A DNA stretch of 59,138 nucleotides, the filler included, from Streblomastix strix (taxonomy: Eukaryota): the NCBI GenBank assembly GCA_008636045.1. It is 3 parts of 3 records of this genome, joined end to end, with 100 filler letters (N's around TTAATTAATTAA, not from the genome) between each part and the next. Parts side by side here need not be neighbours in the genome. Positions count along the whole stretch, not along the records: positions 1 to 19,655 come from SNRW01000497.1; 2 more parts are not named here. One strand, given 5' to 3'. Made by a program: the position numbers and the translations under genes. Shown one piece after another: positions 1 through 59,138 of this stretch; within the stretch, counting starts at the first letter, position 1, and every line of letters starts with the position of its first letter. The notes beneath the pieces are model-generated. The model had not been told where the DNA came from. It made no database searches and saw only the letters and a list, made by a program, of their open reading frames with translations.

Positions 1-320
1 GGTGGCATTTGCTGTAGAATTGACTAGCTAAACTTGAGAAATTTTCTCAATTTGGCTCTTCTTCTAGGTGATGCTTGACATGAAATGATTGAAGTTATAA
101 CAAGTCTAAAATATAGTGAGAATAAATGGTAAATAACAAAAATAATTTTGTTTGAAGCAAACAATAACATAATCGTTAATTAAATATATTTAAATATGAT
201 AATAAATCAATAAAAATATGTGCACTGATAGAAATACAGCTATGATTAAAATTTTAAAGCCAAATTTGGGTTGCAACAAGAATTGCGCAAATGTAAGATA
301 ATAATTTGGGGAGATGGTAA

Positions 321-917
321 ATTGGTGTTGGCCGAATATATATATAATTCATATGCCATTAGATAGAGCACGTGACATACATCACTGTTTACTATTATAA
401 TATCGAAACCTAATGGGATGGTTGTTGAGGAACGGTGGGATGAAGTTTGAAATTTTAGGTCTTTTTGCCTTTAATTTTTTTTTATTTTTTTTTCATATTT
501 TTAGATTATATTATTATAACTCAGCATAATATTGCTTATATTGTATTTAACATTAATAAGTAGGGTTAGTGTCAACGTCGAATGAACTTTGCGTGCCTTT
601 TCAAATGACGGGTTAGGGTTTAAAAATAATGAGCTTTATGTGCCTTATCTAAAGGCGGGTTAGGGTCAAATAATAATGAGCTTTGCGTGCTTTCTCAAAT
701 AACGGGTTAGAGTCTAAAAAACAACTAAATTTAAATCAATATATATAAAAAAATAAAAAAAATTTATAGGCAAAAAGACCTAAAATTTCAAACTTCATCA
801 CACCGTTCCTCGACAACCATCCCATTAGTTTTCGATATTATAATAGTAAACAGTGATATATGTCACGTGCTCTATCTAATGGCATATGAATTATATATAT
901 ATTCGGCCACCACCAAT
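321..917. mobile_element. Non-autonomous fold-back (MITE-like) element with ~170-bp inverted arms
   Basis: 321-~495 (attggtgttggccgaatatatatataattcatatgccattagatagagcacgtgac...) is the near-perfect reverse complement of ~745-917 (...gtcacgtgctctatctaatggcatatgaattatatatatattcggccaccaccaat). No ORF and no clear TSD. Confidence 0.75.
563..720 (+). repeat. 47-bp tandem repeat (~3.4 copies) containing GGGTTAG
   Basis: GGGTTAG at 563, 610, 657, 704 and AATGA(A/G)CTTT at 581, 628, 675, giving an exact 47-nt period. Confidence 0.85.
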
Positions 918-923
918 ATGCTA

Positions 924-2553
924 CAGTCATTCCGCGTTCCCGTAAATTTGTTAATTTAGCAAAAATTTTAATAAAAAAGAATTCTTCAAAACTAAAAGAA
1001 CAGTAATATAATATATATGTAAATTATATTGTAAATTATGAATTAAAATTCGAAATGCGAAATGGAATAAAAAATAGATCAGTCATCAAGTAGCTCACAG
1101 TTTAATACGCCAAAATCAGTTTCGCGTCTTTTTCTTGTTATTTTCGAGCCTACGTTAGTTGCTAATTTACCATTGCGTCTTTTATGTTCTATAATCGGAG
1201 AAAATGCATTTTTATTGACGTGAGCCGTAAATTACTCTCTGTCTCTTCGAATCTCCAGCCCTGTTTTTCTAAATGAATTCTCTATCGTTACTTCGGTGGT
1301 GCGCATTTAATATGCAGATGCAGATAGTTTCACTATGTCTTCGATTGTGTCATGATACTGATTTCCTCTTAGTTATTGAAAATGATGCTTGTAGGATGCG
1401 AAAACTCCGATATCTAGAACTTAAATGTAATGTGTTGCGTTTGGCGGTGGTGTAATCAAAGCAATATTAAGTTATGCAAGTAATTCACGAATTGCAACTG
1501 TTGTATGTGATGGACATCCATCTGATAGAATATAGCTTCTCTGTCCAGGAGTTTCGAAGTCTTCTCGAATTTTGGTGAAATATGGTATTGCACAACTGTT
1601 TTAAAACTCGATAAACAGTTCGGCTGTCATAGTTGACTTGTTTGATTCGACCAAATAGCAATTTCTTCCATGCTCGAGGCCTAACTATCGAAATTTTTCC
1701 TTAACTAATAGTTTTCGAATCACATAGAATGGAATAAAATGTTCCAACGCCATCGTAATTGCCGCGAGCAAACTAAAACGAGGTTCTCCCCTATATACTA
1801 GTATATGTGCTGGTGCTGTTCCTTAAGATTTCGGTATGATAATTATTTGATCTTTTGTGTCTGAATATGCTTGATAACCGCTCTCATCCAAATGAAGAAT
1901 AAAATATACGTTCACTCCCTCAAAACGTTATTCTAGTATTGTTGAGTAGTCATTCATATCTTATTCTTTCACTTTTATTCGTTTAAATTCTCTTTTCGTA
2001 GCTGTTTATTATTGTAGCTCATCTGGATGGTGGGAAAGGAGAGTTTTGTGATACGAATGACCGACAGTGTGGCCAACTACTTTCTAAGCCTCTTCTCCTA
2101 ACTTTACAGGAGATATTAATTCGCCGGATTGACTTCTTTCCGATAATGCTTAGATGACTCGAGATTTTTAATCAGACGACAGTGAACAGTTCGATTTTGC
2201 TTCCACTTTTTTGTACCCACTTTTTTGACGTGCACGCAATATAGCAGCAGGTTGACTTTAGCAGATTCTTGCAAGAATAACTCCAGGCAACACAGGTAAC
2301 ATCTTCACTTTTTCAAACGCAACTATCTGTCTGATAAACTTGTCTTTGCTTTTAAATTCCATTTTTGCGAGTTTTTCCTCAAAGCTGTTATAGTCGAAAG
2401 TTGGAATATGCGGTTCAAAGTTCGAAAGGATGCGACTGAAATCAAAATTTGGTTTACCTTTCTATTTAGGCATTTTTTGTTTGAATAAAAATTCAAATTT
2501 TTTCAGTCCCTTTTTTGTTAAATTAACAAATTTACGGGAACGCGGAATGACTG
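924..2553 (-). mobile_element. Tc1/mariner-pogo superfamily DNA transposon (1630 bp)
   Basis: TIRs cagtcattccgcgttcccgtaaatttgttaattta at 924 and its reverse complement ending at 2553. TA TSD at 922-923 and 2554-2555. Internal transposase ORF. Confidence 0.95.
1079..2473 (-). CDS. pogo/Fot-like DD35D transposase (464 aa, table 6)
   Basis: Uninterrupted ATG(2473) to TGA(1079) frame with TAR=Gln. Motifs LHLDESG, ILSDGCPSH and PPNATHYIQVLDIG, with 35 residues between the second and third Asp. Confidence 0.92.
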
Positions 2554-2912
2554 TATTTTTCCAATAATTTATAAATTAAATAACATAAAAATTGAGTTAT
2601 GATATAGTTATATGAAATTTTAACAAAAGTTGATTATGCAATATTTGATTGGGCGAAAAAAATTAATTTTTGACAAAATTCAATTTGATTATTTAAATGT
2701 ATGTAAAAATTTTATATATTAATATTAAAACGTATTTAATTTATTAATAATCAGATCAATTAGTCAACAATAAAATTATTAACTTCGTTTTTGCAAACGT
2801 TTGTAAAGCATAAAATTTCGTTATTTTTTCTTTATTTATATATATTTAGTTTAATAAAATAATAATCAATTATTTTTTATTAAATTTTAGGAATAACGTA
2901 AGCTAAGCCATA

Positions 2913-3808
2913 ATGGGAACAAAATCGCATTTCAAACCATATCTTCTCTCAGATGGCAAACTAATTAATTTCAAGTATAATGTTGCAAGAAAATTATGTA
3001 TGGATTACAGCATATTTTCAAGAGAAAAAGAAGTCTCTACAGATTTTTGGAAATTAGCTTCATTACAATCTCCAGTAATTTGGAAGATAAACGCTTGTTT
3101 ATGATCAAGTCAAAAAAATAATAAAATAAAATATTAGAGAATGAACCAAGAAAAGAAAGAAATTGAAATAAATGTGCAGATATTAATATAAGATTAAAAG
3201 GATTTATTTTATTATAATTTGTTTCTCAAATAAATATATTTGATTCAACTGAAATTGTTGAAGATGATTTTGAAACTATTACACAAGAGAATCAGAATGA
3301 TAACCAAAATTTATTTGACTAATCCGTATAAAAACTATTTTCTTCTCTATTATATTCATAAATCAAAATAATTTCAACTTCATTTCATTAATTTCAAGTC
3401 GTCTCTGATTCTAAGCATCGATTTCAAACACTGAGTACTGATATTTTACAACTACCTTAAAAATCTAAATTATCATATAATTTTTATTAAGATGAAATTT
3501 AGATTAATAAAGAGGATAAATAACAGCAATATTTGAAGATCTAATAAAAAGTTTCTATATAAATATAAAAAATTATAAAAACTGAAAATTTTTAAGAATT
3601 TAAATTCAATTCAAACACATCTACTTAACATTAGCGCAATTCAAATATACCAAATTTTGATACTGTTAGTAATTCATATTCATAATTGCAATTTTAATCA
3701 AATTCTCGTTTTAATGACTAAATTGCTATTTAAGAGAGTGTTTAGTAAGATTAATTTTAAATAATTGAAGAAAAGAAGACATATTTTTTTAATTATTATT
3801 TATTGCTT
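2913..3808 (+). pseudogene. Host-like Gln/Asn/Ser-rich coding fragment ending near the virus-like insertion
   Basis: Long TAR=Gln frame at ~3240-3800 (FDSTEIVEDDFETITQENQND...). No recognisable domain and exon structure unresolved. Confidence 0.3.
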
Positions 3809-4078
3809 AGTAGTTATGTGAAAAAGGAGAATGCCTCACATTGAAAAATAAAATAAAATAATGAAAATAAAATAATGAAAATAAAATAATAATAATAAAA
3901 TAATAATAATAAAAAATAATAATAAATAATTTAAAAGAAAATAAACACTTGAATAAGATTAATGATGTATATTTATAACAAAATTTGATTGAATGCGGAT
4001 ATTGAAATAGATTAATGATGCACGTTATTGAATGATATTCTTGAAATGTATGGCACTCTCCTTTTTCACATAATTACT
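3809..4078. repeat. Terminal fold-back segment bounded by 27-bp inverted repeats
   Basis: agtagttatgtgaaaaaggagaatgcc (3809-3835) versus ggcactctcctttttcacataattact (4052-4078): reverse complements with 2 mismatches. Confidence 0.85.
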
Positions 4079-4209
4079 GACAGCGCTGAAAGACGAGATT
4101 AATGATATGGGTTGATTGATTTCGTTATGTCGGTCTTCTGACCTCAGCCTTGCAGCTGAAAACCTAAAATTTATTGGTGAAATCGTTAGTGAAATTATGA
4201 ATATTTGAT

Positions 4210-4585
4210 GTGGATTGAGTGGATTGATTCATAAAACATTAATGAAACCTGAGAAATTGACACGAGTAAATGGCTTTGTTAATGAATGACTTTTGGATGG
4301 ACTGGGTGGAATGGGTGGATTTAGTCAAAAACTTTTATCAAAAACTGCTGCCAGCCGGCAATTCAGCCAGATTGCTAATTGATTTTATTAGTGAATTTTG
4401 AACATAATATATATTTGTTTGATATAGATTGGGAGGATTGAGTCATAAATCATCGATGAAATCTTTGAAATTGGCACGAGAAAATGGCTTTGTTAATGAA
4501 TAGCTTTTGACTGGACCGTGTAGATTGGGTGGATTGAGTCAAAACCTTTCATCGAAAATTGCTGCCAGCCTACCATTCTGCCAGA
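4210..4585 (+). repeat. Dispersed intergenic repeat, two tandem copies (~213-bp period)
   Basis: Core aaattg(a/g)cacgag.aaatggctttgttaatgaat..cttttg..tggac...gggtggatt.agtcaaaa...aaa.tgctgccagcc...attc.gccaga at ~4255-4371 and ~4468-4585. Confidence 0.9.
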
Positions 4586-4615
4586 TATGAAAACATTAAC
4601 AAAAATAAATATTAT

Positions 4616-7073
4616 TCAAAGGTTGATTTAATCACTAACATCTTCGTTGATGGATTGGTCTTCGTCTCTTAGTCTTTCATAAAATTTTATTAAATCTTCG
4701 TTCAATTTATATATTCATGTTTTTTTTCTAATATCATTTTTTATATTCTTTGACATTTATTTTTTATTTATAATTAGAATGATTTTTCTTTAACATCGAA
4801 TGGTTTAAATTGTAGTGCAATAGTGCAAGGCACGCCTTCCTTAAGCGTTTGATAATTTTATAAGATTAAATCATCAAGTTATGAACGTGATGCTCTAATT
4901 ATATCCTTTTTCGTCCCTGTAAATGGAATGATTTTTTGATTCCAATTACTTAAATCCTGGTAATAAAATAAGTAAATAAATTATTATAAAATTCAGTAAT
5001 GAAACCTTTAGATAAAGAAGTGAAGTATTCAATGTCGTCCTTATTAACTGCCTTACATCTGCATAAAATTTAACGCTTATCATTAGCTTCAATTTTGATA
5101 GGGAAATCGTTGTTGGTTACCATTATCAAATTCATAACTACTTCCGCTGTTCTGCGAGGCTGATTTTTTTCATTTATTCTTATTTGATTATCTGTTATAA
5201 TTGACTTCAACGCATCCATGTTCGAATATCTTGCTTCTCCAAAGTTTTTAAGTTCATTAGCTATTCAAAGAATTATATTTTCAACGACAGAATTAAACAT
5301 ACTCGTAAATTCATCAATATCTGTTATATTTTTAATTGAATAACCAGCCAATAATTCATATAAAACATCTGTGAATCTGTTTTTTCCTATATCTTAACTG
5401 CATTATAGTATCAATGCCACCTCTGATTTCACATATGCATTATATATAACAAATTCAATCCAAATAAGTATATAATTATATAAATTTTCATCCTAAACTG
5501 CTATTGTTTCATATATTAAATTTAAATAATCATTAATTTGGTCTTCATCAACTGTAGGCAATTATTAATATTTATAGCCTTAAAATTTACTGAATTTTCT
5601 ATGTCTTAACTAATAAATCTAATTCCTTTCATCATATATAAAGAATTTAATTATTTGCAAATTTATTTCAATGATATATTTTTTTAATTTTCTTTCCATA
5701 GAATAATCATCTGTAATTATTCAAATATTGCTGTTTTATTCATGTATTAAATTTTATATTTTTCATTAATTATATCGTATAATTTCACTATAAATACCAA
5801 GCCACCATCACATGGAGAATATTGTAATATTCTTGTTAAATCTTAAACTACTTATTTAATCTTTTTATATACTTTATTTGTTATATATATCTAATAAATA
5901 AAAATTATCTTTTAAATCAATTAATTACTAATTTATTTATATTTATTCATCTTATCATTATTTTGCAAGTTAAAGCTTTATAACATCGATGTAATGCTAT
6001 AGATTATGATATTTAAAAATTTTATATAGAACCCATTGATTAGCTTTTGAATAGAATCTTGACCTTTTGAGCTCCCAATTTTGAATCGCATTATCGGTTA
6101 AATTATTAAATGCCTTAACCTTGATATAAGCATCATCAACGTATTATTTAATTTCCTCCTCTTGCAATCCTTCAAACTAATGCAAGACCATTTAATCCTG
6201 TAAATAGATATATTAATTTATTTCTAATTCGACTTTCTTAGCATCATTATGTATCTATAAATGTTAGATTCCATTAACTAACAAATCAGCAAATTTTTTA
6301 TTCATTTTTCTTAATTTTCCATCATTATTTTTACTTGGCTTCTCTTCTTCAAATTATGCTCTTAAATCTATACCGTAAACATCTAAGACATCATTTAATG
6401 TAGCTTTGTTCTTCTTTTCAAACGTATTAGTTAAATCTTCATATTTTAATGATTTTCATTAATAATTTTCTTAAGTTCTATAAGTTGATTTCGGAAGAGT
6501 ATTAAGACTTTAATTTTCATCGATATGTACAAAAATATCAATATCAAAATTTTCTATTTTTATGATTTTGATTTATGAATTAATTTTTAGTGGATAGCCA
6601 TCTCTATCTAAATATATATGTAATCCTCCATGTGCTGTCTTAACGAGTCCAACATTAGAAGGTAAATTTTCAATAATTTAATATCTTGTTTCTGTTATTT
6701 TTTCATCTGAAAAATTTTTCTTGATATCAAAATCCATTATGCATAACTAATTATTACTTTTACCTAAATCAACAGCTGATCCTGTTTTTGAAACTTTTTC
6801 CCATCCGTATGTTTCGTATAATTATATAATGAAGTGATTGCTTCTTTGATACGTTCGTCAATAGTTAAATTATTATATTTCGAATTATTTTTTGATATGT
6901 ATGTTTGAAGAGCAACTAATAAACTTTTATTTATCTCTTTTTTATTTTTTTTATCGGTCAAATTATCTGTTATTTCAGTAGGATAGTAATATATTTATTA
7001 TTTGGCTGGATCAGCTGACAGATGGATTCTAATTGCCGGCACACCCGACAGATTCAAATTCTATTGTTGCCAT
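4616..7073 (-). pseudogene. Primase-helicase: AEP prim-pol domain fused to a D5-like superfamily-3 helicase, disrupted
   Basis: TGSAVDLGKSNNQLCIMDFDIK and VKTAHGGLHIY (prim-pol motifs, ~6610-6790). Degenerate Walker A ALILQCSQDIGKN (~5380-5420), Walker B IANEL and motif C MVTNN. Frameshifts and an internal TGA. Confidence 0.85.
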
Positions 7074-7198
7074 TTCCTACAGATAAAAAAAGTCAGATTT
7101 AAATAAAACAAACTCGATTAATTTTAAAATAAGTTTAATTATTTATTTTTTAAATTTTTTATTTGGCAGAAATTTATTTTTATTTATTTTTTTCACTT

Positions 7199-7288
7199 CT
7201 AGCAGAATGGCAGGCTGGCAGCAGTTTTTGATAGAAGTTTCTGACTCAATCCACCCAATCCACTCGGTCCAGTCAAATGTCATTCATA
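7199..7288 (-). repeat. Dispersed intergenic repeat, inverted copy
   Basis: gcagaatggcaggctggcagcagtttttgatagaagtttctgactcaatccacccaatccactcggtccagtcaaa is the reverse complement of the core at 4505-4585. Confidence 0.9.
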
Positions 7289-7687
7289 ATTCACATCAAT
7301 TATTCACACAAAAATCTTATATTTTTATGTTGCCAAATTCATGTTCATCAACAGTTCAAGATAACAATTTAAACTTCATTTTTGACTTCTACATATCAAC
7401 ATTGTATATAAACATCTTTCTCAAGGCTAATCAGAAACATTTATTTTTTAGCTTATTTTTTTACTTATACTTTTTACATTCATTACATATAGGAATAAAA
7501 AAAATAAAAAATAAAAAAATAACTTTATTTCCTTGAAATTTTAAAATTATTTAATAATCAACTATGTACACAATTCATATACGCTGATTCCGAAAATGAC
7601 CTTTTTAGCTCAATCTGAAACTGTTGATTATGCTCAATTAATGGCTTTATTTTACGCAAATAATTAATTATTTTTAACATGATTAAA

Positions 7688-8218
7688 ATGAAGAATCCAA
7701 CAATTCCAGAAGTGGAACCATAATTTGAAAAAGAAATCGACCCATTTCAGCAACAGGAAAAAAAAACGCCCACGTTGTCAGCTAGGCGCAGAAGTTCAAT
7801 TTTCGAAGAAACTTTAACTCCAGACCCTTCAGTGTGTCGTTTGCTTTTGGATATCATTAGTGAAGACGAGCATACGGTTAAAGAATCAGTACATTTCGTA
7901 CTATCTAAAAATTAATTGATTCCGGTTGTTGCTTACACTTTTGACGTCCTTGAAAGTTAAATTTAATTGAGTATAGAAGAAGAAGGATATTGTGGTAGAT
8001 TCTGCAATGACTCAACTTAAACATTAAATGAGATATTTATTGGGAACGTAAATATATTAAAGTTAGACGTCGAAAAAGTAAATTTATTAAAGGATAGTTA
8101 TAAAATATGTATATAAAAAATAAGAAAAATAACAAGCATTTTAGATTTAGGTTAGATTACAAGTAAAATTATTAGTGCAGTATCAAAAGGATTTTTGATT
8201 ATGTTAAATAAAATTTGA
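7688..8218 (+). CDS. Hypothetical viral protein (176 aa)
   Basis: Open ATG to TGA frame in table 6 (MKNPTIPEVEPQFEKEIDPF...). No recognised motif. Confidence 0.45.
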
Positions 8219-8250
8219 TGCCATTAATAAATTATTTTTATTTTTATAAA

Positions 8251-10910
8251 ATGGACGGAGATTTAAATATTCTTGATGTTTATTTAAATCATGATTGTGT
8301 ACTTTATGGTTCTGGTAGATATAACACTATTGACTTAATTACTGAGTTTAATATATTGAAAATTTAATAAATCTAATTAATGAAGCACCTGAACCTTATA
8401 ATCGTGAAGAAATTGATGAAATGTTAGATAAAAAATTAAACATTTCTGATTAAATCGATGCTTACACCAAATAAGAAGATGATGCTCTGCTATTAATGAA
8501 GACTTATAAATCAGAGCTCATTGATGCATATTCGAAGTCTGTAGCCGATGCCTTACTCGATGAAAAATTAAACATTTCTGATTAAATCGATGCATACACT
8601 AAATAAAAGGATGATGCTTTGCTATTGTTGAAGGCTGATAAATCAGAGCTAATTGATGCATATTCGAAGACAGAATCCGATGCCCTTCTCGACGATAAAT
8701 AAAATATATCTGATTAAATTGATGCATACAATAAATAAAAGGATGATGCTCTGTTGCTGTTGAAGGCTAATAAAACAGAACTGGATAACTATGTCGAATT
8801 AAATTCTACTCAAAATATAGTAGGTCAAAAATAATTCGGAATAATTGGTGTTTCCAGCATATCGAAATAGAATCAAAATAACGGTTCTATTCTTCTTGCT
8901 GGCGGTTACGATATGTTAGTAAGTTCATTAGTCTCACAGCCATAATTATAAGAAGTACGAGATATTGCTTCAGGTAAATCAAAAGGATATGTCTTTGCTA
9001 CTAAGGATGAGATGAATACTCGGATGGAAGATTAGGAAAATGTTGCAAAATTATCTATTGGTGATAATTTATATATAGTTGATAAATAAGTCATGGATTA
9101 TTGGAGGGATGGTATTATTCTTCGAGCATTAGAAACAGAATTGCCAGATATGAGCAATTTTATGACCATTCTTGGAGCTGCTACAGGAGGAGGCAATGCA
9201 AAAACAGATTTATCATTCAGTGAAAATACATTAATGCCTGCGAAAAATAGTTCATTTATAACGACTAATAATGATGAAATTATTATAGGTTAAAAGACAT
9301 TTAACATAACTTTCCACTCAGTTGGAATAATAGTTCAAAATTACGATAACAATTCTGTTGTTCGTGCTGATGGCGGTGTTAAGGCAATGCAGGACATAAC
9401 TGCAAGTGTTGATTTTTCAAATTATTACAATAAATCATAAACATATTCAAAAACTGAAACTGATTAAAAATTAAGTCTACAATTGAACATTTCTGATTAA
9501 ATCGATGCATATACTAGAGGAGAAGACGATGCTCTGCTGTTGTTGAAGGTTGATAAGATATAACTAATTGATGCACATACAAAAGGTGAAACCGGTAATA
9601 TACTCTATAATAAAGCTAATTCAGGAGTTTCATACTCCGAATAGGAAGACGATGCTCTGCTGTTGTTGAAGGCTGATAAAACATAACTGATTGATACATG
9701 TTCAAAAATAGAAGCAAATAATCTATTAAATAATAATGTTAACTTATGAGTTTCATATACAAAAGGAGAAGATGATGCTGTGCTATTGTTGAAGGTTGAT
9801 ATAACATAATTGATTGAAACATATACAAAAGGAGAAACCAATAATCTTTTAAATAATAATGCCGATTCTGGAGTAAAATACACAAAAAGAGATGATGATG
9901 CTCTGTTATTGTTGAAAGCAAATCAATCAACTACTTATATAAAAATATAAACTGATTATCTTATTTCACAAATTGAAGTTGGTGATGTTGATTTAAATGG
10001 CTATATGACCTTAGGTATTGCATAGATAATAAATGCAAATAAGACGTTTAATAATGCTCGTAGGTTCGTAAGTTCTATCGATGGAATGGCAACAATCACA
10101 GGCGCATCGTTTGTTAAATCAGGTGCAGATGATAGTATTGTATTACCTGGAGCTGGTAGTTCTAAGATAATATCTGAATTTGTAGATACTCCAACTGATT
10201 TATCAAACTATTACACAAAAACATAAACAAATTCGAAAACAGAAACGTATAATAAGTTTGTAGGATTGGAACGTTCAATTTAATAAACATTAATTGGAAG
10301 ATTAAAATATGTTAGTCCATTTGGTGAGGCATACTATGAAACATAAGACCCTGTAGCTAATATATATTTGACTTAGTCAGAAGTTGATGCAAAACTAACG
10401 AATTATGCTATTACAGTTAACAGTTAAGAAATTATTGGAACAAAAACAATCAATATTAATGTTAATGCTGCTGTATTTATTAAAACAGGTAAAGACGATA
10501 CATCGGTTTTATTGGCTGGTGGGGAAGAAGCTTTGATACCATCATTTGCAAAATAAAAATTGGTTGAAATTAATTGTATGAATAATGTAGTTAATCCAAC
10601 TTCAATAATGTCACTAAAAAGTTGTATATATCGATTATTAGTCAATTTTTACGCTTATATATACATGAGTAGTGGAGCAGGAGCATCTGGTGCATCAGTT
10701 ACAGTATGCACACTTGAAAATGCTTGATTTCCAAAATTTTTATTTTATACAAATGATATAGTTTTTGCTGGCTCTTCACCACATGTTGCTAATTTCAGAT
10801 TCGGAACTGATGGAAAGGTTACGATAGTTATTATAACACTAACTGGAATAGCTTATTTGGCTGGTGCCGCTTCGGCATACATTAACGTTACATATCCTGA
10901 AGTAAATTGA
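8251..10910 (+). pseudogene. Fibre-like protein with phage tail-fibre-type repeats, disrupted
   Basis: Many ~19-20 aa repeats such as IDAYTKQEDDALLLLKADKSEL and YSKTESDALLDDK. Repeated (F)VK.G.DD..VLLAGG motifs and a beta-rich C-terminal domain. One frameshift near 8370 and TGAs at 9747 and ~10726. Confidence 0.7.
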
Positions 10911-11005
10911 TGACAATTATAAAATAATAATTAATAAAAACTAACTCAAAAATATTTATTTGTTTGAAATTGTTTGGATTAATTAATTATTTTTATTGAA
11001 TATAA

Positions 11006-12622
11006 ATGTCAAACTTTTATATCGATGAAAGATTGTTAGACGCTGCTGGTTTATCTAACTTCCAAGAATTATTCGCATATATCAAAGAACATTATTCTAA
11101 GCAGATTGGTGAGCTATCGCTACCTGTACCTATTGGTGGCCAAACTCTGCAATAGCAAGTGAAAAATAATGATGATATTATCTATGGTTCTGGAGATTCA
11201 AATGAAGAGTTCGAGCCACCAGTGCCGAACGTTATAATGAAATTGGATTTGAGTTCATAATTAGAGCGATAAAGTTTCTTAGCATCCAGTGGTTCAAATT
11301 CATAGTTAATCGTTTATGGTGATAGAATCACATTGACAGCATCATATGCAACAACAGGACTATTTCCATGTGGCGATTAGTTGGGGGGTTAGTTGAGCGG
11401 TTATTTATTCAAAAGTTCTCCACATGAAGCAAGACCAAAATTGGGTGATTAAGTGATTGCATTAGTTGGAAAAGATTCTCCTAATATATATAATATATTC
11501 TGTTATATCGACTAAAACGTATCTTATATTATAAACTCTAGGTAGCTGCCATAAAATATTGCTCTGATGCTTAAAATTACATATTATAAATAATATAAAT
11601 CATCAAAGAAAATAAATTATAATGCGAATAATGATGGAAAAATAGACATTATGAACTCATGAAATGCTAATGGATAAGGTTAATTTGAAGCATAATCGTA
11701 TGTCTATGAAGCAGTTAAAAAATAAACAGATTTAATCGAGGCAGGGGTTTAAGAGCTAAATAGAACTAATTATTTGTACAGTGAAATAAAACTAATGGAT
11801 GAATTAGCGATATTTAAGGCAGATAGAGCAGCATATTTTATTAAAGATGGGCCATTCATCACACATAGCTTTGGAGCAAAATTGGCACAGTTAGGCATCA
11901 ATTCTGAAATGCAATAAACTATATACAAATTATTCTCGACAATCGGTAAAAAAGTACTACCACCTAATATTAAATATATGCCTATTCATGTAGAATAATA
12001 AGAATTTTCCGCTATGCGTCTGTTCAAAGATATATATGATAAATCTTCTGCGGTATAGGTGGCCGTTAGTGGATAATTAAATATGTTTGATTGTGAATTT
12101 CAAGGAACATATATCCTTGAGAACTATGTGAACGGCATAAACACCAATGAATCTGCATTTGAAGACGTATAATCACACATTTACGAAGTAATAATAAAAC
12201 ATGAAATATAATTAGATTCATCACTACAACCACAATATATGATAACAAATATGTTCAATTAACTTGCAATTAATGATTTTTTCCCTTCATCAGTATAAAA
12301 TACGTTCTATATCGTTGATGATGGCACTTGCAGAGCATGCGTACTTAATCTATATTCTAAATCAAAAGGGTTGTAAGAGAGAACATAAGAAGTAAGTCGT
12401 ATTTCTGATGCGGAAGTCCCTGATGATGGTAAAAGTTTGTGCTTGCTTGCAGCAATATATAGAACATAGGGCGGAAGATAGAATAATTTTTCAGTGAAGT
12501 ATTTTATTGTAAATGCTTAATTTAAAATGCTATACTTTTAATTATCAGAATAGTAAGAGTCAACACCAATCTATTCAACTGATGTCTTTAAATATTGTGC
12601 TAGTGGAATGTATTATTTGTGA
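11006..12622 (+). pseudogene. Hypothetical viral structural protein (one frame, internal TGA near 11660; may be two genes)
   Basis: Single frame from ATG 11006 to TGA 12622 in table 6. NNDDIIYGSG resembles NHDCVLYGSG at the fibre N-terminus. Confidence 0.5.
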
Positions 12623-12657
12623 AAAACAGCGCCAGCAACTCCAATGAAAACCATTAC

Positions 12658-12772
12658 TTTGACACGAGAAAATGCAATGTAAAGTGAATAGCTTTTGATG
12701 GGACAGAGTGTATTGGGTGGATTGAGTCAGAAACTTCGATAGAAAACTGCTGCCTGCTTGCCATTCTACCAA
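12658..12772 (+). repeat. Dispersed intergenic repeat copy
   Basis: ttgacacgagaaaatgc...gaatagcttttgatgggac...attgggtggattgagtcagaaacttcgatagaaaactgctgcctgcttgccattctacca matches 4468-4585. Confidence 0.9.
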
Positions 12773-12854
12773 ATAGTCGAAACATTAAAAAATAAAATCA
12801 TTTATTCGAATCCAAAATAATATACATAAAATTTTATTTTATTATAAATAATTA

Positions 12855-13115
12855 ATAGCAGTCAGGTTATTCTCAAAAATAAAACAATTAGTTTAAAAAG
12901 TAGGGAAAGGTCTTTAATTGGCTGATGATAACATTTATAGACTGTTCATAGAACCATTTGCTAAATCAATTCTTGGAGCACTGGGTCCTGTCGGCTAAAC
13001 AATAGACAAAGGTTTAGATGTTGCTAGCTCATTTCTTGATTATGGTTATGGTGCGGATAAAAATGGTTAATTTAGATAAGATTTTGATACATTAAGTAAC
13101 GACGAATATTTATGA
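12855..13115 (+). pseudogene. Small amphipathic-helix protein, start codon apparently lost
   Basis: AVRLFSKIKQLVQKVGKGLQLAD...FAKSILGALGPVGQTIDKGLDVASSFLDYG. The frame begins ATA GCA where ATG would be expected. Confidence 0.45.
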
Positions 13116-13246
13116 TAAAAATTACCCATTGATATACAGATTCGAAGAATATAATTATAGATCCATTGAAAAATATAAGAATTATGTTCAATTCATTAAC
13201 GGTTATGAATATGTATTTTTTCATGTTTCGACTATCTGACGGATCG

Positions 13247-13318
13247 ACTGGTATTTTTCATAGAAATCATTTTACTCAATCCACCCAATCCACTCGGTCC
13301 AGTCAAAAGCCATTCACT
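13247..13318 (-). repeat. Dispersed intergenic repeat, inverted partial copy
   Basis: actcaatccacccaatccactcggtccagtcaaa is identical to the stretch starting at 7244. Confidence 0.85.
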
Positions 13319-13443
13319 ATCCGAATCAATTTATCGATCCAAAATAACGCTTTTTCATCAATGGTTTTTCAATTATCAACGTTTTTATGTTTCATTAACG
13401 AAGTTATATTAATAGTTTTTTGTTTTTTTATTAAATATAAAAG

Positions 13444-15152
13444 ATGAATAGATTTTTAATGAAAGCCACACATTTACAACAAGCAGGGACCATCGAAGAA
13501 ATATTGTTACGTAATACTATCATTCCATTCATTAATGACGCAGAATATAATTATTCTATCAAGGAAATCAAACCAGAATCATAGCTGCCAGCGTTGTTTG
13601 ATAAGGAGATAATCATTAGTTTATCAGACACAGGCCACGAAATCACATAGATATAAAATTCAATCTTGTCGATAGTGCTAACTGCCAATATTTAACTTTG
13701 ATAAATTTGGTAAAATTGACGAATCATACAAAGATGGTTTGGTTCTATTTTTAGGTCTCAAATCAGGTTCAAATCATATTAGAAAATACACAATCTATCA
13801 CAGAGATAAAACCATTGATGGAAGTCTATAGAATGACGCAACAACTGAGTCAATCATTTATAACACAGTCAAGCCATAAAGTGAAAAAAATATTAGAAAA
13901 CTTATTCATTCCTTTTATGAGAATATTCATAAATTTGATACGTCAGCGTGTGGAACATATATAAGTATGCGAGAAATTGAAGAATTAATAGGAAAACAAA
14001 CAGCCATTCCATATTCAATTCCAATACGCTTCAGAGTTAGCATTCCACTTGATGACCTCTTGATATTCTCTGCATTTACTGTTTATCCTAAATGCTTATT
14101 TGGTGATTTAAAAAAAATACAAAATAAATCCTCATGTATTCGTTTTCTGTTAAGTGAATCCAACAATTTCAATAGTTAAATATTATTCAATGAATAAAGA
14201 TGAATTATTGGGCAGTGGCCAGTAGAATTTAATTGATATTGATTTGATGTTCTGAAATTGGAGTTTGACATTTTAAAACACCAAATAATTTACGTAATTG
14301 GGATGCACTGCTCACTTGATAACAGGACTACATGCGGAACCATTAACTGAGTCAGAATTGAAGAACTTAGTATGTGGCATCAAACCTGTTACCATATGCA
14401 TAAAAAATTATGTCATAACAGAGGTGACCGCTAACATGGCGGGTTATAAATCTACTGATGCATGCCTTAATCGAGTCCGATAATTCTACAGCTAACGTCC
14501 ATTTGTTGTTCCAGCCCAACGTGTGGAAGTATGGTCCCTTCTGACATCTGCCACATTAACGGGAATACGAACATCTTAAAATATTCCTCTGTCTCACGTA
14601 ACCGACTTCTGTCTTCCATTCCCTAAAGATGCAAGTGCTACGACTTGCTTTGAAAATCCTTGCTATCAGAACATGCAAATAACCACTTGCTGACGTAATT
14701 TCCCAGATATGCCTATGAATACTCTTGACCAATAATTTTTCTAATTATAACTCAATGCATCAAATCTTGACCTGTTATTCGAAGCCACTGATTAGTATGA
14801 AGATGCTTTGACAACACCAAAAAATACAGCAACCCGAAGACTGAACCTTCATATAGATTTAACAAGCTTTTTGATAACTCTTTAATGTGAAAGGAACAGC
14901 AACGGAGCACTAACATTTGACGGACTAGACACTCAGAACTAAAACACATCTGCCGAACTCAGAGGAAAGCCAATATATCAAGGAGCAACAGATTCATATT
15001 ATAATGTAGATACCAGCGGAAAGAGGCCACCACCTCCTATTTTATGCACAGTTCATGATACATTTTGGTTATTCTCACCCGCAGCGGGCGGAAGCTGCAT
15101 ATATGATACAAACCATTCATTTGATGAAGTTATTGGACCACTAACAGGATGA
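13444..15152 (+). pseudogene. Putative major capsid protein of a Polinton-like virus (~565 aa), disrupted
   Basis: Beta-strand-rich ORF of MCP size. FRVSIPLDDLLIFSAF..YP..LFGDL and C-terminal FLITLQCERNSNGALTFDGLDT resemble double-jelly-roll PLV/Polinton MCP motifs. Two frameshifts and internal TGAs. Assignment is by pattern and context, not by HMM. Confidence 0.7.
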
Positions 15153-15288
15153 GAAAATTAATTCGTTAAATTAGAACATATTTTATTTTTTTATTTATAT
15201 ATATAATTAACCCCTAAACATTAATATGGTTAATTAAATAGGCAATTGGTTATATTTCCATTAATTATTTTTATTTATTTTATAATAA

Positions 15289-15795
15289 ATGGCTTCAAAT
15301 ATGACTTCATCATAAAACTTAAATAATTTCACTTTAACATAAAATGACGGAGTTGAAATCGGAGAAAACGCCTAAATGAACGGAGTGGGTCTTATATTAC
15401 CATATGCATTTGTAAATTCAGATAATTAAAGAAAAATGATATTCTATTAATACCACTATTCAAACTAAGGCTCTGATGCAGACATAAGCGTTCATAGTTC
15501 AATGGTTCAAGAAGAATAATATTTCGATTAATTTGTAGGCTATTGTAAGGAATAACGTGTTTATAAGCCTTTCATCCAATATTCGAACAACAGATATTTA
15601 TATGTATGGTTCCGTTAAAATTAAGAACTATTGGACATAAATTAAAATTAATTAAAATTTGTTCTTGAGTTGATGCTTGAATATTGTAGTGAAAAAGTTG
15701 CTGGTTCAAAAATGAGCTAGCCCATCGATGTGCATATTTTTGTTCAAATCATTGGGCCACGCTACCTCTAGAAAAATGGAGATAAATTATTTTGA
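15289..15795 (+). CDS. Putative minor capsid (penton-like) protein
   Basis: Directly follows the MCP. ISVHSSMVQ...FVGY...YKPFIQY...LYVWFRQ...LLDI...FVLELML resembles the C-terminal strands of single-jelly-roll pentons. Confidence 0.5.
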
Positions 15796-15897
15796 GTCTG
15801 GCTGATATCCGCCGCACCATTTAATGTTCAAACAAATAAGACTTCCAAAATTAATCGTTTATTTTTTATTTAAATCTAACTTTTTATTTGCTATAAA

Positions 15898-16197
15898 ATG
15901 GAAGCAGAAACTACAAACATATAATAAATTATATCAGACAATGAAACTTTCACTATTGGCTTTTATATGATGTTCGATATAATGATAAGAGATAAATATG
16001 GTTATATTAATGCAATAAAATTAGTCCCTATAATTAATGAAAGAGAATACACGAAATAGAAATCAAAAAAAATATTAAAATTAGTTATGTGTAGAGAATA
16101 TAAGAAATTTTTATGCACCTAAGCTCTGATTCAAAATTAGTAGTATTTTTTTTATCGAAACAAATCTAATTGTTTGAATAAAAAATATTTGCTTTGA
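15898..16197 (+). pseudogene. KilA-N domain protein, truncated
   Basis: FDIMIRDKYGYINAIKL matches the KilA-N signature (xxGYINATKL). The C-terminal half is not recognisable. Confidence 0.7.
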
Positions 16198-16412
16198 GTT
16201 TCAATATACATACTAGTAATATGCATGCACATATCTATTATACAAATATAAATATGAAATAATATGGTTAGCGTTACAAAAATAATAACATAGAATTAAT
16301 CAAACAAATATCAAAAAATCATTAAAAATTTCGTGTCAAAATTTTGTGTATTTTTAATTTTGTTGTACAGAAACTAGCTATCTATTATATTTACATTTAT
16401 ATTGTAGTTATA

Positions 16413-16916
16413 TCATATATGCTGTACGTAATAAATATTAAATTGATCAAATTAATTACTATCTAGCAAAGATATTAATAAAATTTATAAAATTTTTTTT
16501 ATTTTTTTTTAAATAATATCGCTGCCTTCGGCGGCTCTATCTATGATAGCGCTAATTTAAAGTAAATCCTGTACGTTAGTTATGATAGTTTTCTGAGAAC
16601 GTCGAATCAAAAGTAGTTACAAATCATTAGCAGATGTTCGGAATTTCTATCGCTGTATTTTATATTTTTTTTAGGCACGGGATCGTTACTCTGCGGCAAT
16701 GCGTTCGGCTTCTTCTTGTGAGCTATATTTTTTAGGTCTACCTCTTTATTCTATTTTCTCCTCATTTAATTATGTCTATTATATAGGATTAACTGCTTAA
16801 TCGATTAATGGAGCATGAAGAACTTCATAGATTGGACTGGAATATGTTTCATTCAATTATGGAACTGGTTTCTTCGATTATCTTTTACGTACTTGTTTTG
16901 TTTCACTTGATTGCAT
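16413..16916 (-). CDS. Small AT-hook DNA-binding protein
   Basis: QRGRPKKYSSQEEAERIAAEQRSRAQKKY: a GRP AT-hook followed by a charged helix. The 3' end is uncertain. Confidence 0.6.
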
Positions 16917-16935
16917 TTCCTTTTAAGAAAAATTC

Positions 16936-18485
16936 TCAATTACTTACAGAAAATATCGGTTAATTCGACGATGCATGAGCCAAAAATAACTATCGTCGAA
17001 TTAAGTTTAATTCGACGATTTAGGTTATTTTCTAATAATTTTTAAAAATAATTTGTTAAATTTTCGTATTTTATTAAATTTTTTTAAAAATTTTAAAAAT
17101 TATTTCGTCGAATTAACCGATAAGTCGAATTAAGCGATAGTCGAATTAACCGATATTTACTGTATATTAAAATAACTTTTATAGCTAGCTGGTAACGAAT
17201 TGATATCATCACTAATGAATTTACAATAATATATAGGTAACTCAATAACATTAATTTTATCATATGAATTCAATAATTTACACACAACATTACCGTTCTT
17301 ATAAGTAATGAATGTTGCTAACTCATTGAATTAACGTCTTTATTTCTAAAATCTTATAGGTAACCTAGAGAAATCAAAGTGAATCATTAATATATTTCCA
17401 CTCTTGAAATTTAAAAAATTCTATTGTTATTGTCTTTACATCACCTATTCCAATTATGATTATTTTTATCGTATGAATTTGCCTTCTAATTCTTTATTAT
17501 ATTACACTTATTTTGGAGTAAACCTATTCATGAATGCGAGATGTGGTGTTTTATTGTAAATCTCCACCATTTATTGCATCTAGCTTGGTGTTGCTAATCC
17601 TATTAATTCTTATCCAAACCCATTTCTGATTGTGCGAATGACGCTGTCTACTACTCTATTATGCTATGTATAAGGAGAACCTGTAAAATACAATGAAATC
17701 TTATTATCTTCATAAAATTATCTAATAATATTAGCTTTAAATCCAGTTTCACCATCACCTCTAATATTGTTAACATATACTTAATTAATGAACTTCTTTA
17801 ATGCAGCTAATATATATGTAGCATTCTTCTCATCTACAATTATTGGAATCACAACTAAATATTTTGTATTAATGTTGATCGCAAATAAATAATGCTATCT
17901 CCTTCGAGTAACTGGATTGACTCCGAAAACAAGATCAATCTCCCAAGATCCTAATTTTGGAGAGAAATATTGGCGTTAGAGTTTGTTTAATGGCTTCACT
18001 TTAGCGTCATTGATTTATGTTAAAATCGTTATCTTTACTTAAGTAATTTTTTCATATTATTTGACTTTTGATTTGAAAGGAATTACAGATAGTAATGCTA
18101 GAGGTTAATCAATTCTCATAATTTGTTCATTAGCATGGGGCCTGTTTGTATCTTGACTTCTTATAGATCTAACTCATCTTAATGGTGGATTATACTTTTC
18201 TGCTTCTGTTTAATATATCTCATACCATTCAAGTAATTTTTTTCCTCCAATCTATATTTCATCTGCATGATTAATTAAAACATTTTATTCTTCTTTACTA
18301 GGAGTTATTCTCATATTTGATACAAACTGTGCAAACTTCACTTCTTCATTATTTGTGTTCGATAATCGTTTGAGCTACTGTTCCATATTATGTGCATCAT
18401 ATTCTATTTATTCATCTGTTTATGCAAATCTTGCCAACAACAATTAGTAAATTTAATCTAAATTATCTTATGGGTCTCAGTTCAT
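16936..18485 (-). pseudogene. Retroviral-type (rve) integrase of the Polinton class, disrupted
   Basis: GSWEIDLVF, YLFAININTKYL, NIRGDGETGF, HNRVVDSVIRTIR and YNKTPH. Internal TGAs and frameshifts. The native stop at 16936-38 is separated from the gene by the MITE. Confidence 0.88.
16947..17162. mobile_element. 216-bp Tc1/pogo-type MITE
   Basis: TIRs cagaaaatatcggttaattcgac and gtcgaattaaccgatatttactg (1 mismatch). TA on both sides (16945-46, 17163-64). Internal repeats of gtcgaattaa in both orientations. Confidence 0.9.
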
Positions 18486-18511
18486 TTTATATTCAAAAAT
18501 AATTATAGACA

Positions 18512-19078
18512 TCAGTGACAGATCTTCGATTCGCAAGCGTATTTAATAGCGGCTTCTCAAATAATCTTAAAGATAGCGTGCCAATCAGTATGTAGTTATT
18601 CAAGCGCATCAATGGCTATGGTTATATTTGCGGATAATGATTCAAAGATAGGCATTTTCATTAGCTAAAAATAAATCATTCACTCTAACGTTTTAACTAA
18701 TTCTTCTAACTAATTTATATAATTATCTAGTATTTCTCTATATTCTTGACAAGCGTTATGAAGCTTATTTTCGACACTGCATTCAGAATTCATCCAATGA
18801 ATCTCATCTTATATTCTATTTTTAAGCGACATTCGCATGTCATAAACCGTATCTTTATGTGCCTCATCGAAACCATCTAGATCTGGTTTATTTTTATTAG
18901 TTTTACAAGGTAATCCGCCTGCAATTCTTGCATCTAATTTTGCATCACATCTGTCCATACTATCTCTTATTTTTTATAAATCCATCGATAACTTATATAT
19001 AGCTCTTGATTGTTACATTTATGATATACATTATTTTAGTGTATTAACGACTTCGTCTTGTTTCTCTTATTTGCTCAT
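18512..19078 (-). pseudogene. Hypothetical helical viral protein, frameshifted
   Basis: ATG at 19078 (MSKQEKQDEVVNTLKQ...) with a frameshift near 18890. The 3' end is uncertain. Confidence 0.3.
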
Positions 19079-19103
19079 TTCTGATAAAGTAAAAATAATA
19101 TAT

Positions 19104-19655
19104 TCAAAAGTCAATATCGTATAATTTTTTGAATTTATTTAGATAGATTGAACATAATTTATTATCAATATCTATCATTTGTACGAATAATGCACCTGAT
19201 TTCTTATTCGCATTAACGTGTAACTATCTGTATTATCTATAATTGTAAAAAAAGAATTCATCAGTTTCAGGATCATAAGAGTAGAACTCGAATCTATGAT
19301 GACGATATTCATTCACTACAATAGCTTCATCTGATAAAGAGTCTACGTAAGTATATTCCTCATTCATGTATGATGATTTATTTTTAGCATTATTTCTATG
19401 CGAAATCCATCGTAAATTATCGAAATGATAATCGCTTCTATCTCGATTTACATGATCAACTTCGTTCAGATTATCGGGATTATCAATGAAGTTTTATGCT
19501 ATAAGTCTATGAAGTCTATATTTTTTTCTATTAAGGTTCACGCATTAATATCCAGAATTATTTTCTATAAATATATTTGGTTAAAATTAATTATCAATTC
19601 GTCTAATTTAATATGGATATGTGTCATTGATCTCGAATTCATTATTAGCCACTAA
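19104..19655 (-). pseudogene. HNH (HNH_3 / I-HmuI-like) endonuclease, 5' end cut by the gap
   Basis: YRLHRLIAQNFIDNPDNLNEVDHVNRDRSDYHFDNLRWISHRNN. Same family as the genes at 37269-38696. Confidence 0.85.
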
Positions 19656-19755
19656 NNNNNNNNNNNNNNNNNNNNNNNNNNNNNNNNNNNNNNNNNNNNT
19701 TAATTAATTAANNNNNNNNNNNNNNNNNNNNNNNNNNNNNNNNNNNNNNNNNNNN
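19656..19755. other. Artificial contig spacer
   Basis: 44 N + TTAATTAATTAA + 44 N, identical to 39406-39505. Confidence 0.97.
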
Positions 19756-22105
19756 ATCCTGTTTGTTGGTGTTATAGATTGTCGGGTGCTTCTGTTTAGG
19801 GTGTATGGGTTGCACCTGTTTGAGTAGGTTGTTAATTTTCGTTATTTGTATTACCCTGTTCGTTCATTGGGATATTTTCTCTATTCTACTAAGTAGTCTA
19901 CTCTACTTCTATAACTTCTACTTATTATCTTTATTCATTCTATGTGTTATTAATTGTGACATCTTGTTATTGAACTTATATTTCTCTGTTGACTTCATGA
20001 AGTTGATTTATCTATTATTAGATTTATATATTCACTTATTAGTTCAATTATTCTTAATTGTCTTGTGCTACGAGTAATTATCGAGCTGTTTGAAAATTCG
20101 GAATTGGTGTCTCTCTTTCTTGATTGATTGATTCTGGGCTTGTCCAAGAAACACTACTTTCTTCATCAAGATTAGGAGAAATACGGTTCGCTACGCGAAA
20201 AACCTCTTCTTAGGCTGCTCGAAGACCCGGCATGTAGACTGGAGCTCCTGTAGCTGTTTACATTGGCGGTAACGCTCGCTCTCGTCTATCGCGTCGTATT
20301 CTAAATTGTCTTATTTATTGTCTTTCAATTTCGCTGTGTAGTCCTGCAGCCCAATCATCATTATTCTTTCCAATTCCTGAACCTTCACTTGAAATTACTC
20401 TTCTCCTCTTTCTACCTCTACCCAAATCTAATTGATCATCTCTATCATCTCGGTCTCTTTCATGTCTATGATTACGGTCATGGTCGTGGTCATGGTCGTG
20501 ATCATGATGGTGGTGGTGGTTGTCGTCTTCATCTAATTCCATTCGTACCGTATCTAGATATAAGTCTGTATCTACCTCTCTCCAAAATGCTTTCCATTCG
20601 CTAATTGTTAAGTATTCATGTCTGGCGTGTCTCTGGATGAAGACACTCACATTCAGGAGACCCTCTCCAAATCCTCTGTGGTGTTCTCCATTAGCTCTTA
20701 GCCCTATATATCTTAATGCGTAACTTCTGTGTGCCCAGAAATCTCTGTTAGCATTAAATTGATATTAAGTCATATTTATTGTTAGTTCTGGAGGGTCTAT
20801 TGGGGTGAACTGGCTCTGATCTGTTCTCTATAAGCTCTCTCTGTTCCATAAGGGTTATTAGTCTTATGCAATTCTTCTTGACAGGGCTACTCCAGGTGAA
20901 TCTAATAATCTTCCATTCACGTATCTGGGTTCTTGGACCTAATTTTGTTATTATACCAGTGTTGGTGGTCTGATTGTGGGTAACTGATTATATTGTTAAT
21001 TCAGTTGTTCAGCATTCTATGTCTAGAAGCTTGATTAAAAGGCTGGATGGCCTGCTGAGCTTGGTGCTGGCGGAGTTAATAAATTGGATTATTATGTTTA
21101 TTGGACTCCAAAGGTCGGTATGCTCTACATGAATTATGGTAAGCTCTCTGTAATACTAGGCTATTTATATAGCTGTATACTATAGTTTGAAGGAGGTTAG
21201 GCTTGTTAGAAGAGGCCTGGTTACGGAAAACCTTAAAATTGTTGTATTCCTGGGTACATACCAAAGCCCTGGAATGGTTATACTTGTGGTCTCGGTATCA
21301 GTTGTCCTGAGTAAAAATGTTGTACGATCTAGGTTGGTGTAAACGTCACCAGCTGTGGAATCTATTGTCCTGGTCTCATCGCAGTTGCGGAGTATTGGCC
21401 TGCTTGCGGGTTAATTACGTCCTGACTTCCTTGTCCTTATATCAATCTCAACGCATGCAATGGTTAAATTGCGTGTGACATGACTCCATTATAGCCCGGA
21501 TCGAATTATTAGGCCCCTTAAGCGCCTTCCCTCATCTGTATCCGGATGTAAGTTGACCTTTCTGCGAAGCGTAGTAGTGCAGCACACATGCCTACTAGGT
21601 CAATCAATGTCTCTTTCGTGTTCCCTTCCAATACGTGTTAAATAGACAGTATTGTAAGCTTGTACAGCATCAGGATTTGAAATTACAAATTCTAGATGTA
21701 CCCGTCTATCCGGCTGTTCGCGGCGTTGTTCAATATTTGGTGCGGTGGTACCTCTGCGTGTCTTGTTACTTCAGGTGCATGCAAAGTTCGCGCCTTGTAG
21801 TCCCGTATCTGCGCTTGTGCGATTGGATTCGCCCAAAAATCAATTGCGAACGCGTTTCGCCCCGTTAGCAGTTCCATGAACCTCATGATGAAATATTGTA
21901 CCTCCTGCATCGGCGGCGTCCTCAGAGCAGGTCCAGCGTCAGCGTCTGTCACTGTAATCTCGCGGTCGCTCGCAAATACGTTGGTATCGCTCCCGTTCGC
22001 GTACCTGTCGTCCGCTAATGGTTAGCTCGGTGTCGTGTTGAGACCAGCTCCTTCCCGGAGGTGTGTGAACAATGCCTGCGCGTTTTAATCACTTGCTTGC
22101 GTCAT
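19756..22105 (-). CDS. Long intron-less Gln/Pro-rich ORF (>780 aa, open into the gap), probable Gag-like ORF of a retroelement
   Basis: ATG at 22105 with no TGA before the gap. GC content is higher than host genes. A ~118-bp piece (21913-22030) recurs at 36434-36551. Contains a His/Asp tract. Confidence 0.6.
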
Positions 22106-22565
22106 GGTTCGCTTTCTTATTTTTCAAAAGGCCGACCCATAGGGATGGGCAGCTCAACGGAGCACCCAGTCCCCGCGGCCCATTTGGCAATCTCAAAATA
22201 AAGGGGTGATGCAAGAGTCTCAGACGGAGATGGACTACAATAATCTCCGTAAGGAGATGATTGTTAAAAGTTCCGAGGAATAAATAGAAGAAGAAGGCGC
22301 AAATGAAGAATCTGATGCACAAATGGTTAATAGATATGGATAATATGGTAACAGAATTAATTATGATGCAAACAGGGCCAAAAGAATAATATTGAACTAC
22401 TTCATAGAATAGGGAAATACAAGACCAGATTGGTATTGATGAGTTTTATATATTTTGATATTTTTTTATATTGAAAAACAAAATACTATTTATTTCATTC
22501 ATTTCAAATTGTACAAACAATTAAATAAATAAAGACTAGTTATTAAACGGTCTATCAGTCAACAT

Positions 22566-23420
22566 TCACTCGCCCAATCAAGGTAAATCTTTCTTTTCTA
22601 TTTCTTAATCTTTTTAATCATTTCCATCTACTTCTTCATTTACTCCATTGTTCACATTTTATTATTAATCTTTATATGATTGGTCATCTGATTCTTAAAA
22701 TAATTTCTTTTATTGTGCATGGATCCCAATATGATGTTGTATGTCTTCAAGTTCTTTACCTTATGATGAAGAACTTGTTTTAAATTTTGATTTATCAACT
22801 TATTTTTATTCTTTCTGCTGCAATCTTTTTTCTTTTTCTTATTCATGCCCTTCTCTAGCATTAGATAGTGATGTTTGCATCAGAGGTAGTGGTGCATTCA
22901 GATGTCTCCATACATCATCTCCATTGAAGATATAAAGAGGTTTTGTTTCAGCATGTTTCTATACTTTCTTAATTATCGATTTAGTATCAGTAGTAACTGA
23001 ATCAGTTGCTGATGGATCATTTTGTGTTTCTTTCTCATTTATGACTGGATCTGGTGGAATTGGTGGTTGTGCTCTTGATGCGAAGTATGGATTGAGGTTT
23101 GATGTTGACTGTGTTTGTCTGATCAACTTGTTCAGCATCTGATGCAATATTGGAATACGATTCAATTCAATTCTATCTGGAAAAAGATCTGATGCATTTT
23201 TTAGCTCACAACTCTATTTAACAATTGATTCCCATAATTTCTCATAATTCTCAATAGAGAAAGCAAGTGCATCAATCAGTTATGGTGGAGATTAAGGAAA
23301 TTTGTTTGATGATACAATTGGATGAGTATGCGAGATATGCGGAGTGAAGAATGAAGCAACAGCCAATGCAGTAGTTATTTGCGCAGCATGATCGTGGTCT
23401 TTCTTTTCATCTGATTATTG
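22566..23420 (-). CDS. Hypothetical host protein, boundaries uncertain
   Basis: Coding-like table-6 frames (NLNPYFASRAQPPIPPDP..., DVWRHLNAPLPLMQTS). No domain recognised. Confidence 0.3.
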
Positions 23421-23959
23421 TTATTATTGAAGTTATTTTTAATGAAATTAATTTTAAATATATAATATAAATCTTTTTTAATATTTCAAAATATATATAT
23501 AATAAAATTGAGATTGAATTGGATGGATTCACAATTCTAAAATGAAAGCAAGGGAGTGAGTGAGAAATAACGAGTGAGTCTGAAAGAGATGAAGTTTGAG
23601 AGAGTGTTCATTTAATTTATTTTGTAAATAGTTTTTCAAAATAAAATGTAAATAGAACTGAAATTGGGTGAAATAGCTTCACGGTCTCGGAAAAAGGAGG
23701 GAGAATCGCATCATTTTATTTTCTTGTAAATAGTCAATAAAAAATTTGTGTTGTTAGTGTGTCAAATTAAATTTATTGAAAAAACAGTAAATTTATAGTT
23801 ATTTGTATGACTGATATGTAATTGAAGTGAAGAATGAATAAAAAGTTGGTAAATAAATAAATGTACATTTGAAAAATCATTATTGAAATTAATTAATTCT
23901 CTAATTTATTTTTGAAGATTGTGCAAAGTTATTAATTATAGATTATTTTACGAAAGAAG

Positions 23960-24540
23960 CTTAAGAGTTAATAGGATCATAAAGTAACCACTTTCTTCTA
24001 TTTATCAGTTATGCTTCAATTTCTTCAGCTCCTCCTTCTTCTTCAAATTGTTCTTCTTATCTTCTAAAAAGTAAATGTTGGCGTTAGATAATTGATTCTT
24101 AATATTTATTATCAATTTGAATTGGAGAGAAGAAATTTTTGATGCAACACAAAGCATTTAAAATTGAATCATCCTATTCTATTCCAATTCCACCAGATGT
24201 GGCTATAATCATCGAATTTGCACCTATAAAGTTGGCATCAGCATATTTCTCTTGAGTTGAAGTATTGCATAAAACTGAAATGCAGATTAAGCTTTTGCGG
24301 CTCCATTATCTCATATAGAATGAGTCTTTGCTAAGATAATCAACATGTCTGAATTTGTATAAGTTAATAAGTGAGAGAATAAACCCTGGTATTTATGCAA
24401 TGAAGTTGCAATCGAATTGCTACCAATGTAAGATTAAGTACAAATTCCAAAGATCATGCACAGTATCGTTTGACAAAGTTGGAGATTCTCCATAACTGAT
24501 GATGTTTTTGATAATTTAATCTATATCGTTTGAAAACCTA
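23960..24540 (-). CDS. Exon of a host helical-repeat (ARM-like) protein
   Basis: Open table-6 frame with IATSGGIGI and EQFEEEGGAEEIEAQLINR, similar to the tail of the adjacent large gene. Confidence 0.4.
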
Positions 24541-25259
24541 CAAAATAAAAGCGAGAAAAAATAAAAATTTTTCATTAAAAAACAATTAATATTCGTTTTT
24601 TATGATAATTTTAGAAAATCTGTTAGATATAATAAATTGTGATTTAAAAGTGATATTTCAGTAGAATTAATAATGTTGATGCGTTACAATTTCAAGATTA
24701 ATCAAAATAGTAATATTTTCATTATTTTAAAGATAATTTAAAAATAATGAATATATTTTTTGATAGATTATTATATTTTAAACACAATAAATCTATTTAT
24801 ACAATGTCATTTTGCTCAGCAAGAGGAATTTAACAAAAACGAGTTATATTTCTATTCTTTTCTAATATAAATTCAAAATCTCATTATTGAGATATATTTT
24901 CTCATGGTTTTCAGATCATATATAATTTTGTTGAACGAAGATGTTGAAGAAGAAGGCGGATTTGAAGATGAAGGCGGATTTGAAGATGAAGGTGGATTTG
25001 AAGAAGAAGAAGAAGCTGTTTAATTTAACAAGTGAAATAAAATAGATAATTGTTTATAAATTGCCATTCACTTCGCTTTTCGACAATAATATGAGGTAAA
25101 TTGTATTAAATTAAATGAAAATAAATAAATTAGCTATTGTATTTAAAAATTGAAAAAGTTTGAAATATTATTTTGAAGAACGCAAAGAGATAAATTGTGA
25201 ATATATATAAAAAAACTAAAATGCATGGAGTATTAAATAAACTAAATTTCATGTGAGAA

Positions 25260-28200
25260 AATATATATCATAGCAAATTGATCTTCAACTTATTCTTGCT
25301 GTTGATTATCATCAATCATCTGATTCATCTTCTGAATCTTAATGTACTGGATAAAGACTTTATAATTTGCTTTTCCCTTCAAATTCTTATTCATATATTT
25401 AAGAATCTATAAATATATAAATAAAGATATAAATAAAGATATTAAATATTATTGATTTGAAATTTATTATAATTAATAAATACTTATTTTAGCTGTTACA
25501 TATTCAATGTCTCTCAAAACATCTCCTGCGCTATCTTTAACTCCAAAATCTTCTCGAGTATCTGTATGATAAAGAAAAGCATTCAATTCTTCAATTAAAT
25601 TATCTTCTTCTATATAATCTAGAATCAATATTCCAATTTATTGAATTTCTTTTAAATTATTAGTTTTTTATAACATAATTAATATTGTTGACAAATTTTC
25701 ATTATTAGTGGTAATAATATCATCATCATCTGATCTTTCTTTCCCACCAGCAGAACTCATCAAATTTGAAATTAATTTTATCTCATTTAAATTATTAATC
25801 ATATATTTAATTACTTTTAATTCCTCACATTCATTAACTCCTTATATTAACTATAAATAGCTATATTTCATTATTGATGTTTGCTTTGTTTAAATACTTT
25901 CATTAACTAAATTGCTCAGTATATTCATTATTTTCTCAAATAATTTATTTTCTTATATTAAACTAATACCAATAACTTATTCTGTATGAAGCATCATAAC
26001 TCTAAGAAGAATAAATGCTGACGTGTCGTGATAAGATTCAAAATTAATTTGAGTAGTTTCATTTGTTTAAGAAATTAATGAATTTGAAATTGTATTGTGA
26101 TTTAAATTATTAAATGCAGAGTTGGAGAAAATGTATGGTAGAATATGAACAAAAAGGTTATTTTCAACATAGAATTATAAAATTATTTCATAGTTCATCG
26201 CATTAAATAATTATGAAAGAGCGAAGAATGTAGCTGTTTTGAGATTGGTGATGAAAAGTGAGTTTGAAAGTGAAATCTTGAAAATACAATTACAATTAAT
26301 ATGAATGAATGGTTATATATCTTTTAAAATTTAATTATATTAGATTAGAAATAATGAGTTGTGATAATCTGCTCCTAAGCATCCAACTGCAATGAGAATA
26401 TTTATAATTTTTTCAAATTCGATTTCATCTATTCCAATTTTTCTTTCCATTTCCATCTAATTTTAAAATTAAATTTCAAACTCTGGAAAAGATGATTATT
26501 ATAAATTATCAATGAATGATATTAAATTTGTATGAAAGATTTTATCGCAAGTGGAAATGATGTTGTTTTATACCTTCTGTCTCTTCAAAAGACAACTATA
26601 AGTAATTGCTGCCAATAATTTTATTCTCTTTTTTAATGTATTTATTTATTCTTCAATTTTTTGTTCGTTTTATTATGCTTCCAGAATCTTTTTCAGTGTT
26701 TTAATTATTCCAGATATTATGAAAATTTAAGTAAAGTGATTCTGTTCATCGTATCTGCTCATCAGAACTCCACGAACAGCTAATGACGATAATAATTAAA
26801 CAATTTTAAATTTCAATTATAAAGGTTAATCTTCGATTAAGCATTTCTCTAATATAAATTATAGGCATTTGCATATATCAAAATCAAGAAAATTAAACAG
26901 GATTTCATCATCGTTTCCATCAACAAGTTATTAGAGTTAGGAAATCTATTTAATTATGACATTTTCATCCCAATTTAAAGTAGATTAGAAAAGAATTGAA
27001 TAAATTATCTATTGAACAATTGTCATGGCGCCATATTATAATTCTTTATCCTTTATCTATTTTACAATCAATATTAATCTTTAGATTTTTTAAAATTATT
27101 TATTATCTTTATTATTTTCCTCTTTATTTTATATTATTATATTTTCTTCATCTTTCTTCTATAATTCAACTATTTAATTTTCATTTTTTTCCCCAATAGC
27201 ATTCTCCTATAAATCATTTTCAATTTCCTAAAATATGTATCTTTTTATTGATGATATCTAATTCATTCTTTCAAATTCATTCTTCCATCCCAAGAAACAG
27301 AAAACTGCTCGATTTACACTTAAAGTATTATATACTTTACTTTATTTTGTTCGTAAATCAGCATTTTATTCATTAAATTAGAATAAATAAATATAATCTT
27401 ACCTATTTATCATTCTATCAATTTAGTTATCTTATGTTAACTCATCTAGTTATTATCTTATGTTCAAATCCCCAAATTCATAAATTATGCTAAGAATATA
27501 TAGGATATGTTTCTAATCTTCATGTCCTTACTGTAAAATATTAGAAAGAATTACTGGGAGAATGTTATTGTTTATAATTCCAGCATGGTTATTTTTATTG
27601 AGTGAAATGTATTGAAGAATGGTAATTTCTATTTAAATTGATTATTTTTATTATAATTTGGTTTCCATTGACTATTTAGTTTATTAAATTATAATATTCA
27701 ATAAATCTATAGGTAAATCATTTCCAGCAATAAGAGTTGTTAAAATTTCAAATAAATACATTGATATTCTATTATTTGATTAATGATAAACGCATCTCTG
27801 TTCAATTGTATCAATAATTCCATCTTTATGTAGTTCAATAAAATAAGGGTGTTAAAAATGAATTGGAAAAATTAATTTGTGTTCTGAATGAGGAGAAATA
27901 AGAAGATTTCCAGAATTGATGATGCATATTATTGATAATGCTGATAATTATATAATTGATTTCTTTGTATGCTTCAAGAAACGAGAGAGTGTTTATATTA
28001 CTCCAAGATTATATAATTGTCTTTTTTGGGAAATTTCAACTTTTTTTATGATATGGAATAAAAGTTCCATTGGGTTTATTCTTGTTTATTCAAATGATAC
28101 ATTATTTAGATATTTAATTATTATCTAAGGAATTTCTGATTCCATTATCATATTCAAATAATATTATATTCCTTTCACAATTTATATTATTATTTCACAA

Positions 28201-29753
28201 GAATTAAGCATTGATTATTGAATTATAAAATGAGCTTCCTCATCTTATTATTCTTATTAAATAATTGCTTCTGTTGCAGAATTTAATATAGATTAACTTA
28301 ATGGAATTATTTTATCTTATAAAATTGTCTCTTATTTACTCACCCATGTTTCCTGCATAAAATTTTCATTTGCTTCATAAAGACTTTAAAAATTTATCAA
28401 TTGTTCATTATTATTATTCCATTTCAAAGTTATTTCAAAAATCATATGATCAAAAGAAGAATCCATTTCACCAAGAAGGCTCATAAATTCCATATTTTAT
28501 ATCTTACTTTTGATTTATTGCTCGATTTCTGATTAGCATTTATTTACAATCAAAAGTAGAAGCTTAAGTGCACATATAGATATATCTTCTTTAGTTGACT
28601 TGCTCAGTTTAATTGCATCGTCAATAAAGCAATCGGAAACTATTTCTGCTATGTTTGCTATAGATAATTAATAAAAATTGAAATAAAATGATTTATTTTA
28701 ATTAGTAATAAATTGCAAACATTCTTTAATCGCTAATCCACATAAAATTTGCAGAATATCAATTGTTATTTAATTATTATTTTCTTCATATATTCCTTTC
28801 TTAAGTTCACTAATTAATTAATGTCTCAAATTTAATTCAATATCCTAACATTATAAAAGTGTTCCAAGAAACAAAGCACTTTTTTTCTTCAATTCAAAAT
28901 TTTCTACATTAAGACAATTCTGTTAAATACTTAATATTATTCCTTAGTCTTTCAATTAAGAATAAAACGGATGTATTTTAAGATTATCTGATTCTTCATT
29001 TTCTGAACTAATAAGTAAAAACATCGATGTGATAGAATCAATTTTCACATCAATATTTGAATGCTATAAATATTAAGATAATCCAATCAATAATCCTTAT
29101 CCTTACTATTGTAATTAATTTCGTGTTTTCTCACTTTATAAAACTGCTAAAAGAAATAATGTATGATTTCTGCTAACTTTTCTTATGGGAATATATTTAA
29201 TAAACTATTGAAAAATTATTTTAATTTAATTATCTTCCACAGATTAAGGAATGCACTTAATGATTATTTGCAGAATATAACTGCAAAATTTTGAGAGCAT
29301 AAGACTATTGGCAGTGAATGTTAAAAGTTCCAGATCTAAAAAACCTGAAATATTACTAATAATATTGTCTTCATAGTGATATTTAGCTTTCTTCTTTAGT
29401 TCATCTTAATTTTGTTCATCAATTAGTTGAAAGTAAATTTCACCAATTTCAATCAATTATTCGCTGCATTTTTCAATCGTTATTTGAGAGTCATTGAATA
29501 TTTTATCTTTGTTGGAAATTGCTTCTTATAATTCTTATCCTGATTTGAAAAAAATGAGAGTTTATCTCGTTTCTTGTCCATTGTATTCCTAAAGCCAAAT
29601 ATTACTTTAGAAAAAATTAATAGTAAATTTTTATAATGTTAATATTATAAATTCATACTGCAGTTCACCAAATTAACAAAAAAATGTTCGAATTTCTTCA
29701 GATTTGGTTTCAGAAGGAAATTCATCGCAAATTGCACAGTTCTATCCATACAT
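25260..29753 (-). CDS. Large multi-exon host protein with an RRM-like N-terminus and ARM/HEAT-like repeats
   Basis: ATG at 29753 (MYGQNCAICDEFPSETKSEEIRTFFCQFGEL), then a short GTATGA...AG intron. Long Leu/Ile-rich helical frames. Could be more than one gene. Confidence 0.55.
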
Positions 29754-30932
29754 TTTTAATAATTAGGCAAATTAAACTTTCTAAATTATAAAATTTCAAA
29801 TTAAAAAAAATTACATTTTTGTGGCGAAAATAAGTTATAAAACTGTTTTATCTTTGCTAGCCAAACGTATTTCTTCGTTACGTGGATATTTTGTCATTAA
29901 AATATCACTATAAACCTGAATATGAAGGACAAATGAATGTAAATGCAAATAAATATGATTTCAAATGAAATTAAAGCTAGTATTTATTTGCTACTCGAGC
30001 TGTGTTGAATTTTTAATTGAGAAATATCGGGCAATTTCTGTCACAATTTTTCTTTTAAAATGTGACTATAAGTAAAAATAGGATGTAATTTATGAATAAA
30101 ATGAAAAATTAATATTAAAAATTGATTTTAAATATTCGTACAATATAATAATTGCTGTTTTTTTGCAAAATTTGTGACCCTGACATGAGCAGTTCTAAAT
30201 ATTCAACGAATAGTAAAAATTTAAATAAAATGTCTTAATACGTTATATGAAATATAATCTACGAAATAATAATGCAGATGCTCTACAAAATCCAGAATTG
30301 AAAGTATTTTCTAATTTATTCACAAATTGGAAGACTAACATTTATTTCGTAAAAAAATATAGTATTGCAAGAGTAATTGTAAAAATATCAGCTTTAACTT
30401 AAATTTATTTGTTTTTTATAACTGATTTAAAACTCTTTTTCACAATAATTTCAACGGTTACAAGATGTCTGGTTATTAAGGCCCAAATCCAAGATAGATA
30501 ATGCCTGTAAAACCAACAAAATGCGAAGATGATGAAACTGATATCAAGAAGTACTTTACAAGAGTTGGACCCATTATTGGATTTTTATATTTACTGTAAC
30601 GGTGCTTAAATTGTGGATTCATTTCCAGCAGCGATTTTTTTAAGCCGATTTTTGGTAACATTAGAAACCCAATCATTATATTCTGGGTTTTATATAACCC
30701 AATCATATCATAATAAATCTCCATTGTTTTTTGGAATACAGCAGGACCTTGAAATGGGTCGGATCCGACAAAAATCTACTAACAACTCGGTTTGTTCGCT
30801 CCTCAGATGAACGTACTAGATCCCCCCGCAATAGTAGTCGAGTGGGAGAACCAACAACTTGATTAGCACGCTGGTTATCCGCTACCAGTGCCAGAAAATT
30901 AACCTGCGAAGAGCGACGCCGTCCTGCCATTT

Positions 30933-31853
30933 ATGAAGAACCTCCTCAACTAAACAGCACGTACACCAGAGGAACAGCAGCACTAACAACAAATCGCCTC
31001 AGCGCAGCTTCTTATCGAGCAATACTACGACGAGAAAGTGGCCGATTATGACCCGACTGGAAAACACCCAACCAAGTACGAATTAGAAGCCTTGGAGGAC
31101 AGAATCTAGGCAACGCTAGGTCTTGAAATCAACAAGAAGGGAGCTGTCGAAAAAGCAGGCGATCTGGACTTGGAATTTGAAGCTGAAGTTTGTAAACTCG
31201 CAGTTGATTGTCAAAGAGCTTCCGCAGCGGCAATTGCAAGTCTAGCTACGAATGACGCAGAATCTGCAACAGAATGGATACTTACATCTCATCACTTGGC
31301 TCGTATCATAGCTGGTAAGTCACAGCAACGTCGAGAGCAAGCCTTGGCGCCTCCAATGTTCAGGGGCCTGCTGGGCCCAGATGTTAGCGCATCAGACGTA
31401 TTCGGGAAGAAGTCGAAAGAAAAGCTAAAAGAATAAGCTAAAACAACCAAATTAATTGAGCATCCAAAGGAGATCAGCGCCACAAATCTAAAACCTGTTG
31501 TGCAACCGGCGCAGGTAAATTAATCAACTCCTACCACGTCTTCTGCATAATAGTAGGCTCAACCACTGATATAAATTCTGCCGTTACCTTAGCCATTCAC
31601 CTTTTAATCATCGAATCTACCGAATCAACAGCAATAGCAAGGAAGTTTCAATAGTTTTCGTAGTTGGGGCCGTGGCAGAGGAGGCCCATATAAACGTGAC
31701 CGTTCTGGTAATATATACCCATATAATAACCCCAACTAATCAAGTCAATCCCAAAATCATCAGAACTAACTGCTGTCACAACTCGCTACATTCATGTAAA
31801 ACTAGGCGTCACCACAGACCCAGCAACCTGCATAATAACCGAAATAGGAATGA
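30933..31853 (+). CDS. DIRS Gag-like ORF1 (306 aa; frame is open further upstream)
   Basis: Open frame from ATG 30933 to TGA 31853, with a helical core and a Gln-rich/RGRGG tail. Lies upstream of pol. Confidence 0.8.
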
Positions 31854-31980
31854 ATCGAAGCTTCTTAGGACCCTCAGATTAACTAAGAAGAACAGGAAGT
31901 TGAAGATTCTGAGGGCTAGAGTGAGAAGGCATAATGACTAACCTATCATCAATCAGAAAGAAGTGCAGAAGGAGGGAATA

Positions 31981-33945
31981 ATGCCTCAATATAGTATGGA
32001 TCTTGGGAGAACATCGGTTCCGGATAGATTAATGGCGAGGCTGGACTAATGGGACAAAATTGGCGGTACTCAAATGATCATTAGAGGAGCCTAACCGGAG
32101 TGGATATCACCAGCAGCTCCTCTCTTCCTCCAATCACAACAATAACCACGTCAATTTCGAGGGACTTTAGAATAGGAAAAGGAATATATGAATCAACTAG
32201 AGAAGGAATTGAGCAGTGGAGTAGTCAAAGAGATGGACAGTGTACAGGTCTTTAACCCAACATTCTTGGTTCCGCGTTAAGATGGACGACTCCGAAAGAT
32301 ATTAGATTGCAGAAAGATCAATTTACTAACATAACCAGCGCATTTCAAAATGGATGGACCAGAAGAACTGAGATAGATCCTACAAGAATCAGACTATGCC
32401 ACGATACTGGACATCAAGGACGCTTTTCATCACGTGCATGTCTCTCCTAACCTGCAACCATTTCTGGGGTTCCAGTTTAAGAACAAGAGCTACACATACC
32501 TTGGCCTACCTTTCGGTTGGAGACGAAGTCCTCTACTCTTTAGTAAGACCTTAGCAATAGCTATCAGGGCAATACGAGAGAAATGGAAGTTGAAAATACA
32601 GAACTACATGGACGACATAATTTTAATCCACCAATCAAAGCAGCAACTCAAGCAGATGACTCTGGAGATCATCTCCTTCCTTTCAAATCTGGGCTGGCGT
32701 CTCTCTCCTACCAAATGTGTGATAACACCCAAGAAATGCTTTCAGTATCTAGGCTGGAGTTTCCAAACGTAATCAATGGAGGTAACAATGACTCAGACAA
32801 GAAGAAGAAGTATGAAGCATAAACTGAAAGAATGGATTCGAATGACAAACGAGAACTAAATTGTAACAATTAGAAGTCTTGCTTCATTAATTGGAGAAAT
32901 CAACTACCTTCGGTTCCAGTTCCCACAAATATCTCTCTGGATGAATGCAATTAATAGACTTAAGACAAGAGCTATAGCAAAGGGAGGCTGGGATGCATCT
33001 GTGAGACTTTAGAAGTAAATTCTGGGTAACCTCTAGACAATTCTGATTTTAATCAAATAGAATAAGCCACGCTAAATGAAGGATAGGACTCCAGATTCAA
33101 CATTAACAACAGACGCGAGCGAAGATGGTTGGGGTATGACTCTGGAGCATAATTAAGAATAAATAATGGACGCTGGTCAATGGCTGGGCTCATGGCACCT
33201 CCACTCAAGTAATCAGAGAGAGCTAGCCGCGGTATTACTGTCACTTAGATTGTATAAAGAAGTAATAGTGAAGTGGAAGATCAAATGTATACTACTGAAG
33301 ACCGATAATACTACAACAGAGTTCTCAATCCGCAGATGGAGAGCAGCATCAGCGATCCTACACCTTGTCAGAGAGATCTTCCTCCTCCTAGATAGTCTGA
33401 ACCTAACGATATAAACAGAACACCTGCCTGGCCTCTAGAACACGACAGCGGATGCACTTAGCCGACTCTGCTGGATCGGGGACTACATGATCAACCCATA
33501 CCTATTGACGGAAACACTACATTAAATCAACTTTCACCCTACTCTGGACGCCTTCGCCCACAGAACTAATAGGTAATTAGATCGGTACTGCTCTCCATAA
33601 AGAGACAGGAAGGCTTTCGCGATAAATGCTATGAACATCCCTTGGAAAGGGGAAGAACTTCTGTTACACCCCCCAATCGGACTAATTCCTAAAGTAATAC
33701 AGAAACTAATAAGAGACAAAGCTGCAGCAGTTCTAATTCTCCCTAGGTGGTGCCTTTACAAGTATAGATCAATGCTACCCTAAATACTGACCCAGGTAAC
33801 TCTAGGCCCATCGGAACAAGTCCTAATTCGAGGTAAATTTATGAAACAAGAGCAGAAACTTCCTCCAGGAACAATAGAGCTGATAAAGATAAGTACAAAG
33901 ACGGAGAACAACTATACAGATAACTAGCTGAATCAACCAATTTGA
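31981..33945 (+). CDS. DIRS reverse transcriptase / RNase H / adenine-methyltransferase-like ORF
   Basis: RT: LDCRKIN, LDIKDAFHH, LPFGW, NYMDD, YLG. RNase H: TTDASEDGWG, SSNQREL, KTDNTT, NTTADALSR. MT-like: LDAFA, HPPIGLI, ILPRW. No internal TGA. Confidence 0.95.
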
Positions 33946-34875
33946 GCCAAATTGCTATTGATACACTGATCGCAGATCAAAATATCGAGACATGGAGGAA
34001 ACGGAGAGCAGGGCTCACACCTCTTGCATAATATATCAAAGAAAAGGGTATAAGCGTAAAAGAGCTATTAGGTACTAAACCTGACATTGAACTAGTCAAT
34101 GCACTAGCATGGTACAAATCTCGCGGGGGGCCAAAACTACAAAAGCGAATGAAAAACATGAAGATGCATTGTGGAGTAGTCTTGTCTCAATTCTCACAAA
34201 TGAATGATGTGAATAACTCTCCTTTAATAAAGACATTTTCTAAAGGTGAAGGTTTACAAATACAATCAAAACCAAGGTATCCTACAATCTGGAATCTACA
34301 AATCCTCTTCAACTACATCAATACACACTAACCATTAACCTCAGAGGAAATCCAGCAAACAGCAATGGCTATGATTGTCGCCTTTTGTGCAGCCAGAATG
34401 ACTGAACTTGTTTAAATGAAGGTGTCTGAAATTGTATAGGAATAACATTCTATAACGCTCCAAACACAAACTTCAAAAGGCAAGTAAATAATCAAACATA
34501 CAATTACCTTCAGGAAACGAATTGGTAGATGTTGCCCAGTCAAAACACTGTTATCATGGACAGCACAAAGAGAGAAAGACTCAATAATACATGATCAAAT
34601 CTGGCACAACTTATCCAAGAAGGCTCCTGCAACACCACAGTACTGTAGCCACCAACTTACAAACATCATTAGGAAAGCTGGCATCAAGTCTCCATACACA
34701 GGCCCAACTATTCGCCATGCCATGATGACCCGTCTAAGGGCTGCAGGAGCAACATAACCAGAAGTAAATGCATTTACGAGACACGCAATCTCATCTAACA
34801 TTGTGGACATTTATTACAACAAACCTATTGAAAGAGATCTATCTGCATCACTGATATTGAATGAAGAAAGATTTA
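33885..34875 (+). CDS. DIRS tyrosine recombinase domain (frame open 31938-35537)
   Basis: PRYPTIWNL, CAARMTEL, CCPVKTL, GPTIRHA, FTRH and DIYYNKP. Confidence 0.9.
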
Positions 34876-35310
34876 TGAAACCTATATAAAAATCTATATA
34901 ATTACATAAATAATATATATTCATATATGTTAAGGAATTAAATAACATATATTAACATATCTATATATATATAAACGTATTTGCTGTAATTGTCTCGAAA
35001 ACGGCCTGGATATGGCACGTTCGTCCCCCCTCAGCAAATATTTATTAATTATACAATGGGCCATTTCATTTATAACAATTCACATGCCCAATTTATTTGT
35101 ATTTCCAAACATATATAGCCACTTCACATATCTATTTCATAAGCCCAATTTAAATTAATTAATTAATTAATTTGAAGGTGAACCACTTCATATATACATA
35201 TCACAAGCTCAAATATTAATAAGCAGTCGAAGATATAATATACACATATATATAAATAAATGGAAATGCCTAATTATAATTATAATTATATGATGAATAT
35301 ATTCAAATAA

Positions 35311-35424
35311 CTGTATTCCAATAAACGATGGAGATTTATTATGATATGAATGGGTTATATAAAACCTAGAATATAATGATTGGGTTTTACATATACCCAG
35401 AGTAATAATAATAAATCTCCATTG
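35311..35424. repeat. DIRS internal complementary region (ICR)
   Basis: 35311-35388 is complementary to the left end (30664-30741). 35389-35424 is complementary to the right end (35733-35768). Confidence 0.9.
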
Positions 35425-36433
35425 AGTTTAAAATAATAATAATTATTTATTACAATTACTTATATTTTAATATTCAATAAGTCTCCAATAGCCCGGAGTC
35501 TCAGTTCCTAGCGCTGAAAGCGTAGCAGAACTGGTGAATCTTGGAGAACTATCTACAGACGAGGAAGAGCTGGAAGAAGAACAACTACCATTGTGATGTT
35601 CGCACTGGGAGGTTTCCATCGCAGTTGCATGAAAACAATTTTTTGCTCAAATCATCAGTTATATTTTTAAAATCTCGTTATTCTTTTTTATCGGATCCGA
35701 CCCATTTCAAGGTCCTACTGAATTCCAATAAACAATGGAGATTTATTATTATTATTCTGTGTATATGTAATGTCTGGTATTCCTTCCTGCTACTAATGCT
35801 CGCATCTACTTATAAACATCTGACTGTGATTTTCTTAACGTAGCTTCAAATTAGTAGTTTCAAAATGATAATGAAATAATAGTTCTAGCTAAAAATTTAA
35901 GAGTTAAAAAAATTTTCTCTAAAACTAATTGTTTAAAAAATATTTAATTTTCTGGATACTTATCAGTTATAGGATAAAACAGAAGAAAACTTAACTTAGT
36001 ATTTAAAGTATATTATTCAAACAAAAACATCTCTGAAAAAAAGGAAAGATTCTTGAAATGCACCTATCGTTTATATTTCGATAATTTTATTTGGATTTAT
36101 AGTAAAATATGCGTATTGCTTAATAAATTTGCAAATAAATAAATTTGAAAATTCAGATAATCTACTATGCAAATTTTTTATTATTTTGTGGAATATTGGT
36201 ATGGTGCTATTTTAATTATGATAATTAATAAATTAAATAAATAAATAATAATATTTTTGTTAAGTAAATTATATTTATTTGATACTTTGTTGTATATATG
36301 TGAGGTTATTGATCTTATAATTTTCAAATTTTACATGTCGAATGTAGATCATACAAGCATATATAATTAACTTCGATATTATATTTTGTCATAAAATATC
36401 GTATATGCATAAAATATTATATCTTATGCATTT

Positions 36434-36551
36434 GCGGCGTCCTCAGAGCAGGTCCAGCGTCAGCGTCTGTCACTGAAATCTCGCGGTCGCTCGCAAATAC
36501 GTTGGTATCGCTCCCGTTCGCGTCCTTGCCGTCGACTAGCGGTTAGCTCGG
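36434..36551 (-). repeat. Fragment of the 19756-22105 retroelement-like ORF
   Basis: gcggcgtcctcagagcaggtccagcgtcagcgtctgtcactg...ggttagctcgg is near-identical to 21913-22030. Confidence 0.9.
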
Positions 36552-37010
36552 AGTAGTGGGGGATTGGAGTATTAATTTGGCATGTTAAAGATTTGTAAGA
36601 AATAAGATTGAGAAATATGTTAATGAGAAAAGTAATGAGAGAAGGTAGAATGATGTAGAAAAGTGGGTAAAATCGTAGGACAGAAGGACGGACTTGGACA
36701 CGGTCAAAGAATCCTATAGAAATTTGGGTAATGGGGAATAATAAACCATGCTTATACCCATGCATTTTTTATTATAATATCGGGAAAATTACAGTATAAT
36801 GTATATGATATTCGATATTCCTTGTTTCCCAGTGTTTCATGCTCTAATATTGGCAAATTATGTAGAAATGAATTTTATAAACAAGTTGGTTAATTATAAA
36901 ATAGAAATATTCCCAGTAAAATAGATATAAAACTATATAAAATCAGTTACAATTACATTTACTTATTGATTTATTAATTTATATGATTACAACTCCAATC
37001 CCCCACTACT
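36552..37010. repeat. Terminal fold-back segment bounded by perfect 19-bp inverted repeats
   Basis: agtagtgggggattggagt (36552-36570) and actccaatcccccactact (36992-37010). Confidence 0.9.
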
Positions 37011-37268
37011 ACAGTCTAATATTCTTGATCTAGAATATGTACAGTTATTGTCGTGAATAGTTATGTTTTTAGATGAATGATATGTCATAGGATATAGGTA
37101 ATAGTGATTAGGGATGAAAAACTAGTGGAATATTGATTTAGATTCTTAAGGATTGATGATTAAAAATACTTCTAGAGATCGTTACAAAGTAAATATCATA
37201 TGTAATAATTGACGAACTATCAAGTGAGATGAATAAAAATAAAAGTAATAATTATCGACATCTCATAA

Positions 37269-37916
37269 TCAATCGAGATCTCTAATCTTCTTGAATTTAC
37301 TCAGATATATCCTTCTACGTTTATTATCAATATCTCTTGCATTTACACTGATAGATCCATCTTTCTATTCATTGAGATATAGTTTACGATATTAAACACC
37401 ATTGTAGAAATAAAAATTATTGTCATGATAATACAAATTCTCGAATTAATAACCGTTATATTCTTCGACAACAATAGATTCATCATCATCAATTTCGTCA
37501 AGATATTCAGATATATGCGTTTAATAAACAGATAGATTCATAGCGTTTTAACTTCTGGAAACCCATCTTAAATTAGATATTCTATTATCTTTACTATTCC
37601 TGTTTTTGTGATCAACTTCATCATATTTTAATGGATTAGGATTAGTAATGTATTACAATGCAACAAGTCTATGGATAAGTATGGGGTTCTTTTTAATATG
37701 CACTTGATAATAGCCTCTATGAATACTAATTTTTGGTTCAAATTTATCACGTATTCTTCTAATTCTCCATGGTTATTCATCATCATCATCATCGTATCGA
37801 ATTTCAAAGTCATTATCATATTTCAATACTTACCATTTATCAATATCAGTTTATTAGGATTATTCAGATTATTCAGATTATTCGGATTACTCAGATTATG
37901 CTAAATCTTCAGTCAT
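37269..37916 (-). CDS. HNH (HNH_3 / I-HmuI-like) endonuclease, 215 aa
   Basis: IHRLVALQYITNPNPLKYDEVDHKNRNSKDNRISNLRWVSRSQN in an intact table-6 frame. Confidence 0.9.
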
Positions 37917-38087
37917 TATTTTTGTAAAAGTTTTAATAGCTTATTTCTATAAGAAGTCAATTATAATGAAAAAATAATCCAATAAATAATAATTAAAAAT
38001 AGGAAATAATCTTAGGACTTAGGACAGATCCAGGACACGTCAAAAATATTAAAAATAAAATTCAATAACAAGAAATATTAGTCATTT

Positions 38088-38696
38088 TCAGTCAAGATGC
38101 ATTATCTTCTTGTATTTATTCAATGAAATTATCCTTGATATATCATGAATATCAGTAATTGTTGTATGTAGTGTATTGCCAATTTTATCACTAAGATATA
38201 GCTTTCTATATTGTAAACCATTGAAGAAATAGAAATTATTGTCGTGATAATACAAATTTTCAAATTAGTGTCCATTGTATTCATTAATAGTAATAGCTTT
38301 ATCATCAATTGTATCAAGATATTCATATTTGTGACTCTTAATTTTAGCTTTATTCTTATTATTATCACTGGTAGTGCACCATCGCAAGTTTGAAACTCTG
38401 TTATCTTTACTATTCCTGTTTTTATGGTCGACTACATAGTATATGTATGGATTCGGATTAGGAATGTATTACAATGCAACAAGTTTATGAATGAATTCAT
38501 TTCTTTCTTTAATATGTACTTGATAATATTGATTATGTAAAGCGATTCTAGGTTCGAATTTATCACGTACTCTTCTTATTCGCCAAGGTTATACATCATC
38601 ATCATCATCAAACCGAATTTCAAAGTCATTATCATATTTCAATATTTACCATTTATCAATATTAGTTTATTCAGTTTATTGAGCTTATTCACTCAT
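38088..38696 (-). CDS. HNH endonuclease paralogue, 202 aa
   Basis: IHKLVALQYIPNPNPYIYYVVDHKNRNSKDNRVSNLRWCTTSDN in an intact frame. Shares ~65 bp of upstream sequence with the neighbouring copy. Confidence 0.9.
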
Positions 38697-39166
38697 TATT
38701 TTTGTAAAAGTTTTAATAGCTTATTTCTATAAGAAATCAATTATAATGAAAAAATAATCATAAAAGTATATGATTTTAATCAAGTCCAACCGATAAATAA
38801 ATTCCAATAAATAATAATTATAATGTAATAATTACTCTTTAGAGAATACATATGATAATTAATAAAAATAACATATTAAAACTTCATCCATATATGAATT
38901 TGCCAATGCAAAAACAATAAATGATAAGAGAGAAAACAAACTGAAAATATTATCAGTTTTGCAATAGTCCAGCTAAGATACAATTGAATTGTATAACCTT
39001 AATACTTCTTAATGAGAAATATACTGAGAAATCTCAAGATATAACGAAAAACTCATATAGATTACTTAGCTTCATCTAATTTTGTGGGGAAATTAGACGT
39101 TGTAATAAGTAATTTACATGTGTTAAATAGTAATAATAGTAATTTACATGTATTCATATTATAGCA

Positions 39167-39405
39167 TCACTCATTAATTACATCTCCTTCCTAATTATTT
39201 GGTATTATTTTTAGATTATACGCCGCTTAAGCGGCTTAACCACGAAGTGGGTATATTTCATCATCATCATCACTATTGATTTCATTATCTTCCTCTTTCA
39301 TTGATTCATAATCTTAAATTAATCCTGGTTTTAATTTGTAATAACCAATCTTCTTTGCACAATTACTTTTAGGAGCATTTTTACGTTCATAATCGCAAAT
39401 AGCTT
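39167..39405 (-). CDS. Probable C-terminus of a primase-helicase (partial)
   Basis: GYYKLKPGLIQDYESMKEEDNEINSD resembles IYKLNEDLIKFYERLRDEDQSINED at the end of the 4616-7073 gene, with the same strand and position relative to the element end. Confidence 0.45.
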
Positions 39406-39505
39406 NNNNNNNNNNNNNNNNNNNNNNNNNNNNNNNNNNNNNNNNNNNNTTAATTAATTAANNNNNNNNNNNNNNNNNNNNNNNNNNNNNNNNNNNNNNN
39501 NNNNN
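39406..39505. other. Artificial contig spacer
   Basis: 44 N + TTAATTAATTAA + 44 N. Confidence 0.97.
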
Positions 39506-42427
39506 ATTTCCATCTGATATTGAGTCTGATTTCTAAAAAGTTTTCCCTTCTTCATTCTTAATATTATCATCTTTACTTTCATTCTCTTTCTGATCTTATT
39601 ATTCATTCAAATGATCAGCTTCATCAACCCATAATTTATCTTATTCTTTTTCATCTTCATTCTTCATTAGATCAATTTTATTCTCTTATTCCATCAAATC
39701 AGCTTCTCCCAACATCTCAATGGCTAATCTATCATCTCCATAAAGATCTCTCATTAGAACTGAATATTATCTGAGAATATTTGGGTTTTCTGAATGAGCT
39801 ATTAGTAGTGTGTTGTATTATTCTTATGCTAATCTGGCATTCTATGATGCTATTCGTATGTGATGTTCAACTTTATCAACATCTACTGAACGTCTTGTAA
39901 GCAAACTCCAAACGCGGGTTAAATGTGCTTTTGATATCTCATATTATTTAAAAGCTTATTAAAGTTAGAAATTGATTGAACGTTATTTAGAATCAATTAT
40001 TCCAGAATTAAAAGCTGAACTTTTATTACCTCCACTTTCAGATATTCCGTTTTATTTTTGATTAATTCCTTTCCCCGATTCCATCGATTCTTCAGCTTAT
40101 CTCATCAATCTATAAACAACCCATCGTGATGTCCATCCTGGGAAGTATTCACATGCTTTCTATAAGTGTGCAAGTAATTTCAACTACATTGCTGGTCTGA
40201 AGTCTTATAAGAAGAATGCATATGCTATATGTAACTCAGCACTATGAATAAATTCTTCTTTGTGGAGAAATGACGCATAAAGTGAATCTGTGAACTTGAG
40301 AACATCCTAACTAGCAGCAAGTGATTCATTTTATAAATACATTAAGGATTAATCTAAATCTAAAACAGTTTTATATGGTTTAAGAACTGATTTATTCAGT
40401 TGTATATTTGGTTTAAGAGGATATGTGGCCATCAGAAGTTCAGGATGTGATGAAAGATCAGGTGCCCAGACATATGTTGGATAATCATTCACATAAGTGA
40501 TCTCAAAACTATCTCGTGGAATATCTGCCCATGTTTTTGATAGAGAAGATCCATCATTTTTAAGAGAAAGAGATTTTTCTGAAGATTATCCCAAAGTACT
40601 TTACTAACTTAATGGAAGCATAGGTGATCCTAAATGTGAATGAACTGAATGATCTCCTAAATGGTGTGGTGTTATACTCCCACTATGATGATAATGTTCA
40701 TGTTCATGAAAGTGTTTTACAGAATGATGTCCATGTGAATGATCACCATTATGATGTTTTGGAAGATGTTGATTCACATCATGTTCTTTAGTTAACATTC
40801 TTATTGTATGCTTCTATGCACCTAAATGCTAATGGATTTATTCTGGCTCTTCTTCCAATACTGGATTCAATATATATCCAATTTCTTCTCCTTCTCCCAT
40901 CATTACACTGAATCCAATTGTTATTTCTTTCAATTTAATTTTCTTATTCTTTTTATTTGTTATTTTTGAAGTAGTTTCAGATTAATTTAGAGAAGTCTTA
41001 ACTGATATATTGGTAACAGTTGATCTGATTGATGAAGTTCCTTAATAAGATCTTGGAGTCTAAGGTATTGCTGAGTTTGATGTTATTTATTCTCCAAGTA
41101 TCTTCTTCTTCAAATTGAAAACTTCCTTATTCAATTCAGCTGAATTTGAAGGTTTTGTTTCTCTTAAAATAGTAACAGGTTTAATGGCCCATTAATTCTG
41201 AGATGCCCTTTCAACAAATATGTATGCTGCAAATGCAGATATAACTACTATTATTATAATTGATAAGTAGAATATAATATTAGCCAGTACTTTCAATCCA
41301 ATACTACCCATTGAACTCAAAGCATTCAGGGGTGTTAGAATTAAACTGACAATGCCACCAGATGCTGAAATCCATAAACAAACCGCAGTTAATTGATTTC
41401 CACTAATCATCTTGTATGGAGGTTTAATAATAACATATAATCCATAAAGTCCATATATAATAATATGAATAATAGCTGAATATAGTGGATTTTCTTCAAC
41501 TAAGATTGTTTGAATAACATTATTCAAATTCTGCACAACAAGTAACCAACCATTGAAGATTCCATCACGACTTGCTACAATGAATTTTGTATGCATTAAT
41601 GGCTCATATAAAAATAGTCTTACAATGAATGAGAAAATTAATGCCATGATCATGATTATTATTCCAATAATTGCTTCTGCTTAATTAAACTTAGGATTGC
41701 AATATTCACCGAATACTTTATCCAAATGAATTATGCAGTTCAAAGGTCGTGTCATTATGTTGTACATTACTCCAGGAGATATGAAGAGTGTGATCCAAAT
41801 CAACTGTTATGAGAAAGATTGCAGATCTTCTGGGACTTTCTTTTCTTTCTTATTAAAAGCAGTCATAATGAAGCCTATGAAGACTGTAGAAAAGAACATG
41901 AGTGAAAAGAGGATGAAGAAAACAACAAGCGTTGTGTTGGATGGTAAGTAGAAAGATGGGTCAAAATAAAGTCTGGAAAAGTTAATTCAAACAAAAAGCA
42001 GTAAGATAAGGATTAAATTTTGGAAAAAATAATATTTCTTACCCGATCTTCTTCAACACAGTCTAGAATCCGATGCTTGTTATATCAGAACGTTTAAGTG
42101 GTTAAAAGAACCCCTAGAAAGTCTGAAGACTAAGTAGTATTCCAAGATTTGTACTAGAATTCTTGGCTTCATGCTGTACATCATATTTTTATTAAAAAAA
42201 AAATAATAATCATAAATATTTCACACCATTTTAAACGAATATATGTACTGGAACAATCTATTTAAATATATGTATAATAAAAAATGTAAATTAAACAGTA
42301 GTTCAACAGCAAACTGGTCGTCGAAATTGGTAAAGCGCGCTTAGGCCATAGATGTTTCAAGCGTATTTGTTTGCGAGTTAAGAATTAAAGTTGACTAAAT
42401 AGAACGAGTATCATCATCTTTCGACAT
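39506..42427 (-). CDS. Multi-pass membrane protein, TmcB/TmcC-like, 3' partial
   Basis: Hydrophobic segments at ~41200-41950, a His-rich linker, then a helical region (LHIAYAFFLQDF, SRWVVYRL, AHLTRVWSLL). Short GT-AG intron near 41975-42042. Family assignment is by pattern only. Confidence 0.55.
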
Positions 42428-43199
42428 TGAATATCTAGGAAATAATGAAAATTTAGCAAAAACATGAAAAAGAGAAATAAAAATGTAATCTATCATAATA
42501 TTAGTAATTTTCTTATAATATAATTAAATTAACGAATTTAAATTTTTAAAATGCTATAAATTAAGATATTTAACCTTGTCCTAACGTGAGAAAATTGCCT
42601 ATTCAATTTCCAAATAAAACTTTTTATTCGGATAATTTCCCCTGAGAAGCCGAAATAACATGTTTAATAATCAGAAAGAAGGATTGTATATATCCACCTT
42701 TATTATATTCTCTCTCCGACAGTATTCTATTCAAGAAGACTAAGAGTGATAGACATCAGTTCTAACTGTGTAGCTGAAATATACATGTTAATAACTCAAT
42801 AATATAATACATTATAGGAAAGATCAAGTTAATAAATATTTGATAATATTAATTAATTACAATATTAATAAATTAATAAAAATATATATTAAATTAATAA
42901 ATCTTTTATTTTTCATTTTTATTAGAAGCAATTGTAATTGCTATAAAAGAAGAATAAGCAAAGAAGACTAATAATGCAATTTAAATATAATTTTTGAATA
43001 TATCAAAAATTCAGAATACTTAAATCGCTAATTATAAAAATAAAGAATCACATAAGAAATATATTTAAATTGATGGAGTTAATGAAAAAAATTATTTCAT
43101 ATAAAAATAAAAAGTTAAATATAATAACAGTTTTTATATGAAATAAAATTTTGGCTATTTCATTATATTCCTTTTTAAAAATTAATCAATTATAAAATG

Positions 43200-46100
43200 T
43201 CACAGATATTCTTTCGGAAGTTTCAAAAGTCTGTCTTACAATATTGCTCGTTGAATGTTGCTAAGCGGAATAGGATGTTCAAGTGTATCATTAGTTAGAG
43301 TTTTAAGAATCTCATTCTTTTTCTGAAATTGTGGACTCATTTATTCTTATAATTGAATCATTGTAGGTTAATGAATTGTGAGTTCAGTGTTACTAGTTGT
43401 GATCTCAGGGTATATATATGTTGATAATGATTTGACTCTGCCTTTCAGAAATGACATTTGTGGTGTTGAAATAATTGTAGAAGATTAATCGGAAATATTG
43501 TTGGGATATGAATTAGCTTCATTGATATCTAATTATAATTGGTTGAATCTCTTCTTTACTTCATCATCCTGCTCTTTATTTCTAATTTCCTTTAATAAAT
43601 TAATTAGATTCTTCTTTCTTTCTTCATTCTCATGTTGTTTGAATAGATGTTTTTATAATTAATCTTTTTCCTTTTCATATTAGAAAATTTAAATTTATTC
43701 TTTTTCTTCAACTGGACTTTGTTATAAATTGAGTAATTTACGAACTCTTTCTCTTTCACTCAATTTCCATCTTTATCTCACATCTCCTTCAACACCCATC
43801 ATAGTAATCGCTTTTCTGATCTAAAAAGGTTCTAATGTTTTCCAGCGAAAATTCTCGCATTGAAGAGGATGAGGTGAAATCCCATACAAAATCTATGTAT
43901 TCTAATATCTGCCAAATCTCAAAGGGAATATTGGAGCGTGATATCTCATGACTGAATGTTGAGGTGCTGTTGCGAGTGTTCCAGATTCAGCCAATTCTTC
44001 TTCAATTTCCATCTGAACGTATTTACGATATTTATTCGCTTCAAACTCATCGTAATGTGGGAATATCTTTGCTTGTGGGTTTGTCCAAACTTGTCTGCAA
44101 TTAACTGCACTCACTGAACTAGAAAAAGTTCTCATTCCAAGATCTCTATAAGGCGTCTAATCATAACGAACTGGAACTGAACAAGAAATACATCCATGTT
44201 GAGAGAGAAGAACAAATGGTTTAACTGCTGGTAGGCATTACATACTAGAATAATCTGTTGATGAACATGCTGACATTAGAATTACATTATGCATCCAGTT
44301 GTTAATTTGATGTATAAGTGCTTGATCTTCATTCTTTGTTATATTTTATCCTTCAAATTATTATTAATTTTGATTCTTATCAAATTCATTACGATGTATC
44401 TAATTAATGAGTGAAATAGCATCTGACAATGATGTCTAAATCATTCCTTTTTTATCTTATGGTTCAGATACAAGATCAAATGTTAATGCTGAGAACGCAG
44501 CAAGTTAATATTTGGGTCGGTGGATTTCCTTATTAACATTATTAAGTTAATGATAATAAAGGCCATCAATTCCTCCAAAAAAAGAATATTAACCAAAAGT
44601 ACTTGGAACAACAAAAGAAATACCATTGGTTGTTGGAATTGTAGATGATGCTAATATATTAAACATGAATCTTTCGCTTCCATCATTGGTCTTGAAATAT
44701 TCTTATTCCTCTTCATCAAGTTTCTGTTTATCTTCAAAAACAAGGCCATTATATATTTTTATATCAAAGGGATATTTTTTCAACTCATTAGATATTCGCT
44801 TGAATCTTAATTGGAAGTAGGGATGCTTAACATTTGGAATAAGAGAATAGATAAACACATTTCTATCAGAAATAACACAGAAGTCATGTTCACCAAGTAT
44901 TTGAGCATCAAGCACTAGTGAGGGAGTGTATCTTAAAGCAACAATATAACCATTCGCTCCAACAGTTGATACACATTTTAAAGTTTAATTTGAAGTTATG
45001 TTAATTTTTGGAGATGCATGATAGGCAAAGAGAATATCTTGTTGCATCTTTGTTAACTTCTTACCATATTTTTCCAACAATTTCTGATAATATTTAATCA
45101 TGTTTGCTGCGTGAGATAATGAGCTGAGAAAATTTTATTCAAATAATTATTAATTATTAAAGCTTTTTAACTTATTGAAGTTTTCTTTTTCTAGTTATTA
45201 TGACTAAGAAAATTTATTAGTATCTGTTTATACAGAATTAATAAATACTTATGAGATAGCTTCCTGATGAATATGTGGATATTTTTTTAATGAAACTGCA
45301 ATTTAATTTAAATAATTATTATCTTTTTATTATTTCATCAATTATTTATCTTTCATATTTTTCTTATTATATATTTTTCCTTTTTCTTTTTCTTTTTTAT
45401 TTTATTTTTTTCTTGATTTATCATTTATCTTTATTTGATATTCTAATTTATCATCTTTATCTTAAATATTCTTTTGATTGATTTTATTTTTATTTTTTAA
45501 ATTTCTATAACTCATTTGTTTTTATTCATTAGAATAATATTTTTAATTTTGTAGTGAAAATTCTTAAATTCTATTAAAAATACAATTATGTTTCTATAAT
45601 TTCACTTCTTATTCAAACATAACTGGGTTTTTTATATTAAATTGCACATCAGCTACTGCAAAGCAACTTGGTGCAAATGAAACTAATATTCTTTAGCAGA
45701 GAAGGAAAAGCATATAATATGGCTTTAGAATCTAATGAATCATAAGTACTGGCTCAATTAATTTGGAATAATGATTATGCCAGAGCTGAATAATATTTGT
45801 TTAATAAATTGAGGAAACTGATGTTATTGGAGATGGCAATTCCATAAAGAACTACATTTACATATAGATTGGAGAACTTCTAAATGCATGATAGAGGTCT
45901 AACCATTTCTAATAATCTATGTTATTATTGAATTAATTATTGCTTTTATCTGGTCATTTAATTTATTATGCTATATTTCTAATTGATCTAACTTCATTAA
46001 TTTCATAATGATAAGGTAGAATTGATGATATTATTTCATGTTTCTTATTCTCTCTAGAGAAATATGGCACAGTACATGAGCAAAAGTCGTAAGTAGAGCT

Positions 46101-49100
46101 AATTGTAGATTATTAATCTTCAATTATATCTTAATTCATTCCTTTTTCATTTTTATTTAATATTTATTGTCTTTTCTGGTTATTATTCCAAATATCACTA
46201 TCCTGAAGAGTAAATAACATAAGTGCTTTCCCATTTAATACATATAAAATATTTGTTTTTGAATATAATCCTTAAACTCCTCCTAATATTCTTATTCTCT
46301 TTAACAAAACAAATTAAAGATGTCCAATATCAATTTCATTGTTGGGATTTGATATTTAAAGCTAATTTTCCTCCTTGTATATTTCCTCAATTAATTGTTA
46401 TCTATTTTCTTCATCTTTTTCATTTTTAATGTCTAAACATCCTTTTTCTTTCAAAAATTAAGCAACATGTTAAATTTATTTTTCAGGATTGTCCCTAATA
46501 ACTTCAAATAAGAAAATATCTGTGAATATTGGAGGGCAAGATATTATTTTATTTTCTTCATCTTCCAATGTTTAATTTTAAGATTTTTCTTCTATAAATT
46601 GTTATTATTTATCAACTTCTCTACCAGCAACACAAACTAATGTCCTCGCATATCTTTCATCCATTTCAGTTGCACTTATATTGCTTCCAAACTTGGTGAG
46701 TTCTTAATCTTAACACTCTTTTAATTATAAATTATCCCAAAGATTCAAAACACTTAATTACTATTATTTATAAATATGTTGAGGTTCACGCTTTAAAACC
46801 ACAAAGCTAGTCATTGAATGAAAAATATAATTATTAATCAATTTCTGATTTTTTCTTTAGTTGATTTCATCATTTTATTCATATTTGCCAATTAAATTTT
46901 CTTCTTACTGGTTATCAGATTCATGGTAATAATTTTCATTCAATTTGTTGATATTTGTGTTTCTACAAAAATTATTTAATTCATTTCCTTGAAATATTGT
47001 TAAATCATTAAGTGATAATCTTCCAACACATTGCATCATATCTGCTTCATCAAATAAAAGAATAACATATTAAGGAGTTGGAAACTTATTGTTTTTTTTA
47101 ATCAATACTTTTTTATTCATATAATTATGCAAATGATGTTTTTTGTATGAATGATTCTTATTACCATTTTATTTTTATTCATCTATTTCATAAGTTGAAA
47201 GATTCTAATGTTATATATCTGATGATGAATCAAAAGAATTTGATTGAGTTTCACTAATTTGTTCAGATGAAGAAAAATTGGATAATTATGATTACTTTGA
47301 TGGTTAAGATGGTTCAATTTATTAAGTAAATTATTCTTCATATTATTGAGTATTTAAAAGAAAATTATCCTTAATTCCTTTGTTTTCTCTCAATTTCTAA
47401 TTTGAAATTTTGATAATCTTATTTTATTCACATTCATTTTTCTTTTTCTACAAATAAGTCTAAATTCCTGCTTTAGTATAATTAGAAGGAAAAGAGTCAA
47501 TAAAATTTGTTCTTGGACTGTATGATAATGAACTTTCTGTATTAGTTTACATATTAAATTTGTTAATCGAACTAAAATAATTGTGGAATGCGGAATGTTT
47601 CCCAGCATTATGATCTGCAGCAACATCGGTAAATGGATATTAATTTACATCTATTGAATCAACCTTGGTTTATTCAATGGCCATATCAATGGATATTGTT
47701 TTATTAAAATTGTTATTAATGAATGATTGTTTATCTGATGAATGTTAATCAGTGCTTGTATTGTTCAATTGTTTGTTTCTATTAGTTAGCATATTATTAT
47801 ATTATTTTATAAGTTCTCTAAAAGCACAAGGATGTGGTATTTTCAAAGATGTCGAACATGAATCAGAAGATTAGTTTAAAACATCTGTGAAAACCCAATG
47901 AAGTTTCTTTTACATTTCATTTTTCTATTTATACTAATTTTTCGATTTGATTTAAATTATTTATTAGCTGCATTATTCTACTTAATTGGATTCAATTTAT
48001 GATGTTTTATCAAAACTTTATTCTGTTTTAAATTAAGAATTATTATCATTATTCAAATTTTCAGATGTGTTATTTGTATTGTCTTAAAGTTCAGTATCTA
48101 CATTTATATATTTGTATTCTTCTCTGAATAATACAGCAAGAGCATGAAGAGAAGGCAAATGACTAATTGCAATTGGAACTGAAGGCAACTATTAAATTTA
48201 TTTATTTATTTTTTGTTGTTTAGATATTACTCCAAATGATAAATGTGAATTATTTTCGTTTCCAATCCAAGCAATGGTTGGATCAGGTATTCTTATTTCT
48301 TATTAATTGCTTCTTGAAGTATCTAATTAATCTCTTTCAAAATCATATGAAGAAGATATGTCTGATGACGATGTGAGTGATGCAGAATCTTAATTATCTA
48401 TTTTTTACATTAATTCAAACTTTTCTGAGATTTTCTATATTTCCATTTTCTATTTCAGTTAATGTTATAATTACATCAATTTCTGTTAGTATTTTTTTAA
48501 CTTCTTTGAATGCTTTATTGCTTTGTCATTCAATGATAATCCAACAGGAACAATATTCCTTATTCCTCCGTTGATAAATAAAGACAGCCAAACTGTTTGT
48601 CCTAAATACGGATCAAATCTAACAGCATAAGTTCTTTCTCCTTTAATTATTACTCGTCTATTGTCTTCTGAGATTAAAACAGGAGATCTTCCTAAGTCCA
48701 TTATTTATGGTTCTGGAGGAAATGTGAATAGTTCATGAATAGAATTTTATAATTTCTATTCTCTAGGTTGCATTCCAATCTTTAATGCATCTAAAGCGGA
48801 TTAATATCTATGTGGAGGAACTTCCAACATAAGAGCAGCAATTGGGATTACTACTGATTCAACAATACCAAATTGACCACCAACAAGTAATAAAGCTCCT
48901 TCATGTGCTTTATATTTCTAATCCTTTCTGATAAAATTCGATTTTCCTTACGATGGTTATTATTATGATTCTTAATTGAATTATTTTTTGGTTTTATTTT
49001 GTTTCTTGTTTTATGAATAAGAAGATTATTCACCATTCAAACTCATTCCAAATAAAGCTTCATTTGGCATAATATCTTCTTCTGGTCCTAATCTTTTAAC

Positions 49101-52100
49101 TGATCTTTCTAAAGTAGTCAATAAACATGATGAAGCTGGATTATTCAATTTCATATCAATGATTGGAGTAACAGTTAATTATTAACAATGGAAATTCAAT
49201 AAGAATTAATTATCTTCCTTATTTAATTAAATAAATTACTAATTTGGAGGAACTTTATAATTTAGTTCTGGAAATTACAAAACATTGAATATATTTCTTT
49301 ATGTCTATTGATTTTTAGGATCATTAGCAAACTCCCAAATCTTTTTATTCTATTTCTAGAATTCAATGTCTTCTTCAATGATGCTTAATCTGAATATTCT
49401 TGCCCTGCTTGGATCTTTTGTGCAAATAACAAAGTATTAATTCCCACAAATCGTTGCAGCAGATAGAGCAGTAATATCAGAAGTTAATTTGAGTGTACAA
49501 ACAACTTGTAAATGTATAGATAGATTAAGTTCTTATTGTTCATGAAAATATAGCCTGTCTTTTACGTTATTATTATGTTCAGCTTTTATCGATCCATATT
49601 ATATAGAATCCTAATAAGCCAATAGTGAAAATCTTAAAGCGTTGTTCATTAATAATGATTACTTCTTCTAAGTTAATAAAATTGGTAATGCAGGATGCCA
49701 TAATAGCACATATACAACACTCTTATGTGAAACAACAACAATATTATCACTAACTGCTACCTGATCAATAGTAACTTATCTTGAAGGCATTTATGATACC
49801 TATTTTGCAATATCTTCTACTTTAATCTTACCTTCACTCACTAATTAACATTCTTCTTTTGTAAACCAAGATGGAATTTTCCATTTGGTTCCTGGAATTG
49901 CTTTGCTTTTCATTGAAGAAGCTTTGATGATAATTGTTCTCGAAGACTGTTTTATTGGGAATCGAGGAAGATTTGTAGTGTAATTTAAAGATCCATTTTT
50001 CTAATTTGTACTATTTTATTCCATGCGTATATTTCTTTAATCAACAAAGAATTAATCAAATGTTAAAGTTGGATTTAATAACGAAGAGATATCAGACTAC
50101 TAATATGATTCACATGATTCTTTATCTTCAATTTATTAATTTGTTTAATCTAACTTTACATCATTTGTTTATATTATTTATATTGGCTATGTTTGATATT
50201 ATGATTCAGTAGAGGATAATTAATACTAAGAGTTTGAATTAGAATAAGATGAAGAAGGTGATGGTGAAGTACTTGATGAGATTACAGATGAACTTGTTTA
50301 TGATGAAGTTGTATCTGATGATTATGTATATGAATCAGTGGATGACTATGAAGATATTCCACTTGTATTAGAGGAAGAATTTTAAGATTATTGCTATAAG
50401 AATTATAAAGACAATTTATTCCGACTTTCTTTATCAATATTTAACACGAGCGTTCCTGCTTTAATACTATTCTGGTATAATCCTTCTTCGTCGTCTACTT
50501 ATTTAAACTCACCTTTGTAATTCAATGTACATATTATTGAAATATCATTCTCTGATATAATTGCAACAGCACCTTGCAATTCATGAAATGCAATAATCTT
50601 CTTGTTTTATTCAATTCCAAATATTTAAGGATCAAGTTAAGCAATTCTTTTATCGCCAAATTAGTAGAGCGTTGTAGAATAAGATTTCTATATTGAATTC
50701 TTAGTCAAATTGAAGTTTGAATTATCATTCACTTAGTTATTTATAAATGAATTATTATTAGATTAAGGAAATTAAGAATTTTCATCTGAATGCATGATTG
50801 GTGATGAATCATATAATAAATTGTTTGAATCTGGAAATATTGAACTTGTCTGTTCAACAGTAACTATTGGAAATTCTGGATTAGAAGAGTAGTAAGGATT
50901 ATTTGGTGTTGATTAATATTGAGTTGCATTAGTAAAAACATTCACAAGTTATTTAGATTATTTAGATAAATAATTAGTTTTATTTTCTGATTGAACTATT
51001 AGAAATTCTCGATTTCCTTTTCCAGCATAAAACTATGAGCTGAAAAGTTTCGTGTTTTCATTACAATTGCAATCATCATGAATTATCTCAACAAGTCTAT
51101 GACCAATTGAAACAAGTTATAGCTCGCCTCTACCAGTTATTCCATGAGCAACTCCAAATGCCATTCGATCTTCTTGTATTTTATGCAGATTGCGCCATTT
51201 TGGTGGAATGGTGATAACATTTTGTATATTTCCATTTGGAAGACAGAAATCATCGTCATCATCAACTTCTTTAATTATTCCTGTTTCAAGATACATCAGA
51301 ATTGGAAACCCACTTGTTGTTGTTACAACAGCAGTTGTGTGTTTGATTGGTTTTACTAATCCCTGTTTTAATTTATCTGATTTGAATTTATTACTTATGG
51401 GTTGTATTATTATAATGTCATTAATACATTTGGTTTCATAATGTTATTATTGTATTTATCCATTTTGAATTGTAAGAATATCTTTTCCTCCTCCAAGAAG
51501 AAGTTTATGAATAAATTATAAAGGTTTATTTTATTACGGAGATAATATGGATATATGTTGACTTTATTGTATTTAGTAATTTAATTATTATTATTCAAAT
51601 TATAATTCATTTCTATCTTCAACAAAAACATGGCAGAATACAAAAGGAGGAATTGGAAGTGCATTTGGAAATGGGAATATATAAGCTTTACTAATTGATT
51701 ATTAGAGAATGATTGCCTTTGATGAAGCGAGAATATATGGAATAAATGATGAATGAGTAGAATGATTTTGATTTATTTGAATTGAGAGCATTTCTGATTT
51801 AGATCTTTTGTAATGTATGAGTTTCTGAAGTTTCTTCACAATAGTAATTGTCTCTTATTCTTATGTATCAATGTCAGTCTATTATCCTTTTAATGCGACA
51901 AGCAAATCATAATCTTTCATATTATCAAATTATTCAACTTCAACTTATTCTGCTCCTTTTAGTGTTTAATGAGCAATTTCATTAGCTAATTAATTCGAAT
52001 CTTAGTTTTATTCATTACTAATAACAATGATTCTTGATGAAGAACTTGGTATTCCAATCATAACAAATGGTCCTAATTTCATTGTCTATTTGGCGAAATC

Positions 52101-53406
52101 CAAGTTAAATGAAAGAAGTGATACTCCTTATGCTGTATCAACAATAGCATATACATTAACTATTTCATCATTTGTATGATCTCAATTATTAGACTATTTG
52201 AATGGGAAATCTGACAATATCATGCTATTCATACTAACGACATGACGAACACGAAGGATATTGTCCAAAATAATACTCTTATCATCAAATGTTTCAGAAT
52301 TTCCTTCCTCAGAGAAAATAAATATATTGGTTTATGCAATTACAACTTTTTCTTTTTCTTTTTCATTTTCAGTTTTAGTCTTATTTTTATTTATCTTCTA
52401 TTTAGCTCTCCATATTTATTCCAATCCATTATCCAATGTAGCTTCGTATCCTTCGCCCCAACCGCACATCTGTGGGATATCTTCTAATGTATCATCCATA
52501 TTCTCAGATATTCCATACATCAGATCAGCTCCAGGACCATCATAAAAAAGACCGACACATACGGATTCATCAATGAAGCAGAATGATCGTGCAAGGATAC
52601 GTTAGGAAAGAAGTGGATCTGCATCGATAATATCTGATGATTGCGAGTCTGAATCTGTTATTTCATTTTCATTCTCATTCACTGGTTTGGATCTTGATAT
52701 TTGGATCGGCTTTGATAGTTGTGTACTTTAACATGAATCTATTGGAATCATTTGGATGTATTATAAAAATGTCTGAAGTATAAATAGAGCAATTATTAAT
52801 AAAATTACATTAAAAATAAATAATTAAATATTATGATCTGATAATAAAAACAAATAAATTTATACTGGATCAACACGGTATCTCCTTCTTAGAGGATTCT
52901 CCATTATACTCAATGCATAATCCAAATATTATCCAGCAGCTAATGGGAAGAATTCATTTTCATGCCACTGGAAAAAAACTCCCTCCCCATTCAAAGAGAT
53001 TATCAGAATACAATCAAGACTAAAATAAAACGATTTAAAAAAAATACACAATTTATTATTATAAAAAATGTATTAATTAACAAACAGGTGTTGTTGGGGT
53101 GCTGCATGAATACTGAATATTTACTTAAAGATGGGTATATGATCAAATAGATTAAAAGTTCCAGATTCTGCATCATAATTAAACAATGAAAGGAATGTTT
53201 GCTGGAATAAAATAAAATAAAATTAAAAATATAATTAATAATAAGTATATGTTGAAAAATATGCTAACTTTTGCTAAAATTAGAGTGAATTATTTTCTAT
53301 TCAAGAAATGTCCAACTGCAACAGATGTTATCTCTCCAGGCTATGACAGAGTTTCAAGAATAATCATATCCTTCCGTTCCTCCACATTTTCAGCCGATAA
53401 ATCCAT
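43200..53406 (-). CDS. Very large multi-exon DDB1/SF3B3(Rse1)/CPSF1-family beta-propeller-like protein with low-complexity inserts
   Basis: N-terminus ETLSQPGEITSVAVGHFLNRKQFTLILAK resembles the start of this family. Short 5' introns, then very long table-6 frames to TGA at 43200. Could be more than one gene. Confidence 0.5.
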
Positions 53407-53767
53407 TTAATAAAAAACTTTTTAGTAATAAAATAGTGTAAAATATAATTTCAAACATAAATAAATTTGTATTTTTACAATATAAAAATATACCGTGAGT
53501 AATTAGCAATTTTTAAAGAAAAAATTATAATTTTTTATTTATAGATAACAGGCATGGAAAAATGATAATTAATATAATTAAGTTATAAGTAATTGAATAA
53601 TAAATATCAATAAATATATTTATTGTTAATACAGTTGTAATTGAGCTTAAAAACAAAGTATAACTATTTCTCTCATTTTAAAGCAAAGTTTAGGTTGTCC
53701 AGTTTAATTAATTAACAATATTATTTTTATAAATAAAAATTAAAAAATACGCTATCAGCAAAAAATT

Positions 53768-53860
53768 CGCGATCTGCAGGATTCGAACCTACGCGGGGAG
53801 ACCCCAGCAGATAGTTAGGAACTTTCTAATCTGCCGCTTTAACCACTCAGCCAAGACCGC
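53768..53860 (-). tRNA. tRNA-Ser(AGA) with an 11-nt intron (53813-53823)
   Basis: Acceptor stem GCGGTCT/AGATCGC, D-arm GGCTGAGTGGTTAAAGC, anticodon stem GCAGA/TCTGC, long variable arm GGGGTCTCCCC, T-loop GGTTCGAATCC, G discriminator, downstream T-run. Confidence 0.95.
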
Positions 53861-54148
53861 AACATGATAAGTCTAAATTTTTAAATATATTTGAGCTTGT
53901 GATTTTTTCATTAAATATTTATGGAATATTAATTGATTAGTATAAATGATATAATTTGAATGAGAATAGATTAAAAAATTCGTAGAAATGAATACCGAAC
54001 GAGTTAACTACTATTTATTTGAAGTTATTGATATTATATTAATAATAATGCCATTGGAGTTCAAAAATTAACTTTTGATATGGAAAATTGCACAACAAGT
54101 AATTTGAATATTAATGATCCATCATATGCTAAGGTTATTTCAAAAGTA

Positions 54149-55470
54149 TCAATCATCTCGATCTTGGAAATCGAAATCTAACTCAAAATCGCTATCATCA
54201 ATTTAAAGAATACTCCGATGATGACCTCCTACAGCCCATTGCTTACCCCATTCCAATGCCTTTGATCCTCTCAAATGCTTTGCTTTGGGAGTTGAGACAC
54301 GTTCAAATTTCGTTATTTTGAAAGAACCACCTTCAAATCTGATAAAGGTCTATGTGTCATTAAATTAATAAAAGATAAATAAAAAAATTGATAAATATTG
54401 ATATTATTAATATAATATTATATTATTTATATACCCATATTCTCACGGTATTTGGAATCTTGACGACATAATTCGGCTACTCAATTCCATTATAGAAAAA
54501 TGTCAGACTTCGCGGATTGGATTCCATGTTGAACTTGAATAAATAAACGGGTAAAATGGTTTAATATTTAAATTTAGATAATAAATTAAAATGAATTCAA
54601 ACCTCTAAAGTCAGACGAATGTTAGTTCCTTCAAAAGATTCGTTTCCCCAAACGCCTAGTTCACCAACATGACCAATCCAACCACTAATAATTAAATACA
54701 AAAAGATATAAAAATTGTGATAAACAAATTAGTAGAATATTTAACAAACTTACTAAAATAACCTGCAATCTTGCCCCATCCTAAAATAGATATTAATCGT
54801 AAATAATAAAATATTTCAAATCATTGTTTATTCCTCTTAAGTTATTTTATTAATAAAACCTTTTGCTTAAGGTTAATCTCCCCTGCGATAGCGAACAGAT
54901 TCGTCAGCAATTCCAATGGCTATATATAAAAATAAATATATATAGAATTAAATATATAAATATTATATCATATAATAAATATAAGAAGCACCTTACAATT
55001 TTGATATATTTAACACTTCTGCTCTCACGATACCACTTTTAATTTCTGGATCAAAAATAATAGTGGCATAATTATTATCTTCAGAAATGTGTTTGAATAT
55101 TTCACCATCGTACACAACTTCTTGTGGAATAGGTAGAATTGGAGATAAAGTTGCTTGATCTAACAATAAAATAAAAAATTAAATTAAATAATAATAAATA
55201 TGATAATATTTATGAACTTTATGGAATTGGTTCAGGGCTTGGAGTTCTTCTTGATTGCGCCTATTAAATCCATTCTACTCGTTCACTTCCAGCAAGTTGT
55301 GAGCTCAACTGTGCAATTTCACCCACAAGACGATGTCGCTCTTCTTCTGCATCATCAGCCCTGCGTTTCTCCCATTAGCGTTGGCTCCTCTCACGGTCTC
55401 TTTCTTCTTCCGCTACTTTTAGTTTTTATTTAAGTTCTTCAATTTCTTGGTCTTTGGAAGATGCGCTCAT
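54149..55470 (-). CDS. Multi-exon coiled-coil plus SPRY-like domain protein
   Basis: ATG at 55470 with a coiled-coil N-terminus. TIIFDPEIKSGIVR, IGIADES, NMESNPRSLTFFYNGIEQPNYVVKIP and EWGKQW are spread over short exons. Confidence 0.65.
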
Positions 55471-55857
55471 TGAAAATCTTAATTTAAATTATTAATAAAA
55501 TAAGAATGTAGGAATGATTAATAGATAAAAAAGGGAATAGAAAATATAAAATTATATTGATTTTTATAGATGTTTCAAAAAATTCGTTTTTTTGAAAAAT
55601 TATCATAAAAAATCATATATATGTGTAAGGATTAAATTAATTGTTTAATAAAATATTGCTGCGTAATATATGGAACACACAATGCTCGAATTTCTTTAAA
55701 AAATTTTGATTTGCAATAAGTTTATTTGAGGAGGCCAAATCAACCTAGAGTAGGTTGACTGGGTGGGTAATTTGGAGTTTTGTGGGTAAGTAAATATATA
55801 TGATATTACAAAAATAGCGTTTTACCTTTTACTGATAAAATTGAAAAAAGGAAAAAA

Positions 55858-56270
55858 AAAATCAAGGAGCCTCGGCGAAGCCGAGGCGATAGAGACGAAT
55901 GAGAACTACACTCTTTTATTCGCTACGTGTTCATATATATACAATATAAATATGGTAATAAGGGATAATAAATTGGTAAAATCTAAGGAAAAATATAAAT
56001 GATCTGTCCCTTGAAGCTGTTGGGAATAAAATTAATAAACAAACAATGTAAATGAGACGAATGTTTGATTAAATTAAAATTAAATAAAAGGGAGGGTATA
56101 GATATTTCATCAGGACAAGATATTTCATTCTGATTATGAAAGCCATTGATCCTCATCATCACTACTCGACCAAGCTTTGGGTGGTTTCAAACGTTATCGA
56201 TCTCTAAGTTCCATTTTAACAGAGGGGCATTCGTCTCTATCGCCTCGGCTTCGCCGAGGCTCCTTGATTT
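55858..56270. repeat. Inverted repeat pair (terminal repeat / ICR) with an internal hairpin
   Basis: aaatcaaggagcctcggcgaagccgaggcgatagagacgaatg (55859-55901) is the exact reverse complement of 56228-56270. Confidence 0.9.
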
Positions 56271-57287
56271 CCCAGAGGAAAATCTGGAGCCCTCGTCGGA
56301 AGACCTCGTCTGCCGAGACGAATGAGAATGTTGGGCAATGTTGTTTGTTTATTAAAGTGGAAGAAGATAATGTTTTCTAAGTACTAACCCTTTTGTTGAG
56401 AGTCTTGATTTTGATGCTATTTATTCTAGAAATACTCCATTGCGTTATGCCTCAGAAAGTCCGGCGGCTTTTAGTGAATATGCGCTGAAGAGGCTCACAT
56501 CCAATGCTGCTTATTTCATGAATTTCTTAATCAGGTTCCTTATATCATCATCGGAAAGTGCTCCAATCTCTCCAATTTTAGTGAATAGATGAGCATCTCT
56601 AGAGTTTGTTCGTCGAATTACTCTATCTTTCAGCTCTTGAATCGATAGCATCAATGAAGTTTAACTTGAGACATTAGGATCTTCATCTAGTGTAATTGTT
56701 GTTGGGACATCGTTTGTCTTTAATTTTGTTTTAATTGAGATTGAATTTTACTCTCTATTCACATTTACAGATCCTATTTCTATCTTCTGCATTTCAGATA
56801 TTCGTAACGAATGTTCCAGTAGTAGTAAGGTGGCTACTTTTGCTTAGAGTGACTATTCCTTGAGCGAAGTGTTTTAGCCTAATTGTTGTAAATAATTCCT
56901 CAAGATTTAAGCTTCCCAAATAAATTTATATTTAGCTTATCTTGGCTCTATCTTCCTTATACCTCGTGCTACTGTCTGCGTGATATAATCTTAGCCAAGT
57001 CTTTTACCCGTTATTAGACCAATAACAGATGAAACTGCACTGCGCATAGATTCACACATACTTCTGTAACATTTCCCTGAGGAGAACAGATCGGACATGC
57101 AGTTCGCTAGATCAATAGGATCATTTGAGATTGGATTGATTCCTTTAACGTTGCACCATGATATCCAATGTTTCAAGGCGGATTAATAATGTGAAAGCGT
57201 TCCTGGAGCATAGGAACCTAAAATCAATTCTTTTGTAGCTGAGCTCCCAGGTTTGAGTTTGAAAATATCTTCTGGTGTTCTAGGTTA
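56187..57287 (-). CDS. DIRS tyrosine recombinase
   Basis: WISWC, RSAVSS, AKYKFIWE, HSLRISE, SAYSLKAAG and LRKHY. The frame is bounded by TGAs at 57288 and 56187 and has no ATG at its start. Confidence 0.85.
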
Positions 57288-59137
57288 TCAAATATCCATG
57301 CTATTAGATTACCTGATGGAAGTGTAGCCTCTGCAGCTTCCATTCCTGGCCCAGCTATGCTGCATTCCCTTGTTGGAGGTAACTTTATCGACATTACTGA
57401 TTTCGATTCGAGGTTCATCCTACAAGGTAGAGTTCTCCAATCTGGAGTAATTAAGATTGCCTTTGCATGATCGTAAATTGGCTTATTAACTACTTAACTT
57501 AAGATTGGAATCGGAGGATGCAACCACCAGATTCTTCCGTCGCCCCAGTTGCTTAAGAGTGCATTTGCTGCTTCTGCTCCAATTTCTTTTTTCCAGGAGA
57601 TGTATATTGGAACTTAACGATTCCATGCTGAAGCAAAGCCGTCTATTTGCGGTTCCAACCTGAGTTGGTCGCAAAGTTGTTTGAAGAACATAGGCTTAAG
57701 CTGGTAGTCTGATCCGTCTTATTGTCTGGAGAGACGGTCGGCCAACAGATTAGTAGCTCCTGGAATATGTCTTGATCTAATTCAAACACCTAGTTGATTA
57801 CAATAGTCGTAAATGTTTGTTAACGTGTTATTCAGGGATATCGATGCTGATCTTTTTTCTAAAATCTGTACCACTGTGGTATTATCTGATTAGATAAGGA
57901 TATCCTTTATTTGGTGGGTTTTTATCGCTTCTGAGAATTTGTTGAGTGCCCATTCTACTGCTTGTAGCTCCCTCTAATTACTAGACAACTTTTTAAGTGA
58001 TTGATCTTGCAGCTGTCGAGCCATTCTCAAGTTTCCTAGTTGTAACCAAGCTCCTAGACCATCTTAGCTGGCATCTGTGGTAAGGGTTGCGTCTTAATGA
58101 AATGGAATTATTGATAGAGCAAAGTCCTGTTGAAGGCGATTTTTCCACCAAAGTAATTCTTGTTCTGCTTCGCTATCCAAGTATGTTGTTGTGGACCAAT
58201 TTACATTACTCACAGCTATGTCTTTACATTTGTTGAGATGTATTAGGCGCATATGTGTTTGAGTCTCGCACATTGCAAGTGATGAAAGAGTCCCGATCAG
58301 AGAAGCTATTGTATATGCTCTTACTCTTTGTTTCCTTCGTTGTTATTTTAATCTTTGAGATACTTTATTTGTTACCTTATATATTCTTTCTTTTGAAGAG
58401 CTTACAATCATCTTACTTGTATCCCAATCGAATCCGAGGTATGTGAATTAATGGGATGGAATGAGGTTAGATTTATTCCATTCTATCGTTAATCCTAGCT
58501 TTCGAAAAAGTAAGATAATCTCTTTTATTCCAGCTAAGGCTTCTGATTCTGTTGTAAATAGGAAATCAAAATCGTCTATGTACGAGACTGTTCTAATTTT
58601 GAGTCTCAATTGAGAGATTATGAGCCTCATTAGTTGTGTGAATATATGTGGGGCAGATGTGAGCCCGAAGCATAGCGTTTTCTGACGGTAATATTGATTA
58701 TTGTATTTGAACCCGAGGTATTTAGAGGATTCTTCGGCCATTGGTACATGAAAATAAGCTGACTTAAGATCTAGTGTTGAAACCAGATCGTTATGTTACA
58801 AATTATCTCTTAACGTCCGTTTGTCTTCCATTTTGAAATGGATTTAATTGATATATTAATTTAGATTTCGGCAATCCATTATTTTTCTGTACACCCCAGA
58901 AGATTTTGGGTTAACAAAGATTGGATTAAGAAGAAGAATTTCCTATTCTCTGCAAGGTGTTATAATTTATTCCTTTAATTCTTCGTTTATTAGCTAGTCT
59001 AGTGCTTCCATTTCCTATAAGTTATGAGTGAGAATTTGAGAGTAACCCTTTGATGATGGAGGTTTATCCGCCCAATCTATTTGAATACCTTAATTAAGAT
59101 TGAATTTGCAATTTATTTCTTTCCATTGTAATGTTTT
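57224..59137 (-). CDS. DIRS RT / RNase H / MT-like ORF, 5' partial
   Basis: MDCRNLN, LDLKSAYFH, LCFGL, SYIDD, TTDASQDGLG, SSNQREL, NLLADRLSR, LHPPIP and ITPDW. Confidence 0.93.
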
Positions 59138-59138
59138 A

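Follow-up and report, generated by a model that had tools for sequence, protein, structure and literature searches.

Gene content of the locus

The stretch of DNA analysed here (the window), 59,138 nucleotides long with its filler and taken from the Streblomastix strix assembly GCA_008636045.1, contains between positions 3809 and 19655 what is very probably a decayed copy of a Polinton-like virus (PLV), with about 12 virus-type genes under a code in which TAA and TAG (together TAR) are read as glutamine (table 6). The right side of this 15.8 kb element is cut by the contig end (an N-linker) at 19655, and for this reason the right end, the target duplication, the ATPase and the protease could not be found. 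The features are as follows.

3809–19655: very probable decayed PLV copy, about 12 virus-type genes with TAA/TAG as Gln
3809–4078, no strand: likely left arm; AGTAGT-led motif at 3809, A-rich tract, inverted motif copy ending at 4078
4170–4620, minus: intergenic repeat, two copies (about 110–140 nt each, 25-nt core)
4690–6920, minus: primase-polymerase/SF3-type helicase fusion; broken by TGA stops and shifts of frame, outer limits approximate
7163–7315, plus: copy of the intergenic repeat; 432 nt separate its core from the ATG at 7679
7679–8218, plus: 179-aa open ORF, no function assigned; no Pfam or PHROGs match
8250–10895, plus: repeat-rich structural gene, likely fibre-like; two in-frame TGA, start approximate
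11006–12622, plus: second structural-looking gene, possibly receptor-binding; one TGA
12644–12798, minus: intergenic repeat copy
12855–13115, plus: small amphipathic protein; start codon lost
13208–13354, plus: copy of the intergenic repeat; 167 nt separate its core from the ATG of the major capsid protein (MCP)
13444–15152, plus: MCP gene, from tblastn and homologues; fold from paralogue P0011
15289–15795, plus: small protein, predicted single jelly roll; conserved core up to about 15696
15898–16197, plus: possible KilA-N remnant, GYINAxKL motif only
16413–16920, minus: basic protein, single AT-hook-like motif (RGRP); approximate start
17150–18485, minus: rve-type integrase; two in-frame TGA in the N-terminal part, 3' end approximate
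18680–19075, minus: 131-aa open ORF, no function assigned; no significant family match
19104–19655, minus: HNH endonuclease; 5' part cut off by the contig end

The copy carries frameshifts and TGA stops, and the majority of its genes are broken even with table 6; the preliminary description of this DNA mentioned neither this breakage nor the contig end. That description had claimed an intron-less array of about 11 genes under TAR=Gln, which the genes found with table 6 bear out, as do the collinear tblastn pieces of the MCP, which leave no intron-sized gaps. Its statement that standard ORFs miss the element also holds, as table 1 gives three frames of at least 100 aa in 3809–19655, none of them a gene frame found here. 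With table 11, the longest stop-free run in the nine gene frames measured is 86 codons.

Among the genes for replication and integration, the helicase is firmly assigned (Pfam DUF5906, E 4.7e-16), its Walker A being degenerate. The primase half of the prim-pol/helicase described earlier is weak: the gene has a PHROGs DNA primase match (E 3.4e-6), and in the PDB the N-terminal piece aligns only with ORF904 (E 0.64), the match taking in the motifs DFD and HGGLHIY. Similarly, rve tops the Pfam list for the integrase and covers model positions 6–97 of 102, at an E of 0.0034 that lies under the curated cut-off; a PDB sequence search with it gave no match, and by eye its third catalytic position is Asp rather than Glu. 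The earlier integrase label is kept as a weak one. The HNH endonuclease stands firm (HNH_3, E 5.2e-6; PHROGs, E 6e-17), and a related HNH gene adjoins the MCP in the standard-code locus L006 (E 4e-24). Within 3809–19655, where the contig ends inside a gene and the right part of the element lies beyond it, no packaging ATPase was detected by Pfam or Walker A scan, no protease (including the Ulp1-type cysteine protease) was found, and the frames scanned gave no Pfam match for the protein-primed polymerase (pPolB), the primase-helicase being there instead.

The remaining genes are assigned with less certainty. The gene at 8250–10895 contains 132- and 123-nt repeats and shows 53% identity to the paralogue model P0108, which continues into an MCP; its fibre label is inferential and, with no family match, unconfirmed. 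Its neighbour at 11006–12622 is joined to an MCP in 8 of 120 paralogue models, and every Atlas structure row for one low-confidence model (P0084) has a TM of at most 0.44 by query. The gene at 12855–13115 is joined to an MCP in 9 of the 120, and loci L006 and L010 have a comparable ORF (23% identity) close to their MCP, although its HMM scores no better than E 0.55; the product would be a membrane-active capsid protein, akin to adenovirus protein VI. The 179-aa ORF is perhaps related to the gene beside the MCP in L011 and L012, to judge from a weak hhalign match (27%, 78 columns, E 0.053). At 15898–16197, there is a GYINAxKL motif, a hallmark of KilA-N, but no Pfam match in any of the three plus-strand frames, which leaves that earlier label unconfirmed; in one paralogue model (P0116), KilA-N directly follows an MCP piece. 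The AT-hook keeps its RGRP motif and a weak grade, since Pfam AT_hook scores E 0.063, under the cut-off.

Capsid proteins, genetic code and linkage in other copies

The coordinates 13444–15152 are exact for the MCP. Database homologues number 138, and all 120 of those listed carry the S. strix label, at 53–94% identity; many are full-length (560–580 aa) and span several subfamilies, and in locus L009, whose DNA is 87% identical, the MCP frame is open for 390 codons up to the contig end. The fold was modelled on the intact paralogue P0011 instead of the broken window copy, and it is a double jelly roll (pLDDT 90.4). Its top Foldseek match is the Sputnik MCP (3j26_A, E 3e-13, identity 11%), while VIA aligns it with a PBCV-1 capsid chain (Z 20.4, rmsd 4.3, 343 aligned), an iridovirus MCP (Z 19.7) and Sputnik (Z 15.8). 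The MCP-like call is thereby upheld.

For the product of 15289–15795, the role of a minor capsid protein, or else of a penton, is likely; its model, of moderate confidence (pLDDT 64), is an all-beta single jelly roll. In VIA, its top four rows are viral capsid chains (Z 6.8–8.2), the mavirus penton scoring Z 7.0 (rmsd 3.2, 109 aligned), and non-viral jelly rolls such as nucleoplasmin (6.7) and cupins (6.3) come within about 1 Z of most viral rows. Foldseek against the PDB found nothing at E 0.001 or better with this model, and the sequence has no match in the PDB and none in Pfam; the best BFVD row, at E 2.7e-4, is a 149-aa protein of salmon gill poxvirus that is uncharacterised. Homologues lie next to the MCP in L005, L007, L008, L011 and L012, and 20 further proteins came from an alignment search, the ORF alone having given nothing at near lengths. 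L011 and L012 also hold a 228-aa minor-capsid-like ORF, whose Atlas rows include the Sputnik V18/19 cluster; it is without counterpart in the element and shows no profile similarity to the small ORF. No canonical 230-aa penton was found in 3809–19655. The penton-like protein noted earlier is conserved and modelled as a single jelly roll, and its label is less certain than had been stated.

The reading of TAR as Gln in the element genes is supported by comparison with standard-code relatives. Against 29 distant MCP relatives, the commonest residue is Gln both at TAA (122 of 375 cells) and at TAG (48 of 100), as it is at CAA, taken for comparison (60 of 158). Among the codons read as Gln, 158 of 208 are TAR in nine element frames, compared with 350 of 464 in three long host-like ORFs, and no TAR codon occurs in the MCP frame in any of the 10 relative loci measured. 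It should be noted that mutation probably accounts for some TAR codons of this copy; the codon at 14793, for example, is TAR here and Glu in 108 paralogues. The copy is likely integrated in the genome of a termite-gut protist, an oxymonad (S. strix or a close relative).

Neighbours of the MCP recur outside this copy. Paralogue models join the MCP with another gene of the array in 22 of 120 cases, these models being chimeric predictions whose source assembly could hold artefactual joins, and in the standard-code loci L005–L008 and L010–L012 the MCP is accompanied by the same neighbours. In a FastTree analysis, all 27 S. strix-labelled MCPs fall on one branch (support 100) among 67 relatives. 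The capsid folds and the co-linkage in copies, on either of which the earlier reading could have foundered, were both looked at, and neither refuted it.

The left end and the intergenic repeats

The inverted arms of the left arm (3809–3842 and 4045–4078) are 88% complementary. In the inverted copy, the base that gives AGTAGT carries 35,202 of 43,445 of summed contig depth in run X1 (47 contigs), and contig depth drops past 4078; runs X1–X3 come from one sample of one study, which may be the window's own source. AGTAGT does stand at 3809, as had been reported, but positions 1–19655 contain this hexamer 10 times when both strands are counted, and the weight at the left end is carried by a longer motif of 34–54 nt. 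The element is multicopy: 990, 64 and 27 contigs align to a 754-nt left-arm stretch, mostly 80–99% alike. Other contigs connect 4077/4078 with internal repeats, and a separate MITE at 3809–4078 is disfavoured for that reason and by the lack of a matching target duplication.

The paralogous locus L009 has an identical 25-nt repeat core ahead of its MCP, and summed contig depth peaks in the bins of the 4170–4620 repeats. Two of the five cores are followed by a sense gene, and the remaining three precede none. A structured RNA is rejected for now, given that 0 of 17 pairs covary; Rfam returned one row (E 0.52, under the gathering score), and no tRNA was found at the repeat. The five repeats would most likely be cis-regulatory, as promoter or origin.

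Relationships and alternative readings

In common with the strict Maverick-Polintons (Polintoviricetes), the element has an rve integrase, a double jelly-roll MCP and a predicted single jelly-roll protein, and its putative end motif is led by AG, a hallmark of Polintoviricetes; it differs in its MCP group and in that no pPolB, ATPase or Ulp1 protease was found within 3809–19655. Tlr1 of Tetrahymena thermophila likewise combines an rve integrase and capsid genes without canonical pPolB, but has a pPolB-derived SF1 helicase fusion where the element has a primase–SF3-type fusion. T. thermophila also reads TAR as Gln. With regard to PLVs, the element has the double jelly-roll MCP (P0011 fold), a replication gene (DUF5906) and an integrase (rve as top Pfam match over 92 of 102 model positions, below the curated cut-off). 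As far as the available text of two sources goes, AEP–SF3 helicase fusions are known in PLVs and group 2 Maverick-Polintons, and swaps of pPolB for a primase-helicase are described as common (PMC11161782; bioRxiv 10.64898/2026.06.19.733378). The element resembles these viruses in such a replacement and in its jelly-roll capsid genes, whereas its MCP falls outside their groups.

The MCP family was catalogued by Bellas et al. 2023 (PMC10120064), in the available parts of which 820 hits in S. strix are given, the fold is confirmed, the endogenous elements (EVEs) are stated to use the host TAA/TAG=Gln table, and the S. strix MCPs are put together with those of parabasalids as a Metamonada group that is separate from the virophages. 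Membership of that group fits: the window MCP is 67–89% identical to S. strix-labelled paralogues and shares TAR=Gln, and by eye a Table S3 row (KAA6394011.1, 562 aa) is near-identical to paralogue P0020, its top fold match being 3j26_A, as found for P0011. Hence, going by those parts, the element is real but not new in MCP family, fold and use of the host code. For S. strix, they describe neither a map of the genes nor a replication gene, a minor capsid protein or a repeat motif. The present analysis adds such a map, a jelly-roll protein of very small size, an intergenic motif present in five copies and the nesting of a single clade among standard-code relatives. In the accessible portion of bioRxiv 10.64898/2026.06.19.733378, Metamonada elements are still ungrouped because their capsid genes are highly divergent, and unplaced for lack of genomes; the locus supplies a map, a replication type and a small jelly-roll family.

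Taken together, folds, homologues and gene linkage support, as the preliminary description had it, a Polinton-like dsDNA virus that encodes a capsid, reads TAR as Gln and is likely integrating. With high confidence, the locus is read as a decayed PLV copy that lacks one end, belongs by its MCP to the published Metamonada group and likely sits in the genome of an oxymonad. In the intact ancestor, the genome would have been linear with the AGTAGT motif at its ends, inserted by the rve integrase and copied by the primase-helicase fusion instead of a protein-primed polymerase, and virions would have been built and delivered by the MCP, the small single jelly roll, the fibre and the amphipathic peptide. 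A standard-code ancestor may have entered the host lineage, its Gln codons then drifting to the TAR-rich usage of the host. Given that standard-code cells would truncate every gene, only hosts with TAR=Gln would be open to the family, and in these it would have expanded.

An unlikely alternative is that the lineage is no longer a virus and persists with a partial capsid module, either as a transposon copying itself within the genome or as a satellite borrowing ATPase, protease and penton. ATPase, protease and a canonical penton were indeed not found in the 15.8 kb, nor was a match to the 228-aa ORF of L011 and L012, but the contig stops within a gene and the absent ones may lie beyond. High copy number and the lack of a relative in viral_contigs would also suit it; the latter scans used exact short patterns that reach close relatives only, and many paralogues across several subfamilies retain 560–580 aa MCPs. 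Less probable still is an endogenous parasite of virophage type, dependent on a giant virus that would act as helper and use the five-copy motif as a promoter, as conserved upstream motifs in EMALEs are interpreted in the available text of PMC8547959. The two cores upstream of sense genes, the Sputnik top match and the mavirus MCP and penton among the listed matches agree with this idea, while the three cores without a sense gene, the 11% identity to Sputnik, the higher VIA scores of PBCV-1 and the iridovirus, and the placement apart from virophages in PMC10120064 speak against it. Finally, it is highly improbable, and largely refuted, that unrelated repeats were joined into a chimera during assembly or that the long frames are an artefact of table 6 removing two stops from AT-rich DNA: the window holds 287 table 6 frames of at least 100 aa, mostly spurious, and no contig spans the whole 754-nt test stretch, but the folds, the homologues, the Gln test, the recurring neighbours and the contigs tying 4077/4078 to internal repeats are against it.

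If the element is a decayed PLV copy, standard gene callers overlook such elements in recoded protists, and, as viral TAR usage matches the host and the S. strix MCPs form one clade among standard-code relatives, a host barrier imposed by the code becomes testable. More speculatively, and with rather low probability, the S. strix lineage could be host-locked, stripped-down and recoded once, having dropped canonical penton, protease and packaging ATPase, with its vertices capped by a jelly roll of about 110–130 residues and the five-copy 25-nt motif as an origin or recombination site for the primase-helicase; the small jelly-roll family would then offer a handle for placing the ungrouped Metamonada viruses.

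Capsid genes of the element

The preliminary description of an endogenous Polinton-like virus (PLV) in Streblomastix strix is borne out overall: the element is real, the copy is decayed and incomplete, and both its family and its code are already known. The parts considered here, read with TAA and TAG (TAR) as Gln (table 6), are:

3809-19655, the element
13444-15152, plus strand, major capsid protein (MCP) gene
15289-15795, plus strand, small ORF after the MCP gene

Bellas et al. 2023 (PMC10120064) defines a Metamonada group of MCPs that includes S. strix sequences, counts 820 S. strix hits, lists one S. strix MCP of 562 aa whose fold match is Sputnik, as here, and assigns the TAA/TAG=Gln table to these EVEs. 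Metamonada elements are still ungrouped and AEP-SF3 swaps common according to bioRxiv 10.64898/2026.06.19.733378; AEP-S3H PLVs and Tlr1 are described in PMC11161782, and the text available from bioRxiv 10.64898/2026.10.13.758929 carries no mention of Streblomastix. The literature searches, which cover few subscription journals, turned up no paper mapping the genes of this S. strix element.

A piece of the MCP gene (14694-15149) used as query matches 138 proteins, and all 120 of the matches listed carry the S. strix label (53-94% identity). Full-length paralogues align collinearly with the window copy, which is broken by two frameshifts and two in-frame TGA codons, and a profile search with an E threshold of 0.001 retrieves 536 representatives. 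The model of one paralogue, P0011, built from 86 sequences, reaches pLDDT 90.4; its best match is the Sputnik MCP (E 3e-13), followed by iridovirus, PBCV-1 and mavirus chains, and VIA aligns it with a PBCV-1 chain at Z 20.4 (rmsd 4.3, 343 residues). On the basis of this model, the Sputnik match and the VIA score, the jelly-roll fold proposed for the MCP is established by prediction as a double jelly roll for the family.

The small ORF, previously called penton-like, gives no match when searched alone. Among 18 metagenome loci, five (L005, L007, L008, L011 and L012) have a matching gene of 130-180 aa near the MCP (tblastn E 1e-4 for L005; profile E 7e-4), and an alignment search finds 20 further proteins. 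Its model is all-beta with pLDDT 64. Of 48,161 chains compared by VIA, the four ranked highest are viral capsid entries, namely EhV-201 (Z 8.2, rmsd 3.0, 100 aligned), PBCV-1 (Z 7.4), mavirus penton (Z 7.0, rmsd 3.2, 109 aligned) and PBCV-1 again (Z 6.8), with nucleoplasmin (Z 6.7) and cupins (Z 6.3) next; Foldseek against the PDB returns no match at E 0.001 or better. The predicted structure speaks for a single jelly roll, and the protein would be a likely penton. L011 and L012 also encode an ORF of 228 aa; a Sputnik V18/19 cluster appears among its Atlas rows, a family call made on 44% of members with recognition under the tool's bar. Nothing in the element matches this ORF, so the window protein may represent an additional minor capsid protein of smaller size.

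In these two standard-code relatives, three genes follow the MCP as one block (L011, 1899-4359; L012, 1345-3062): a conserved gene of 208 aa, the gene for the small jelly roll, and a larger one that is minor-capsid-like, so that two candidate minor capsid proteins adjoin in one block.

Genetic code and lineage

Gln occupies 1290 of 1819 cells at TAR positions in S. strix-labelled MCP proteins, a count that is circular because those proteins were presumably translated with table 6. Against 29 distant MCP relatives, Gln is the commonest residue at TAA (122/375 cells) and TAG (48/100), as it is at CAA (60/158), which upholds the TAR=Gln reading of the virus genes. TAR accounts for 158 of the 208 Gln-reading codons across nine element frames and for 14 of 19 in the MCP of the paralogous locus L009, whose frame is open; the three long host-like ORFs examined give 350 of 464, and two reverse-transcriptase frames just 38 of 91. 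The MCP frame lacks TAR codons in all 10 relative loci measured. A few TAR codons in the window MCP copy are probably mutations. In an MCP tree (FastTree, 94 rows, midpoint root, fragments excluded), the 27 S. strix-labelled MCPs form a single branch with support 100 and several subfamilies inside, adjoining P0128 (locus L001) and P0126 (locus L005), both from TAR-free loci. The simplest reading of the tree and the TAR data would be a single entry into the host lineage, followed by recoding and then expansion.

Gene content, linkage and left end

Frames of at least 100 aa across the window number 15 under table 1 versus 287 under table 6, the latter with frames of 1575 and 2075 aa on the other two contigs, and many table 6 frames are spurious, created by removing two stops from AT-rich DNA. 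Each element gene was therefore tested individually. Three separate contigs of ~19.6 kb each make up the window, with N-linkers at 19656-19755 and 39406-39505 whose N-runs carry a six-frame-stop linker; as the first linker begins at 19656, the element's right edge at 19655 coincides with the end of a contig, which truncates the HNH gene.

HNH identity is firm. So is the helicase half of the proposed prim-pol/helicase (Pfam DUF5906, E 4.7e-16, and a PHROGs primase match); its primase half is weak, the N-terminal part aligning weakly with PDB ORF904 across the catalytic motifs (E 0.64). The rve integrase (E 0.0034) and AT-hook (E 0.063) matches are present, both below the cut-off, and the fibre labels are based on repeats and weak Atlas rows. 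KilA-N is at most a possible remnant, with no match in the three frames scanned, although gene model P0116 has KilA-N directly after its MCP piece. Neither an ATPase nor a protease nor pPolB turned up within 3809-19655, which stops at a contig end.

Part of this linkage recurs in other copies, with 22 of 120 paralogue gene models joining the MCP to another gene of the array: the amphipathic ORF in nine, the second structural gene in eight, fibre in four, the small jelly roll in two (one inverted) and helicase in one. Neither integrase nor AT-hook is joined to the MCP in any of the 120. HNH and the amphipathic ORF adjoin the MCP in L006, and the amphipathic ORF does so in L010.

AGTAGT occurs 10 times in 1-19655 and is therefore uninformative by itself. 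An inverted copy of the 3809 motif ends at 4078, where most summed contig depth, which does not equal copy number, shows the base giving AGTAGT, and this depth falls from 70,321 to 3,680 to ~220. Contigs matching 3947-4700 number 990, 64 and 27 in sequencing runs X1, X2 and X3 (one sample and study, possibly the window's source), most being <99% alike; four other X1 contigs connect 4077/4078 with internal repeats. These observations fit a regular left arm with a candidate junction at 3809.

Five copies of a repeat built on a 25-nt core lie in the element; the rest of the window has none, 0 of 100 shuffles gave it, and the core upstream of the L009 MCP is identical. Two of the five copies lie ahead of sense genes and three do not; no covariation appeared when the repeat was examined for RNA structure. 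A precedent for promoter motifs is given in PMC8547959.

Likeness of L009 (627-1850) to the window ends at this core, so that copy may have been cut off there; the frame upstream looks like a putative GH92 glycosidase. At L013 (1640-2491), an ORF that looks by eye like a protein kinase adjoins the MCP gene, which suggests that this copy integrated next to a gene of the host.

Other features in the window

321-491 and 747-917, inverted duplication (171 nt, 96%) beside the Pogo-like transposon
922-2555, Pogo-like DNA transposon with 57-nt inverted arms and TA at each end (DDE_1 E 3.4e-8; table 6 leaves the matching frame open)
30665-35537 and 56187-59137, retrotransposons with reverse transcriptase (RVT_1 E 2e-29 and 3e-24) and tyrosine recombinase (Phage_integrase E 7e-11 and 9e-5)
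37272-39071, a pair of HNH genes in tandem near the second contig's end, with an 816-nt duplication (HNH_3 E 3e-10 and 3e-9)
53767-53861, minus strand, tRNA-Ser (AGA) gene
55859-56270, inverted arms of 43 nt, perfect and separated by 326 nt, at a retrotransposon end

The tandem HNH genes are related to the HNH of L006, and a further copy of the virus may have its edge here. The retrotransposons, presumably DIRS/Ngaro-like, may have arrived later, because their TAR shares (0.44 and 0.39) are lower than those of the virus and host-like ORFs.
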